From Promethearchaeia archaeon (lineage in GTDB: Archaea; Asgardarchaeota; Lokiarchaeia; Sigyniarchaeales; SOKP01), in the NCBI GenBank assembly GCA_046483985.1, contig JAWOCD010000085.1:1-64000 (forward strand): a DNA stretch of 64,000 nucleotides. The letters are read 5' to 3'. Position numbers and translations under genes: made by a program. Shown piece by piece: positions 1-64,000 of the stretch (positions are counted from its first letter, which is position 1; the number at the start of each line of letters is the position of its first letter). The notes below the pieces were generated by a model. The model ran no database searches. It worked only from the letters and a program-made list of their open reading frames with translations, and was not told the DNA's origin.

Positions 1-309
1 TTACCCCTTATATATCATAATTTTATCCCCAATGAAATATTACGTGCCGATTTATTTCCATTACCTTTAGGTATAATTGATGGAATATTGATATTTTTTT
101 TTCTTTATTTCACCTTTATGTCACAAGGAACTCTAATATTTTCTTTAATGATGATATTATTAATATTACCGTATTCTTATTTTACTCTCAAGGAAAAGTC
201 CTTTAAGTTTAGGATTAAGTATGTAATAGGGATAATTATTTTTCTTTTAACTATGTTAGTTTTTATTATCCTTTTTCTTCCTTTGCATAAGTTTTTTTAC
301 ATTTCATAG
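1..309 (+). CDS. C-terminal part of a hydrophobic membrane protein (5' end outside the window)
   Basis: Frame +1 is open from base 1 (LPLIYHNF...) to the TAG at 307-309 and carries several hydrophobic segments; the ORF-track start at 88 is probably internal. Confidence 0.6.
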   Translation, partial: LPLIYHNFIPNEILRADLFPLPLGIIDGILIFFFLYFTFMSQGTLIFSLMMILLILPYSYFTLKEKSFKFRIKYVIGIIIFLLTMLVFIILFLPLHKFFYIS

Positions 310-440
310 TTCTGGTTTTTCTAATTTACAGCAACTTTACTCATATCTACCCTTAATTCTGAAAAGAAGCGTGATATCTGGATCTATATGATTAAAAATT
401 ATTATAGCAAAAGGCTATACCTATTAATTTTACTTTTTAT

Positions 441-2009
441 TTAATCGTTATACCATTTCGGTTTGACCAACCTTAAATACGCTGTTTTTTCTGCGTCTCG
501 ACTTATAGTTAAGGGATTTATCTTTTCCTTCAGCGCTAATAAGGTCGACGTAATAATTTGTTTGATAAACCACCAATAATTCCATCTTCTTATCGGATTT
601 TTACTGAATAATCCTTTTACAAACCATAAGGGATTCCTAATAAATCTTGCATTGGTAAGCATCGTATATTTAGCTACCTCCTCAGTATCCAAATATTTGG
701 TTGGCATTATCGGTGTAAACCAAGAATAACGGGAAAAATCGCGAAATTCTATCCTTCCTTTTTTTTCCGCTTCATCCCATAATTCCGTACCTGGATGAGG
801 GGTAAGACAATGAAATGAAGGATAATCGACTCCTATTTTTTTGGCATAATCGGCTTGAGCGAGGATACTTTCTTTATCATCTTCCCAAATCCCATTTACA
901 AATGTCCCTTGTCTAAACACTTGAGGATAATGCTTAAGTATTTGAAAAGCGAGATAACTTTTATTTGAAGTATATCCTTTTTTGTTAAATTTTTGTATTT
1001 CCTCGGTAGATGCCCTTTCCACTCCGATTATAGTGTGGGCTAATCCAGATTCCACTAATTTTTCAAAAATCCCTGCTTTAAAGTCCCGAAGGATAAAATC
1101 AGTCCTCATAAACGCGAACCATTTACTGTCAAGTCCCCATTCTATTTTTTTTTCCGCAAATTCTTCATTCCACTTTTTATTAACATTCCATGTATCATCC
1201 ACAAAAATCATAAAATCCCTGTTATATTTATCTTCTAAAAGTTTTATCTCTTCTAATGTTTTTTCTACGCTTTTCGTCCTCCAATAGCAATTTAATTCCA
1301 GTTCTCCATTCACTAGTTCCTTTTTGGCCATGGGAAGCCAACAACTGCAAAAACTACATTCACTGATACATCCTCGACTGTGATATATGGTCGACCCGCC
1401 TTTCCAAAGTGCATTTTTGCGTTCATATCTTTCCATCGGGATAAGGTGATAGGCTGGAAAAGGCAAATCGTCCAAGTTTTTAATTAAGGGACGTGGTTTA
1501 GTGGTAATAATATTATCCTTCTTTCTAAACATTATCCCCCTTATTTCCTTTAGATTTTTTTTAAAATCTCTGTTTTTATGCTTTTTAACGATTTCTAATA
1601 AGGTTTTTTCTCCTTCTCCATAAACTATTATATCTAAAGGAGATTCTTCCGTTAAATAATATTCTGGTATATTAAAATAATGAGGTCCGCCAGCTAAGGT
1701 TAAGATATCCTCATTAACTTCCTTTGCTAGTTTTAAAACTCGTATCCCCTCATCCGCCCATGTGATTGGCTCTCCAACGCCCACTATAGTTGGATCAATA
1801 AGTTCGATGGCTCTTTTAGTTTTTTTCCATCCCCATTTATTTATACAAGAATCAACAATTTTAACCTCTATTCCGTTCTCTTCCAAATAAGCCGCTAAAC
1901 ATAATAGATTTTGGGGAGGCAAAAAATTATCCCAATAATTCACCATAGGCCATAATCTTTTAGGTCCTCTTATTAAAAGTACACTCATTTTACGGGTTAA
2001 TTTCCTCAC
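441..2009 (-). CDS. B12-binding-domain radical SAM protein (class B/BchE-like)
   Basis: N-terminal cobalamin-binding-type motifs (PPQNLLCLAAYL, AGGPH, GEGEKT); CxxxCxxC in SRGCISECSFC; FVDDTWN; TPHPGTELW. Start may be the ATG at 1988. Confidence 0.85.
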   Translation of the reverse strand: MRKLTRKMSVLLIRGPKRLWPMVNYWDNFLPPQNLLCLAAYLEENGIEVKIVDSCINKWGWKKTKRAIELIDPTIVGVGEPITWADEGIRVLKLAKEVNEDILTLAGGPHYFNIPEYYLTEESPLDIIVYGEGEKTLLEIVKKHKNRDFKKNLKEIRGIMFRKKDNIITTKPRPLIKNLDDLPFPAYHLIPMERYERKNALWKGGSTIYHSRGCISECSFCSCWLPMAKKELVNGELELNCYWRTKSVEKTLEEIKLLEDKYNRDFMIFVDDTWNVNKKWNEEFAEKKIEWGLDSKWFAFMRTDFILRDFKAGIFEKLVESGLAHTIIGVERASTEEIQKFNKKGYTSNKSYLAFQILKHYPQVFRQGTFVNGIWEDDKESILAQADYAKKIGVDYPSFHCLTPHPGTELWDEAEKKGRIEFRDFSRYSWFTPIMPTKYLDTEEVAKYTMLTNARFIRNPLWFVKGLFSKNPIRRWNYWWFIKQIITSTLLALKEKINPLTISRDAEKTAYLRLVKPKWYND

Positions 2010-2069
2010 ATTTACTCAAATGTCATGTAAAAAAAGAAATTTAGAATTAATATATATATTCTTAGAAAT

Positions 2070-4676
2070 TTATTTGAAAAACAAGATGGTCGCAGAAGGC
2101 TCTTTTATTTTCTCTTCGCTGTCTGCCTTGTCCTCTATCTCTAATTCTTCTGGACCGCTTTTTATTTCAAGATTTTCAATTCGTATGGTATTACTAATGT
2201 CTTGCTTCACCAGTTCGAGTTCTTTTTTGTATTTTTGATCCGTCTTAATTATTACTCGCGAGACCTCTTGATTTAATGCGATCTGCAAGTTTGATTTCAT
2301 TGTTCGCAATTTTTTAATTATTTGAATTGCCATTTTTCCACGTTTTGCCAATACCTCTGGAATTCCTTCGATTTTTGTCGGCCAATTTTCCAAATGAATG
2401 GATTTCTTGTCCTTATACTTTTTATAAATGATGGAGTAGATCTCCTCCGAAATAAAAGGCATGATAAAGGAAACCATTTTAAGCATTTTGTAGAATAGAA
2501 TTAAAGCATTTTTTACAGCCGTGTGTTGAGTTTTTGGTTTTTCTGAATAGAACTTGTATTTTATCGCTTCGATATAATTATCACAGAGTTCATACCAGAA
2601 GAATGGGCGTAATATGGCAAAACCCTCGTGCCAATTATATCCATCAAAATTTTCTGTGATGTTCTGGAGTTTGGTATTGAATTCTGAATAGAAGTAACAA
2701 TCTATCGGAGAGAGATCACCAAGGTCCAATTCTAAATTGTCCAAATCAATTTTCTCGATATTTAAATACAAGAACCGATAGGCATTCCAGATTTTCGTTA
2801 GAAAACGTGATGCGCCAGTTAATTGTTCAAATTTTCTCCTATATCTCTTAAAAAACTTATCTTCCGGCATTTCCTCCATTTCTTTCTTAATTTTTTCATC
2901 TGACACAGGTTGCTTCGTTTGAAGGTGATACCACGAATATTCAAAGGGATAATCATCTCCTAAAGATCCCATCGCCGCCCATTGCCGAATTGCATCTGCG
3001 CCAAATCGTGGCATAACTTCATCGGGAGATATATAATTTCCGGTACTTTTGGACATTTTTGCTCCGGATGGACCTGCAACCATTCCGTTAATCATGGTTT
3101 CATCAAAGGGCGCTTTTCCGGTTAATTTTTTACACCGAAATAACGTATAAAATAACCATGTTCGAATGATTTCGTATCCTTGAGGGCGATGCACGGTGGC
3201 ATCCATGTAGGTTTTTTGGAAAAACTCATTATCTTCGAGCCATTTGCTTATCGCTAGCGGGGTAATACTTGAATCAATCCAACAATCGCACACGTCTTTT
3301 TCCGGTTCAATTTTGGTGCTTCCACATTCGGGACATTTTCCTACCGGTGATTCTGCTTGCACAGGGTCCAAAGGTAAATCTTCTTTTCTTGCGGGAATAA
3401 TTTCTCCGCACTTTTGACAAGACCAGAAGGGAATTGGGGTTCCAAACACCCGTTGCCGGGAAATTACCCAGTTCCAATCCAAACCTTCCGCCCAATCAAT
3501 CAACCTTTGCTTATGCTTCTCGGGGTACCATTCCATTTGTTCGGCAGATTCGATTATTTCATCGGTAAAATCCTTTACATTAACGAACCATTGATCAACT
3601 GGGAGATATTCAATCGGTTGCCGACATGAGGATCGTTCGGAATGGATGATTGTACTATGCTCATAATCTTCGATTTTAGTCAATAACCCCATTTCATCCA
3701 AATCTTCGACAATCTGCTCTCGGGCCTCTTCAATAGTCATTCCTTCGTATTTGGAGTTTTCATTCATATGTCCATCCTTTGTGAAAATCTGAATTTCATC
3801 CAAATCATGTTTCAATTTCCACTTTATATCCATCTCATCGCCATAAGTACAACAGTATACCACGCCAGTTCCGAAATGCATATCAACATCTTTCTCCATA
3901 TGAATTCTTACTTTTCGATCGGCGATGGGAAGTTTAACCTCTGCGGCAGATAAATCATAATATCTATCATCTCGGGGATTAATGAACACGCCTACACATG
4001 CTTCCATATATTCTGGACGCGTAGTTGCAATTTCTACATATTCTCCTTCGCGTCCAACCAGTGGAAGTTTTATATACCATAGTTTTCCCTCCTCTTCTTG
4101 GTATCCCACCTCTGCTTTTGCGACAGAGGTTTCACAATTTACACAAAAATGGGTTGGAAATTTCTCGCGATACAACCAACCCTTCTCATAAAAATCCAAA
4201 AGAGAATACTGTACTTTATACTTATAATCATCATTCATGGTCCGATATGTGTAATCCCAATCGGTGGAATATCCCAAGTCATTGAATTGTTTGGTCATAC
4301 TCTCGATGTTATCGTCCACCCATTCAATACATTTTTCCAAAAACTTTTCCCTATTGTCTTTTGAAATTCCATAGTTTTTCGTCACTGCAAGCTCGACCGG
4401 AAGCCCGTGACAATCAAAGCCCTGGGGAAAATATACATTGTCACCCTTTAATCGATGATATCGTCCCACGAAATCGATCCAAGCATGATTTAAAATATGA
4501 CCGAGATGTAGCGTTCCTGACACGAATGGTGGAGGAGTATCAATTGAAAAAATCTGTCCATCATCCTTTATATCAAATTGATAAATATCCTCGTCTTCCC
4601 AAAATTGAGTCCATTTCTTTTCGATTTTTTTGAATTTATACCGTCTGGGATAAGTTTTTTTATTGCTCATTTTCAT
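2070..4676 (-). CDS. valS: Valine--tRNA ligase (archaeal type)
   Basis: IDTPPPFVSGTLHLGH (HIGH), GFDCHGLP, ATTRPE, WVISRQRVFGTPIP, QGYEIIRTW and KMSKS motifs. Confidence 0.95.
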   Translation of the reverse strand: MKMSNKKTYPRRYKFKKIEKKWTQFWEDEDIYQFDIKDDGQIFSIDTPPPFVSGTLHLGHILNHAWIDFVGRYHRLKGDNVYFPQGFDCHGLPVELAVTKNYGISKDNREKFLEKCIEWVDDNIESMTKQFNDLGYSTDWDYTYRTMNDDYKYKVQYSLLDFYEKGWLYREKFPTHFCVNCETSVAKAEVGYQEEEGKLWYIKLPLVGREGEYVEIATTRPEYMEACVGVFINPRDDRYYDLSAAEVKLPIADRKVRIHMEKDVDMHFGTGVVYCCTYGDEMDIKWKLKHDLDEIQIFTKDGHMNENSKYEGMTIEEAREQIVEDLDEMGLLTKIEDYEHSTIIHSERSSCRQPIEYLPVDQWFVNVKDFTDEIIESAEQMEWYPEKHKQRLIDWAEGLDWNWVISRQRVFGTPIPFWSCQKCGEIIPARKEDLPLDPVQAESPVGKCPECGSTKIEPEKDVCDCWIDSSITPLAISKWLEDNEFFQKTYMDATVHRPQGYEIIRTWLFYTLFRCKKLTGKAPFDETMINGMVAGPSGAKMSKSTGNYISPDEVMPRFGADAIRQWAAMGSLGDDYPFEYSWYHLQTKQPVSDEKIKKEMEEMPEDKFFKRYRRKFEQLTGASRFLTKIWNAYRFLYLNIEKIDLDNLELDLGDLSPIDCYFYSEFNTKLQNITENFDGYNWHEGFAILRPFFWYELCDNYIEAIKYKFYSEKPKTQHTAVKNALILFYKMLKMVSFIMPFISEEIYSIIYKKYKDKKSIHLENWPTKIEGIPEVLAKRGKMAIQIIKKLRTMKSNLQIALNQEVSRVIIKTDQKYKKELELVKQDISNTIRIENLEIKSGPEELEIEDKADSEEKIKEPSATILFFK

Positions 4677-4786
4677 TCATTAAATATCTTGATTAGTAAT
4701 CTATTTGATAATTAAGATGTAACCTTCTTCTAATTTTTCTTTTTTATTTCCATTTTTTCATTTAAAGCCTATATTTCCAAAAAAAG

Positions 4787-4890
4787 TGGACCTGACGGGA
4801 GTTGAACCCGTGACCTCTTGAATGCGAATCAAGCGTTGCAGGCAAGGGTAGATTTGTAGCCCGTACCATCTGCCACTGATCTACAGGCCC
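4787..4890 (-). tRNA. tRNA-Ala(CGC) with a 32-nt non-canonical intron at position 24/25 (intron 4836-4867)
   Basis: Minus strand reads GGGCCTG TA GATC AGTGGCA GAT[intron]C G CTTGA TTCGCAT TCAAG AGGTC ACGGG TTCAACT CCCGT CAGGTCC A. All four stems pair, the G3:U70 Ala determinant and A73 are present, and the splice sites sit in a bulge-helix motif (GCAG/CTGC helix; AT|G and AA|C). No CCA is encoded. Confidence 0.93.
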
Positions 4891-4972
4891 ATTTTCTTGT
4901 AAAATTTTATATGTACTAGAAATTAGGACAATTAATATCTTTTATCTTTTGAAATTAGATTAAAGATAAAAT

Positions 4973-5238
4973 TCAGAGTTCCGATAATCTGCTTCCGTGT
5001 ACAATAGTCAGAATCCCAATTAAATCGCTCTTAATCCAATAAATGATTCGATATCCTTGAAAAATGAATTCTTTTATGTGAAGATCGACAATCTCTGGAA
5101 CAATACGTCCAATTTTAGGGCTTCGTCATAGATCTTTTTAGAAAACGAGCAAGCATAATTTATTGAATCCCGAGCAATATTATTTTTTATTGCTTTTAGA
5201 TCTTTTAATGCTTGTTCATTTCATTCTATTCGAACCAT
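4973..5238 (-). pseudogene. Degraded RelE/ParE-family toxin
   Basis: Manual translation gives MVRIE*NEQALKDLKAIK / NIARDSINYACSFSKKIYDEA / PKIGRIVPEIVDLHIKEFIFQGYRIIYWIKSDLIGILTIVHGSRLSEL*. These are typical ParE/RelE motifs, broken by a stop at the conserved Trp, frameshifts and an internal deletion. Confidence 0.8.
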
Positions 5239-5416
5239 TTTTCGATGATGGGCTTTGCTTTTCATTGGAGAGATTTTCTCTTTCATCAGCATCCTTTATT
5301 CCGCGAAACATTTTTTCTCGGACATATAAATGATACATGATGTCTTCTACGTGTCTATCATCTGGGAGAGTTTTTAAAAACGAGCTGATTTACTCCTTTA
5401 CGTTTTCAGAAGTCAT
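5226..5416 (-). pseudogene. Degraded antitoxin of the ParE/RelE-associated type
   Basis: MTSENVKE*ISSFLKTLPDDRHVEDIMYHLYVREKMFRGIKDADE...(frameshift)AKPIIEKWFE*. The LPDD..EDI.YHLYVR.K..RG..D motif is typical of these antitoxins; in-frame TAA at 5390-5392; overlaps the toxin start. Confidence 0.75.
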
Positions 5417-5575
5417 ACTAATTATAAAATATTAAATTAAGTATCTCGGAAAGAAAAAATGTCTTAATGGATTTTCAGAATAATTTCGTATGCGGCAATT
5501 TGCGAGAGATTCGCTAAAATGATTATATCTAATAATGCCGAGATTTAAGTTTTAGACTTTCTTTTTGATTAATAT

Positions 5576-6514
5576 ATGATTAGAAAAGAGAAATTTAGAA
5601 AATTATTCGAACAGAGATTAATAAAGGATAGTGCGGAAGAGGAGATTGATATTGTACTCAGTGGGCAATACGGAAAGGCGTTAGATCTTTTGCGAGATGC
5701 GGAAGCGACTGGACTATTTCCCGCATTGGTCGGTCCTCCGGGGGTTGGAAAGACAACTTTATGCAGGTATTTCGCTAGCCTAAGAGCGAAAGAGGATAAG
5801 AACAAAAATTTTTATTGGCTCACCATGGATGAAAGTATAAAACCTGCAAACTTTATTGGCAGTTTTGACCCTGCTATTACTCTTAAGAAAGGCTTTTGTT
5901 TGGAGGCATTTAATCCGGGCCCTCTTTTAAGCGCGATGCTCCAAGGGGGAACTTTTTTAGCAAATGAAATTAACAGAGCGACGGAATATTCTCAAAATAC
6001 ATTATTAGAACCGCTAGAAGAAGCTTCTATTGATATTCCACATTTAGGACGAATTAAAGCGGATGAGAGTTTCTTTTTCATATGCGCGATGAATCCCGAA
6101 GAATTATCGGGAACGCACCGACTCTCCGATGCCCTTAAAGACAGGATTAAAGTATGGATAAAATTAACTTATCCAGAAAAACCAACAGAGTTAGATATCA
6201 TAAGAATTAATTTGCCAGAACACTTTACGATATCAGAATCCGAATTAGAATTAATCTATTCTATAGTTGATGAAAGCCGAAGAAATAAAATTGATATCGA
6301 AGTTCCCGCGTCCATAAGAGCTGGGATTGCCATGGCTAAATTACTGGGCCGTCGAAGATATTTAGAAAAAGAAAATGATAAAGAGAAGAGTTCTGTGTAC
6401 ACAACCCTCTCTGATATTGCTAAACATGTTCTTTTAGGAAGCATTAAACCCAAGCCCGGTGTAAAAGTTGAGAATATTATAGAAAAGATCCTTCAGAAGA
6501 CGTTAGGAGCGTGA
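5576..6514 (+). CDS. MoxR-family AAA+ ATPase (AAA_5-like)
   Basis: Walker A GPPGVGKTT; variant Walker B FLANEINRA; LLEPLEE; AMNP; LSDALKDR; C-terminal lid with ASIRAGI. Confidence 0.85.
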   Translation: MIRKEKFRKLFEQRLIKDSAEEEIDIVLSGQYGKALDLLRDAEATGLFPALVGPPGVGKTTLCRYFASLRAKEDKNKNFYWLTMDESIKPANFIGSFDPAITLKKGFCLEAFNPGPLLSAMLQGGTFLANEINRATEYSQNTLLEPLEEASIDIPHLGRIKADESFFFICAMNPEELSGTHRLSDALKDRIKVWIKLTYPEKPTELDIIRINLPEHFTISESELELIYSIVDESRRNKIDIEVPASIRAGIAMAKLLGRRRYLEKENDKEKSSVYTTLSDIAKHVLLGSIKPKPGVKVENIIEKILQKTLGA

Positions 6515-6521
6515 ATTAGAG

Positions 6522-9017
6522 ATGAGGATTTTTCCTGAGAATCCATGCAATTTTGCGGTAGACTTTATTAGAAGAATGAGAAAGCATCCCGATATAGTAC
6601 AAGCTCCCTCTTCTCGACAAGTTTTATCGATTCCACGCTTAATATTAGCACGTTATTATAGAAAAGGAAAAATTACTCCAAATGATTTTATAGAGATCGC
6701 TTCTGTAAGTTCTTTTCCCGAGAACCAAAAGCTGGCAAAAGATATCGCTTTCAAAGTTCTATTTCCAAATTACCAGAAGGATATAACGGATCCTTTTTTT
6801 GAAGCGAGCGGGGTAGATCAATTTGAGGAAGAAGATTTTTTAAATGAACAAATGGAATCAGAATTAGACGATTTACAAGAGATGGTCGAAGAAATTGAAT
6901 ATTCAGACTCAATCGATACGGAATTAATTCAACAACTTGAAAATTTTATGGATGAAGTTAATCAAAACCGAGATCAAGAGCCGTATAAGTCAGCTCTTCA
7001 ATTTTTTAACGATGATTCGGAATTATTTGAAGAGAAAATATCCTCTTTAGATTCTTTATTGGATGAGGCAGAAAAGAGATTACAGCAGAAGATAAATTCT
7101 CTTAATCCGAAGGATTTGAAAGCCGGATCGGAATTAGGATTAAACGATGTCATCGAGGAGAATTCCGTTCGGGATTGGGAAAAGATTACCAGTAAAGCTT
7201 TGAATGATAAAGATATTTCAAAGGATCTAAAGGGTTTGTTTCAGAAGGGAGATATCCAAGATTTAATGGAAACTTACAAATTTCTAAATGAAAGTGCTCC
7301 GGAATCTTATCAGAGAGAAAAGAACGAGATCCTAGATCAAGTAGAACATGAATTAAGTAACTTAGACGAACTTTTTCAAGCATCTAAAAAATTAGGAAAA
7401 AATCCAAGCTTTAATCAGGGAAAGGTTCTACGGAATTCCATCGAGGAAAATTCTTTTGCACATAATTTTAATTTAGCAGACTCATTAGACCAATTTTTTG
7501 GCACTGATCTACGTAAACCCTTGCTTGATGACTACAAAGAATCTCTTGAAAATCGAGGTAAAAACTTACCACTCGAAACACTTGCGAATCATCCGCTTGC
7601 CAGTAAATCTTGGAAAGATTTATTCAATAAGACCTTGCAAAATGAAGTCCAAAAAGCAATGAACAAAAAAAAGTCGAATGAATCGTTAAAATCCCTTTCT
7701 CATCAACTGCAACAATTAATGAACTCATGTACCAATATGCATTGCAGTCAAAAGATGAAAGAACGAATCCCAGATATCGTTAGAAAAACAATTGAATCAA
7801 GTAAAGATCCTCAACAATTGAAGTCAAGTGTTGAATTCCTGAGGAATATTGATTTATCTCCAGAAGCAGAGGATATTAAGAAAAAAGGCAAGGAATTAAA
7901 GATGCCGGATGAGGAAATCTATGAGTTAATTGAACCGAATTATCAACTGCTAAAGAAACTGATAGACAATCAAAAAGGGGATTTTCATAGATTATCCAAT
8001 TTAATGCAAAAGTTAAGAGATCAATTAACTCACGACAGGGTTAAGGAACTTACCCAATCGGCATTGGACACAGATAATTTAGAGGCACTGGGAGCTCTCG
8101 GCCATTTTGATTTAAATGAAGCACTAAAATCGGCCCAAGAAACTCAGGGAAAGGAGGGAATGGAAAAAATGACGGGAGCCCTTACCGCGGGTAATGGAGA
8201 AAACCTCTTGAAACAATGGTTTATCCATCGTGATGAGATTCCCGTTTCAATCAAGCCAAAAGTAAAGGAGTTGGCTAAGAAAATGCTCATTGATTTAGGC
8301 ATTTATTATTCAAGGTCTCATTTGGGGAGCGCAACAACGGGCCCGATACCGATTAATATTGTAAGACCCTATCGAATTGGTGATGATTTCGATAATATTG
8401 ACTTGGAAGAGACCCTTTTCAATCTTCTTCAAAAAGGTAAGAAGTTGGACTATATTGGATATGATGATTTTTATGTATATGAAACCGCACAGGGTTTGCG
8501 ATCTGCAGCATTAGAGCTAGATATAAGTGGTTCAATGTCCGGTGATAAATTGACATATACAGCTATATGTGCAGCTATGTTATTATACGGACTCCGAGAA
8601 GACGAAATTGCCATCTCCTTTTTTGAATCCGATGCTCATGTAATCAAAAATATGGACGATGAGAAGGACTTAGAAAAAATCGCCGAGGAAATACTTACCC
8701 TTAAAGCAAAAGGGGGAACTCGGCTCCAAAGAGCTCTTGTTTGGGCCAACCGACAATTTAAAGAAAAAACAAAATCTCGTGAGAAGTTAAACGTGTTGTT
8801 TACGGATGCGGAAATCTTTGATTTTAAAGAAGCGGTAGAGGAAATAAAAGTGATGAAATCCTTAAATGTAGATTTCATTGTTGTTGTACCAGAAGAACAA
8901 TTTAACCTCCAAGATGCGGAAAAAATGGTGAAGATCGCAGGAGGAGAATTACTAACCATAAATGATTGGGAAGAATTTCCAAAGCTTATCAGTGATATAT
9001 TAAAATCTAGATTTTAG
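6522..9017 (+). CDS. VWA (MIDAS) domain protein, MoxR partner, with long helical body and N-terminal AAA-lid-like segment
   Basis: C-terminal LELDISGSM (DxSxS), GGT and LFTDAE; preceded by an IDLEETL motif typical of CoxE/ChlD-like VWA proteins; starts 7 bp after the MoxR gene. Confidence 0.85.
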   Translation: MRIFPENPCNFAVDFIRRMRKHPDIVQAPSSRQVLSIPRLILARYYRKGKITPNDFIEIASVSSFPENQKLAKDIAFKVLFPNYQKDITDPFFEASGVDQFEEEDFLNEQMESELDDLQEMVEEIEYSDSIDTELIQQLENFMDEVNQNRDQEPYKSALQFFNDDSELFEEKISSLDSLLDEAEKRLQQKINSLNPKDLKAGSELGLNDVIEENSVRDWEKITSKALNDKDISKDLKGLFQKGDIQDLMETYKFLNESAPESYQREKNEILDQVEHELSNLDELFQASKKLGKNPSFNQGKVLRNSIEENSFAHNFNLADSLDQFFGTDLRKPLLDDYKESLENRGKNLPLETLANHPLASKSWKDLFNKTLQNEVQKAMNKKKSNESLKSLSHQLQQLMNSCTNMHCSQKMKERIPDIVRKTIESSKDPQQLKSSVEFLRNIDLSPEAEDIKKKGKELKMPDEEIYELIEPNYQLLKKLIDNQKGDFHRLSNLMQKLRDQLTHDRVKELTQSALDTDNLEALGALGHFDLNEALKSAQETQGKEGMEKMTGALTAGNGENLLKQWFIHRDEIPVSIKPKVKELAKKMLIDLGIYYSRSHLGSATTGPIPINIVRPYRIGDDFDNIDLEETLFNLLQKGKKLDYIGYDDFYVYETAQGLRSAALELDISGSMSGDKLTYTAICAAMLLYGLREDEIAISFFESDAHVIKNMDDEKDLEKIAEEILTLKAKGGTRLQRALVWANRQFKEKTKSREKLNVLFTDAEIFDFKEAVEEIKVMKSLNVDFIVVVPEEQFNLQDAEKMVKIAGGELLTINDWEEFPKLISDILKSRF

Positions 9018-9031
9018 ATTCTAAGAAAAAA

Positions 9032-11374
9032 ATGACAGAAAAAACTCTTTCAAAAAGGCTTATAAGAATATTTGGAGAAAAGAAGTATGAAAAAGCCGAG
9101 AGTTTTTCAAAAAATAAAATTAATATTATCAAGTCCCAAAAAAGCCCATTAGAAATCAGGGTCATCATCTTAGAAAATGAGCGAGAACTTCATTTAATTA
9201 TTGATGAAAAAGCAAGCGAAATTTATCATGATTGCCCCGATTTTCTTATTCATAAGGACCCTCACGATAAAATCTGCCCACATTTTTTAAAATTATTACT
9301 TGTCTTGGATCCCCCTGTATCATTTTCCATATTAGAAAATTTAGATAATTATCGTCTTACTTCTGCGGATCCTGGGTCCTTTAAAAAAAGCCAAAATTAT
9401 CTTCTTGGGGCAAATTCTTGTTTCCGTGAAGATAATCCAGTAGAAGGCTTAAATTTTCTTCAAAAAGCAATAATTAATAAAAATGAATCCCAGGAAATAA
9501 TAGAGACTTATTTTAAAAAATCTATTGAGAATCATCTTTACCTTGAATTTTTTGAATTTCTAAATTTTTGCGTAGAAAGCGGATTAGGGGATATCTTTTC
9601 TTTATATTCGGAACAAATTTATCGCGCTTTTTCTATGCTACTTGATTCCCTAAATGACTACTCTTTTTATAACATTGTAAAAATTTTAGATTCTATGGAA
9701 TTTATTCCCTATTTAGAGGAAAATACACAGCTTTTTTCAATGCTTTTAGAGAAATGTTCACAAATATTGGCAAATGAAAATTTTAAAGAAACATATTTTG
9801 CAATTTGTTTTATTAAGAAGAACTATGATTTTTTGACTGCTTTAGACCGAGGCTTTAAAGATATAATCACCGAGGAAAGGTTAAGCTCTTTTCAAGAAAA
9901 GGTACTTATATACTTTAAAGAGGAAATAGAAAGTTTTTCCATCTTTGAAAAGATAAAATTGTTAAAAAACCAATTTCCGCTTTTAGGAATTGATAAAAAG
10001 AAGTATATCGATGATTATGAGGCATATAAACAAGAAATCCAGCAACTTGAACGAAAGGTTCTCAAAAAGAAATTTTCCTTCCTAAAGCTTTTAATCAAAA
10101 AGTATAAACTAAAGAAAGTAAAAGCGAAAATAAGAAAAAAAAGGAACTTTTATGTCATTACCCATGATAAGGAAAATCTGAAAAAACCCGTCTATCACTA
10201 CATTATTGAGCACTTGAGCTTCTATGGACCCAAAAAAGAATACATTAAATCAAACAAATTAGGCGAGAACTTTTTTATCATGAAGGAACTATTTTCAAAT
10301 GATTTAACTCAATTTCCAGACATTTTATATTATAAAAACCAATATTGGGGGGAGAATCAAGAGATAGAGCTTAAATCCGCTGAGGGCTATGATCTCATTA
10401 ATAAAGACATAAATTATAATTATAAAGATTATCCCTTCTATAAAAATCAAGACGAGATAATAATCATCGAATGGGACTTAATCAAAATACCAAGACAAGC
10501 AAATATTGTTTCCGCCTATAGTACTCAGATCATAGTCCCGGATCAAAATAATTCGCTTTTTCATGATTTAAAGCCCTTTGATCTCTGCATTTGCAAGAAA
10601 ACTCCAATTAGTATTGAAAGCAACATTATAAAAAAAATACAAGTATTAAATAAGTGCACATTTGAAGAGGCAATTCAGTTAGTGGCAGAAGGAGTAAAAT
10701 TTATAGAAGGATATTATCCATTATCACTTATCCACAAAGTAAAGGAAAAAGAAATTAACCCTTTCGATGCGTTTAATCAAATCATGAAAAACCCAGATAG
10801 GCAGTTCATACCGAACTATAAACTATTTGTTTCCTCTTTTAAGAACTTCTTGACCGCATTTATAGATAATGAGCGAAAATATGTTTTTGAGCGAATTATA
10901 AAAGATCCCGAAAAATACGCCAAACAGATACTCCTAGTTTCAAATTTGTATCATGACATAAGGGGGATTGATATGGACTTCACAGAGATCATTACCCAAA
11001 TTTTAGCTCATAAGAAAATGGATATAAGTACCTTCAGACGGCAATTTATTGATCAAGTAAAGGACGTTATTTCTACTCGCTTATCAAACAAGAGAATCGG
11101 TTCCACGGCTATTTTTAATCTCAAAAAAATGAAAAATACTCCCTTTTCAAAATATTTTGACGAAATCATAGAAGTAAGAAGGAAGGAGTTTGAAGATGCT
11201 CAGATTAAAAAAGTTGAGAACCGATATAACATCTCAGAAGTATTAGAAACATATTACGGACAGAAATTTAGCAAAATTCTGGATTTAGGATTGAAAAAAG
11301 TTATCACCCCTCCTGAATTTGTAAAAATGGAAAAATATGCTCAGAAACTTGGTTTAAAACTTAATATCCAATAA
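9032..11374 (+). CDS. Large helical protein with N-terminal SWIM-like zinc finger
   Basis: YHDCPDF...KICPH matches the SWIM pattern with H replacing the first C; 14 bp downstream of the VWA gene. Confidence 0.6.
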   Translation: MTEKTLSKRLIRIFGEKKYEKAESFSKNKINIIKSQKSPLEIRVIILENERELHLIIDEKASEIYHDCPDFLIHKDPHDKICPHFLKLLLVLDPPVSFSILENLDNYRLTSADPGSFKKSQNYLLGANSCFREDNPVEGLNFLQKAIINKNESQEIIETYFKKSIENHLYLEFFEFLNFCVESGLGDIFSLYSEQIYRAFSMLLDSLNDYSFYNIVKILDSMEFIPYLEENTQLFSMLLEKCSQILANENFKETYFAICFIKKNYDFLTALDRGFKDIITEERLSSFQEKVLIYFKEEIESFSIFEKIKLLKNQFPLLGIDKKKYIDDYEAYKQEIQQLERKVLKKKFSFLKLLIKKYKLKKVKAKIRKKRNFYVITHDKENLKKPVYHYIIEHLSFYGPKKEYIKSNKLGENFFIMKELFSNDLTQFPDILYYKNQYWGENQEIELKSAEGYDLINKDINYNYKDYPFYKNQDEIIIIEWDLIKIPRQANIVSAYSTQIIVPDQNNSLFHDLKPFDLCICKKTPISIESNIIKKIQVLNKCTFEEAIQLVAEGVKFIEGYYPLSLIHKVKEKEINPFDAFNQIMKNPDRQFIPNYKLFVSSFKNFLTAFIDNERKYVFERIIKDPEKYAKQILLVSNLYHDIRGIDMDFTEIITQILAHKKMDISTFRRQFIDQVKDVISTRLSNKRIGSTAIFNLKKMKNTPFSKYFDEIIEVRRKEFEDAQIKKVENRYNISEVLETYYGQKFSKILDLGLKKVITPPEFVKMEKYAQKLGLKLNIQ

Positions 11375-11400
11375 AAGAAACATTCTGACTATTTAATTCC

Positions 11401-12543
11401 CTATTTTTTATTTTTTCTTTTGTAGAGATCGATTAATTTTCCGAAAAACTTTTGATAGATCTCAATAGTCTTTAAATAATCTGAAATCTCAATGTATTCA
11501 TCTTTAGTATGCTCTAGTTTTGGATCTCCTGGTCCGTAGGTTATTGAGGGTATATTTAGAGCGGCCCCAATTTTATTTATAAAGGTGGTCCCGGTTTTTT
11601 TAATTAGGGTTGGTTTTTCGTGTAGTGTTTTGAAAATCGCCCATCGGAGGGCTCCAATGACCAAGTTTTTACCTTCTATCTCGAATCCTTCGATTTTGCT
11701 TAAAATTTCAAGGGTGACCTTAGCTTTCCCTCCCGATTTTAATACCCTCTCTTTATAATGTGCCAGTACTTCTCTAATAGACTCTAAAATCTCTTTTACC
11801 TTAATAGTTGGCGGAAAACGGATATCGATACTCAAACTACAGTTTGACGGGACACAATTGTTTATGTCCCCTCCGTTAATAACAGTTAGATTAGGAATAA
11901 TTTGATTAAAATAACGGGTATTTTTATTTAGAATTTCAATCTTTTTATTTAACTTTTTACAAGTTTGCTGGATATCTTCCCAGATATTCAAACCCATCTC
12001 GATGGCGTTGAGATATTCCCAAGAAGAAGCAACGTGTCCTTTCTGGGTTTTAATTTGTATTTCAAAACATATTCTTCCCTTATACCCTATACAAATTTGG
12101 TCGATCTTGGTAGGCTCTCCGAAGATTGCATAATCTGGTCTTATTTTCGATTCTAAAAAAGTATCTATTCCAATGAGACTATCTTCTTCTCGCACGATTC
12201 CGGCAAACGTGATTTTTCCCTCTTCAGCAAATTTGAATTCCTTTATTGCGTAGACCATTGCTGCTAAAGCCGGTTTACAATCTACGGCTCCTCTTCCGAA
12301 TATCTTCCCTTCTTTTTTAATCACGGGTAATTTCCCGGGGATGGTATCCATGTGAGAAACTAACAAAAGATGAGGCTTTCCTTTCCCTTTTTCTGCGATT
12401 AAATTTCCAACCTTATCAAAATGAGTTCGAAACCCACCATTTTTCAAAAAATCTTCCAAGAATTGTGCGTAATGTTCTTCCTTCCCCGAAGGGCTATACA
12501 GTTCTATGCACTGTTTTAGAAATTTAACGGCTTTTTTATTCAT
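11401..12543 (-). CDS. lysK: [LysW]-lysine/ornithine hydrolase (M20 family, LysK/ArgE)
   Basis: SPSGKE, SHMDTIPG, GRGAVDCK, REE, GEP, GYKG, YGPGD..LEHT motifs; in operon with lysX and lysZ. Confidence 0.85.
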   Translation of the reverse strand: MNKKAVKFLKQCIELYSPSGKEEHYAQFLEDFLKNGGFRTHFDKVGNLIAEKGKGKPHLLLVSHMDTIPGKLPVIKKEGKIFGRGAVDCKPALAAMVYAIKEFKFAEEGKITFAGIVREEDSLIGIDTFLESKIRPDYAIFGEPTKIDQICIGYKGRICFEIQIKTQKGHVASSWEYLNAIEMGLNIWEDIQQTCKKLNKKIEILNKNTRYFNQIIPNLTVINGGDINNCVPSNCSLSIDIRFPPTIKVKEILESIREVLAHYKERVLKSGGKAKVTLEILSKIEGFEIEGKNLVIGALRWAIFKTLHEKPTLIKKTGTTFINKIGAALNIPSITYGPGDPKLEHTKDEYIEISDYLKTIEIYQKFFGKLIDLYKRKNKK

Positions 12544-13363
12544 TTTCAATCACCGTCCCAGCTCCTTTTTCTAATGCATCAGATACCGGATTTTTCCTCA
12601 ATCCGGAACAGATTATTATTTTATTAATCCCTTTTTCAAAGGCCTCTAACGCAGCGTAAGCTTTTTTCTTCATCCCTCCTTTTAGATCTTCCATCAATTC
12701 TTCTAATTGAGACGGTTTTAATGATTTAATCAAGCTCTCTTTCTCCTCAATATCGCGATAGACACCCTTCACATCGGTTAAACTAATCAATATATCTGCA
12801 TCTATTGCCTCTGCAATACTACTTGCGGCCCGATCACCATCGGTATTTACAATAGTCCCATTTTCACTTTTTGCTAAGGAACTCACAATGGGCATATAGT
12901 TTTTCTTAATTAACATCTTTATAATTTCGGGATTTACTTTGTATACTTTTCCGGAGAATTCTCCTCTCTTTATTATTCGTTTTCCTTTAATTAATACCAG
13001 AATTTTCTCCTTTCTTTTAGCTTCTAATGTTCCTCCGTCTGTTCCCGAAAAACCAAAGGCATTTACCCCCTCTTGTTGCAGAGCTTCTACCAATCGTTTA
13101 TTATTTAGTCCTCCTAATGCCATTATTGCTGCCTCAATAGCCTCATCATTTGTATACCTTGTTCTAAAACCGGAAGGAGTCTGAAAATAAATGGGCTCTT
13201 TTCCCATTTTCTTTAGGGTTTCGTTGATTTGCGCCCCACCTCCATGCACGATAACTAAAGTATATTTTTCCCCATAGTTGTGATAAATATTTGCAATATC
13301 TTTGACTACGTTTTGAAAGTTTTCCGCGATTAACGATCCTCCAATTTTTAAAACCACAATCAT
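12536..13363 (-). CDS. lysZ: [LysW]-aminoadipate/glutamate kinase (LysZ/ArgB)
   Basis: VVLKIGGS, VHGGG, SGFRTRYT, NTDGDRAA, LTDVKG, GGMKKK motifs; likely start is the ATG at 13363. Confidence 0.9.
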   Translation of the reverse strand: MIVVLKIGGSLIAENFQNVVKDIANIYHNYGEKYTLVIVHGGGAQINETLKKMGKEPIYFQTPSGFRTRYTNDEAIEAAIMALGGLNNKRLVEALQQEGVNAFGFSGTDGGTLEAKRKEKILVLIKGKRIIKRGEFSGKVYKVNPEIIKMLIKKNYMPIVSSLAKSENGTIVNTDGDRAASSIAEAIDADILISLTDVKGVYRDIEEKESLIKSLKPSQLEELMEDLKGGMKKKAYAALEAFEKGINKIIICSGLRKNPVSDALEKGAGTVIENE

Positions 13364-13373
13364 TTCTTTTTGA

Positions 13374-14267
13374 TCAACCTTTATTTGATTCACATTCGTC
13401 TACTATATATTCCACAATTTTCTCTGCAATGTTGACATCAGAAGCTTTTGAAATACCTCGGAATTGGGGCGTCCCATTTATTTCTATCACCTTGAGTGAA
13501 TCGCCGTCATCTATTAAATCAACTCCAACAATCTCTCCGTCTACTGCCGCTGCAGCTTGGGTACATATTTCTCGGATTTGAGGAGTTATGGGTAGAGGTT
13601 TTGCCGATCCGCCTATAGCAATATTACTCCTAAAATCATCACTGGGACTATAACGCTCCATCCCCGCTACACATTCTCCATCAATCACAAAAACACGTAA
13701 GTCTGTCTGTCCTTCCTTACTCTTATCTTTGACTTTTATAAAATCTTGGATATAATAAATCTTCTGTAAGATATCCCCCATGGTCTCCCGGCATTCTAAA
13801 TTGGATTGAGCGGCATTATAATCATCTAATTTAGCTACTAATCTCCCCCACGATCCGATGAGGGGTTTGATAATTGCGGGGTAATTAAATTTTTCTTCGA
13901 TTAAGTCCATAGCGGTATCTTTTTTAAATGCCACTCCCGATTTAGGGGTGGGAATTTCTTGCTTAATCAATTCTAAGCTTGTTAATAATTTATTGCCGGT
14001 TATATTTAAACAGTTAAAATTATTAATGGTATCATATCCTTTTGTTTCTAATATTGAACTTGTGTAGAGTCCTCGGAAATAACTTAGCGATCTTTCCAAG
14101 AAAATAGTGTAATCTTTCGGTAAATCTTTCTTATTTGTCAGTTCAAAATAGAATTTTTGATTATTTAATAGATCATATTTTATCTGTTTTGCTTCTAATT
14201 CTTTAATGATTTGCTTTATTTCCCAGGTAACTCTATTCATTAGGATGCCAATTAACAACTTTAACAA
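13374..14267 (-). CDS. lysX: LysX/ArgX RimK-family ATP-grasp ligase
   Basis: ERSLSYFRG, GNKLLTS, KPLIGSWGRLV, DLRVFVI, FRSNIAIGG, EINGTPQF motifs. Confidence 0.85.
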   Translation of the reverse strand: MLKLLIGILMNRVTWEIKQIIKELEAKQIKYDLLNNQKFYFELTNKKDLPKDYTIFLERSLSYFRGLYTSSILETKGYDTINNFNCLNITGNKLLTSLELIKQEIPTPKSGVAFKKDTAMDLIEEKFNYPAIIKPLIGSWGRLVAKLDDYNAAQSNLECRETMGDILQKIYYIQDFIKVKDKSKEGQTDLRVFVIDGECVAGMERYSPSDDFRSNIAIGGSAKPLPITPQIREICTQAAAAVDGEIVGVDLIDDGDSLKVIEINGTPQFRGISKASDVNIAEKIVEYIVDECESNKG

Positions 14268-14424
14268 CTCTTTCTTTCTAACTTAAGTTAATAATTGAAA
14301 TAAATGGAACTTTATTAAATATTTCATTCAGAGTATGCCAGTTAGAATACGACAAAAAACTCAAATTTAATTATATAGATTTATTTTATTTTTATATAAA
14401 AATAATTGTTAAATGTGAAGAAAA

Positions 14425-14958
14425 GTGTCAAATAAAAAGATTGGTGCTGTAAAAATCGATTTTCTTAATTCCAGAATAGAAATGAGCCCTAATATGAAAA
14501 TTTTAAAGAAAAAGGCTCAATCTATTACTGATTCCGATGAGAACGAGGAAGTAACTATTTTCTTTGAAATTGAGGATAACGACTTGACTAAAACAGAGTA
14601 TAAAGCATATTCTTTATTTAAGGATGAAATTGACGATGACGAGCCTTTTGATCTGGAGAATCCGTGGTATAAAGATGAATCTGTCGCGGTTCCAAATTCC
14701 GGCAACGCTTCCACACCTAAAAAAGAGCCAGAACCCCAACCAGAACCTAAAAAAGAGCCAGAACCCCAACCAGAACCAACATCTCCGGAAATACAAAAGC
14801 TCCAAGCGAAATTAACTAAAATTAAAAATATGATCACCGAGTTAGATCAGAAATTTAAAGAAGGAAAAATTGAACAGAAAGCATTTTTAAAGAAAAAAGA
14901 TTATCTATCCCAGAAAGCTGGGTCTCTAATGGGGCAGATTGAAAAATTAAAAGGATAA
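14425..14958 (+). CDS. Hypothetical protein with Pro/Glu linker and C-terminal helical hairpin (SHOCT-like)
   Basis: PKKEPEPQPE twice, then a coiled coil and FKEGKIEQKAFLKKK motif. Confidence 0.6.
   Translation: MSNKKIGAVKIDFLNSRIEMSPNMKILKKKAQSITDSDENEEVTIFFEIEDNDLTKTEYKAYSLFKDEIDDDEPFDLENPWYKDESVAVPNSGNASTPKKEPEPQPEPKKEPEPQPEPTSPEIQKLQAKLTKIKNMITELDQKFKEGKIEQKAFLKKKDYLSQKAGSLMGQIEKLKG
14715..14777 (+). repeat. 30-bp coding tandem repeat (2 copies)
   Basis: acctaaaaaagagccagaaccccaaccaga repeated exactly. Confidence 0.9.
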
Positions 14959-14983
14959 AATCTAATTTAAAGTGTAGTTAATT

Positions 14984-16270
14984 ATGGAAAACAATAGAAT
15001 TCACCCTTCAAAAGATATTAAAAGTTCAAAGGGGAATTTATTATACGGAAAAAACATCTATCTTTGTATAACTGGATCCGTTGCCTCAATTACTTCGCCT
15101 ATTATAGCACGTGAGTTAATGAGATATGGGGCAGAGGTTTACCCTGTGATGTCTCCAGCAGCGACCAAATTAATTACTCCTCGATTAATGGAGTGGGCAA
15201 CCGGTAATGAGACTTTAATTAATATAGGGGGAAAGGTAGAGCATGTCGAAATTAGCGCCGAAAGACCCGGGAATGCCCCCCATGCAGATTTAATCCTTTT
15301 ATGTCCGGCTACTGCGAATAGTATATCCAAGATTGCATCTGGAATTACTGATACTCCTCCAACATTAATAACTTATACTGCTCTCTCTACAAATGTACCG
15401 ATTCTTGTAGTACCAGCTATGCATATTTCTATGTATAATTCTATTTTAGAATCAAATATCCAAAAACTAAAAAAGCTCGGGGTTGAGATTATAGGACCTC
15501 GTCTTACGGAAGGCAAAGCCAAAGTTCCCCATGTGGATGATATTGTGGATCGCACCATAGATATAATTGCAGCAGAAAAGGACCTCAAAGGCTATAAGTT
15601 TCTTATTACGGGGGGACCTACGCGTCAGTACATCGATGAAATCAGATTCATTAGCAACGATTCTACTGGGAAAATGGGGATTGAATTAGCAAAAGAAGTA
15701 AGAGCGAGGGGGGGAGAGGTGTTATTATTGAACGGAAAATCTAGTGCTTCGGTCCCGGATTACATCGATCAAATTTCTTGTACTTCAACGGAGGATTTTG
15801 TTCGCGTAGTTTCAAAAGAACTCTCCGAAAATAAGTGGGACTTTTTTATATCCGCAGCAGCAATGTCAGATTATACTCCTACCGAAGAATGTGTATCAGA
15901 TGGAAAAATCTCCAGTGATAAAGTCAAAGAACTAAATATTTCGTTAAGACTCACTCCAAAATTAATCAACCGCGCGGCAAAAATTAACCACAATACTTTT
16001 ATTATCGGCTTTAAGGCGGAAACAAATGTCTCTAAAAGTGTATTGATTGACCGGGGATATGAAAGATTGAAAACTTCTGGCATTGATCTTATCGTCTGTA
16101 ACGATGTTTCTCGGGAGGATATCGGATTTGAAAGCAACTATAATGAAGTCTACATTGTCAATAAAGATAAACGAATTGTTCATGTTCCCAAGCGAACAAA
16201 AAGGTATGTCGCCTCAAGAATTGTTGATGTGGCGCTTGAAAATTACCGCCTCAAGCAAGAAAAACAATAG
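14984..16270 (+). CDS. coaBC: Bifunctional phosphopantothenoylcysteine decarboxylase/synthetase
   Basis: ITGSVA, PATANSISKIASGITD, VPAMH, TGGPTRQYIDEIRFISNDSTGKMG, AAAMSDY, GFKAET motifs. Confidence 0.95.
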   Translation: MENNRIHPSKDIKSSKGNLLYGKNIYLCITGSVASITSPIIARELMRYGAEVYPVMSPAATKLITPRLMEWATGNETLINIGGKVEHVEISAERPGNAPHADLILLCPATANSISKIASGITDTPPTLITYTALSTNVPILVVPAMHISMYNSILESNIQKLKKLGVEIIGPRLTEGKAKVPHVDDIVDRTIDIIAAEKDLKGYKFLITGGPTRQYIDEIRFISNDSTGKMGIELAKEVRARGGEVLLLNGKSSASVPDYIDQISCTSTEDFVRVVSKELSENKWDFFISAAAMSDYTPTEECVSDGKISSDKVKELNISLRLTPKLINRAAKINHNTFIIGFKAETNVSKSVLIDRGYERLKTSGIDLIVCNDVSREDIGFESNYNEVYIVNKDKRIVHVPKRTKRYVASRIVDVALENYRLKQEKQ

Positions 16271-16495
16271 ATTTTTATATTCATTCTCCTACCTAATTTT
16301 TAAAAATTCTCTTATAAATTTTTACCTAAGAAAAACTTTAAATAAGAATTAAATTTTAGTCTTTAATGAAGTAGGAATAGTTACTCAAAAATTAGGTATA
16401 TAAGACGTGAGATATTGATTTTTACTTCATATTATATTAATTATGATATTGCTATATATGACAGAAGGTATAAATTATAACTTTAAAAAAAGGAC

Positions 16496-19400
16496 ATGAC
16501 TACAGAAGACGAAGCTAAGATCAAGCAAGGGAGTATAGCCCAGTTCATGCGTAAGCGTACGCAATTGGTAGGTTTTGATATGGGATACTGGAAGCATGTA
16601 CAATATGCTGCCGAGTTTCTTGATAATGCGCTCGATGCCATTGAAGCATACCAATGGAGACAATTAAAAGAGGATTCTAAATACCAATATTCGCTCGATC
16701 AAGAAATCTATTTGGAAAATCTTTCCATTATTCAAGAAGAAAAGAAGGATCAGAATTCTCAAGACCTCGATAAAGAAGCAAAAGATACCTTAATGCAAGA
16801 AGTAGGCATTAAACCCGTTGATGAAGAAGAGGCTCAAAAGCAACCAGAAAAAACTGAGGAGGGGGAGGGTATGGTCGTGGAAATGCAAGACGAGATAGAG
16901 ATCGAGCAAGAGGTGGAAAATATCATTAAGGATATGGAAAGCCTTATCCAGCCCGTTGAAAACGTAAACCTCATAGATAAAGAGCCAATTGTGATTATCA
17001 GGATGACTGAGTCGGAAGCTGCTTCCTTCCTTACAGCAGAAATGAGTACGAAAAACGTGATGTCCTATAAATTTGAGGTGTTTGATAATGGTGCAGGGAT
17101 GCCCGAGATTGATTTGGAGAAATTTGGAAAATACCTTGCCTCCTCGAAATCGTTTCAGCTTAAACAAACCAGAGGCTCTCAAGGTTTTGGAGCGCCGAGT
17201 GCATTCAGTGATGCTCAAAATACCACAGGAAAACCCGTTGTAACTGTATCAAAGTCATTGAATCAAATATACGGGATTATCTCGGAGTTTTTTACTACCT
17301 CAAAAAATGAGAAAAAATATTTAATCCCTCCCACCGAAATTGATGCACCTTTTCTTCATGGAACCTATGTGAAGCTTGAGTTTTTGAATATCAAATATGT
17401 GAGGGGGTATGTGGATACATATGTTAAGGAAACTGCCTTAATGAACCCGCATGTGACTCTTGTCTATATTGACCCCTATGGGGATGAATACATATTTCCC
17501 AGAAAGACCGAATCATTTCCGGACAAGCCAAAATATGCTAAGCCACATCCTTCTTCTACCAACATTGGAGACCTCCAAGATCTTTTAGCAAAATCAGATA
17601 ATTTAACAATTTCAGCTTTTCTTCAAGATAATTTTGTCAGAATAAGTAATAATACTGCAAAGGAAATATTAGATTTAGCAGAGCGGGATTTACAAGATAA
17701 ATTAAATTTTCTTTTATTAGACGATGGATATATTGTAAAGGCAGAAAAGAAGGGAGAAGATATTTATTACGCCCGGGTTGAAAAACGAGTTTATGGAAGA
17801 TCTAAACGAAAAAGAGATAAATTAATCATATATCAAGTTACTTCAGATTCATTATTGGAACTGTATTGGGAAACTATAGACCAATATGATAAATTTAATA
17901 AAGAGATTGATAAGATTAAAGAACAGATTAAAAAGAAAAACACAAAAATTGAAGAGGCCGATACCAAAAAGGCAGCCAGAAAGATTAGAAAAAAGAAGAA
18001 AAAATTATTAAAAGAGATAGATGGTATTCGGGACAAGAAAGACAAATTACGCGCAGATATGAATGAGATTTTTAAGGGCTTGGATGAGGGGATAAAAGAG
18101 ATCAAAAACAAATCTGAAGTGAATGAAATTTCCGATTTAGTATCGGAAGTAGAGATAACAGAAACAAGACCCCAAGAATTAAGCAGTGACCAATTTAATT
18201 CCTTATTTAGAGCATTTAAATCAGTGAAATACATGTCACCGCCAACGGACACCGTAGTCCCTGTAGGTGCCACGATTTTGGAAAATACGATGATTAAGGA
18301 ATTAGGACTTAAAGTATCTGACAATACTGAAGATTTTGGTCGACCTGTCGAGGAGGTCCATCCAATTGAAGAAAATATTTTAAAATTCAAAAAAAAGAAA
18401 TTAAAACGAGAAGATCCGAATTTAACTGAAGATGAATTGGGGGAACTCTCTGTCGACCATGGAGAAATAGAGAGTTTAAGTACCCAAATTTTGGACTCCT
18501 TTTATGAGTTAGAGAATGGGGCTGAAAATGGAGGAAAGGATTTTGGTTCTTCATTAACATATTTAATGGATTCCGCAGAAATTGAGGAAAGAGAAAATTA
18601 TAAGGAAGTTTTTCAATTCTTTACGGAAACTTATACTATGGATGACGATTTTGTAGGTGGAGAAACGAGAAAACCCACCAGCGGAAAAGGACTTGCTTTT
18701 GTTGTGGAAGGGGTTTTAGCTTATTCAAAAAAGAATATTGAGACTCCAAATCGCTCTCGTGATGTACTTTCAAGATTTGTAAACCGGACACCAAAACTCC
18801 GGGATAGTGCTGATTGTGCAATAACTAAGGCTGTGCAGAGCGTGAATTGGAAAAATTATAACTTGGATTCCTTTGATAATGGATTACCTAAAGGTCCAAT
18901 CAAACTCCTGGTAAATGTGTCTGGTCCGTTTGTTCACCTGATGTTTAAATCTCAATCAAAAAATTCTTTGGCAGAAGACGAAAACTTGATGAGTGAAATC
19001 AAGTATTGTCTGGAAGCGATTGGAAGGAGATTAAGAGTCTATCTTAACAGAAGAGCGGAAATTAAGAAAAAGGAAAAACGCGCGAATTTAATTGAAAAAT
19101 ATATTCCCAAATTCGTAGAAAGCATTTATAACATAGCGGAAACAGGCAACAGTAAATTCACTGAAAAGTTTTCTGAAGAAGATCTCAAAGCCTTGATGAG
19201 AAAGGGAATCGGAGGGAAATCCAAACCGGAGAAAGAAGAAGGATTGAAAAAGAAAACCAAAGAAAAAGTTAAAAGACCCAAAAAGAAAGGTAAGGTTGAT
19301 TTAGATAATTTAGAGGATCTCACCGTGAAGGAGCTTCGAGCATTGGGGGATAAACATGATATAAGGCTGAAATCACGACTTCGGAAGGACGAAATTATAG

Positions 19401-20047
19401 AAAAGATTCAAAAAGAACTCGGTAAACCAGCTAAGGAGGAGAAAGAAAAGAAGGAGGCGGAGAGGAAACCTAAGAAAGAGGCGAGGAAAGCCAAGGAGGC
19501 CGAAGAGAAGGAAGTTAAAGTTGATTTAGATAATTTAGAGGATCTCACCGTGAAGGAGCTTCGAACATTGGGGGATAAACATGATATAAGGCTGAAATCA
19601 CGACTTCGGAAGGACGAAATTATAGAAAAGATTCAAAAAGAACTCGGTAAACCAGCTAAGGAGGAGAAAGAAAAGAAAAAGAAAAGGAAACGGGAACCCG
19701 TAGAAGTGGTACCCGAAGAAATTAAGAAGGCAAAAGATCGTCTCAAAAGAATGAAAGGAAAAGCACCAAAAGAGAAACCAAAAAAGAAACCAAAAAAGAA
19801 AGAACCAATTAAACCTCCAAAACCTTCCAAGACCAAACAGACCAAATTGCCGGCGATAACAGATGAAAAGATACTCTCTGTTCTGAATAACGAGGAGTGG
19901 CAAACAATAAAGCATTTAATCTTTAAATTGAAAATCCGGGACATGATGGATGCCCGTTATCTGCAAATTAAACTAAGAGAGTTAACTCGTAAAGGAAAAG
20001 CTTTAGTGGATATTAAGAAAGGAAAAAAACATTGGAAACTAAAATAG
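16496..20047 (+). CDS. top6B: DNA topoisomerase VI subunit B, greatly enlarged (insertions plus C-terminal extension)
   Basis: GHKL motifs EFLDNALDA, DNGAGM and QTRGSQGFG; NPHVT; KPHP; SPPTD; TRKP; RFVNRTP; VNWKNY; immediately upstream of top6A. Confidence 0.92.
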   Translation: MTTEDEAKIKQGSIAQFMRKRTQLVGFDMGYWKHVQYAAEFLDNALDAIEAYQWRQLKEDSKYQYSLDQEIYLENLSIIQEEKKDQNSQDLDKEAKDTLMQEVGIKPVDEEEAQKQPEKTEEGEGMVVEMQDEIEIEQEVENIIKDMESLIQPVENVNLIDKEPIVIIRMTESEAASFLTAEMSTKNVMSYKFEVFDNGAGMPEIDLEKFGKYLASSKSFQLKQTRGSQGFGAPSAFSDAQNTTGKPVVTVSKSLNQIYGIISEFFTTSKNEKKYLIPPTEIDAPFLHGTYVKLEFLNIKYVRGYVDTYVKETALMNPHVTLVYIDPYGDEYIFPRKTESFPDKPKYAKPHPSSTNIGDLQDLLAKSDNLTISAFLQDNFVRISNNTAKEILDLAERDLQDKLNFLLLDDGYIVKAEKKGEDIYYARVEKRVYGRSKRKRDKLIIYQVTSDSLLELYWETIDQYDKFNKEIDKIKEQIKKKNTKIEEADTKKAARKIRKKKKKLLKEIDGIRDKKDKLRADMNEIFKGLDEGIKEIKNKSEVNEISDLVSEVEITETRPQELSSDQFNSLFRAFKSVKYMSPPTDTVVPVGATILENTMIKELGLKVSDNTEDFGRPVEEVHPIEENILKFKKKKLKREDPNLTEDELGELSVDHGEIESLSTQILDSFYELENGAENGGKDFGSSLTYLMDSAEIEERENYKEVFQFFTETYTMDDDFVGGETRKPTSGKGLAFVVEGVLAYSKKNIETPNRSRDVLSRFVNRTPKLRDSADCAITKAVQSVNWKNYNLDSFDNGLPKGPIKLLVNVSGPFVHLMFKSQSKNSLAEDENLMSEIKYCLEAIGRRLRVYLNRRAEIKKKEKRANLIEKYIPKFVESIYNIAETGNSKFTEKFSEEDLKALMRKGIGGKSKPEKEEGLKKKTKEKVKRPKKKGKVDLDNLEDLTVKELRALGDKHDIRLKSRLRKDEIIEKIQKELGKPAKEEKEKKEAERKPKKEARKAKEAEEKEVKVDLDNLEDLTVKELRTLGDKHDIRLKSRLRKDEIIEKIQKELGKPAKEEKEKKKKRKREPVEVVPEEIKKAKDRLKRMKGKAPKEKPKKKPKKKEPIKPPKPSKTKQTKLPAITDEKILSVLNNEEWQTIKHLIFKLKIRDMMDARYLQIKLRELTRKGKALVDIKKGKKHWKLK
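19295..19677 (+). repeat. 158-bp direct repeat (19295-19452 and 19520-19677), one mismatch, encoding duplicated HeH/Rho-N-like domain
   Basis: VDLDNLEDLTVKELR(A/T)LGDKHDIRLKSRLRKDEIIEKIQKELGKPAKEEKEK twice, offset 225 bp. Confidence 0.95.
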
Positions 20048-20065
20048 TTAAATTATTGAGGTGTA

Positions 20066-21256
20066 ATGATTATGGCTAAAAAGAAGAATATGGAAAAGTG
20101 GGACTTAGAGGCAACTAAAGAACTATTAAAGGAAAAACTGGAGGGAGATGAAGAAAAAGATGTAAATCTTCCCGAAAATACCGTAAAAATAGATGATCTT
20201 AACAGAGAACAAGCGTTAGAGCGTTTATATTCCATCGTAGATGAATTAATAAAACAAATATATAAACACGGCAGACCAACCGTAAAATTACCATCAAGAT
20301 CAAGTTCTAATATTATTTGGGATGAAGAGAATGACTTGTTATTACTTGGACAACAGATGAAGAAAAAGCATTTTCATTCTCTTACCAGTGTAGAAGATAT
20401 TACGAGATTGATACGTGTACTAGAAATTATTGATGAATTGTTAGAAAAAGATATGCACGCGACAAAGCGTGAAATTTATTATTCAGACGTAAAATTATTC
20501 AAAGATCAAAAGAACAGCGATAGAAGTATAGAGGATGTAGCAACTATGCTCTATACTACCAGAAATTCTACCCATGTAGTTGCATCAGCTCGTGGTTCAT
20601 GTGTGGGACGATTACGGATTCGGGATAAAAATGATATTATCGATTTAGAGCGTCTAGGTAGTGGAGGGTGGAGTATAAGCCCGATGTTAGATAATATTGA
20701 AATCATTGAATCGGATGCGGAATTCATACTTGTTGTGGAGAAAGATGCGGCTATGATGCGATTAGCTGAAGCTCGCTTTTGGCGGGATTATCCTTGTATT
20801 ATCCTCACCGCTCAAGGGGTGGGAAATGTGGCAGTTCGTATGTTTCTAAAAAGATTAAGTAAAGAACTTAAGCTTCCCGTATTCAGCTTGGTTGATAGTG
20901 ATCCATATGGGCATTACATCCATAGTGTATATATGAGAGGATCAAAACGGTTAAGTTATGAAACTCCTTTTTTAGCAACCCCTGATATCAAATTGCTGGG
21001 CGTTTTAACCAGAGACTTAGATAAATATAACATTCCAGATAATTGTAGATTAAAAATGAATAAAAAAGACCTCAAAAGGACCAGAGAAATGCTTGAAGAA
21101 GACTTTGTGAAGAATAATGAGAAATGGCAAAAAGATTTAAAATTGGCTTTAGACCTAAAAGTAAAAGCTGAGATTCAAGCACTCTCAAATCATGGATTTG
21201 AATTTTTAACGGAAGAATATCTCCCCGAAAAACTAACAACGGGTGATTGGATATGA
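20066..21256 (+). CDS. top6A: DNA topoisomerase VI subunit A (Spo11 family)
   Basis: TKREIYY catalytic Tyr; TOPRIM VVEKDA; DSDPYG; KAEIQAL. Confidence 0.95.
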   Translation: MIMAKKKNMEKWDLEATKELLKEKLEGDEEKDVNLPENTVKIDDLNREQALERLYSIVDELIKQIYKHGRPTVKLPSRSSSNIIWDEENDLLLLGQQMKKKHFHSLTSVEDITRLIRVLEIIDELLEKDMHATKREIYYSDVKLFKDQKNSDRSIEDVATMLYTTRNSTHVVASARGSCVGRLRIRDKNDIIDLERLGSGGWSISPMLDNIEIIESDAEFILVVEKDAAMMRLAEARFWRDYPCIILTAQGVGNVAVRMFLKRLSKELKLPVFSLVDSDPYGHYIHSVYMRGSKRLSYETPFLATPDIKLLGVLTRDLDKYNIPDNCRLKMNKKDLKRTREMLEEDFVKNNEKWQKDLKLALDLKVKAEIQALSNHGFEFLTEEYLPEKLTTGDWI

Positions 21257-21771
21257 GAACATTCCATAAGAAAGACGGAGGCATAGTTCAACTTATTGGA
21301 AAAGAAAAAATGGAATCTTGGTCCGTTGAATTACCGCTGATATTTATTGAATATATTCGAAGCAATAAGCTTGAATCATATGATGATGTTAAAAAAGATG
21401 TAGAGGCATACCTAGATGAGATTTTGGAAGATGTGGCAATACCGAGATTGATTGAAATATTAGAAGGAGATGATAATGAAGAAATTATTGCCGCTCTGGA
21501 GAGAATTAAGAATATTGCTGATGAAAACTTGGATATGACAAAACCGATTAAACCTTATCTTGAAGATCTTAAGAATAACCAAAACAAAGAAATTAAGGGT
21601 ATTACTAATGATATCTTAAAGCTATTTGAAAGGGAAAAGCGGCGTAAAGAACTAAATAAGCGAAGAAAAGTTATGAAGAAAAAGGAACAACAATTTATGG
21701 ACGGTAAAATTAGTGCTGAGGAATATGCAAAAGCACGGAAGGATTATATCGAATTTAGAGATAATCGATAG
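21253..21771 (+). CDS. Hypothetical protein (HEAT-like helices, coiled coil, C-terminal SHOCT-like motif)
   Basis: ATGA overlap with the top6A stop; AIPRLIEILEGDDNEEIIAALERI HEAT-like unit; FMDGKISAEEYAKAR at the C-terminus. Confidence 0.65.
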   Translation: MRTFHKKDGGIVQLIGKEKMESWSVELPLIFIEYIRSNKLESYDDVKKDVEAYLDEILEDVAIPRLIEILEGDDNEEIIAALERIKNIADENLDMTKPIKPYLEDLKNNQNKEIKGITNDILKLFEREKRRKELNKRRKVMKKKEQQFMDGKISAEEYAKARKDYIEFRDNR

Positions 21772-21778
21772 GTAATTA

Positions 21779-22459
21779 ATGAAAATGGAATGGAACCAAG
21801 ACAGATTTGACCAATTTATCATCGAACACCAGGTTATTGGGTTTTTTTCAGAATCGATTACCTTAAAATCTGGGAGAGAATCGCATTGGTATGTCAATTG
21901 GCGAGATATTGCTGAAGATGTTTATCTGTTAGACAAATTATCTGATTTTGTCATATCCTATATTCAGCACAAGGATTTTGATCCCGATTGTTTTTTTGGA
22001 GTTCCCGAAGGCGCAACCAAGTTAGGAATTCTCTGTCAGTATAAATGGGCAACCTCGAAAGCAGATTACCAAGAAGGGAGGTATGTATTAGCCATGGGAA
22101 GAGGTAAGCCAAAGGCACATGGAGAATTAAAGGATCAAAATTACTTGGGGATTCCCAGAGGGAAAATCGTAGTTATAGAAGATGTAACCACGACAGGAGG
22201 ATCTATGTTTTCTACAGTTCAAAATTTATTGGAATTTGACATAAATATTATTGCTGCAGTCGGACTCACCAATCGAAATGAAATAAGAAGGGATGGAAAA
22301 TCGGTCAAAGAATTATTCGATGATATTGGCATAGATTATTACGCAATGAGCAATGCTATTGACTTGTTACCCAAATTAAATCCCCAACAATCAATAGCTA
22401 AAAAGGTTCAAGCTTATTTTGAACAATACGGGACAGAGGGAATTGATTTTCATCTCTAA
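21779..22459 (+). CDS. pyrE: Orotate phosphoribosyltransferase
   Basis: TLKSGRESHWY, K.HG and PRPP-binding VVIEDVTTTGGS. Confidence 0.85.
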   Translation: MKMEWNQDRFDQFIIEHQVIGFFSESITLKSGRESHWYVNWRDIAEDVYLLDKLSDFVISYIQHKDFDPDCFFGVPEGATKLGILCQYKWATSKADYQEGRYVLAMGRGKPKAHGELKDQNYLGIPRGKIVVIEDVTTTGGSMFSTVQNLLEFDINIIAAVGLTNRNEIRRDGKSVKELFDDIGIDYYAMSNAIDLLPKLNPQQSIAKKVQAYFEQYGTEGIDFHL

Positions 22460-22494
22460 CAAAGTTTTATTAATTTCCTAATTAAAATGTTATT

Positions 22495-25119
22495 ATGTTT
22501 CTTGCCCTCACTAATTTAAATAAAACCACATTTGAAGATTTTAACGTTAAACTCGTTCCATCACCTCTACATATTGCTGAGGTTCATTCTTATTCTTTAC
22601 AGATCTCCGAAAACTCTCAGTTCATTTCTTCTCTTTCCGAGAATTATCCTTATTTTATTGAGATCCTTAATAGTTATCTTGAACGAAGTTCGTTACAAGC
22701 CCACCTTTCTCTTAAAAAAGTGACATATGAAAGGGATTTTTCTCAATATGAATCACTTATCGAAACGTGTGAGAACAGTTTTCCAGAGGTAAATCTTGAT
22801 AAAATATCTAGAAGGGATAATTTCAAAGAACAAGGATATCTTCTCGTAGCTCATGAAGATTCTATCCTTGTGCAAGCTTTTGAAGCACAAGGACTATTTT
22901 ATGGTATTCAAACTCTAATTCAAATTCTGCGTTCTTCTCCGGGCGGTATAACTATAAATCCTATTCGAATTATAGATTATCCTTTATTGAAAATAAGGGG
23001 GGTGTCTGATGATATTTCTCGAGGACAAGCCGCCACTAAGGAGAACTTGAAAAAATTCATCAAAACCTTGAGCCATTTTAAGATTAACCAATATTATCTC
23101 GTTTATATGCAAGACATGTTCCAGTATTCCAATCATCCGCAAATCGGGAAGAGACGAGGAGCCTACGCTAAAGAAGATATAGAGGAGTTAGTTAAGTATG
23201 CCAAAAAGCATTTTGTGGAATTAATTCCCATTTTTAATGCGAACGGACATTGGGATAATATTCTTTTTTTTCCGGAATATTGGAAATACGGTGAGTTCCC
23301 CGCATCTAATAGTTTAAATATCGCGAACGATCAAATCTATAAGTTATTGGATGAAATGATTGGCGAACTGAGTCAAGTGTTTACTTCCCCCTATTTTCAT
23401 ATGGGCTCTGACGAAAGTTGGGACGTCGGACAAGGCAGCTCAAAAGATTATGTTGATCAGTTAGGAATTGCCCAAGCCTATTTAAAACATTACAAGCGCA
23501 TTTATCAGATCATCAAAAAACACGGATATGACAAGATAATTATCTATCACGACATTCTTCATAAATATAAAGATGTGTTAGAGAATTTACCGGAGGATAT
23601 GATTATCATGTATTGGAGATATACCACTTCCAGGAAACATAAAACCATTGATCATATAAAATCTTATGAGTTTCCCGTTATTGTGAGCCCTTCGATAATG
23701 GACTATAATCGTCCCTTTCCTGCTTTAACAAAGTCAATGCATAATATTCGAAACTTAATTAACTACGGATGGCAAAAAGGAATAATCGGAGAAATTACCT
23801 CTGGCTGGGGCGATTATCATAATAAGGAACTACGAGAAAATAGAATTTATGGTTTTCTCTTTTCCTCAGAATTTGGGTGGAAACCGGATTCAAATAAAAA
23901 TTTTTCGACATTATGGAATTATATTTTCCTGCATTTTTTTGGCATAGATGATAATAGAATTCTACAGATTTTTGACGCTTTTCGAGAGATTCAAGATAAA
24001 AAACGGTTAAATGTAACTCCCTCCTTGTTCTATAATCATTTCTTTAGCCATCCATACGCAAAAAATACATTAATGTATAAAATAACCCGGAAAACTAAGG
24101 GATTTGATAAGTTAATAGCAGACCTTAGGAATATTATAAACACTTGTGATAAACTTGAACAAAAAGTAAAGAAAAATAAAATAAATCTTAGATATCTTGC
24201 ATTTGTTGCGGAACAAATGAAATTATATTGTAAAAAGAGGATGAATTCTAAAAATCTTACCAGAATTAAGCCAGAAAAATTATCAGAAAAAGAGATACGG
24301 GATAAAATAAAGGAGATTAGACGGTTAAAAGCAGATTTACTTGATTTAACTCAGAATTATGAAGACTTATGGAAATTATGTGCTCGAAAACAGGGATTAG
24401 ACCCAATTTTACGAAAATTTTTCCGGTTATCCCGATTTTATCAGCAAAAAATAATCGCCTTAAGAAAAAAAGATCCGTGGAAAAAGCCGTATATTCCCAG
24501 CGAAACTATTTATTTAAATGCTAGAAAGATAGATCGAATCCATACTACCTATTACTGTAAAGTTATTAACATCCCTCATGATGTAAAAAGTGCGTATATT
24601 CAAGTAATGGGGGGTATATTCGCAGAAATTTATGTAAATAAAGAGAAAATTGGGCATGTGATTACCCGTAATACTTTAAATTACGTCATTTTAGAGCATA
24701 ACTTGAAACTCTTTTCCATTAAAGAAAATCTTTCAGGGGGTTCGAACATTATATTGATTAAAAATACTGATTTTATTGGGGGTGTCGCCCCCATCAATTT
24801 GTATGGAGAAATAATTTTTAATAATGGAAAGAGAGAGATAATTAAAACAGATTTAACATGGAAAGCAACCCGAAATCTTCAATCCCTTGAAAATCTTACT
24901 TCTTTATCTTTGAATTCTTGGAATAGGGTCCATTCATTCGGTAAACCACCTAAAGCTACTGGTGGATTAACTTATCCACATTTTGAAAAAAAGATCCGTT
25001 CCCATCATAGCGATCTAATGCCCCTCTTAAATTCTGTGATTGCCTCACTTCCTCGGTTCTTATTTCCTTTCCTTAAACTCGGTGTGAAGATTGTCAATTT
25101 TTTCGACATTATTGAGTGA
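22495..25119 (+). CDS. Glycoside hydrolase family 20 (beta-N-acetylhexosaminidase-like)
   Basis: [20 protein letters not shown]...[10 protein letters not shown] and catalytic FHMGSDE; extra C-terminal beta domain; no obvious signal peptide. Confidence 0.85.
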
Positions 25120-25221
25120 AAGGAAATAAGATATAATATCTCATTATTTATATCAGATTACGCAAAAATTTAAAATTATTTAGATTAATATTATGATAAG
25201 AGTAAATTTTGAAATTTTTAG

Positions 25222-25908
25222 GTGATTTTGATTTTTAAGAAAAAGAAGGATGATTTCGAAAAAGAGAAGGAAAAAGCAAGAGCGAAGCTCCGGAAAAAAG
25301 CAGAAAAAATTCAAGCAAAAAAGGAAAAAAAACGCAAAGAAGCGGAAAAGATCTTAGATGAGGAATATGTAGATCGGAGATTAGAGTTTGAGCGTAAGCG
25401 AGATAAACAGTTTCAAACAAAAAGAGATTCTAAAATAAAAGAAATTCGTGAAGAAGTGTTAGCCGATGAAAAAGATACCTTTGAATGTAAAGTATGCGGT
25501 CGTGAAATTGGATTAGGAAATATGCAATGTCCCAATTGCGGTCAAATGTATTGCCCCTTTTGTGGAGCTTTTCTAGATGACGAAGACTTTAGTGGAAAAT
25601 GTCCTCGCTGTGGAGGATTTGTTGCAGGCGGAGTGACTCCCGCCGAATTAGTACAGACCCGTGTTGAGGATATTCCAGAAGGGGACCGATTTTGGGAAGG
25701 ATTACAGAATTGCCCCAAATGTGGAGCTTCTACTCAACCCGATTGGGATGAATGTCCCATCTGTGGAGCGAAATTAGAGAAAAAAGTTAAAAAGAAAGAA
25801 GAAGAACCAAAAGAAGAAAAATCAATCAAATCAATAAAGGAAAAGCGAAAAGAAGAATTAAAGAAAAGGAGAAGAAGGAAAAAATCGGGACCTAAACGAG
25901 GTATATAA
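25222..25908 (+). CDS. Multi-zinc-ribbon protein with charged termini
   Basis: Six CxxC motifs (CKVC, CPNC, CPFC, CPRC, CPKC, CPIC) between Lys/Glu-rich helical ends. Confidence 0.75.
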   Translation: MILIFKKKKDDFEKEKEKARAKLRKKAEKIQAKKEKKRKEAEKILDEEYVDRRLEFERKRDKQFQTKRDSKIKEIREEVLADEKDTFECKVCGREIGLGNMQCPNCGQMYCPFCGAFLDDEDFSGKCPRCGGFVAGGVTPAELVQTRVEDIPEGDRFWEGLQNCPKCGASTQPDWDECPICGAKLEKKVKKKEEEPKEEKSIKSIKEKRKEELKKRRRRKKSGPKRGI

Positions 25909-25997
25909 TTTTTCTCTTTGGTTTGATCATTTTTTCTTAGCAAGAGGTTTGATACAATTAACCCGTCCGTGGTATTTTTATTTCTTAGGAAATCTCC

Positions 25998-26561
25998 TTA
26001 TAGATCTAAAAAAAATTTACGCCAAGAATTTATTAATTTAAATATATTTTTATTCAAAAGTTTCTCTGCATCAGTTAGATTTTTCTCATCTGCGGGAGAT
26101 AACTCTGAACGTGAGAGTTTTAATAATTTTAACAGACGGGAATCGACGAGGTTTGACAAATAGGAATTGTATCGATTTAAATTTGTTTGAGGAATGACGT
26201 TTTCATTTACCTTCTTTACTAAAAATTGTCTAAATTCTCTTATCTTATTGAGCAAAAATTTGTCCTTCTGATTAACAATCCGCTGATCGTCCCTTTCCTT
26301 GATGGCAAGTCTCTGAACGTCCATGTTATCACATTTTTCTTCCGGAATTACCTCTAAAATCCCCCTTTTAATAAAGGGAGTTGCGATGAATTGTTTCATT
26401 TTATATCTCTTTCCTTTCTTAAACGGTCCTATCCGATGACCTAATAAAGAAAATCCATCAAAACCCTTAATACATTTTGTTACAATTGGATTATTCTTAT
26501 AAATGAAATTAATTCTCTTTAAATCATTCCCAAAATCGGTTTCAAGTTTTAAATCCATCAA
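25998..26561 (-). CDS. gins23: GINS complex subunit (Gins23/Psf2-Psf3 type)
   Basis: N-terminal beta B-domain (IGPFKKG...IATPFIKRGILE) followed by a helical A-domain (RLLKLLKL, LTDAEKLL); size and proximity to mcm fit. Confidence 0.75.
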   Translation of the reverse strand: MMDLKLETDFGNDLKRINFIYKNNPIVTKCIKGFDGFSLLGHRIGPFKKGKRYKMKQFIATPFIKRGILEVIPEEKCDNMDVQRLAIKERDDQRIVNQKDKFLLNKIREFRQFLVKKVNENVIPQTNLNRYNSYLSNLVDSRLLKLLKLSRSELSPADEKNLTDAEKLLNKNIFKLINSWRKFFLDL

Positions 26562-26703
26562 TTCTTAAGTACACTTGGATAGTTTTAATAAATTAGATTA
26601 ATTCTATAATATTAACTTTTATTATTAATCTGGAAATTAAAGCTTATAATTTTTGGAGATTATCTTGATTTTTGAAAGAGCCTATTTCCCACAAGATCTC
26701 AAT

Positions 26704-29700
26704 ATGTTTAATAATACTACGTCCATTGTCCTATTTATTATCTTTTTAGCGGCGTTTGCATCTGGGTTCTTTTTAATTTATCGCCAAGTAGCCCTAGTGA
26801 AGAAGGGAGAATTTGAAATCCTAGATACATTGCAGTGTGTATTATACGGATTTATTTTCAGTATGGCTATAATGGTTGTGATGGGCATGGCTTTTATTTT
26901 TGCCGTTAATACTCAAAGCTTTTGGGAACCTACTCCTTTGAATCCCAACCCTCCTACCCCTCCCGAGATTAACCCCCTATGGTTAATCTTTCCAGTCTTC
27001 TTTTGCTTAGCTTATCTTACTTTTTATCCCCTAATTGATTTTCTTTTTATTGCCTTAAGTAAGGAATCCGACAAAGGATTAACAATATTTCATAGATATA
27101 TTGGAAATTATATAATCAATACAACGGATAGTAAAATTTTTTCTGTAATTTCTGCAATATGCTTCTATTTGGGGGTATTTATTTTGCCGCCATATCTTCT
27201 TTATTTATTTCTTGATTTACCCTTACTTGTAATCTTTATTACATGGATATTAGGATATCCCTTGATGGTTTTAACGTTTTATGGAGCAAAAGGCTGGGTT
27301 GCGGGATTTTCCAATACAATATTTCATATTGAACAGCGTTCATTTTTTCTAGGGTTTGAAGATCCTGAGAGAGTGATGGAAGAGGCAAAAGATTTTCCGA
27401 ACGTTACGGGCCCCCGGATTTTAATGGGAATGATGCTTTTTGTTTTTGTCTGGATTTGGATTTCAATGTTCCAAACTTTATCATTTTATTTTTCGGGAGA
27501 TATGCCAATTTCTCCCTACTCCTTTGCTGGACTTGTGTTTGTAACGTTAATATTTGGAGTTATTGGATATTTTACTCGTTATTGGAGTAGACAGATAAAA
27601 TATCGTAGTATAGACATTTCATTTGCGGGGTATTTGATGGCATGTATTGGAATTAATGTATTAGCAAATTTTCTTATAGTTAATGCCAATAAATTGGAAA
27701 GCTCTTTTAATTATACTATTATTGGACTATATGAGTTAGTCCCTAATTATCTCTCACTTGCTTTTGCTGCAGTAATTGAAGAAGTTTTTCTGGTCACTTT
27801 TATTTGTTATTTTCTCTTTGCCAAGACAGATTTTACCCAAAATTTGAAATATTCCAAGATAAATGAATGTGGGCAGATCTTTGATCCCATCCCATTGTTT
27901 AATTTTCTTAGAAGTAATGATCCAAAAATTAGAAAGCAAGCTGAAGAAACCGTATTGTTAATGTTCGAACGAATTCCTTTAAAAGAAGATGTTGATCTGA
28001 ATAAAAACATTTTTAAAAATACTCTTATTGACGGCTTATGTGATCTGAACCCATACGCTCAGAAAGTAAGTTACCAAATTTTAACCCAATTGGAGAGAGA
28101 TGTACCTGATCTTGTTTTACCGTGGATAATTGAGAATTTAGAATCTCCAAATTATGACAAAAGTATTCCCTTTGCACGTTCTTTAACAACTGCAGATATC
28201 GATCTTGTTAAAAAAGTACCGCCAGAGATCATATTCAATCTTATCCAAGATTTAGAATGGAGGCTTAAATTGATTGGGCTGGATATTTTATCCCGTTTAG
28301 CAAAAGTAGAAGATGAAATTGTTTTAACGCTTTTGATGAAAAAGCATTTATTAAACGATCTTGTAAATGATCCCGATGGAGAGGTTCAAGTTAAGATATT
28401 AAATATTCTTGCTGACACAGAGGTGGTGCTTCCTCTTACTTCCATAATTGATAGATTGGATGACTCTAATTCCCAGATAAAAGCCGCCGCCATCAGAAAT
28501 ATTAAAAATATTAAAGAGGAAAATCTTGACTCACAAGTGGTCTCTAAACTGATCCCACTCATGAGAGATCCTTCAAGTGAAGTAAGAGCTTCTGTATTTG
28601 AAGTTCTTGCTAAAATTGGTCATTTTCAGAAATATTTTATACCAAATCTTCCTTTCTTGGAAGGCTTAACAGATCTCAATAAAGAGGTAAGGAAGGCCTC
28701 TATCATCGCACTTGAACGATATTTTGATGAACAACCCGAATCCCTTGATTTAGATATGATAATTAATAGAATTGATCCCAATAATGAAGAAATCGTAAAT
28801 AGTGCGTTAACTCTCCTTGGGAGATTATGGGATAAAAACCCAGAAAAGATTCTCACCACCTTACTTGGATTTATAAAATTGGAGAATCAATCGCTCAAAG
28901 AAAATATTTCTAATATATTGGTTGAGAGATATGAGTCAAATCCAGATTTAATTATAGATAATCTCATAGAAATACCAGATGTATCGAAATTTATCACAAA
29001 AGGAATAATTACAAAGACTCTTATTAAAATTGGCGAGTTAGACCCTCACAATGTAATTCCAAAATTGGTTTCCTTTTTAAATTCGAAAAATAAGGATACT
29101 AAATTAAATGCGATAAGAGCTTTAGAGGAATTAGTCAGTAATTTTCCCGATAAGGTTAAATTAAAACCATTTTTAGTCATTCTGCGGCAAGAAAAAAATA
29201 AAAAAATAAAAAAAGAGGCAGCCAAAGTAATATCTAAAGTCGCCCAAGTGGAACCAAATGCTTTAAAACCGCTTGTTTCCGTGATTTTGCAAGCAATGCA
29301 TGAACAAGAAAATTCAGTTAAACTAGTTTTGGGAAAATCATTATTACAGATCTCTCAAGAATCCCCTGAAATCCTTCCCGTCCGTCCCATTATAAATTTA
29401 TACAATGATGAAGATTCATTTATTCGGGAAACGGCTGCAAAAACTCTCGGAAATATAGGATACAAAGCACCTCGAGAATGTATTAGAGCCTTATTAGACA
29501 AAGGATTAAAAGATGAGGAATGGAATGTAAGAGAAGCTTCTGTTACTAGTTTAGGGGATCTAATAGAATATGTAGATAATAAAGAGATGCTCATATCGAG
29601 TTTAGTGAAACTTCTTTCTGATGAACAAATGTGGGTGCGACGCTCTGCCTTAAATATTTTAGCCGATCTTAAAAATTTGGGTCCAAAAGATTTGCCATTT

Positions 29701-30099
29701 ACTACACTAAAAGAGATAATTAAAACTTCAGATGATAAGGTCAAAGCTGCGGGGACAAAATTGTTGAAAATCTATAGAGACAAAATTGATCAAGTTTTTA
29801 TGCTAGCTATTGAATTATTAGATCATGAGAATGAAATTGTAAGAGATAGCATGATGAATTCGTTGACCGAAATAATTCAAGATATGGGATTGGACCTCCT
29901 AATTCCAAAACTTCTCAAGAATCTTAGTGATGAGCACTCACTTACTTTACAACGCTCCATTGCTCGAATCTTGGGAAGGACTGTAAAATATGAAAATGAG
30001 AAACTCAAAAAACGAGTCATTTCGCTCTTGAAAATTCGCTGCGAAATGAGTCAAGATCCGGTCATTTGTAAAATTTTAAATGAATTAAGGGAAAGCTAA
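26704..30099 (+). CDS. Polytopic membrane protein fused to a long HEAT-repeat solenoid
   Basis: About 9 hydrophobic segments in the first ~380 aa, then many HEAT units (LMRDPSSEVRASVF, GLKDEEWNVREASV, LLSDEQMWVRRSAL). ORF track starts at 26653; the ATG at 26704 is more likely. Confidence 0.8.
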   Translation: MFNNTTSIVLFIIFLAAFASGFFLIYRQVALVKKGEFEILDTLQCVLYGFIFSMAIMVVMGMAFIFAVNTQSFWEPTPLNPNPPTPPEINPLWLIFPVFFCLAYLTFYPLIDFLFIALSKESDKGLTIFHRYIGNYIINTTDSKIFSVISAICFYLGVFILPPYLLYLFLDLPLLVIFITWILGYPLMVLTFYGAKGWVAGFSNTIFHIEQRSFFLGFEDPERVMEEAKDFPNVTGPRILMGMMLFVFVWIWISMFQTLSFYFSGDMPISPYSFAGLVFVTLIFGVIGYFTRYWSRQIKYRSIDISFAGYLMACIGINVLANFLIVNANKLESSFNYTIIGLYELVPNYLSLAFAAVIEEVFLVTFICYFLFAKTDFTQNLKYSKINECGQIFDPIPLFNFLRSNDPKIRKQAEETVLLMFERIPLKEDVDLNKNIFKNTLIDGLCDLNPYAQKVSYQILTQLERDVPDLVLPWIIENLESPNYDKSIPFARSLTTADIDLVKKVPPEIIFNLIQDLEWRLKLIGLDILSRLAKVEDEIVLTLLMKKHLLNDLVNDPDGEVQVKILNILADTEVVLPLTSIIDRLDDSNSQIKAAAIRNIKNIKEENLDSQVVSKLIPLMRDPSSEVRASVFEVLAKIGHFQKYFIPNLPFLEGLTDLNKEVRKASIIALERYFDEQPESLDLDMIINRIDPNNEEIVNSALTLLGRLWDKNPEKILTTLLGFIKLENQSLKENISNILVERYESNPDLIIDNLIEIPDVSKFITKGIITKTLIKIGELDPHNVIPKLVSFLNSKNKDTKLNAIRALEELVSNFPDKVKLKPFLVILRQEKNKKIKKEAAKVISKVAQVEPNALKPLVSVILQAMHEQENSVKLVLGKSLLQISQESPEILPVRPIINLYNDEDSFIRETAAKTLGNIGYKAPRECIRALLDKGLKDEEWNVREASVTSLGDLIEYVDNKEMLISSLVKLLSDEQMWVRRSALNILADLKNLGPKDLPFTTLKEIIKTSDDKVKAAGTKLLKIYRDKIDQVFMLAIELLDHENEIVRDSMMNSLTEIIQDMGLDLLIPKLLKNLSDEHSLTLQRSIARILGRTVKYENEKLKKRVISLLKIRCEMSQDPVICKILNELRES

Positions 30100-30254
30100 G
30101 ATTGGATTATTACTAAATTCTTACCCCTTCTCTCGTTATATATTCTCTTTTATCTATCATTTAATAAAATTCTTAATTATTTTTAGTCTAATATCAGAAT
30201 TTTAAAACCATCCGACAATAATTTTTGTTATAATCTATCTTAAAGTGATAAAAT

Positions 30255-33200
30255 ATGACGACTCCAAGTTCTAAACCCACGAAGCCTATGAATCCCACCC
30301 AAGAATTTGAGGACTTTTTCCGGTATTATTTAGAGAAGCCTGGGGTTTATAAGTATCATGAACAGATCAAACGGATTGATTCTAAAGGTGAAAATACCCT
30401 TGTGATCTTATATGAAGATCTCTTGAATCATAAATATAAACTTGCAAAAATGTTGGAAGAAGATCCGGAAAATATGCTGGAACACGCAGTTAAAGCTTTC
30501 AAAAATCTTCTTAAGTTTGAATCCGGGGGAAAGTTAAACCATGAACGATATTTTGTCAGGGTGGCCACCAAAGACGATAAAAGTCCGTTAACGGTTCCAA
30601 TCCGACAAATGCGCGCCGAAAACATAGATAACTTGGTTTGGTTTAAAGGAATACTGATTCGCAGCTCAAAAATTCGTCCAAAATTGACAAAAGCCTCTTT
30701 TGAATGCCTCTTATGCGGGACGCAATTCGAAGTGGTGCAGTTAACTTCAAAAATTAAATGGCCAAAATTCTGTATCAATAAACAATGTAAAGCGAAGGCG
30801 CAAAATGATTTTAAATTAATTACAAGAGATTCCGAGTTTATAGATTGGCAGAGTATTACCATCCAAGAGATTCCAGAAGACTTACCCGCTGGCCGCATCC
30901 CACGCTCGGTCCAAGCAATCCTTACTCATGATCTAGTGGATTATGTCAAACCGGGTGATCGAGTATCGATAATGGGAATCTATAAATCCGTTATTGCGGG
31001 CTCCATTCGAAGCAACAATTCTAATCTGTTTAAAACGTATATCAAGGTTAATTACGTTGATCCAGAAGATAAAAGCGATTTAGATATTGACATTTCCAAA
31101 GACGACAAAAAAGCCATTCAACAACTTTCACAGGAACCGATGGTTCAAAGAAAGATCTCACGCTCAATCGCACCTCAAATATTTGGAAGAGAGCAACTTA
31201 AAATGGCTTGCGCATTAAGTTTGTTTGGAGGTACCAAGAAAAAAAAACCAGGAGGGGGGTGGAAACGGGGGGATATTCATGTATTATTCGTTGGTGACCC
31301 AGGAACCGGAAAGAGTGAAATCATTAAATCGGCAGTCGAAGTTTCACCACGGGGGTTATATACCTCTGGAAAAGGAGCTTCCGCAGTAGGTCTGACCGCT
31401 GCAGTTATCAAAGATGCGGATACGGGACAGATGAATTTGGAGGCCGGCGCCATTGTATTAGCTAACGGAGGAGTTGCAGCTATTGACGAGTTTGATAAAA
31501 TGGATAAAGCAGACAGGTCCGCGCTCCATGAGGCGATGGAACAACAGTCCTATCATTACGACACGGAAATATTAGATGTGAACGGGAAAAAAATCAAAAT
31601 CGGGAAATATGTTGATGATTTGTTGGAAAACAATGCTGACGATGTAGTTAAAGGCGTTAATTGTGAAATCCTCCCTCATGAAGATATAGGCCTTTATACA
31701 ACAGATTTTCAAAAAATTTATAAAACTAAGATACACCGTGTGAGTCGCCATAAATCTCCAGATAGATTTTACCAAATCAAATTTTCAAACGGAAGAACTA
31801 TCAAGGTTACCCCTGAACATCCTATTTTCGTATTTAGAAATGGAAAACTTGCCACAGTAGATGCTAAGGATTGTAAAGTAAATGATTTTATCCCAATTCC
31901 TGAATATCTTCCAAATTCATCTCAGCCGATCATGCTAGGTTCTACTCGTTTTAAACCGCGCCCTACCGCTGAGGAAATCGTATTTCCCGAGGTATTGACT
32001 CCTAATTTAGCCCGTATATTGGGTTATCTTATTGCCGAGGGGCATTCTTATGTTGGCTCATCAACAGAAATAGGATTTACCACTAGGGATGAGAAATTAC
32101 TGGATGAGTTTTACAACCTAATGGAACAAGTTTTCCAAATCTTGCCGAACATTAATCGACGAGATGATGGTAGATGTACTTTGAGATATACCTCTGTAGA
32201 GTTATATAAATGGTTTAAACTCAATTTCCCCGAAATAATGGTTAAATCGATTCATAAAAGGATTCCTAAAAAAATTATGGGCGCATCGAAGGAAATTGCT
32301 GAAGAATTCATAAAGACTTCATTTAAAGGGGATGGAAGTGTTGAATCAACATCTATCTGCTATAAAACGGCATGTAAAGGATTTTCCGAGGATTATCAAG
32401 ACTTATTACTAAAATTAGGAATTCAATCTCGCATTATAGTTGATTCTAATAATGATTCATTCAATGTTTATATAAGAGGACAATCTCTAATTGATTTTTT
32501 TCATATAATAGTGGAAAAAGACGATAGGCGATACAAACAAATCAAGAACATAATTAAACTCAACAAAACAGAAACTAATCACCATGATATCTTTCCCACC
32601 TCAATTATTGAGGAAATACTACAAATTAAAAAAGCACTTTCAATGAAGATTACAAGACCTTATTGGCGATACTCAAAAAAAGGAGAGGGAATCACTCGTA
32701 ATAACTTAATTAAACAGATCCGCAAGATAGAATCCCGGATCGGGAAAATCAAAGATTATATTGGTAAGGAAAAAACCATAAAGGCTATTAAAAAGTCGGG
32801 CTTTTCCCAGCAAAAAATATCTGAAATAGCCTCGGTAACCCGTTCTAATATCGATTACTATGGAAAAGGAGGTTACGATAAATTTAAAGGAAATGAACTG
32901 AACCGAAAGGTGGTATTTTCCGTATTAGACCATTTTGAGGATTTAGAAAAGCGAATTCAGAGAATAAAAAACTTGGTAAGTTCGGAAATATTATGGGATA
33001 GGATAAAAAGTATAAAAGTAATAAAAAATAAAGGAGAGAATTATAGACCCTACGTTTACGACCTCACTGTAGAGCCCACTCACACATTCATCAGTAACGG
33101 ATTAGTTCTGCATAATACAGTTAGCATAGCCAAGGCGGGCATTGTAGCCACTTTAAAAGCGGAAACTGCGGTGGTGGCGGCAGCAAACCCTCATTTTGGG

Positions 33201-33953
33201 AGATATGACAGTTATAAGACTCCCACGCAAAATATCAGGATGCCACCTTCCTTGCTCTCCAGATTTGATTTGATCTTTGTGGTAAAGGATAAACCTGATA
33301 AGTCCTACGATGCCCAACTTGCTGAATTTATCTTAAAAAATGCAATGGGAAAATTTGGAGAAGATGAAGATGGTAAAGGAAAAAGCGAGTCACCAATCCA
33401 ACATGAGCTCTTGAAGAAGTATATTAAGCATGCAAGGCGTAATTGCAAACCGATTCTGACTCATGATGCAAAGGAACGGATAAAAGAGTATTATTTGGAT
33501 CTTCGGGGAAAATCTGACAGCGAAGAGGCGATTATTTCGATTTTAGCCAGAAATCTTGATGCGCTTATCCGGATGAGCGAAGCATATGCCAAAATGGCGT
33601 TGAGAGAAAAAGTTCTTGAGGATGATGTGAAGGAAGTGATTAAACTGTTTGATAGGTTTCTCACAGATACAGGATATGACGAGGCGACAGGTAAGATAGA
33701 TGTAGATAGGATTGTTGCGGGCGAATCGCGAAGTAAATTAAATAAGCTTGAAAATCTATTAGATCGGATGAAGGAAATGTTTTCGGAGAATAATTGGCAA
33801 GAACTTCAAAGGAAAGATATCATTCAAAGCTTAGAATTAGAGGAGGATTTGGATAAGAAATTTGTCCAAGATGCACTTGAAAATTTGATAAGAGACGGAG
33901 ATATTTATGAGCCTAAGCCCGGCTATATCAAGTTTACAAGAAAACAAACGTAA
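30255..33953 (+). CDS. mcm: MCM replicative helicase containing one intein
   Basis: Zn finger CLLC...CINKQC; Walker A GDPGTGKS; Walker B IDEFDKM; AAANP; SLLSRFD arginine finger; C-terminal winged helix. Extein is 709 aa. Confidence 0.97.
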   Translation: MTTPSSKPTKPMNPTQEFEDFFRYYLEKPGVYKYHEQIKRIDSKGENTLVILYEDLLNHKYKLAKMLEEDPENMLEHAVKAFKNLLKFESGGKLNHERYFVRVATKDDKSPLTVPIRQMRAENIDNLVWFKGILIRSSKIRPKLTKASFECLLCGTQFEVVQLTSKIKWPKFCINKQCKAKAQNDFKLITRDSEFIDWQSITIQEIPEDLPAGRIPRSVQAILTHDLVDYVKPGDRVSIMGIYKSVIAGSIRSNNSNLFKTYIKVNYVDPEDKSDLDIDISKDDKKAIQQLSQEPMVQRKISRSIAPQIFGREQLKMACALSLFGGTKKKKPGGGWKRGDIHVLFVGDPGTGKSEIIKSAVEVSPRGLYTSGKGASAVGLTAAVIKDADTGQMNLEAGAIVLANGGVAAIDEFDKMDKADRSALHEAMEQQSYHYDTEILDVNGKKIKIGKYVDDLLENNADDVVKGVNCEILPHEDIGLYTTDFQKIYKTKIHRVSRHKSPDRFYQIKFSNGRTIKVTPEHPIFVFRNGKLATVDAKDCKVNDFIPIPEYLPNSSQPIMLGSTRFKPRPTAEEIVFPEVLTPNLARILGYLIAEGHSYVGSSTEIGFTTRDEKLLDEFYNLMEQVFQILPNINRRDDGRCTLRYTSVELYKWFKLNFPEIMVKSIHKRIPKKIMGASKEIAEEFIKTSFKGDGSVESTSICYKTACKGFSEDYQDLLLKLGIQSRIIVDSNNDSFNVYIRGQSLIDFFHIIVEKDDRRYKQIKNIIKLNKTETNHHDIFPTSIIEEILQIKKALSMKITRPYWRYSKKGEGITRNNLIKQIRKIESRIGKIKDYIGKEKTIKAIKKSGFSQQKISEIASVTRSNIDYYGKGGYDKFKGNELNRKVVFSVLDHFEDLEKRIQRIKNLVSSEILWDRIKSIKVIKNKGENYRPYVYDLTVEPTHTFISNGLVLHNTVSIAKAGIVATLKAETAVVAAANPHFGRYDSYKTPTQNIRMPPSLLSRFDLIFVVKDKPDKSYDAQLAEFILKNAMGKFGEDEDGKGKSESPIQHELLKKYIKHARRNCKPILTHDAKERIKEYYLDLRGKSDSEEAIISILARNLDALIRMSEAYAKMALREKVLEDDVKEVIKLFDRFLTDTGYDEATGKIDVDRIVAGESRSKLNKLENLLDRMKEMFSENNWQELQRKDIIQSLELEEDLDKKFVQDALENLIRDGDIYEPKPGYIKFTRKQT
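31548..33116 (+). mobile_element. Intein (523 aa, Ser1...His-Asn, +1 Thr) with LAGLIDADG homing endonuclease
   Basis: Interrupts the conserved HEAMEQQ|TVSIAKAG. Starts SYHYDTEI; block B VTPEHPIF; LAGLIDADG-like LGYLIAEG and SFKGDGS; ends VYDLTVEPTHTFISNGLVLHN. Confidence 0.95.
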
Positions 33954-34026
33954 TCTCTTTCATTTTAAAAGTATATATTTCATAAAAACAAGATTCAAAT
34001 TCCTTCTTATTTTAGTTTCTGTAGAG

Positions 34027-34596
34027 ATGAATATTTTAATTCAAAATTTAAAAGATGCTATTGTTGGTGAAACTAAAGCAAATCTGAAATACAATCTATT
34101 TGCAGAGCGGGCTCGACAAGAAAACCTTCCCGAAGTTGCAGAATTGTTCAAAGCAGTCGCATTTGCCGAAACGATTCATATTAAAAACCATACAAGGGCT
34201 TTATCAGTGCTGACCGATTCTGAAGTAGAAACTTCGGAGTTTGTACATATTGACGATGAGCAAATAAGAGAGCAAGTAAAAAGTACCAAAGAGAATCTTG
34301 AAAACGCAATTGACGGAGAAATCTACGAGACAAAAACAATGTATAAAAATTATGTAAAAAATGCCGATGATCAGAATGAAATTACCGTGAGATTGTCGTT
34401 TTCTCTGGCCAGAGAAGCGGAAAAGATTCATGCAAAATTATACAAGAAATATCTAAAAAGGGTAGAAAAAGGAAAACCGATTGAGGGGAGAGATATCTAT
34501 GTATGTAAAATCTGCGGAAACGTTGAATTTGATGAAGCAACAGAGAATTGTCCGCTCTGTGATCACAGTCAACAATTTTTTGAAAAGGTCTCTTAG
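34027..34596 (+). CDS. rbr: Rubrerythrin
   Basis: AIVGETKA, AETIH, GEIYE, AEKIH diiron motifs; C-terminal rubredoxin CKIC...CPLC; start set to the ATG at 34027. Confidence 0.9.
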   Translation: MNILIQNLKDAIVGETKANLKYNLFAERARQENLPEVAELFKAVAFAETIHIKNHTRALSVLTDSEVETSEFVHIDDEQIREQVKSTKENLENAIDGEIYETKTMYKNYVKNADDQNEITVRLSFSLAREAEKIHAKLYKKYLKRVEKGKPIEGRDIYVCKICGNVEFDEATENCPLCDHSQQFFEKVS

Positions 34597-35029
34597 GATT
34601 TCTTCCATCTTGAAAGATTCAAATCCATTTGCATTGAGTAATACCGGCATCTTTTAAAAATCCGATCCTGCTCCAGTGATCTATTAACTGGTTTATAAAT
34701 CGTTCTGGAGGGATTTTCACCAATTCATAGTCCTGTGTAAGATTTTTTATGGTTCTAATCAGAGAAGCTACCATACAAAAGAATTTAAGGGGGCCAAGTA
34801 TTAAACATTTTAGTGAGGAGGCTTTTTATATTTTTGTAAAAAAAATTTGGTTATCCGACCTCACGAAAAATTTAGGGATGGGTATAAACATTATTTTAAT
34901 GAAAAATTGCTGAGTATCTTTACTTCTCGGGCTTATTCTAAACGAGTTTCAACGGTTCTTGGTAAACTTGAGAAGGACGGATCGGTTGACATCTTAAAAA
35001 TATAATAGGAAAAATAAAAACACAGATTT

Positions 35030-35734
35030 TTAAGGTTCTAAATAGACCCCGATAAAATAGGACGCTAGAAACGCAATTAATCCAACAATTATCATTTCAA
35101 TTCCGGATTTGATTGGAGGTTCTCCCGTAATTTTACTTTTCAACGACCCGGCGATAAAAAGCACGGAAAAAGATATCACAGACGATAAGATTAATGAAAT
35201 TAAGCCTAAATCCAAAAGATAAGGAAAAATCGAAATAAACGCTCCTAATATAAACGCGAAGAAAGTTAAAATTGCCCCTCTTGCCGGACTTTCGGGTTCC
35301 TCTAACCCTAATTCGCTGCTAATGAGAAAATCTTGCCAAGTTTCTTTGTCCGAAGTAATTTCCTCAACGGAAGACTCCAGAAGCTCCCCCTCAAACCCCA
35401 TATCTTTAAAGATTTCCCGAACTTCCATCTTCTCTTCTTCTGGAAGCAATTCAATTTCTGCTCTCTCTCTTTCCATTTCATTTTGGATATATTTGGCCTC
35501 AGATTTACTGGATATGTATTCCCCAAGTCCCATACTAAATGCGCCGGAAACCATAGCGGCAAGACCCGTCAAGACCACGTAAAAATTATCTCCAGTGGAA
35601 AGATATGTTGCAGTAGCAACTCCGATTAATAATGTAAACACAGAAATTAAGCCGTCGTTGAGCCCTAATATGATACTCCGTATTTTCCCTCCCCCAGCAA
35701 TATGTTCCTCGGAAAATTTCTCTTTGAAAGCCAT
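35030..35734 (-). CDS. VIT1/CCC1-family Fe/Mn transporter
   Basis: ILGLNDGL, SGAFSMGLGEYISSKSE, EELG-like motif and 5-TM pattern. Confidence 0.9.
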   Translation of the reverse strand: MAFKEKFSEEHIAGGGKIRSIILGLNDGLISVFTLLIGVATATYLSTGDNFYVVLTGLAAMVSGAFSMGLGEYISSKSEAKYIQNEMERERAEIELLPEEEKMEVREIFKDMGFEGELLESSVEEITSDKETWQDFLISSELGLEEPESPARGAILTFFAFILGAFISIFPYLLDLGLISLILSSVISFSVLFIAGSLKSKITGEPPIKSGIEMIIVGLIAFLASYFIGVYLEP

Positions 35735-35769
35735 AATTATATTAAAATTTCATAGCACTAAAAAATTAT

Positions 35770-37638
35770 TTAATGTAAAAAATTATCTAAATCTAATTCT
35801 TTAAGTTTTGAATTATTTGGTTTTCCCGTTTCGGGGTTCCAATCTCTTATATCGTAATAATAACGTTTTAATTTCCGAAAATTAGGTGATTTTCCTCTCA
35901 CCACCCCTTCATGTAACTCTTTTAAAAGAATTTCAGGGAGTCGATCATTTGACGGCGTTAACCCCATTTTAATATTAAACAAGCGTTTCATGGTAAATAT
36001 CCGTTCACCTAGTACTTTTATGCCTTCCACATCGATATCAAAACCTAATAACGAGTTAATCATTTCAGCCATATAGGAGGGGGGCGGGTTCGAGAAAATA
36101 CATGCAATTAAGCTGGAATACAATGCTCTATAATCTTGAAGCAAGGTGGTTGCTTTTGCCATTTCCTTACTGCTGGAATGCATATCTATTTTTTTAATCT
36201 TAAGCTCGGAAAAATCAATTTCGTTGGTTTTTCTAGACGCTTTATATACATCTGCTGTGGTGTGACATGCTCCGCGATGGCTAAATGCATACGTTAAAGC
36301 CATTCCAAAGCAAGATCGCGGATCGTGATAAGGCACTTCCAGTTGATTGACCGTTGCGATTTCTTCTGGACTGATACCGAATTTTTTCCCAACCGCGTTA
36401 GATCCTTCAGCTAGTAAATCTCCAATCCCCTCTCGATGGGCGATTTTCTCGATCAAAGTTAGCATCGCCTTGTAGTTCCCCCACTCTAACTCTAACCCTT
36501 CAACCTCATTTTTATCAATTTTACCTTCATTATAGAGCTTAAACATTAATGCGATTGTACCACTGGTACTGATTGTATCTAGACCGTACTTATTGCATAT
36601 ATCATTGGCAACAGCGATTGAATCCAAATTATTGTTGAGAATCATTGAACCAAACCCAGCGATAGTTTCATACTCTGGTCCCTCTACTTCTTTAGCCCTA
36701 TATTTATCACTCTCGATATTGACGATTCTTCCGCATCCGATGGGACATCCGTAACAAGCTTTGGCCTTCAAGAATAAATCCTCTTTATATTCTTCTGCTG
36801 AAATATCCATGACGTCTTCCCACTTTCCCTTAGACCAATATTTAATCGGCAAATCTCCCACCGCATATGCGCCTAAAACTCCAGAGCTTGTCCCATATGA
36901 GCGCATAATCTGAGTAGTATCAGTATCCAATATGAATTTCAGTGTTTTTTTAACACTCTCATCGAACTTTTCAGGATGGGCAATTTTCGGTTTTGAATCC
37001 TTTCCTCGTACTACGATTCCTTTGAGGTTTTTTGATCCTAAAACTGCCCCCATTCCCGTCCTTCCAGCAGATCTTCCCTCTGCGTTGATATTTGCATATT
37101 TAACTAAATTTTCGCCCGCTTGACCAATGCATAACACTTTAGCGTGATCATCATTTACCCTTTCCTTCAAAATCTTGCGGGTCTCTTTAATATTTTTTCC
37201 CCAAAGGCTTTTATCTGTTACAATTTTGATATTTGTATCTTCAATCTTTATATATACTGGGTCCTCTGCTTTTCCCTTTATCAGTATTCCATCAAAGCCA
37301 GCTTTCCTTAATTCTGGACCGAAAGTCCCCCCACAATTAGCTTCCCCCCACAATTGAGTATATGGCGATTTGGCACAAATGACAAACCTCCCGAAGCATG
37401 GGGCTTTTGTGGCAGAAAATGGTCCGTTCATAATCATCATGATATTATCTCGCCCTAAGGCATCAGTATCCTTCCCTATATATTCATATAAATATCTACA
37501 CACAAATCCAGCACCGCCCATAAACTTCTTTGCATATTTCTTATTTAAGGCTGTTACGGAAGCCTTAAGATCGGTAAGATCGACCTCGATCAGCTTCCCA
37601 GAAAAGCCATAGTATTTGTTTTTCACGCTTTCTTTCAT
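35770..37638 (-). CDS. aor: Tungsten-dependent aldehyde:ferredoxin oxidoreductase family protein
   Basis: KSP.T..WGEANCGG, AGRTGMGAVLGSKNLK, CYGCPIGC, EGPEYET, GLDTIS, LAEG and DRLP motifs. Confidence 0.92.
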   Translation of the reverse strand: MKESVKNKYYGFSGKLIEVDLTDLKASVTALNKKYAKKFMGGAGFVCRYLYEYIGKDTDALGRDNIMMIMNGPFSATKAPCFGRFVICAKSPYTQLWGEANCGGTFGPELRKAGFDGILIKGKAEDPVYIKIEDTNIKIVTDKSLWGKNIKETRKILKERVNDDHAKVLCIGQAGENLVKYANINAEGRSAGRTGMGAVLGSKNLKGIVVRGKDSKPKIAHPEKFDESVKKTLKFILDTDTTQIMRSYGTSSGVLGAYAVGDLPIKYWSKGKWEDVMDISAEEYKEDLFLKAKACYGCPIGCGRIVNIESDKYRAKEVEGPEYETIAGFGSMILNNNLDSIAVANDICNKYGLDTISTSGTIALMFKLYNEGKIDKNEVEGLELEWGNYKAMLTLIEKIAHREGIGDLLAEGSNAVGKKFGISPEEIATVNQLEVPYHDPRSCFGMALTYAFSHRGACHTTADVYKASRKTNEIDFSELKIKKIDMHSSSKEMAKATTLLQDYRALYSSLIACIFSNPPPSYMAEMINSLLGFDIDVEGIKVLGERIFTMKRLFNIKMGLTPSNDRLPEILLKELHEGVVRGKSPNFRKLKRYYYDIRDWNPETGKPNNSKLKELDLDNFLH

Positions 37639-37766
37639 CTTTACCCAAAAATTATTATCCTAAATTTATCTACAAATCAAATATAGTATGTAGGTAAAAA
37701 TTATAATAACAATAAATTTTATCATTATTCAACCATAAAAAAGTAAAAATATGATTTTAAAAAATA

Positions 37767-38759
37767 GTGAAAAGGATGAGAGCGGCAGTTTTTGAGGATG
37801 TTCGAAAAATTTCCTATGAAGAAGATTATCCCAAGCCAGAAATCACTCCCGACCAAGTGTTGGTCAAGGTCGCTTATTGTGCTATCTGTGGCACTGATGT
37901 GACTAATTATAAAAAGAAATTATATCAAACTCCAGTGGTGATGGGTCATGAATTTTCAGGTACCATTGATAAGATAGGAAAAAATGTGCAAGGATTTCAA
38001 GTAGGGGATAAAGTCGTGGGTATTAATGTTTTATTGGAGATTGGGCGTTCAGATTCTGGAGGGATGGGCATTTTCAAAGATGGAGGGTTTGCAGAATATG
38101 TGGCGGTTCATAAAAACGATTTGTTTCATGTTCCCTCGCCCAATTCGCTAAAAGAGTGTTCCATGATAGAATCATTTGCTGTCTCCGTCCGGGCATTCAA
38201 ACGATGTAATATGTCTAAACATCAGAAGATTGTAATTATAGGCGGTGGAAATATAGGGCTAGGGGCACTTAATATTCTAAAGAACCAATATGATCCGGAA
38301 TATGCAGTGGTGGTTGAAATCTATGAACCTTTAAGAAAAAAAGCGAAAGAATTGGGTGCAGATGATACTCTTCCTCCCAGCAAGGCGAAATTAAGGAGAT
38401 ATTTCAGAAAAAACGGAGAACCCGATTATATCCTTGATTGTGCGGGAAACGACAAGACATTCGATCTGGCTATTAATACGATAAAAAGGGGGGGAACGAT
38501 TGTGTTAGAAGGAATCTATAAAGGCAATGTCGAATTCCCTCTATTTTTAATGAATAATAAGGAAATCACGCTTATTGGCACTTTATCTCATGACCGAGAA
38601 GACGTACAAGATACAATTGATCTCTTTACTAGTGGAAATGTTCAACCTGCCAAATTAATCTCTGATGTTATTCCTTTATCCGAAATACAAGAAGAAGGGT
38701 TCGAGCGCTATATGACTGATCAAGAAAGAGATTTTATCAAAATATTAGTGGAAATCTAA
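37767..38759 (+). CDS. Zinc-dependent medium-chain alcohol dehydrogenase
   Basis: ICGTD, GHEFSG, GGFAEY, GGGNIG; lacks the four-Cys structural zinc lobe. Confidence 0.88.
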   Translation: MKRMRAAVFEDVRKISYEEDYPKPEITPDQVLVKVAYCAICGTDVTNYKKKLYQTPVVMGHEFSGTIDKIGKNVQGFQVGDKVVGINVLLEIGRSDSGGMGIFKDGGFAEYVAVHKNDLFHVPSPNSLKECSMIESFAVSVRAFKRCNMSKHQKIVIIGGGNIGLGALNILKNQYDPEYAVVVEIYEPLRKKAKELGADDTLPPSKAKLRRYFRKNGEPDYILDCAGNDKTFDLAINTIKRGGTIVLEGIYKGNVEFPLFLMNNKEITLIGTLSHDREDVQDTIDLFTSGNVQPAKLISDVIPLSEIQEEGFERYMTDQERDFIKILVEI

Positions 38760-39346
38760 ATTTTTTCAGATCTTTCAATTACCTTTTTGCTCATCAATCT
38801 AAATGCAGTTTCTACATTATTTCCTGTCTTTGCGGAAGTAATTATTGTTTCCAAAGCGTTGATTTCCTCACCTAAAGAATCCAATTTCTCTTGGTTTACC
38901 TTTCTGGGGAGATCTGCCTTATTTCCAACTAAAATGAGGGGAATTTCATCATTACAGTGTTCCATCAAATCGGGAAACCAGAATGTTTCTATCTCTTCAA
39001 ACGTCTTTTCTCGAGTAAGGTCCCCGATAATTAATGCACCTTGAGCCCCACCATAGTAAAGATGTCTAGTTTTCTTCCACCGTTCGTGCCCAGCAATATC
39101 CCATAATTGAATATCTACATGGTGATCTTTATCCTTTTCAACGGGGATGTCCATATTTCCTAATTCTAATTTTTTCACATACATATTGACCCCGATGCTT
39201 GCTCTATAATCATTCAGAAAATGTCCCGAAACGAAACGTTCGGCTAAACTGGTTTTTCCAACGCCCGGTTCACCAGTTATAACAACCTTAAACACCCAAT
39301 ATCGTTCAGAAATTGTTCTATTTTCACTTTTCAAGATTTCATTCAC
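38756..39346 (-). CDS. Rab-like small GTPase (eukaryotic signature protein)
   Basis: G1 GEPGVGKTS, IGV, G3 WDIAGHE, YYGGAQG, G4 GNKAD, G5 TSAKTG; no C-terminal Cys. Confidence 0.92.
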   Translation of the reverse strand: MNEILKSENRTISERYWVFKVVITGEPGVGKTSLAERFVSGHFLNDYRASIGVNMYVKKLELGNMDIPVEKDKDHHVDIQLWDIAGHERWKKTRHLYYGGAQGALIIGDLTREKTFEEIETFWFPDLMEHCNDEIPLILVGNKADLPRKVNQEKLDSLGEEINALETIITSAKTGNNVETAFRLMSKKVIERSEKI

Positions 39347-39504
39347 CTAAGGAGAAAAATACTTCAGATATGATTTACATAAAGAATAGATTCTCATATT
39401 TTATCAAGATTTGTTTAAAAAAATAAAGATTAGATTGAAATATTTTTATTATTTCTGGATATTATATATTATTAATAAATTAAGTATTAGTGTGATTTTG
39501 AAAA

Positions 39505-40596
39505 ATGACAACCGGAATAATTTACGATGATATCTACCTTGAGCACCGCATCGGAACCCATGTGGAGAGCCACAAACGGCTTATCGGAATTATGGATTTA
39601 TTACGAAATAGAGGCTTATTAGATAATCCGGATTATCAAGTTATCAAACCGTATAAGGCAACCCTGGATCAAATCAAATATGTACACAATGTAGAATTAA
39701 TCAAAGAAGTAAAAGAAATTAGCAAATTAGCCGAGAAAACTGGGCATATCCAACAGCTTGATATGGACACCTCCGTTTCTGCAAAAACTTATGAAGCGTC
39801 CCTTTATTCTGTGGGAGGAAACTTGAAAGCTATCGATGAAATCCTCAATGGAAACATCAAAAACGGATTTGCTTTAGTAAGACCCCCCGGTCATCACACG
39901 AATGCGTATAAATGTTCTGGATTCTGTTTTTTTAATAACATAGCAATTGCAACGGAGTACTTATTAAGAGATAAAGATATTGATCGGGTCGCAATTATTG
40001 ATTGGGATTGTCACCACGGCAACGGCACTCAAGATATTTTTTATAAAGGCTCACCTTCGGGTGAAGGCGAGGTTGTCTTTTTTAGTTCTCATCAAGATGG
40101 GAGGACCCTGTATCCAGGAAGCGGGTTTGAAAATGAGATTGGAGAGGGAAACGGAAAGGGCCATATCATTAATTTTCCCATGCCACCTAACTCTGCCGAC
40201 GATGCGATTATGGAATTCTTTCATGAAATAGTATCACCTCTCTTAAACGAATATGCTCCCCAATTTATCTTGATCTCTGCAGGATTTGATACCCACTACA
40301 CAGATCGCCTCACAGGGATGGGTTGGACTTACCAAGCTCCGGCCAATTATCTCAAATTAATTAAAGCCATTGCACATGAATATGCAAACGATAGAATATT
40401 AATTACCTTAGAAGGGGGATATGATATAGATAAACAAGCACGGGCGGTATATAATTGCCTCAAGGTACTTAATGATGAGGAGGACTTAATCACGGAAAAG
40501 CCCAGAACGTCCGACTCCGAACTGTTGACATACTTAGATGGGAAATTGTTTCCGAAATTAAAGGAAAATCTGGCGCCATTTTGGGAATGCTTTTAA
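39505..40596 (+). CDS. Histone deacetylase/acetylpolyamine amidohydrolase family protein
   Basis: RPPGHH, GFCFFNN, DWDCHHGNGTQ, SAGFD, LEGGY. Confidence 0.92.
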   Translation: MTTGIIYDDIYLEHRIGTHVESHKRLIGIMDLLRNRGLLDNPDYQVIKPYKATLDQIKYVHNVELIKEVKEISKLAEKTGHIQQLDMDTSVSAKTYEASLYSVGGNLKAIDEILNGNIKNGFALVRPPGHHTNAYKCSGFCFFNNIAIATEYLLRDKDIDRVAIIDWDCHHGNGTQDIFYKGSPSGEGEVVFFSSHQDGRTLYPGSGFENEIGEGNGKGHIINFPMPPNSADDAIMEFFHEIVSPLLNEYAPQFILISAGFDTHYTDRLTGMGWTYQAPANYLKLIKAIAHEYANDRILITLEGGYDIDKQARAVYNCLKVLNDEEDLITEKPRTSDSELLTYLDGKLFPKLKENLAPFWECF

Positions 40597-40650
40597 CAAT
40601 TTGAATTTTTCTAAATTTTTTTCTTTTCCTTTTCTTTTTCCTTCAATTTA
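40597..40650 (+). terminator. Probable archaeal T-rich terminator after the HDAC gene
   Basis: Long T-tracts directly after the stop codon. Confidence 0.35.
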
Positions 40651-40808
40651 TGAGAAAAGAGTGATCTCCTCTATCGGTTGTTCTAAATTTCTTTCACGAA
40701 ATAAAAAATAATGAAAAATATTAAAAATCAAAACTATTTTAATCTTAATATTCAATATATTACTAGGAACTAATTTATTCTTAATAAAAAACACCAAGGT
40801 ATCTAAAT

Positions 40809-41906
40809 ATGTCGGACGAGAATGAAAAAAAAGAAGATAAAGATGATGATCTTGATTTAGATTTTGACTTACCGGATTTGGGCTTAGAAGATGAGGAGGA
40901 ACCATCAATGCCTCCACCGACCGAAGCTCCCCCCTCACCGGCACCGACAGAACCATCAGCACCGACAGAACCATCAGCACCGACAGAACCATCAACTATG
41001 AAAGCACCAGAACCCACCTCTTCATCCCCTTCCCCTGAATCCACACCCTCGCCCACACCAACTACCGAATCTATGTCCGCACCACCTTCGCCTACACCCT
41101 CAACCGAACCAGAATCAACTGCTCCCTCTCAAAATGAATTGGATAATATGCAACAACAAGTAAGCGCGAAGGACCAAAAGATAAATGAACTTCAAAACAA
41201 AATAAATGAATTGAACAACCAACTGAGTCAAGCAAGCGGAGAAACATCCAACCTTCAATCCCAATTGACCCAAAAGGAGAACCAGATCAACCAACTGAAT
41301 AATGAATTGCAAAATACAAAAAATTCGATGCAACAGTTACAATCGCAAGTTAATCAATTACAATCCGAAAAAGAACAACTCCAAGATCAAATTCCGAACT
41401 TGCAACAGCAAATACAACAGCTACAGCAAGAGAAAGCTAATTTGCAAGGTCAGATCCAACCTCTCCAACAAAAAATACAGCAATTGGAGCAAGATGTTGC
41501 GTATAAGGATAAACGTATCAAAGAATTGAAGGAACCAAAGGCAGTTATGGGCTCGTCTCTCTCTCAAGAACAACCAAGCTCTCCAGGAGCTTCTCAAAGC
41601 AGTAGTTCATTTGGAAGCTCCTCTTCCAGCGTAATGGGGGGCGGCGGACAAACAGGAACATCTGGCACTACTGGAGGCGGTACGGGAGGCGGTACGGGAG
41701 GCGGTACGGGAGGCACTACTGGAGGCGGTACGGAACAGACTCCCTCGGTGGACGTAGGAGGCACTCGAACAAAGTGTCCAAATTGTGGAGCAACCGGTCA
41801 AGCCATTAAGGAAGTTGAAGATAAAAGTAAAGTCATCAGCTATATCCCCAAACCAATTTATGCCAAGAAGTATGTGTGCACTAAGTGTGGATATGAATTC
41901 TCATAA
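40809..41906 (+). CDS. Low-complexity/coiled-coil protein with C-terminal zinc ribbon
   Basis: Acidic N-terminus, Pro/Ser/Thr linker, Gln-rich heptads, Gly/Thr linker, then CPNC...CTKC. Confidence 0.8.
   Translation: MSDENEKKEDKDDDLDLDFDLPDLGLEDEEEPSMPPPTEAPPSPAPTEPSAPTEPSAPTEPSTMKAPEPTSSSPSPESTPSPTPTTESMSAPPSPTPSTEPESTAPSQNELDNMQQQVSAKDQKINELQNKINELNNQLSQASGETSNLQSQLTQKENQINQLNNELQNTKNSMQQLQSQVNQLQSEKEQLQDQIPNLQQQIQQLQQEKANLQGQIQPLQQKIQQLEQDVAYKDKRIKELKEPKAVMGSSLSQEQPSSPGASQSSSSFGSSSSSVMGGGGQTGTSGTTGGGTGGGTGGGTGGTTGGGTEQTPSVDVGGTRTKCPNCGATGQAIKEVEDKSKVISYIPKPIYAKKYVCTKCGYEFS
40941..40994 (+). repeat. 18-bp tandem repeat x3 (APTEPS)
   Basis: gcaccgacagaaccatca three times exactly. Confidence 0.9.
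41673..41732 (+). repeat. 12-bp tandem repeat, about 5 units (GGGT)
   Basis: ggaggcggtacg x3, ggaggcactact, ggaggcggtacg. Confidence 0.9.
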
Positions 41907-41950
41907 AAACCTAGTTGCTCTATTAATTGAGGAAAAATAATATACTCTAA

Positions 41951-42003
41951 TTTCCCACTAAAGTGCGAGAAAGTCCTGTCCTTTAGGCGGGGATGAAGTG
42001 CGA
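41951..42003 (+). mobile_element. Solitary IS200/IS605-like end hairpin (no transposase nearby)
   Basis: GC-rich island in an AT-rich spacer: AAAG followed by the imperfect hairpin TCCTGTCC-TTTA-GGCGGGGA; aagtgcga occurs on both sides. Confidence 0.5.
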
Positions 42004-42172
42004 TAGGAAAATTTAATTAAATTTCTCTTTTTTTCTTATTTCACTATATTTGATGCTTTTAAGTAAACATAAAAATATTCCTAAAATTATATATATTATA
42101 ATTTTATTTAATATTCTAAATTGGTTTACCTTAAATATTCCATTATCTTTATTTTGGTTTCGTTAGAGTAAA

Positions 42173-45100
42173 ATGTCGTTAGAGAGAGAACTCTTAGAGC
42201 CGCAAATTAACAAAAAACGTGCTGCTGCCGTTTTTTTAATTGCTATCCTCTTAATCGCTTTTTTTTCACTCTCTACTGTATTATTCAACTTTTTATTGGG
42301 TTCACAACGTATAAATCCCAATGAAAAGCTTGATGATGCGGATTTTGAGGATGTTACCTTAAATATGCCCGACATTCCCTTTGATCTGGAAGATCTTATT
42401 GATGCGTTGGATCCGGAAGATTTGGAAGATTTAGACCTAACTGAAGAGGATATCGATGAACTCTTCCAAGAAATGTACGATGGCGATATCGATAATATGG
42501 ACTTAAGCACGATGGGAGCAGCAATGGCAGCTCTCCTCGGGTCCGATGAGGAGGTATTTCGAATTTTTGATTACGACAATTTTGACAATTTGTCCGATAA
42601 GCTCTGGCGCTATGAATGTTTTGAAGAGTATAACGGAACCAGCTGGAAATCTTCGGCAAGTAAACAAATATTCGATTTTTATTCGTATGGGGATTTAGAG
42701 GGAAGCGAAGACATTTTGAGGTTAAAGAGGGCCATGAATCCCTCATCAGATCAGAACTCATTTGTGGCTCCCGCTCTTTTTCCGAATCCTAATATTATGG
42801 AAGGGAGCGTGAGCGGAGATACCTTGGATGAGAGTTCTGCAACACTTTACAAGGATGATTATAATTGCACCACCATGGATGCAACCTTTACCAGCGATCA
42901 AGAAACCAATATGTCGTATGAATTATTTGGAACGCCCCAACCCAGCCCCGAAGATTTAAATTCGAGCCAAGTTGACGAGTCCTTTACTCCATCCGCAATT
43001 AGAGACCTCTATTTACAACTCCCGCCCTCAATCTCCACTTACAGGGCCAATCATGATGACTTTGACAGGCATTGCGACAACTTAGAGGTCATCATTAAGG
43101 AAGACGATGGGGCATATACAGTCGCAAATAAGATACGGAACTATTTGCAAGCGAATTTTACCGATCCCTACAGTGGAGGAGCAGAGATTTATACGGATGA
43201 TGGCCCCGCAGAAGGAGAGGATGAAATAGAATGGTTCTGTGAAAAGGAGGGGGGGTTATGGTCTCATTTCGCTTCAGCTTTTACTGCATTTACCCGGGTA
43301 TTCGGTGTTTCTAGCAGATATGTTAACGGATTTAATAGTCGGGCCCTCGATGAGGTCTCTGACCCTCAAGAAGGAGAAGATGCGGCGGTGGTCCGATATA
43401 AAAATTTGTATAATTGGGCAGAAATCTATGTTCCTACAGATACCTCTGGAAATGGACGTTGGGTGGAGATGGATATTAATTTCGAGACCTTTGGAAGTGG
43501 AGGAATGACCGCGCCAGAAGGGGAATATAATATTACGCTTACTTCTAATGTTACTGGACCGATAAATCGTGGAAATATTGCAGAACTGAATGCCTCACTG
43601 AGTTCAGATACGGGAGATGTAGAGGATAAGGAAATAAAGTTCTATGATCATAATAATCCTGAGACACCATTAGGTTCTGCAATTACTAATGCCAATGGAA
43701 ATGCCACTCTACTCGTTGATATTAATGATACACAAGTTGTGGGCCCTCATAATATTTATGCTACTTATTACACCTCCTATTCAAATCCGATAACTTATTT
43801 AATTAACGATGATATTGTCGTTCATTTATCCAGGGTTAATCCGCAAGAAGTTAATAGATCGGATTCTAATCCCGATGAGACAACTATTAAAGGTAATGTC
43901 TATGATCCTGCAAATAATGAAGGGGTGCGGGATGCTGATATTGAATATGTATTGTTAGAAAAAGGAACCAATAACAAATATAATAGTGCATTTACTCCAA
44001 ATTGCTCACAAACAAATAGCACGGGAGATTTTGAAGATACTATTTCTGTTAATGCCCCACCAGCAGCACCTTATGGAACATTTGATATAAGAGTTGATTT
44101 TAATGGAACGTGGAATGATGGTCTTTATGTATCTGAGCTCATGGAAAATTCCAGTAATCGCATCGAGTTTAATCATACGAGTACTCATAGTGTTAACTTT
44201 TACATAAACAACACTGATTCAACCAATTATGAAAATCCCACGGTAAATAGAACCGATTCGTTACATTTAAAAGCGAAAGTCGTTGCTTCCGATGGTTCGA
44301 CAATTCCAGATAAGGATGTGCAATTTATTAATGCCGATAACAATTCTACACTTTTCACAAATACTACAAATGCTGATGGACTTGCCACCTATACCTTTGA
44401 TTTAAATTCCTCTGTTTTGGCGGGTCCAAACTTACTCTGTGCTCAAGTGGGATATGTCACCAATTATTCCTATTTTGTTTTGGAAGAGAAACCAACCATT
44501 CATATAAATTCTGGACCAACTCCCAGAGAGATAAATAGAACAGGTTCAGGAATTAAAGAATTTTCTATTCCTGGCAGCATTAATGATACTAATGGCAATC
44601 CAATTCCATATGCCGAAATTGGATTGAGGATATTTAGAAATTCAACAGATTTCTCCGAGTATTTAAGTCCCCCTGATCCTCCCAAGGTTAATTCTGACGG
44701 AAAATTTAATTTTACCTACGGAGTTTCTGAAAATATTCCATACGGAAATTATACATTACGGATGGACTTTAACGGCACAGTGGATCGGTCAGACGATTCA
44801 GATTATCCTCATTATTTTGAATTGTCCGAGATGGATAACTCAACCATTCTTACAGATGAGTTAAAGGTTGAGGCACCTGATGAGTTCACAATGGATTTTT
44901 TCATTGATGGATACAGCAATGATGATTTTTATTCGCCTAATATTACCCGAAATGATGAAGTAAACTTATCGGTTGAAATCCAATGGGGTATGGATCTTGC
45001 AAAGGACGGAGATATCGTTACCTTCAGGGACCATACTCAAGATCTCGTTATCGCCGAGAAAGAACTTAGTAACGGTCAAGCGAGTGTTAGTTATGAAATG

Positions 45101-46642
45101 AATGATACTATTGTGGCAGGACCCCACCTTATTTCCGCAAGCTATGATAGAGCTGGAGCTGGAGAAAAAAATCATTCTTATTTCATTTTGGATGCTCCTA
45201 TTGATATTGACCTGGATTTTGTCCCGCAAACAATTAATAGTACCGGGAACATCGGTAGGAATTTTGTTGTTCGCGGTTCTTTGAAAGATCCTTCAAACAG
45301 TAAATCTGTTAAATATGGGCAAATTTCAGTCCATATGCTTGATGGTAATGACGACGTTTCTTTCTATCTCAATCAAGAAGCGGGGGATTTGGCTCTAAAT
45401 GAGACAGGGGAGATTTATGCCGAATTTAGCGTTAGCGAGAGTACACCTCCAAAAAATTATACAATAGAGACTCGTTTTAACGGCACCTTTTTGTACACCA
45501 ATTCTGAAGAAGATTACCAATATGATTATTTCTTGCCCGAATGGAGCAATTTCTCGGCGGCGAACGAAAGTGAAAATGAACTAGAAGTAATTAACCCTGA
45601 AGAATTATCTATTACATTTAAAATCGGAGGAGAACATACAAGACCAACCTATGATAATAGTAATCCACCTGCAACATATCAAAAAGGAGAGAATGCCACC
45701 TTTGAGGTCTGGGTCAATCATACGACAACGGATGAAGGAACTGTCCGGCTTATGGACAATTACACCGGAACTGAATTGGATTCTGCCGAAGTTAATATAA
45801 CTGAGGGGGGATATCATGAATTTAGTATAAATACCACCGATTTGCACGCTGGATTACATAGAATAATTGTTACTTATGAGGATTTCAACACGATTAATGA
45901 TACATATATAGTAATAAACGAGAGTGTAGATATCTCCAGTGAACTAAGTGTGGAAAAAGTAAGGAGAAATCAAAATGGATTTTCGGTAGAGGGAAATGTC
46001 ACCGATGAGGGTGAACCCTTAAGAGCCTTAAATCTTAGCATTAATTTCTATGATTCCTCAATGCAAGATGCTTCGGATTATTTCAATTTAGAAGGATCTT
46101 CGTCCATAATAGTTCAAGAAGATGGGACATATTGTTTTAATATCAGCTACGTGGATCTGGAGGCTCCTCAAGGGCAGTATTATGTGCAGATTAATTTCAC
46201 GGGCGATATAATTGAATTACCGGATGTTCATCTCACCGATTATATGGTCCATAGCAACAGTAGTTGTATGACCTTGAATGTAACGGCGGGTACTACTATT
46301 ACCGAAGGAGATTCTTATACTTTAAATGAAAAAGAAGAAAAATGGTATAATGATGATATTCTATACGTTACCGGTAATTTAACGTGGGATAACGGAAGCG
46401 CAATGGAAGGGTATAATGTGAATGTGACCATAGAGGATGAAAACGGAAACGTTATAGCATTCAATGATACGGTGACCGTCGATTCCAGCGGCTTTTTCAA
46501 CGGCTCGCTTACTGTTGACTCGAATTGGCCAACCTATCAAGAAGATACAAGTATTAAGGTCGAGTTTAATCCCTTTGATGAGCATAATTTTGACATGACA
46601 GATGGTTATTATGTTGAAGGTTCTAGTCAAGAATATACTTAA
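42173..46642 (+). CDS. Giant membrane-anchored surface protein: transglutaminase-like domain (catalytic residues substituted) plus tandem Ig-like repeats
   Basis: N-terminal TM; transglutaminase core GLWSHFASAF...GVSSRYVNGF...NWAEIY...WVEMD; about four ~230-aa beta-rich repeats; acidic and rich in N-X-S/T sequons. Confidence 0.8.
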   Translation: MSLERELLEPQINKKRAAAVFLIAILLIAFFSLSTVLFNFLLGSQRINPNEKLDDADFEDVTLNMPDIPFDLEDLIDALDPEDLEDLDLTEEDIDELFQEMYDGDIDNMDLSTMGAAMAALLGSDEEVFRIFDYDNFDNLSDKLWRYECFEEYNGTSWKSSASKQIFDFYSYGDLEGSEDILRLKRAMNPSSDQNSFVAPALFPNPNIMEGSVSGDTLDESSATLYKDDYNCTTMDATFTSDQETNMSYELFGTPQPSPEDLNSSQVDESFTPSAIRDLYLQLPPSISTYRANHDDFDRHCDNLEVIIKEDDGAYTVANKIRNYLQANFTDPYSGGAEIYTDDGPAEGEDEIEWFCEKEGGLWSHFASAFTAFTRVFGVSSRYVNGFNSRALDEVSDPQEGEDAAVVRYKNLYNWAEIYVPTDTSGNGRWVEMDINFETFGSGGMTAPEGEYNITLTSNVTGPINRGNIAELNASLSSDTGDVEDKEIKFYDHNNPETPLGSAITNANGNATLLVDINDTQVVGPHNIYATYYTSYSNPITYLINDDIVVHLSRVNPQEVNRSDSNPDETTIKGNVYDPANNEGVRDADIEYVLLEKGTNNKYNSAFTPNCSQTNSTGDFEDTISVNAPPAAPYGTFDIRVDFNGTWNDGLYVSELMENSSNRIEFNHTSTHSVNFYINNTDSTNYENPTVNRTDSLHLKAKVVASDGSTIPDKDVQFINADNNSTLFTNTTNADGLATYTFDLNSSVLAGPNLLCAQVGYVTNYSYFVLEEKPTIHINSGPTPREINRTGSGIKEFSIPGSINDTNGNPIPYAEIGLRIFRNSTDFSEYLSPPDPPKVNSDGKFNFTYGVSENIPYGNYTLRMDFNGTVDRSDDSDYPHYFELSEMDNSTILTDELKVEAPDEFTMDFFIDGYSNDDFYSPNITRNDEVNLSVEIQWGMDLAKDGDIVTFRDHTQDLVIAEKELSNGQASVSYEMNDTIVAGPHLISASYDRAGAGEKNHSYFILDAPIDIDLDFVPQTINSTGNIGRNFVVRGSLKDPSNSKSVKYGQISVHMLDGNDDVSFYLNQEAGDLALNETGEIYAEFSVSESTPPKNYTIETRFNGTFLYTNSEEDYQYDYFLPEWSNFSAANESENELEVINPEELSITFKIGGEHTRPTYDNSNPPATYQKGENATFEVWVNHTTTDEGTVRLMDNYTGTELDSAEVNITEGGYHEFSINTTDLHAGLHRIIVTYEDFNTINDTYIVINESVDISSELSVEKVRRNQNGFSVEGNVTDEGEPLRALNLSINFYDSSMQDASDYFNLEGSSSIIVQEDGTYCFNISYVDLEAPQGQYYVQINFTGDIIELPDVHLTDYMVHSNSSCMTLNVTAGTTITEGDSYTLNEKEEKWYNDDILYVTGNLTWDNGSAMEGYNVNVTIEDENGNVIAFNDTVTVDSSGFFNGSLTVDSNWPTYQEDTSIKVEFNPFDEHNFDMTDGYYVEGSSQEYT

Positions 46643-46666
46643 TATAATCAAGAAGGTCAAATGTAA

Positions 46667-48298
46667 ATGGTGGGATTGAAAAGAAAAAAGAGCAGAAATA
46701 AACCCCGCATAAAAATATTAATTATCCTTTCCCTTTTCATTTTGATAATCTTTTTAAGGGGAAGGGACAATTTACCAGATATCAGCGATTATTCAAGTAT
46801 GCAAGATATCAAAGATAGGGACCGTTCTCAAGATTTGAAGCTTTCTTCTATTGAAGCTAATTTAACTTTAACAAATGCGGAAATGATTAATAATTCAAGG
46901 TTTTCTCATTATCAAAACATTCCAATCAATGGAAATCTTATTCATGCTATATCTGGTGATCCATATCCGAATTATAGTGTTTCTGTTAAAGTTAATGGTG
47001 AATTATTTCCTCGCTATAATGCCACAACAGACGAGGACGGTAATTTTACCATCAATTATAATATCTCAGATTCACTTAATATTTATACTTCTCATAAAAT
47101 CGAGGCCGAAGTTCTTAATGATACGGAAAGTGATATAGATTATCTCAATCATTATATTATCTTTTTAAATACGACTTCTGAATTTGATATAGATGAGGGT
47201 GATTGGTCAGATACCGATATTCCTTATCTGACCGGAGAGCCTTTTAACACAAACGGATATTTAAGATATGTTAATGGGACGGGAATTGCAGGGGGGATAG
47301 TAAATTTTTATTGGTATCATGATGGAGAAGTGCTTGATTCTGGAACGACATCAACTAATAATAATGGGGAGATAAATTCCTTGCCAATCCCAGAAACTGA
47401 ATTGGAAGAACTATCATTAAAATTAAACTTCTCCGATTTCCCTTATGTGAATTATTCGGAATGGATTCTTCCAGAAACAATTGAAGTTTTTTCCAATATT
47501 TCGTGTCAGTGGGATGTAGAAAGCACCTCTACGGAATTTGAGGATTTTACCATTCAAGGTACCCTTGTATCGTCAGCCAATAGTAGCTTTTTTATTAATG
47601 ATCGCCAGATTGCACTTTTATATAATGGAGAACTGGTTGGCCAGGTGAGCACTAATAGTGATGGTTCGTTTTCCTATACATATAATATCCCTGAAGGAAC
47701 GGGAGCCAATAATTTACAAATAAGATTGATTAATGATGCGGGAAAAATTGAAACGTCTAATAGTTACACTATTGAGGTGTATGAAGGAGAAGAGGAAGCA
47801 GTCGTTCCACCCGACGATACAGAAGATGATACGCCAGCCCCGTTTGTAAACTTTTTTATTTATTTTATTCCGATTGTAGCGGGGATTATTGTAGCCTTAA
47901 CACTACTGGGGTATAAATACCTACGACAACAAGAGGAGGCTTCAAGAACGGTCAAAGTACCTTTGGGAGACAAATTACTTAATTTAAAAATGCTGAAAGA
48001 GTCAGGAAGATTAGAAGAAGCATTATCTTATCTTTTTAATGCGATATATATGGATTTAATTAACGCAAAATTTGGTCGCAGCAAAAAAGCGTCTGAGACC
48101 ATCAGGGATATTGCGATTGTGTCGGTAAAAGATCTAAAACTTCCGCCGGAAAAAATATATCCCTTCATCACGAAGATCGAAGAAGTTATTTATGCTCGGC
48201 CACATAAAATAACCGAAGAGGATTTTAAAAAGGCGCTTGCGCTATTTTCACCGGTCTACTATGAATTGACGAGTCAAAAATTTAATTTAAAAATTTAA
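46667..48298 (+). CDS. Membrane protein: N-terminal TM, extracellular Ig-like domains, C-terminal TM and cytoplasmic DUF4129-like domain
   Basis: TTDEDGNF and STNSDGSF beta motifs; TM FFIYFIPIVAGIIVALTLLGY; ETIRD...IEEVIYA tail. Confidence 0.7.
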   Translation: MVGLKRKKSRNKPRIKILIILSLFILIIFLRGRDNLPDISDYSSMQDIKDRDRSQDLKLSSIEANLTLTNAEMINNSRFSHYQNIPINGNLIHAISGDPYPNYSVSVKVNGELFPRYNATTDEDGNFTINYNISDSLNIYTSHKIEAEVLNDTESDIDYLNHYIIFLNTTSEFDIDEGDWSDTDIPYLTGEPFNTNGYLRYVNGTGIAGGIVNFYWYHDGEVLDSGTTSTNNNGEINSLPIPETELEELSLKLNFSDFPYVNYSEWILPETIEVFSNISCQWDVESTSTEFEDFTIQGTLVSSANSSFFINDRQIALLYNGELVGQVSTNSDGSFSYTYNIPEGTGANNLQIRLINDAGKIETSNSYTIEVYEGEEEAVVPPDDTEDDTPAPFVNFFIYFIPIVAGIIVALTLLGYKYLRQQEEASRTVKVPLGDKLLNLKMLKESGRLEEALSYLFNAIYMDLINAKFGRSKKASETIRDIAIVSVKDLKLPPEKIYPFITKIEEVIYARPHKITEEDFKKALALFSPVYYELTSQKFNLKI

Positions 48299-48402
48299 CC
48301 GTTTCACCAGACAAGTTATAAAAAAAATGTGTGAATTAAAAAATCAAAATTTAAATCAAAAAACCATTATAAATTATATATATTGAAAATAAAACATCTT
48401 AG

Positions 48403-48783
48403 GTGGGAAAAATAGGATTATTCTCAAAAGAGGAACAAAAAAAGTTTGATATCGAGGATAAATTCGAGAATGTTCAAATTTTAGTCGATAGCGACAGATC
48501 GAAGGAGGCGATCGCATATATTTATTTAATTTACAATGATCTCATGAAACATGAATACGATAAACCACGACTTGCCCATCAAACTATTCGGGAATATGCG
48601 ATAAAATGTGTTAATGACCTAGATCAAAATCCTGGCTCCGTATATACTTTTATTAAAAAGATTGAAGATATTATTTATGGGGGCGTTGAGCCAACCATTC
48701 CAGAAATAAATAAGACGATAAATCTCTTTTCGTCCTTATACCAAGAAATCACCAATAAGAGTTTCTCTTATAATATTAAATAA
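48403..48783 (+). CDS. Stand-alone DUF4129-like protein
   Basis: QTIREYA...IEDIIYG; clear paralog of the C-terminal domain of the preceding gene. Confidence 0.7.
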   Translation: MGKIGLFSKEEQKKFDIEDKFENVQILVDSDRSKEAIAYIYLIYNDLMKHEYDKPRLAHQTIREYAIKCVNDLDQNPGSVYTFIKKIEDIIYGGVEPTIPEINKTINLFSSLYQEITNKSFSYNIK

Positions 48784-48846
48784 TCTTTTCATTATAATTA
48801 AAAAAGAAATTATAAAATTTAATCAAAACTGACTTTTGAGTGAACG

Positions 48847-50595
48847 ATGGCTATATTTAGTGGAAAACCTTCAGAAAAGAGTATTAATATTTCAAAGGGT
48901 ATATTATATGGGTTCTTTACCTTTTTTCTTGTCTTTTACGGGGTTATTCTTACCGTTTTCATTCAAGAGTTTGGAAGACAACATCCGGGAATTTTTCCCT
49001 ATTTTGTGAACTATTTCCCGCTTGTATGCTATATCGCCGCTATTTTCATGGGTCTCCGCTTTTTAATTTTTATTCGAAACAAAAGGACCAGGAAGGTCAG
49101 AGAAAAGCGTTCTCGAAAAAAACTCAAAAAGGGGTCTGTCTATCGAAAGGCGTTATTTTTAATTATTTTTATCTTTTCCTTTGTACCTCTCTTATCTCCG
49201 GTAATTGATCAAGGCAAGAACGACCATAATTTTTCTGCTTATAACGAGGGTTGGAACGGCGGTTCAGATTTTAAAGCCTTGGTAGAAGATGAGGGATATG
49301 AGACCTATAATGTTCAATCGAGTCTGAGTGCCACTCAACGTCTCAATAAATCAATGCTGTTAGTCTTATTTGGTCCCAATCAATTTTATAATCCAATCTA
49401 TGAGATTCCGTTTTTTATAAATTTTTTCGAAAATAATAATTCGCTCTTGCTCTTACACGATTTCGGGTCCACTAGTGCGCTGTTGTGGGAAATTTTTGCC
49501 GCAAACTTGGCAGATCCGAACGTAAAAGATAAAACTCCTGTAACTATCTTTCCAGATGGGGTTCTACGAGACAATGAATCATGTTTAGTGAACGAGGAAG
49601 GAAAAAAAGATCCCCAATTCCCGGTCGTAACGAACTTTCAATCGCATCCTACAACTGAGGGGGTGAATAATGTTCTTCTTGCTCGAGCATCCGCTGCCTT
49701 GGGGGGACCTTTTCTTGAGTACTTCGGCTGGAATCCGATTGCTTATACCAGCATGTATAGTTTTATTGATAAAAATGAAGATGGAGTATATAACATAGAA
49801 GACGATAATATTGATCTAAGTTTCATTGATAATGTGATAGGGGAAGACTTTCCATTAGATCTGAGTAAATTCCCTCTGGGGGGGTATCCGCAAACTCCGT
49901 TTATGAGTAAACAAGCGGATAACGTAAGACTTTTTGTCTCGGGGGATGCGAGTCTTTTCAATAATGATCTTTTGAACCGAGAAGAATTTGACAATGCACG
50001 GTTTGCTCGGAATATAATAAATTGGTTAACCTATGAAAATGGAGAGGATTGGATAGTTGTATTTGATGAAGCACATATTAGGCCTGAATATTCCCGAGAT
50101 TTGAGTTCTGCCGGCATTTTTGGGTTTATTATTCAATATGTGGTGCATTTATCTACTAATCCGATTACGGCATGGATTTATCCGCTGCTGGCCATTTATC
50201 TTTTACGAAAGTATCTTCCTAAAAAAAAGGAGAAGGAAAGGGAAGAAAAGGAGAAACAAGAAGAAGAGAAGAGAAAATTTAGGACATCCTCCTTTTTTGC
50301 ACGTAAAATTAAATGGTATCGTTCAAACCAAAAATTCGATAAAGCTCTCTTGCTTTTATACAGGCGTTTAGAGCGAAAACTTAATGCCCAATTGGGAGGG
50401 AAAAATATCACCACTGAAAATGTGATTAACATGGTTTCTGCAAAGGTTCCAAATATATCAAAACAGAAGTTGAAACGAATTGGTAAATTTATGAATAAAA
50501 TATTAGCAATAAAGAAAAACGAACTGGATGTTCAAGACCAGAAGGATTTTGAGAATTTATTCTTCGAAATGGAATGGGTTATGGAAAACATCTAA
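48847..50595 (+). CDS. DUF4350-like (GIFT/GldG-related) membrane protein
   Basis: Three N-terminal TMs; FSAYNEGWNGGSDF; LHDFG; SGDASLFNN...DNARFARNIINWL; VFDEAH; C-terminal TM and helical tail. Confidence 0.7.
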   Translation: MAIFSGKPSEKSINISKGILYGFFTFFLVFYGVILTVFIQEFGRQHPGIFPYFVNYFPLVCYIAAIFMGLRFLIFIRNKRTRKVREKRSRKKLKKGSVYRKALFLIIFIFSFVPLLSPVIDQGKNDHNFSAYNEGWNGGSDFKALVEDEGYETYNVQSSLSATQRLNKSMLLVLFGPNQFYNPIYEIPFFINFFENNNSLLLLHDFGSTSALLWEIFAANLADPNVKDKTPVTIFPDGVLRDNESCLVNEEGKKDPQFPVVTNFQSHPTTEGVNNVLLARASAALGGPFLEYFGWNPIAYTSMYSFIDKNEDGVYNIEDDNIDLSFIDNVIGEDFPLDLSKFPLGGYPQTPFMSKQADNVRLFVSGDASLFNNDLLNREEFDNARFARNIINWLTYENGEDWIVVFDEAHIRPEYSRDLSSAGIFGFIIQYVVHLSTNPITAWIYPLLAIYLLRKYLPKKKEKEREEKEKQEEEKRKFRTSSFFARKIKWYRSNQKFDKALLLLYRRLERKLNAQLGGKNITTENVINMVSAKVPNISKQKLKRIGKFMNKILAIKKNELDVQDQKDFENLFFEMEWVMENI

Positions 50596-50754
50596 GGTTT
50601 TCTAAAATTTCTTTTTCTTTTTTATTTTTACTTCTAAAAGTATAAACTAATCTCTCTTTTTTTTTAGCCACATAGATTTATAACGCAAAATTACCAAATA
50701 GACCAAGTTGATTGATTATGAACAATATCAAAAATGGGAGGAATAAAAAAATAT

Positions 50755-51732
50755 TTAAATCGGAACAGGAATTTCCTCTAAGATACTATTAATTACTCCC
50801 TTAACATCTAAACCCTCTAATTCCGCTTCGGGTTTTAGTAAAATACGATGATTTAAGGCGGGGATTGTTAAGGCTCGTACATCATCAGGGGTTACATAAT
50901 TCCTGCCAAGAATCGCTGCGCGCGCTTTTGAACATTTCATTAACACAAGCGATGCTCTTGGGCCTGCTCCCATATAAATCTGCGGATGATTTCGAGTCTT
51001 TAATGAGATGTCCCGGATATATTTAAGAATTCGTTGGTCAATATAGACTAAATTCATAAGATCTTGAGCTGCCAACAGCTCTTCAGCATCAGTTACTGGT
51101 TCAATTGAAGGTAAATGACCGCTGAGTTGCCTTGACATGATTTCAACCTCTTCATCTTGTTCTGGATAGTCTAACCAAAGCTTGAAAAGAAATCGGTCAA
51201 CTTGTGCTTCGGGGAGGGGGTATGTCCCTTCCATTTCCACGGGGTTCTCAGTTGCTACCACTAGAAAAGGTTTTTCTAGTTCTAATGTTTTCCCTTCAAT
51301 GGTTACTTGTCGTTCTGCCATCGCTTCGAGAAGTGCAGCTTGCGTTTTAGGGGCGCTCCGATTAATTTCATCCGCTAAGACTAAATTAGCAAACACTGGC
51401 CCCTTTTGAAGAACAAAACCTCCCTCATTTTGATCAAAGATTTTTGTACCAGTAATATCGGCCGGTAAGAGATCGGGGGTAAATTGAATTCTGGAAAATG
51501 AGATTCCAAGCGTTTTAGCAAAAGTTTTTGCCATCACCGTTTTACCGAGTCCAGGGACTCCTTCCAGTAACACATGACCATTAACTAAAAGGGCAATAAA
51601 TAATTGCTGCAAGATTTCCCCATTTCCAACAATAACTCGGCTAACTTCACTTAAAACTTCTTGAGCAATTTCACGAATCGGTGAAACATCTAATTCCTCT
51701 TGTTGTTCATAATATTGGGCTTTTTCAGCCAT
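50755..51732 (-). CDS. moxR: MoxR AAA+ ATPase (MoxR proper type)
   Basis: GHVLLEGVPGLGKT, RIQFTPDLLPADITG, LADEINRSAPKTQAALLEAMAERQVT, NPVEMEGTYPLPEAQVDRF. Confidence 0.95.
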   Translation of the reverse strand: MAEKAQYYEQQEELDVSPIREIAQEVLSEVSRVIVGNGEILQQLFIALLVNGHVLLEGVPGLGKTVMAKTFAKTLGISFSRIQFTPDLLPADITGTKIFDQNEGGFVLQKGPVFANLVLADEINRSAPKTQAALLEAMAERQVTIEGKTLELEKPFLVVATENPVEMEGTYPLPEAQVDRFLFKLWLDYPEQDEEVEIMSRQLSGHLPSIEPVTDAEELLAAQDLMNLVYIDQRILKYIRDISLKTRNHPQIYMGAGPRASLVLMKCSKARAAILGRNYVTPDDVRALTIPALNHRILLKPEAELEGLDVKGVINSILEEIPVPI

Positions 51733-51997
51733 TGAGAATTCACTTCTTTAAATCTTTACTTATCAATAAAAGATATTGATTTAATTTATATAATTATAAG
51801 ATAAATCAATTTTATATTTTTATTTTTTCGCGTTCGATTTCTTCAACAATCTATGCGCAATTCATAAAAAGTAAAAATATATAATTTATAATTATTATTA
51901 TAATTAAAAATAGAATTTCTCACAGTGAGAATAAAAAATATAAACCCATTTTTTTTAGGAACGGTGAAGTGATATTTTAGGTGGAAAAGGGCGCTTA

Positions 51998-53302
51998 TTG
52001 GTCATGTTTTCCATATTCTTTTTATGTGCGGGATTTGCATTTATCAATTATTTTTTGATCTTCTTTGCCATTTTATTATTATTCAGTACTATTATCAGTT
52101 TGCCCGTGTTTTATTATCAAACAAACATTGAAGAACTCAAAGTCCATCGCGAGCTTGAAAAGAAAAAGATTTTTAAAGACGATTTCGTCCATATTAAAGT
52201 AACCATAGAGAATATAGGAAATAGCAGTTTCGATTTTATAGAAATTCGTGATCAATTTAATCCAGAATTGTTTCGCCTTGTTTTGGGAGAAAATTTCATA
52301 TCAACCCGAATTGGAAGAAAGAGCACGATAAAATTTTCTTATGTGCTTGAACCGAAAGTGAGAGGAGAATATCCTTTAGGTCCACTCTCTGTAACGGTAA
52401 AAGATCGTTTGGGGTTTAACTCACTTGAGAGAGTTGTACCAGATAGTGTGACGGATATTTTGATTTATCCTCCTTATGAAGATATAAAACGGATTGAAAT
52501 TCTTGGATCAAAACGGTCATTGCAACTGAACTATGGAGCACAACGCTCCAAGCAGAAAGGTCTCGGAAGCGAGTTTTACGGAATGCGGAAATATGTTTTT
52601 GGTGATCAATTTCGCCTAATCGACTGGAAAGCATCTGTACGGACACAAAAACTAATTGTCAAAGAATTTGAATCAGAAAGAGATATCACCTGTATGATTT
52701 TGGTGGATTCTTCAAACAGTATGGCAGGTGGGGCAATAGATAATACTAAATTCGAATATGCCATACGTGCATGTATGTTATTAACAAAGGTGGCATTAAC
52801 AAGAAGAGACCAAGTGGGCGTATTTACCTTTTCAAATAATAAAAATATGAATCTTTCTGAGCCGAAGGGAGGAGAAGACCAGTTCTATCAAGTTTTAGAT
52901 GCAATTGCCAAGGTAAAACCAGAAGGACAGTGTAAATTTAGAGAATCTATGGACTATTTCACAAAACGCCACCAAAAACGGAGTTTAATTTTTATTATCT
53001 CTGATCTAGAACCAGATGTAAAAGACATCGTGGAGGGAGTCCGAAAACTTATTCCCTTTGACCATACCATAATAATGATTAATCCGTTTAGCCCATGGTT
53101 TGAGATTCATGAGACGGATTTATCTTCCACGGATAAAGCCCTTGCAGAGGCGATCTCCGAGGAGATGATGGAACATGTATTACATATAAAACAAGAGGTA
53201 CGAAATTTGGGAGTCAGTTTAATTCATGTAGGGCCAGACGATATGATGCAAAATACATTAACCAAGTATTTAGAGGCAAAAAAAAAGGGGAGGGCCTTCT
53301 GA
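51998..53302 (+). CDS. DUF58-domain protein (N-terminal TMs, Ig-like domain, VWA-like C-terminus)
   Basis: RGEYPLGP, GSEFYGMRKYVFGDQFRLIDWKAS, VKEFESE, VDSSNSM, IISD motifs. Confidence 0.9.
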   Translation: MVMFSIFFLCAGFAFINYFLIFFAILLLFSTIISLPVFYYQTNIEELKVHRELEKKKIFKDDFVHIKVTIENIGNSSFDFIEIRDQFNPELFRLVLGENFISTRIGRKSTIKFSYVLEPKVRGEYPLGPLSVTVKDRLGFNSLERVVPDSVTDILIYPPYEDIKRIEILGSKRSLQLNYGAQRSKQKGLGSEFYGMRKYVFGDQFRLIDWKASVRTQKLIVKEFESERDITCMILVDSSNSMAGGAIDNTKFEYAIRACMLLTKVALTRRDQVGVFTFSNNKNMNLSEPKGGEDQFYQVLDAIAKVKPEGQCKFRESMDYFTKRHQKRSLIFIISDLEPDVKDIVEGVRKLIPFDHTIIMINPFSPWFEIHETDLSSTDKALAEAISEEMMEHVLHIKQEVRNLGVSLIHVGPDDMMQNTLTKYLEAKKKGRAF

Positions 53303-53304
53303 TT

Positions 53305-54759
53305 ATGGCGAGATATTATTTAACCGTCTTGAATATTATAAACGCCTTAATTTTTATTTGGATTATTGTTCTTTTTAATTCTATTTTCAATTTCGATCTA
53401 GTCATCACCACCGCTGAAAACGAGTTAGTATTTTGGGATGTACTCATCGCCTTGCGAAATATTCTTACATATGGGGCATATTTATTTCTCTATATTGTGG
53501 CATATTTTACTGCGCTAATTGTAAGCGGAGTATTTAGCTCTTTTGCTTATTTTGAGACCAATTTTATGTTTAATTTTATCGGTTTCTTCTTTAAATTTTA
53601 TTTAGAATCGTGGTTTAATTTTCCAGGGGGAGAAACTCCCTCATTGATCAGGATTCCCGCATTAATGGCACAAGAAGCATCGGTATTTACTAATAATTTA
53701 TATTTGCTAATCTTCCAGATTTTATTTGTAATATCTGTATTCTATGCGATTCGCGCCATTTTTAAAAACGACGTGAAATATAATTTTATAGCAATTGGAA
53801 GTTTAGTTCTCATGATTGTTATGCCTTTAATGATTTTTGGATTTCGGGATATGTTACGCTTATTTACCTTAAAGGTTCCTTTTCTTGAAAATCTGGAAAA
53901 TCCAGTAGATCCAAGCCTCACTGAATTACCGCTTAATGATTTCTTTGGATTTATATTTAGTTCGATTTTCTTATTTGCCATAATCAGCTATATTTATTTG
54001 GAAATGGCTTTTCAGATTAGTTATATTGATACAGTCACCAAACCCAGTCTTGAGAGAGAAGACCGATTAGAGGCTCAAATTGATCTTCTACGCAAAGAAT
54101 CTGCTCATATTACAGCTAATGTTGATAAAATACGGGAGGAAGCACAACAAAGAAAAGAAGAGCTTGGCATTGAAAAAAAAGAATCTGTAAGAGAATTTTT
54201 TACCCAGAAAGAAGAAAGGTTTTCCTATGTAAAAGAGATGGTACGGCGTAAAAAATTGGAGGAAGAAGAGAAAAAATTGGTGACCGCAGCTTCCAAAACT
54301 CGCAGATTAGGTAGATATATTGATCGATTATTCCGTGAAGATCCGGAAGCTGAAGATGCCATCACAGCAAAGTCATCAGCGCCCACTCCCAAGAGTCTTG
54401 CATCGTCTACTGGTCTCAATTTTGCATTTCGATTAATTCTATTAATCTTTCTCAGTTATATTATTATTCATCCTCATTGGTTTTTTAAGGAAGTATTTAA
54501 TTTACCACCCTCTATTATTGAAAGTGTTTCAATGTATTCTCCCGAGGTTATCATTACTTTAATGATACCATTTGTTCTTTTATTTCCGGTAATTTCAAAG
54601 GTAATTTCCTATATTAAACATCGTAATCTAATCATTCGTTTGAAACAAGAAGGAAGAATCAAAGAGATTTTGGCTTCAGTCGGAGACTATGTAAAAAAAA
54701 TGGAGGAAGGAGAAGAAATAGCTCAAGAAGAAGATCTAGAGGAAGAAAGCGAAGAATAA
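53305..54759 (+). CDS. Polytopic membrane protein with cytoplasmic coiled coil
   Basis: About 8 hydrophobic segments flanking a charged coiled-coil loop; starts 2 bp after the DUF58 stop. Confidence 0.65.
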   Translation: MARYYLTVLNIINALIFIWIIVLFNSIFNFDLVITTAENELVFWDVLIALRNILTYGAYLFLYIVAYFTALIVSGVFSSFAYFETNFMFNFIGFFFKFYLESWFNFPGGETPSLIRIPALMAQEASVFTNNLYLLIFQILFVISVFYAIRAIFKNDVKYNFIAIGSLVLMIVMPLMIFGFRDMLRLFTLKVPFLENLENPVDPSLTELPLNDFFGFIFSSIFLFAIISYIYLEMAFQISYIDTVTKPSLEREDRLEAQIDLLRKESAHITANVDKIREEAQQRKEELGIEKKESVREFFTQKEERFSYVKEMVRRKKLEEEEKKLVTAASKTRRLGRYIDRLFREDPEAEDAITAKSSAPTPKSLASSTGLNFAFRLILLIFLSYIIIHPHWFFKEVFNLPPSIIESVSMYSPEVIITLMIPFVLLFPVISKVISYIKHRNLIIRLKQEGRIKEILASVGDYVKKMEEGEEIAQEEDLEEESEE

Positions 54760-54792
54760 TCCATAATTTCTTAACGTCTTAATTTGATGTCG

Positions 54793-55731
54793 CTATAAAT
54801 CTAAAATAAATTGCGCTAATTTTTTCTTTTTTTCCATATTAGTCATTAAGGTATCATAGCATGAGACTTTCATTCCTTTCTCTTTGATATTCGATTTTTG
54901 TTCGCGATCCTTTTCATCGATTACGAAGTGCCCTACAATATCGGCATAGTATTTTGCAACCCCCCCACAAGTTGCATCGTAACCCATCGCTTTCATCAAT
55001 TTATCGGCGGGTCCCTTTATTGTCCCCCCTTGTATAATCGGACTAACGGCATAGACTTTATTTTTAAATTCCCTTAGTTTATACCTTACTTCGCCAACCT
55101 GCAGTATGGTTCCTATTGATACAATAGGGTTCGACGGAGAGATTATAATCTTCGTTGCATTTTCCAAATATCTCATTACTTTCTCTTCTGGTTTAGCGTC
55201 GTTCATGCCCTTAAATTCCACATTAAGGATTTCGGGTTTACATTTATATTTAATATAATACTCCTCGAAATGCATCTTTCCTTTGGGAGTATCGATAAAC
55301 GTCTGAACGTTTTCATTACACATAGGGATAAGTTCGGCTGAGATATTTAATTTCTTACAAATTTTCTTAGTTACCTCTGCCTTGGTAAATCCTTTTTGTA
55401 ACATATCTGTTCGATATATATGCGTTGCTAAGTCTTTATCGCCGAGATTGAACCATCCTAAGTCATAATACTTCTTTAAGATTGAGAGACAATTAAAAGA
55501 TTCGCCTTGAAACCCCCATCCTTTATCTTTATCTACAAGGTTTGCTAAAGTATAAGTAATGATATCCAAATCAGGACATATTTTCAATCCAAATAACTCA
55601 ATATCATCTCCTGTATTAATAATGATTTTGAGTTTTTTAGGATCACAGACATGCCGCAATCCATCAAGAAATTTTGCCGCTCCGACTCCGCCTGCTAAGA
55701 TTACATAAAATTTATCTTCCATAAAATTCAT
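54793..55731 (-). CDS. cofD: 2-phospho-L-lactate/PEP transferase
   Basis: LAGGVGAAKFL, NTGDD, ICPDLD, WFNLGDKDLATH, HFEEY, PSNPIVSIG, KGPADKLM. Confidence 0.93.
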   Translation of the reverse strand: MNFMEDKFYVILAGGVGAAKFLDGLRHVCDPKKLKIIINTGDDIELFGLKICPDLDIITYTLANLVDKDKGWGFQGESFNCLSILKKYYDLGWFNLGDKDLATHIYRTDMLQKGFTKAEVTKKICKKLNISAELIPMCNENVQTFIDTPKGKMHFEEYYIKYKCKPEILNVEFKGMNDAKPEEKVMRYLENATKIIISPSNPIVSIGTILQVGEVRYKLREFKNKVYAVSPIIQGGTIKGPADKLMKAMGYDATCGGVAKYYADIVGHFVIDEKDREQKSNIKEKGMKVSCYDTLMTNMEKKKKLAQFILDL

Positions 55732-57146
55732 TTCTCGTTATTTAATTTATAAATAATTTCATTTAGATCCTTGCGATAAGGGGGTTTAATTTGTTTACGA
55801 GGACGTCCCACAGTGATAAAAGCCATGGGCTGAAAACTGGGAGGCAGATCTAAAAACTTTTTGACAATTTCCTTAGCAAATAAAGGAGCACAATACCAAC
55901 AAGATGCAAGACCCCTTGATTGGAGAGCAATCAGAAAATAAATTGCTGATGCGCTAACAGATTGTACTCCTAATAAAAATTCGTTCTCATTTCGTTTCTC
56001 ATCGGGATATGTTTCGAGGTCTCTTTCATCTAAAGAGAGTAAGATTAAATAAGGTGCAGCCAAAAAACGTGCCCGGGTTTTTTCAATTTTTTTAGAGATG
56101 AACTTCTCCTCCCTTCCGTCTGCTCTAAGATCCTTCCTTAGTTTCTCATTCATTCGATTTATTAATTGTTCCCGTAGTTTGCTCTTTTTTTTTAAGATGC
56201 TGTATCTCCAGAATTGGCCATTATGAGCGCTGGGAGCCCAACGAGCGATTTCTATACATTCCTCTATTAGGGCTTTATCCACTTCTTTTTGAGAAAAGGG
56301 TAATTTATAGCTCCTTCTTCTTTTTAATACCTTTTCGACTATGTCTTCTTGATTTTCTGGTCTAAAAAGATCTGATGATTTATCTCTGAGGATTGAGTTA
56401 ATAGATACATCTTCATCATACTTATATCTATATCCTCTAACGAGTACAACGGGATTTCCTTGGTCTCCTTCTCCCATGATTAACTGAGCTGCAGAGGCTA
56501 AATTATCCGCTTGCGCCACAATTGTACTCTTCAACTTATTTCCGTATAAATCTTTCTTTCCCCTCTCATCCTTTAGTGGACTAATCCCAGATATCCCTAT
56601 TGCGACTCCAACAGAACCAACTCGAAAGGGTCTTCCAAAAGAATCGGTAATAATCACGGAAATAGACTTATGAGTTTTTTGTTCTAATTTTTTTCGGATT
56701 TTATTTGCAATTTGATCAGAATTTGAGGGTAGGATAGTAACGAAGTCCTTCCCTTCAATATTTGATGCATCGATTCCTGCATTTGCACAGATAAACCCTT
56801 GCTCTGTCTCTGTTATAATTACATGTTCATATTTTAATACGTTTTTGCTTTCTTGTAAAATAAGTTCAATTAATTGGGGAGATTTAATTGGAAGGTCCCT
56901 TTTTTGCGCTTTTTCTTTTACTTTCTTATAGATTTTAAGAGCTTGCTGACTTGGATCTACTTTACTTAAATCTCGAGTATAATTCTCCGCTTTAGAAATA
57001 ATAGATTGGGCAATTAATAAAATATCTCCATCTTCTAAATTTCCATTCATTCCCTCTAAACTTTTTAAAATATGAGATACGATATTATTTCCGGATTTGA
57101 CCAATGGAAAGTTTTCCAATCCAATTAATTTAATTTTATTCTTCAT
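55728..57146 (-). CDS. cofE: F420-0:gamma-glutamyl ligase fused to a C-terminal nitroreductase domain (FbiB-like)
   Basis: ICANAGIDASN, DSFGRPFRVG, DERGKKDLYG, MGEGDQGNP; then RRRS, APSAHNGQFW and GLASCWYCAP nitroreductase motifs. Confidence 0.92.
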   Translation of the reverse strand: MKNKIKLIGLENFPLVKSGNNIVSHILKSLEGMNGNLEDGDILLIAQSIISKAENYTRDLSKVDPSQQALKIYKKVKEKAQKRDLPIKSPQLIELILQESKNVLKYEHVIITETEQGFICANAGIDASNIEGKDFVTILPSNSDQIANKIRKKLEQKTHKSISVIITDSFGRPFRVGSVGVAIGISGISPLKDERGKKDLYGNKLKSTIVAQADNLASAAQLIMGEGDQGNPVVLVRGYRYKYDEDVSINSILRDKSSDLFRPENQEDIVEKVLKRRRSYKLPFSQKEVDKALIEECIEIARWAPSAHNGQFWRYSILKKKSKLREQLINRMNEKLRKDLRADGREEKFISKKIEKTRARFLAAPYLILLSLDERDLETYPDEKRNENEFLLGVQSVSASAIYFLIALQSRGLASCWYCAPLFAKEIVKKFLDLPPSFQPMAFITVGRPRKQIKPPYRKDLNEIIYKLNNEK

Positions 57147-57158
57147 TTTGCTCTAATT

Positions 57159-57416
57159 TTATTTTTCTCCGACTTCTGGGGCGGAGTGGTAATTAATTTT
57201 ACAATCTAAAGCAACGCTGATATTATTTTGATTGTTCCCTATTACGGAAAAGGCTGCATCTGCAAGCGAATATATGGCACCACCATAGGGAGTTTTCTGG
57301 AAGTTAAGCCTATCCTCTCTTACTTTATCTTTTGTAAAGTTATCAAGTTTTATTCCAAATTGCTTAGCGTAGTTATCTTGCTTGAATTTTTCCTTTATTA
57401 TGTCTAAACTCTCCAT
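57159..57416 (-). pseudogene. Truncated PaaI-like hotdog thioesterase
   Basis: YGGAIYSLADAAF (HGG motif altered); only 85 aa, ending after INYHSAPEVGEK and lacking the last strands; apparent internal deletion after DKV. Confidence 0.65.
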
Positions 57417-57441
57417 GGTAATTTTACTCCTTCTTTTTATA

Positions 57442-58500
57442 TTAAAGTCTTAAATAATTCAAATATTTTGGATTTTTTGTTAATGCAACTTCTTCGTATT
57501 TTCCGGGTAATGCACAACAAGCTGTATATACATCAAATTTTATATCATCGTCATAGTTTTTAATCCGTTTCAACGTCTTCGGTGAAGGCATTTCAATTCT
57601 GGTAATACCGCTTTTGATTGTGTTAAGTTCTATATCAACTCTTTTTCTGGCTCGAGGCCGCATACACCCTAGGCTAATTTCGGAGTATGGGAAGGAAAGT
57701 CTACTCACTGTGGCAATTTTTGCAATATCGTAAGGTTTTGGGGCTTTGAATTTAGTTCTTTTCCCTTCTGGGGGGATTAATGCAATTAATACAAGTACGG
57801 AAGGATTAATATTGACCTTTTTTATAAACTTGAGCCCATCCAGCTCTTTGTGAACTTCTCCATAATGTAATCCGATGCAAATATGGGGGATCACATTAAG
57901 ATTATATTTTTTGAGGATTTCTATTGCATTTTTATAATCTTTTACGGCTTTATCTAAATGATAGATATTTTTAATAATCTCTTTATCAAGGTTAATATCA
58001 AAAGAAACAATATCAACTTTTGCCGATGCTAACTTTCGTGCTGTTTCTTCGTCTAAAAGTCCGGTATGGACATTAACTATTAAATTGCTTTGAGTTTTAA
58101 TTTTCTCAACGGTATCGAGAAATCTTTTTAAGGGAACTGCCCCTTCTGGATCACATCCTCCCGAAAGTAATACACCTACTCCGCCTTTTTCGATATGCTT
58201 TGTTAAAAACCCTTCCAACTCATCAATAGAAAGAATAGATTTCATTCCATTAAGATATTTCTTATTACAGTGATCACAGTTTAATGCACATTTATTTCCT
58301 GTGAGACTTACCGCTGGAAACTTTTTATCGGGAAAATATATCTTTAGATTATTCCCAAAATTCTCTTTCTTAACCTTATATGCCTCTGAAAAAACCAGTT
58401 GGAGCTCCTTCTTGTCTGTTAAGTCTAAGATTTGTTGGTAATCCCTCCATGACGTATTTCGAGCCCTTATACGGTCTATTAATGAACTAAGATCACTCAT
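57442..58500 (-). CDS. lipS1: Radical SAM lipoyl synthase subunit LipS1-like
   Basis: CALNCDHC; LLSGG; GCMRP and C-terminal CC motifs; lies next to a lipoate ligase. Confidence 0.75.
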   Translation of the reverse strand: MSDLSSLIDRIRARNTSWRDYQQILDLTDKKELQLVFSEAYKVKKENFGNNLKIYFPDKKFPAVSLTGNKCALNCDHCNKKYLNGMKSILSIDELEGFLTKHIEKGGVGVLLSGGCDPEGAVPLKRFLDTVEKIKTQSNLIVNVHTGLLDEETARKLASAKVDIVSFDINLDKEIIKNIYHLDKAVKDYKNAIEILKKYNLNVIPHICIGLHYGEVHKELDGLKFIKKVNINPSVLVLIALIPPEGKRTKFKAPKPYDIAKIATVSRLSFPYSEISLGCMRPRARKRVDIELNTIKSGITRIEMPSPKTLKRIKNYDDDIKFDVYTACCALPGKYEEVALTKNPKYLNYLRL

Positions 58501-59272
58501 ATCTTTTTAACCATCTTTCTTGTTTATATTTGTTTGAAGCTAAATCTTGTGCCAAATTATATTCATATTCTGACAAATCCTTCGTTTCCATGTCAATTTT
58601 TAACACTTCAGAGAACCCTTGCTTTAAACACGAGATAAATCTTTTTTCCTCATAATTTTCCAGCTTTTCTTTAATTCCAATACATTTTGCATAAACCGAT
58701 TCCACCATATGGGTGGTGCTTACATTATTGGGCGCTTTCAATACAGAATACATTAATTCTGGATTGATATCCAGCAAGATTGTTCCATGTTGGAGGATAT
58801 AGCCTTGTTTCTTGATTTGTGCATTTCCCGAGAACTTTTTTCCATCTAAAAAGAGTGCCGGACAGTGGATCACACCTTTGTCCGTATTTAAGCCAAATAG
58901 AGATAATGCTTTACTAATGGATGAAGTAATGAGTTCAAATTGCTCTAAAACCTTGTGTGCACCTAAATTTCGTAAAAATTTATTGGAGCATACAATTGAA
59001 TATGTAATTTCACCTTCCTTATCATGAAAGACTGCACCGCCCCCTGTAATACGCCGTACAACATTAAAACCTTCCTCTCGGGCAACTTTCGTGTCTACTT
59101 CGTGCGTTAGACTCTGATTTCGTCCTATACTCACGGTTGAGGGATCCCACTTATAAAAGCGTAAGGTAAACTCTGCTTTTTTCTCAATGACTGCTTGGAG
59201 AATTGCCTCATCTATGCCCATATTCCAGTATCCATTATTCGTTTCTAATCCTAAAAAGCGCCATTTATTCAT
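58493..59272 (-). CDS. lplA: Lipoate-protein ligase/octanoyltransferase catalytic domain
   Basis: NMGIDEA, SIGRNQ, VRRITGGGAVFHD, GKKFSGNAQ, LQHGT. Confidence 0.88.
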   Translation of the reverse strand: MNKWRFLGLETNNGYWNMGIDEAILQAVIEKKAEFTLRFYKWDPSTVSIGRNQSLTHEVDTKVAREEGFNVVRRITGGGAVFHDKEGEITYSIVCSNKFLRNLGAHKVLEQFELITSSISKALSLFGLNTDKGVIHCPALFLDGKKFSGNAQIKKQGYILQHGTILLDINPELMYSVLKAPNNVSTTHMVESVYAKCIGIKEKLENYEEKRFISCLKQGFSEVLKIDMETKDLSEYEYNLAQDLASNKYKQERWLKRYE

Positions 59273-59293
59273 ACAATCACGCAGTATTTCTTT

Positions 59294-60298
59294 TTACCTC
59301 ACAAACGGGGTAAGATTTTGATAAATTCTTTTCTTTTCTTTTTCGTGTAAAGGACGGGGATAATTATATATCGGTCCACTCGGTCTTGACGTATAAAAGG
59401 GTCGATTGCAGTCAGGGCATCCAGATGTCATGAATGCTTCCTTTTCCTCATCAATTACTCTCCATAGTCGATTTTTATTTATATTGAAATTTATTAAATC
59501 CTCCTTGGAGTTAAATGTAAAATCTTTTGCATGTTTGTTTTCATGAAGAATGAGATGCCTCGCCAATTGAATTTTTCGAAATCGTAATTCTGGGGGTTGC
59601 TGTAAGTTTGCCAACTTTGTTCCTTTTACTGGCGTAAAGGCAAATAATGCAGAAGTAATACACATTTTGTGCAACTTATCCAGAAGTGTGATTATTTCCT
59701 TGGTGGTCTCTCCCAATCCTACAATTAAATGGGTACTCACATTTCCTTTGCGAAAGACCTCCAAAGCCTCTTTAAGGGAATCGAAATGCCTACTCCACGA
59801 ATAAGGTCCGTTTACACCATCTCCTTTTACTCTTTCGAATAATTCTTCTGTCGCCCCGTCCAAGGCAATACCTACCCGTTGTACTCCAATTAATTTGAGA
59901 TGTTCCAACTGATCTTTATCCATTGGAGGGATGGCAATTGAAATGGGGATATCGCTTACTTCCCTAATCCTTGACACAATTTCTTTTAAATCCTCAAAAT
60001 TTTGGGGATACTTTAATGTCTGAATACAAATGCGTTTAAACTTTTTTAAGGCAGATAGATATTTTAATTTCATTAGAAATGTCTTGAAGTCAAATATTGG
60101 CCAGTTAATTCTCGATAATTTTTCAGCAGATGTTTTCGATGACCGAGATTGGGGACAGAAGCCACAGTTAGCACTACAATATCCCTTTTTATACGTCATG
60201 ATATAACATGTGGTTGGAGCAACATCGGATTTGGTATTCCTTAACCCTAAAGCTGAAGCACTACCGATAGAAACTCGAATATTTTCTAGTACCATCAA
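59294..60298 (-). CDS. lipS2: Radical SAM lipoyl synthase subunit LipS2-like
   Basis: CSANCGFC; LSRINWP; HLIVGLGET; TSGCPDCNRP motif. Confidence 0.78.
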   Translation of the reverse strand: MMVLENIRVSIGSASALGLRNTKSDVAPTTCYIMTYKKGYCSANCGFCPQSRSSKTSAEKLSRINWPIFDFKTFLMKLKYLSALKKFKRICIQTLKYPQNFEDLKEIVSRIREVSDIPISIAIPPMDKDQLEHLKLIGVQRVGIALDGATEELFERVKGDGVNGPYSWSRHFDSLKEALEVFRKGNVSTHLIVGLGETTKEIITLLDKLHKMCITSALFAFTPVKGTKLANLQQPPELRFRKIQLARHLILHENKHAKDFTFNSKEDLINFNINKNRLWRVIDEEKEAFMTSGCPDCNRPFYTSRPSGPIYNYPRPLHEKEKKRIYQNLTPFVR

Positions 60299-60355
60299 TT
60301 AATTAAGTTTCTATGATAAGTTAAATTTTTTTCTTACAAACCATAAAAATACATA

Positions 60356-61444
60356 ATGAACATTATTTTCATTGTAATTTTTCAAATTTATAAGAATAAA
60401 ACCAGTACCAGCACTATCGGTGGGATAGAGACTAATACTAAGGATGTAATTAATGGCCTGAGAAACCGGGGACATCGCGTTTGGAATACGGGAAACCGAC
60501 CTATTGAGCCAGAGTGGGTGAAGGAAGGGAATATTGATATTATCGCCACCTCTACTTTTGATCCATTAACTTATTTTAAAATTATCAAATTCAAACATAG
60601 ATTTCCAGACTCCGCGGTAGTTATCCACGGACACACTTCTGTTGAAGATCTCAAGGGAAATATCGTTCCGGATATTCCCTTTTTTAATTTAATTTTGAAA
60701 ACGTGGTTAAGAATTATGTACGCGGCTTGTGATTTACTAATTACGCCCAGTAATTATTCGAAAAAATGCATTGAAAATATGCAGTCCTCCATGACCTATC
60801 CTATTTATGCGGTAAGTAATGGAATCCGCATAGAAAAATTTGCGGAAAAACCTAGTTTTCGCCCTAATTTTCGAACTTTTTTAAATGAACATTATAGTAT
60901 CCCTAAAAATGCAAAAATTATTCTAAATGTGGGATTAACTTGGAAAAGAAAAGGAGTTGATACCTTTGGGAAAATAGCCGCGGCCTTACCTAATTACTGG
61001 TTTGTCTGGGTGGGGCCCCTTAATGAGAATCCGGATATTGAGATAGTACGAAAATTGGAGAATGTGATATTTACGGGGTTTTATGATGATATTAGAGAAC
61101 CCTACTATGGTGCAGATGTCTTCCTCAGTACCTCATATGCAGAAAATCAAGGAATCCCGTTGATTGAAGCGGCGGTCTGTCGGGTACCTATTGTTGCCAG
61201 CGATTTACCCGCTTATGATTGGATTGAACATGGAACACATTGTTATAAGTCAGATTGTGTTGATGACTATGTGTCTGGAATTCAGAAAATCATGAATGAT
61301 AAACAATTCCGGGAGAAGATAGTGAAAGAGGCTCATAAAAAGGCGGTAGAAGTTCATGATTTCAAAAAGATTGGTGCAAAAATAGAAAAATTATATGCAA
61401 AAGCACAAAAAATAAAAAAAATTAAGGACCAAAAGCACGCATAA
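60356..61444 (+). CDS. Glycosyltransferase family 4
   Basis: GGIE, HGHT, VSNGI, RKGVD, ENQGIPLIEA (EX7E) motifs. Confidence 0.88.
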   Translation: MNIIFIVIFQIYKNKTSTSTIGGIETNTKDVINGLRNRGHRVWNTGNRPIEPEWVKEGNIDIIATSTFDPLTYFKIIKFKHRFPDSAVVIHGHTSVEDLKGNIVPDIPFFNLILKTWLRIMYAACDLLITPSNYSKKCIENMQSSMTYPIYAVSNGIRIEKFAEKPSFRPNFRTFLNEHYSIPKNAKIILNVGLTWKRKGVDTFGKIAAALPNYWFVWVGPLNENPDIEIVRKLENVIFTGFYDDIREPYYGADVFLSTSYAENQGIPLIEAAVCRVPIVASDLPAYDWIEHGTHCYKSDCVDDYVSGIQKIMNDKQFREKIVKEAHKKAVEVHDFKKIGAKIEKLYAKAQKIKKIKDQKHA

Positions 61445-61535
61445 TCAAACAATCTTCTTTTAAAGATAAAAAAATAAATTCAATTTTACATTTAAGAAAA
61501 CAAGGAAAGGAAATATCAAAGTACGTGTAAGTTCT

Positions 61536-64000
61536 ATGGATTCTAAATACGAACCCGAAAAAATTGAAAAAAAATGGCAAGAGCGATGGGAAAAGGATAA
61601 AATATTTGAGAGCAAAAAGGATGAAGAAAACGATAAGTATTATGTCCTCGAAATGTATCCTTATCCGTCTGGGAAATTACATATGGGCCATCTTCGGAAC
61701 TATACCATCGGAGACTCGTTTGCCCGATTCAAGCGAATGCGAGGATATAATGTCCTGTATCCGATGGGCTACGATTCCTTTGGGCTCCCTGCAGAGAATG
61801 CAGCAATTGATCACGGCGTAAACCCCGAAAAATGGACCGACGAAAATATCGAAGTCATGAAAGAGCAACAAAAACGAATTGGGCTCTCCTATGACTGGAC
61901 GCGCCAAATTATGAGCCACGATCCGAATTACTTTAAATGGGATCAGTGGTTTTTCCTAAAGATGTTGGAAAATGACCTCGCTTATCGGGAAAACTCATAT
62001 GTAAATTGGTGTCCAAAGTGTGTGACTGTGTTAGCAAATGAGCAAGTTCAAGATGGAAAATGCTGGCGATGTGATACAGAGGCGGAACAAAAGTTTCTGA
62101 CACAATGGTTTCTCAAAATTCGCGCCTATGCGGAAGAGCTAATTGAGGGATTAGAAAAGGTTGATTGGCCTGAAAAGGTCAAAATAATGCAGAGAAACTG
62201 GATTGGGCGCTCTGAAGGGACAATCATTAAGTTTCCCGTAGTTAATGAAGAGAGAACCATTGATATCTTCACCACTCGTCCAGATACAATTTTTGGTGTG
62301 ACCTTTATGGTTTTTGCGCCCGAACATCCATGGGTAAGAGAATGGGTAGAGGATACCGAATATGAAGATGATTTTAATGCACTATACAAGGAAGTTATGC
62401 AACAAGATAAATTTGAGCGTACAGATCTTGAAGTAGAGAAAAAAGGAATGTTTATCGGGAAACATGCTGTTAATCCTATGACTGATGAGGAGATCCCAAT
62501 TTATGTAGGAAATTTTGTGATCTACGAATATGGTGCTGGCGCTGTTATGGCCGTACCCGCACATGACCAAAGAGATTTTGAATTCGCTCAAGAATATGGT
62601 ATACCTGTGAAAGTGGTAATCCAGCCCCATCAATATGAGTTAAATGCTGAAAAAATGTCTCGTGCCTATGAAGGAGATGGAGTACTCGCTAATTCGGGAG
62701 AATTTAACGGCATGGAAAATCAAACCGCACAACGAGCAATTTCCGAAAAATTAGAAGAGATTGACGCGGGATATGCAACTATCAATTATAAGTTAAGAGA
62801 TTGGCTTATCTCGAGACAGAGATATTGGGGATGTCCAATTCCGATCATCTATTGTGACGATTGCGGCGCCGTGCCCGTTCCTTATGAGGACCTTCCAGTT
62901 ATGCTCCCAGAAGATGTAGAATTTACGGGTCAAGGAAATCCGATCGAGACCAGTGAAAGCTTTCATGAGGTAAAGTGCCCTAGGTGTGGGAAAGAAGGAG
63001 ATGGAGTTAGACGAGAAACCGATACAATGGATACGTTTGTAGACAGCTCTTGGTATTTTTTTGCATTTTGTAACCCCCCATCCGTTGATGCTGAGCTCCC
63101 TTATGATAGAGAAAAGATAGATTATTGGGGTAATGTGGATCAATATATTGGAGGTATAGAGCATGCAGTTATGCATCTTCTCTATGCACGATTTTGGACG
63201 AAAGTAACCCGAGATCTCGGTCTTCATTCCCACGATGAACCTTTTCAAGGATTACTGACTCAAGGAATGATTAACAAGGCACATCCCTATTGCTCAGAAT
63301 GCGAAACATTTGCATTAAAATCCGAAAAAGATAACGAAAGGTGTAAGAGATGCGGAACGGAGTATGTATCAAAATCAGTAAAGATGAGTAAATCATTGGG
63401 AAATACCGTGGATCCCACCAGAATTATGGGGAAATATGGGGCCGATGCTGCACGATTCTTTATTCTATTTGGTGCCAGTCCGGAATCCGGTCTTGAATGG
63501 TCAGAAGATGGAGTGGGATTTGCAGCAAAATTCATGAATAATACCTATCAATTATTGTCAGAACCGCCAGAAAAGATTCGGGCAGAGGAAACGATCAATG
63601 ATACCCTTATTATTTATAATCTGCATAAAACGATCAAAGAGGTTACGGAATTTTTTAGCAAGTTGTCGATTAGGAAAGCAGTGAATACGATAATTCAATT
63701 TACCACAGAATTCAAGAAATATTTAGTTAGAGGGGTCAATAAAAGTATTTACGGGGAATGCCGTGAAACACTTGCGTTGTTACTTCACCCAGTTGCCCCT
63801 CATATGACTGAAGAAATTTGGGAACTACTCGGAAAAGATGATTATATTAGTCTTGCCTCATGGCCACAATACGATGAAGATATCCTATCAGAAGAAAATA
63901 GTTACAAATGGCTCTTAATGAATGATATCCTTGAATCTATTAACCATATCCGGAGCGTAGCAAACATTGATGATATTAATACTATCAAAGTCATTATCGC
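61536..64000 (+). CDS. leuS: Leucine--tRNA ligase with bacterial-type core; 3' end outside the window
   Basis: Frame from the ATG at 61536 (MDSKYEPEKIEKKWQ) carries LEMYPYPSGKLHMGH, FGLPAENAA, TTRPDT, MAVPAHDQRD, LRDWLISRQRYWG, GGIEHAVMHLLYARF and KMSKS (63381, in frame); absent from the ORF track because no stop is reached. Confidence 0.95.
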   Translation, partial: MDSKYEPEKIEKKWQERWEKDKIFESKKDEENDKYYVLEMYPYPSGKLHMGHLRNYTIGDSFARFKRMRGYNVLYPMGYDSFGLPAENAAIDHGVNPEKWTDENIEVMKEQQKRIGLSYDWTRQIMSHDPNYFKWDQWFFLKMLENDLAYRENSYVNWCPKCVTVLANEQVQDGKCWRCDTEAEQKFLTQWFLKIRAYAEELIEGLEKVDWPEKVKIMQRNWIGRSEGTIIKFPVVNEERTIDIFTTRPDTIFGVTFMVFAPEHPWVREWVEDTEYEDDFNALYKEVMQQDKFERTDLEVEKKGMFIGKHAVNPMTDEEIPIYVGNFVIYEYGAGAVMAVPAHDQRDFEFAQEYGIPVKVVIQPHQYELNAEKMSRAYEGDGVLANSGEFNGMENQTAQRAISEKLEEIDAGYATINYKLRDWLISRQRYWGCPIPIIYCDDCGAVPVPYEDLPVMLPEDVEFTGQGNPIETSESFHEVKCPRCGKEGDGVRRETDTMDTFVDSSWYFFAFCNPPSVDAELPYDREKIDYWGNVDQYIGGIEHAVMHLLYARFWTKVTRDLGLHSHDEPFQGLLTQGMINKAHPYCSECETFALKSEKDNERCKRCGTEYVSKSVKMSKSLGNTVDPTRIMGKYGADAARFFILFGASPESGLEWSEDGVGFAAKFMNNTYQLLSEPPEKIRAEETINDTLIIYNLHKTIKEVTEFFSKLSIRKAVNTIIQFTTEFKKYLVRGVNKSIYGECRETLALLLHPVAPHMTEEIWELLGKDDYISLASWPQYDEDILSEENSYKWLLMNDILESINHIRSVANIDDINTIKVII

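Follow-up and report, generated by a model that had tools for sequence, protein, structure and literature searches.

What does a cluster of seven genes coding for a very long, acidic, predicted surface protein, several membrane proteins, a MoxR ATPase and a DUF58/vWA protein do in an Asgard archaeon, and are these genes one unit at all? Operons joining MoxR, vWA and transglutaminase genes are widespread and have been unexplained for more than a decade, and the Asgard cell surface has been presumed to mediate the contacts between cells that bear on eukaryogenesis. The locus in question (g1 to g7; Table 1) lies within a stretch of 64,000 nucleotides from a Promethearchaeia archaeon, referred to here as the window.

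Table 1. Genes and features of the locus (window coordinates)
Feature	Coordinates	Strand	Size or residues	Remarks
g1	42173-46642	+	1489 aa	acidic surface protein, N-terminal anchor, sequon-rich, TGL fold and Ig-like repeats
Transglutaminase-like core (g1)	43115..43474	+	aa 315-434	PF01841 40.5 bits, cut-off 23
Trp363 (g1)	43259-43261	+		in place of catalytic Cys; alignment to P. aeruginosa TgpA 6g49
Tyr413 (g1)	43409-43411	+		in place of catalytic His; family- and phylum-wide alignments
Asp434 (g1)	43472-43474	+		retained; family- and phylum-wide alignments
g2	46667-48298	+	543 aa	TM, Ig-like region, TM, DUF4129
DUF4129 domain (g2)	47954-48295	+	aa 430-543	predicted cytoplasmic
g3	48403-48783	+	126 aa	free DUF4129 paralog, predicted cytoplasmic
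g4	48847-50595	+	582 aa	TMs, DUF4350/GIFT-type domain, basic tail
DUF4350/GIFT-type domain (g4)	49240-50016	+	aa 132-390
Basic tail (g4)		+	aa 454-582	conserved; predicted cytoplasmic
g5	50755-51732	-	325 aa	MoxR-proper AAA+ ATPase, locally inverted
g6	51998-53302	+	434 aa	DUF58/vWA protein
g7	53305-54759	+	484 aa	7-8-TM protein with helical hairpin
Helical hairpin (g7)	53998-54384	+	aa 232-360	conserved; predicted cytoplasmic

The locus and its conservation across the phylum

The positions and domains given to the seven genes by the initial annotation were confirmed, including a g7 start only 2 bp past the DUF58 stop, but the genes are not co-directional, as the MoxR gene is encoded on the minus strand, which had gone unmentioned. 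This inversion is common only to G009 (L021), from one sister genus, the remaining loci being co-directional; as MoxR is transcribed separately in the window, its co-expression with the other module genes is not guaranteed in this genome. Candidate traces of the inversion near MoxR comprise AT-rich low-complexity pairs and one 12-nt perfect inverted pair, possibly due to chance. No RNA families were found in 41500-55200 (Rfam), and the counts of promoters and terminators equaled those in shuffles, the model used being a sigma-70 one, which is inapplicable to archaea.

The g7 family was present in 171 of the 201 sampled genomes of the phylum (83 of the 86 high-quality ones), in most cases with a single match to a genome. 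In 43 of 45 loci, drawn from approximately 25 families, g7 comes directly after DUF58, and the g6-g7 gaps range from -53 to +69 nt. Nearly all loci retain the g4-g5-g6-g7 order, the co-conservation of the module is far above the background synteny, and the genes flanking it show no conservation beyond the window's own family. The proposal that these genes form one module is thus borne out by their co-conservation in related genomes, and the possibility, raised along with it, that the protein encoded from 53305 on would be unlinked elsewhere is contradicted by its linkage to DUF58 in 43 of the 45 loci: the cluster is real and tightly conserved, and its genes have not come together by chance. 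Families f18 and f21, both represented by near-complete genomes, yielded no module, so that some members of the phylum can do without it.

Elsewhere in the phylum, the most frequent arrangement is a fused TgpA-like protein (transglutaminase fold/Ig/TM/DUF4129) followed by DUF4350, MoxR, DUF58 and g7, and this five-gene arrangement is probably the ancestral one. As the TGL, Ig, TM and DUF4129 parts are found in one protein in 16 of the 45 loci, g1 and g2, over which this TgpA-like architecture is divided in the window, can be regarded as halves of one ancestral protein. Describing the module as "expanded" here was misleading: its core is ancestral to the phylum, only the first gene has been split (into g1 and g2, in the window's family), and the free DUF4129 copy, g3, is common to many families. 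Ortholog identity within the family falls from 84 to 36% in the order of MoxR > DUF58 > g3, g4 and g7 > g2 > g1, and the lowest values, those of g1 and g2, are what would be expected if these two proteins were exposed.

Domain content of the encoded proteins

Apart from the transglutaminase-like core, g1 yields Pfam matches to Ig-like Big_3_5, MG2, bMG3 and CarboxypepD_reg, although its Ig-like modules are detectable by profiles only, and self-blastp revealed no internal repeats at E < 1e-3. The protein has a single N-terminal TM and no C-terminal anchor, a markedly acidic composition (D+E 17.5% vs. K+R 5.3%) and 59 N-X-S/T sequons (vs. 22 +/- 4.2 in shuffles). Alignments show its Cys-His-Asp triad to be incomplete, with both Cys and His replaced and only Asp kept, which is why g1 is considered to have the TGL fold without being an active member. 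In most lineages of the phylum the Cys has likewise been replaced (by W, Y, F, S, P, D, G and others); the full triad is kept in families f13 (L047, L065) and f24 (L054), and another f13 locus (L048) has the Cys with a Tyr at the His position. Retention of the Cys in two families implies that a catalytic role of the domain may be ancestral. For the window's lineage we infer a binding module rather than an enzyme, and the earlier suggestion that the locus does not cross-link proteins has gained ground, such activity being unlikely for a TGL domain devoid of the catalytic Cys and His.

In g2, Ig-like Pfam matches are accompanied by TMs at approximately aa 14-32 and 396-414, all 13 sequons fall within the predicted outside part, and the g2 profile matches the C-terminal half of the fused orthologs at up to 1e-90. 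The g3 protein is 37% identical to the C-terminal 114 aa of g2 (E 2e-19). Neither g3 nor this C-terminus of g2 has a Pfam match of its own, so their DUF4129 membership rests on orthology, PF13559 being matched by 10 of the 16 g3 orthologs (best E 1.2e-10). The predicted g3 structure is a five-helix bundle (AF2 pLDDT 91.9), for which a HEPN-like fold may be offered as a lead.

Three TMs, a predicted extracellular DUF4350/GIFT-type domain, another TM and a conserved basic tail, predicted to be cytoplasmic, make up g4. Its score against PF14258 (DUF4350) is 30.3 bits at a cut-off of 30.4, covering profile positions 2-180 of 181, and all 36 of the 36 g4 orthologs match DUF4350 (best 1.3e-20, 74.9 bits), with ABC_transp_aux also matched by 24 of them and IFT52_GIFT by 6. 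Judging by these profiles, the domain can be classed as DUF4350/GIFT-type and arCOG01314-like. GIFT-type here means GldG/IFT52/OST48-like, and sugar binding has been proposed for GIFT domains. The cytoplasmic tail was considered as a third DUF4129 and rejected (hhalign probability 0.2-0.6%), and a tblastn search of plasmids returned no match for g4.

The ATPase, g5, matches AAA_3 with 216.8 bits (cut-off 27) and AAA_lid_2 with 77.5 bits, has intact Walker A (GVPGLGKT at aa 58) and Walker B (LVLADE at aa 117) motifs, and is the sole strong AAA_3 match in the genome; bpMoxR appears in the locus as a secondary match only. The only DUF58 gene of the genome, g6 (PF01882 111 bits, VWA_2 42 bits), encodes a protein that starts with a hydrophobic hairpin and also has a beta-sandwich and a vWA domain, the latter bearing an intact MIDAS DxSxS motif (DSSNS, aa 237-241), conserved as D-x-[S/G]-x-[S/T] in 21 homologs.

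The least familiar component is g7, with 7-8 hydrophobic helices and a long helical hairpin, for which, as well as for 10 distant homologs, no Pfam or NCBIfam match was found. Foldseek against the PDB gave nothing at E <= 0.001 (best E >= 1.1), a wide VIA-align search gave generic helical bundles only (Z <= 8.4), and no fused forms occurred among the longer proteins searched, which is weak evidence. An identity with SpoIIM was rejected (no PF01944 match; hhalign 0.2% vs. Rhizobium SpoIIM, taken as a single sequence and not a profile), as was the idea that g7 generally offers a MIDAS ligand in its acidic C-terminal tail, which is conserved in the window's family only. By these searches, g7 would represent a protein family seen here only in Asgard/Promethearchaeota.

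Previously described related systems

A "secretion or membrane remodeling complex" of DUF4350, vWA and MoxR proteins was predicted in other archaea by Makarova et al. 2015 (PMC5898192), and its operon, too, comprises a DUF4350/GldG-like membrane-anchored protein, a beta-sandwich+vWA (DUF58) protein and a COG0714 MoxR, accompanied by surface proteins bearing Ig domains and by additional small polytopic membrane proteins, all of uncharacterised function. That description, however, predates Asgard genomes, lists no transglutaminase/DUF4129 (TgpA-like) component, names S-layer-like pfam07760 and 2-5-TM proteins as partners, and has the Ig+vWA protein predicted as secreted, whereas composition and charge point to a cytoplasmic vWA here.

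The MoxR-vWA-YebA/TgpA TGL-like operon (Zhang & Aravind 2012; PMC3495828), whose TgpA is known from Pseudomonas aeruginosa (PMC3507681; PDB 6g49), shares with the module MoxR, DUF58/vWA and a membrane-linked TGL-fold protein with a C-terminal DUF4129 after a TM, the latter divided over g1 and g2 in the window and a single protein in 16 of the 45 related loci. TgpA has a multi-TM TgpA_N and an active Cys-His-Asp, whereas g1 is anchored by one TM only, carries long Ig-like repeats and has a dead site (W363, Y413); no PF11992 (TgpA_N/DUF3488) match was found in g1, and a class-level homolog (L040) has a weak TgpA_N match of 24 bits, below the cut-off. Unlike this operon, the Asgard module always adds DUF4350 and g7.

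A bacterial DUF4129-DUF4350-MoxR-DUF58-SpoIIM-RDD cluster (Rhizobium ruizarguesonis plasmid CP140870, L066) has the same order followed by a polytopic protein, but its DUF4129 protein, of 251 aa, is without a TGL or Ig ectodomain, and DUF58 is followed by SpoIIM and then RDD, as opposed to g7 and, directly after it, CofD in the window. In the Esr pathway of Actinomycetales (bioRxiv 10.64898/2026.09.08.750141) and the PFNA cluster of bifidobacteria (PMC8430577), the genes for MoxR, vWA/DUF58, a transglutaminase and a surface protein rich in repeats likewise stand together, the transglutaminase being proposed to help anchor the surface filament; these systems, however, have Ser/Thr kinase, phosphatase and FHA outputs as well as a beta-propeller or FN3 sensor, all of which the Asgard module lacks. 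The module is, all in all, a lineage-specific version of one predicted earlier in other archaea and bacteria.

Predicted topology, proposed mechanism and alternatives

Hydropathy, the positive-inside rule and composition are the only basis of the topology, which is predicted to place TGL/Ig and DUF4350 outside, and DUF4129, MoxR, vWA and the g7 hairpin inside: K/R-rich segments follow the TMs of g2, g4 and g6, and the Asn content is 9-11% in the predicted outside parts and 3-4% in the inside ones, where there are almost no sequons. We put at about one half the probability that the products of the locus form a single transmembrane envelope complex, ancestral in Asgard/Promethearchaeota and present in nearly all of them, and the most likely role of the cluster is to build or control a large protein complex at the cell surface by means of an ATP-driven chaperone inside. 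The Asn- and sequon-rich g1 stalk (dead TGL fold and Ig-like repeats), the g2 Ig-like part and the g4 GIFT-type DUF4350 domain would then stand outside, while the DUF4129 helical bundles (tethered in g2, free in g3), the g4 basic tail, the g7 hairpin, the membrane-anchored vWA/MIDAS DUF58 (g6) and a MoxR hexamer (g5) would lie inside. DUF58 may serve as a MIDAS adaptor docking MoxR onto cytoplasmic tails, most probably those of DUF4129 and/or the g7 hairpin, and ATP hydrolysis, acting from within, would drive the surface complex through assembly, a switch of conformation or turnover, presumably as a chaperone or in maturation, as with other MoxR-vWA pairs. The transmembrane machine envisaged in the initial annotation fits this predicted topology; an envelope machine of MoxR, vWA, DUF4350 and Ig proteins had already been put forward for other archaea by Makarova et al. 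2015 (PMC5898192).

Could the locus instead sense the outside and report inwards? The pseudo-TGL/Ig stalk and GIFT domain might bind an external ligand, such as a partner cell or glycan, and pass a signal across the membrane through DUF4129 to MoxR-vWA, as in actinobacterial Esr and other MoxR-vWA conflict systems, and Esr does employ MoxR, vWA, a transglutaminase and a surface filament of Ig repeats to sense threats (bioRxiv 10.64898/2026.09.08.750141), while peptide binding has been proposed for other inactive TGL domains (PMC3495828) and a fast-evolving ectodomain would fit ligand diversification. We nevertheless consider such a sensor unlikely: neither the window nor the 45 loci contain a conserved kinase, phosphatase, FHA, beta-propeller sensor, effector or transcription-factor gene, PADLOC matched no defence model at the locus except for weak P-loop matches of the ATPase, and the near-universal, mostly single-match, syntenic distribution looks like that of a housekeeping system, whereas conflict systems are patchy and variable.

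That the locus is a novel secretion or export apparatus, with g7 as the conduit and g1 as the substrate or a surface adhesin, would be in line with the proposal made by Makarova et al. 2015 for the DUF4350-vWA-MoxR neighbourhoods in other archaea (PMC5898192 section 3.2), and would agree with the DUF4350/GldG tie to gliding and type IX machinery, with a polytopic g7 strictly coupled to the ATPase adaptor and with a g1 without a C-terminal anchor. It appears quite improbable, however, as the large protein in the fused architecture, which is the commonest one elsewhere in the phylum, is anchored in the membrane at both ends, for which only ordinary insertion is needed, and as g7 is unlike any transporter or channel fold by the searches above. 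MoxR ATPases, moreover, are known as chaperones and not as translocases. Membrane-proximal ATP-dependent proteolysis, in which vWA recruits, MoxR unfolds and the TGL-like domain cleaves, is a published model (Zhang & Aravind 2012; PMC3495828) to which the triad-keeping loci of f13 and f24 would conform, but it is very hard to reconcile with a nucleophile Cys replaced in the window and most of the phylum (with the His replaced too in the window) and with a TGL domain predicted to be outside the membrane while MoxR is cytoplasmic.

Implications for the Asgard cell surface

The bodies and protrusions of cultured Asgard archaea bear "complex surface proteins" that are as yet unexplained (PMC9834061), and these archaea have been reported to be without an ordered S-layer (PMC9834061, PMC11284389); glycoproteomics of a cultured relative reported little N-glycosylation (PMC11284389), which would count against the proposed complex insofar as it extends to the module proteins. 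It would be a long shot to suppose, all at once, that the operon builds these cryo-ET "complex surface proteins" of Lokiarchaeal cell bodies and protrusions, that the trio of MoxR AAA+ ATPase, inactive TGL-fold protein and GIFT-domain protein is a prokaryotic forerunner, and that g7 is a new kind of membrane coupling subunit; if true, the trio would have as its eukaryotic successors the associations of dynein/midasin with inactive TGL proteins of cilia (CC2D2A) and with GIFT proteins (IFT52, OST48). As the only DUF58/MoxR-proper system in the genome, near-universal in the phylum and combining a predicted exposed protein of ~1500 aa with an ATP-driven, predicted cytoplasmic partner, the module is a candidate for building or regulating part of the Asgard surface, and its g7 could serve to study the membrane coupling of MoxR-vWA chaperones.

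Conservation of the module as a unit

The seven-gene module, in which the initial annotation had seen a candidate surface/envelope system with a MoxR motor and a pseudo-transglutaminase, is real and deeply conserved. Its genes encode a transglutaminase-like (TGL)/Ig protein (g1), an Ig/transmembrane (TM)/DUF4129-like protein (g2), a free DUF4129-like protein (g3), a DUF4350 protein (g4), MoxR (g5), DUF58 (g6) and a multi-TM protein (g7). ORF and domain searches recovered all seven ORFs at exactly the positions first described, and with the domains claimed; contiguity and coordinates thus stood, but it had been overlooked that MoxR lies on the minus strand (see the table).

Features of the module and its flanks in the window
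Feature	Position	Content
Upstream flank	38756-41906	Ras-family small GTPase (minus strand), class-II-type histone deacetylase homolog, 365-aa coiled-coil protein
Module	42173-54759	Seven contiguous genes, g1 to g7
g1	42173-46642	Transglut_core at aa 315-434; Ig-like Big_3_5, MG2, bMG3 and CarboxypepD_reg matches
g2	46667-48298	Ig-like matches and two TMs
g4	48847-50595	DUF4350; outside domain of the GIFT type
Perfect 12-nt inverted pair	50580-50591 and 52004-52015	TATGGAAAACAT / ATGTTTTCCATA, at g4 end and g6 start
Inverted MoxR segment	50755-51732	MoxR, minus strand
Downstream flank	54793-60298	Minus-strand run of CofD, CofE-nitroreductase fusion, 85-aa 4HBT thioesterase fragment, two radical-SAM proteins and LplA/B-type lipoate ligase

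Conservation was assessed in a synteny set of 45 loci from about 25 families of the phylum (Asgard/Promethearchaeota), whose ORFs were scored with one profile per gene. The order DUF4350-MoxR-DUF58-g7 is kept in nearly all of these loci, preceded, wherever the DNA extends far enough, by a transglutaminase/Ig/DUF4129 gene, so that co-conservation in related genomes, a test set by the initial annotation, held. The second such test, on the 53305 protein (g7), whose start codon lies 2 bp past the g6 stop, did not refute it either: g7 turned out to be linked elsewhere as well, directly 3' of DUF58 in 43 of the 45 loci, at a spacing of -53 to +69 nt. This conservation is not background gene order, since synteny of the genes flanking the module (Ras-like GTPase, histone deacetylase and coiled-coil genes upstream, CofD and CofE downstream) is limited to the window's own family. 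The downstream run is convergent with g7, 33 bp separating its end from the g7 stop.

Searches with g7 found it in 58 of 61 genomes (60 relatives and the window's own), mostly as one match each, and a profile built from an alignment of 19 g7 homologs gave a match in 171 of the 201 phylum genomes sampled, the figure for high-quality genomes being 83/86. Neither g7 nor orthologous DUF4350/DUF58 genes were found in the near-complete genomes of two families, f18 and f21.

Domain identities and folds of the individual proteins

The ATPase encoded by g5 is of the MoxR-proper type, with intact Walker A and Walker B motifs, and is the sole strong AAA_3 match in the window's genome (219 bits vs 77 for the runner-up), which also has only one DUF58 gene, g6, with a conserved MIDAS DxSxS motif. 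The g4 product fell 0.1 bit short of the DUF4350 cut-off, and all 36 of its orthologs match this family at up to 75 bits. No direct DUF4129 match was seen in g3 or the g2 tail; 10 of 16 g3 orthologs do match it (best 1.2e-10), and the C-terminal 114 aa of g2 share 37% identity with g3 (E 2e-19).

The structure predicted with high confidence for g3, at 48403-48783, is a five-helix bundle (pLDDT 92), the structural neighbours of which are mostly HEPN-fold proteins (Z 7-9.3 over ~100 residues). The HEPN-type Rx4-6H motif is not conserved in g3, and a HEPN-like fold for DUF4129 is no more than a possible lead. In g4, the outside domain is of the GIFT type, with ABC_transp_aux/GldG matches in 24/36 aligned orthologs, IFT52_GIFT in six and OST48_N, below cut-off, in one; sugar binding has been proposed for GIFT domains (PMC7226087). 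The operon thus brings together proteins related to dynein/midasin-type AAA+ ATPases, to inactive TGL domains of cilia and to the GIFT domains of IFT52 and OST48.

For g7, Pfam and NCBIfam gave no family match and solved structures no fold match. Besides 7-8 membrane helices, its AF2 model (pLDDT 78) has a long helical hairpin (about aa 220-345), and the most conserved residues lie in this hairpin and after it (Y240, P247, R251, Q258, E311, A355 and P360). Among 1.84 billion representative proteins, the g7 profile matched no more than 137 clusters, and the nearest Atlas clusters are from Promethearchaeota. The family may be wider than HMMER detects: at one locus of family f25 (L070, G119:C1, 12378-13580), a family in which the g7 profile has no match, the place of g7 after DUF58 is taken by a 400-aa polytopic protein with a weak alignment to the hairpin region (hhalign probability 49.5%). 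The large protein upstream at this locus has Ig-like domains, with neither TGL nor DUF4129 detectable.

Loss of the transglutaminase nucleophile

Alignment to Pseudomonas aeruginosa TgpA (PDB 6g49) places Trp363 of g1 at the catalytic Cys position. The His is replaced by Tyr413, and Asp434 is retained; judged by these residues, the window's TGL domain is left with a binding or structural role alone. Residues at the Cys position elsewhere in the phylum include W, Y, F, M, S, P, D and G. In family f13, Cys is kept in only the first of two TGL domains, accompanied by His and Asp in L047 and L065 and by Tyr at the His position in L048, and L054 of family f24 keeps all three. An active domain was therefore probably the ancestral state, with inactivation following, perhaps repeatedly, and these four loci constitute natural active/inactive comparison sets.

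Gene split and MoxR inversion

A single protein of 1170-2290 aa, comprising TM, TGL, Ig, TM and DUF4129 in a TgpA-like architecture, is found in 16 loci. A few families, the window's among them, have it split into g1 and g2; the short free DUF4129 gene is present in many lineages. Among the compared loci, only the window's genome and G009, from another genus of its family, have MoxR inverted; the inversion is therefore real and recent. The 12-nt inverted pair brackets the inverted segment, but may have arisen by chance.

Four order-level relatives (L030, L032, L033 and L034) have g4 orthologs of 832-847 aa, which exceeds the length in the window's family by about 250 aa. Two of the four, L030 and L034, also have 4-7 kb of other genes between MoxR and an intact DUF58-g7 pair.

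Predicted topology and interpretation

The TMs of g2, g4 and g6 are followed by K/R-rich stretches, and Asn makes up 9.4-10.7% of the predicted outside parts, as opposed to 3.2-4.1%, with 0-2 sequons, in the g2 tail, MoxR, DUF58 and g7. Sequons are enriched over shuffled sequences in g1 (59 vs 22 +/- 4.2), which has a single N-terminal TM and is strongly acidic (D+E 17.5% vs K+R 5.3%), and in g2 (13 vs 6.5 +/- 2.2); g4 shows no enrichment (4 vs 3.0 +/- 1.6). From these patterns, the TGL/Ig and DUF4350 domains are predicted to lie outside the cell, whereas DUF4129, the vWA domain and MoxR would be cytoplasmic, along with the g4 tail and the g7 hairpin. For the vWA domain this departs from the suggestion of 2015 (PMC5898192) that the Ig+vWA protein is secreted. 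Identity to orthologs falls from MoxR through DUF58, then g3, g4 and g7, to g2 and finally g1, as exposure of the last two would predict.

We favour, at a probability of about one half, a reading in which MoxR/vWA would act as a chaperone upon the cytoplasmic tails of a surface complex spanning the membrane. Outside-in sensing, reminiscent of the actinobacterial Esr pathway, where MoxR, vWA, transglutaminase and an Ig-repeat filament have been tied to threat sensing (bioRxiv 10.64898/2026.09.08.750141), seems unlikely. Secretion is less probable still. Makarova, Galperin and Koonin (2015) described operons of archaea in which DUF4350 (arCOG01314) occurs with an Ig+vWA protein and a COG0714 ATPase, adjoining genes for surface proteins with Ig domains and for small polytopic proteins, and proposed that they encode a novel complex for secretion or membrane remodelling (PMC5898192). 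Membrane-proximal proteolysis, proposed by Zhang and Aravind (2012) for the common MoxR-vWA-TGL operon (PMC3495828), appears highly improbable here.

The module belongs to a known but uncharacterised kind, of which the window's version is a variant. A Rhizobium plasmid cluster runs DUF4129-DUF4350-MoxR-DUF58-SpoIIM-RDD, and on haloarchaeal plasmids DUF4129 and a long DUF58 are accompanied by a small protein and MoxR; on Haloferax mediterranei pHME322 (L068), this DUF4129-DUF58-small protein-MoxR set adjoins a baseplate J/gp47-family gene and lies near halocin H4, a different setting for the MoxR/DUF58/DUF4129 theme. Within the literature library searched, no paper besides one unrelated review brings Asgard and MoxR together. 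What is new is the near-universality of the module in the phylum, the g7 family, found here in this phylum only, the wide loss of the TGL nucleophile, and the gene split and MoxR inversion in the window's lineage.
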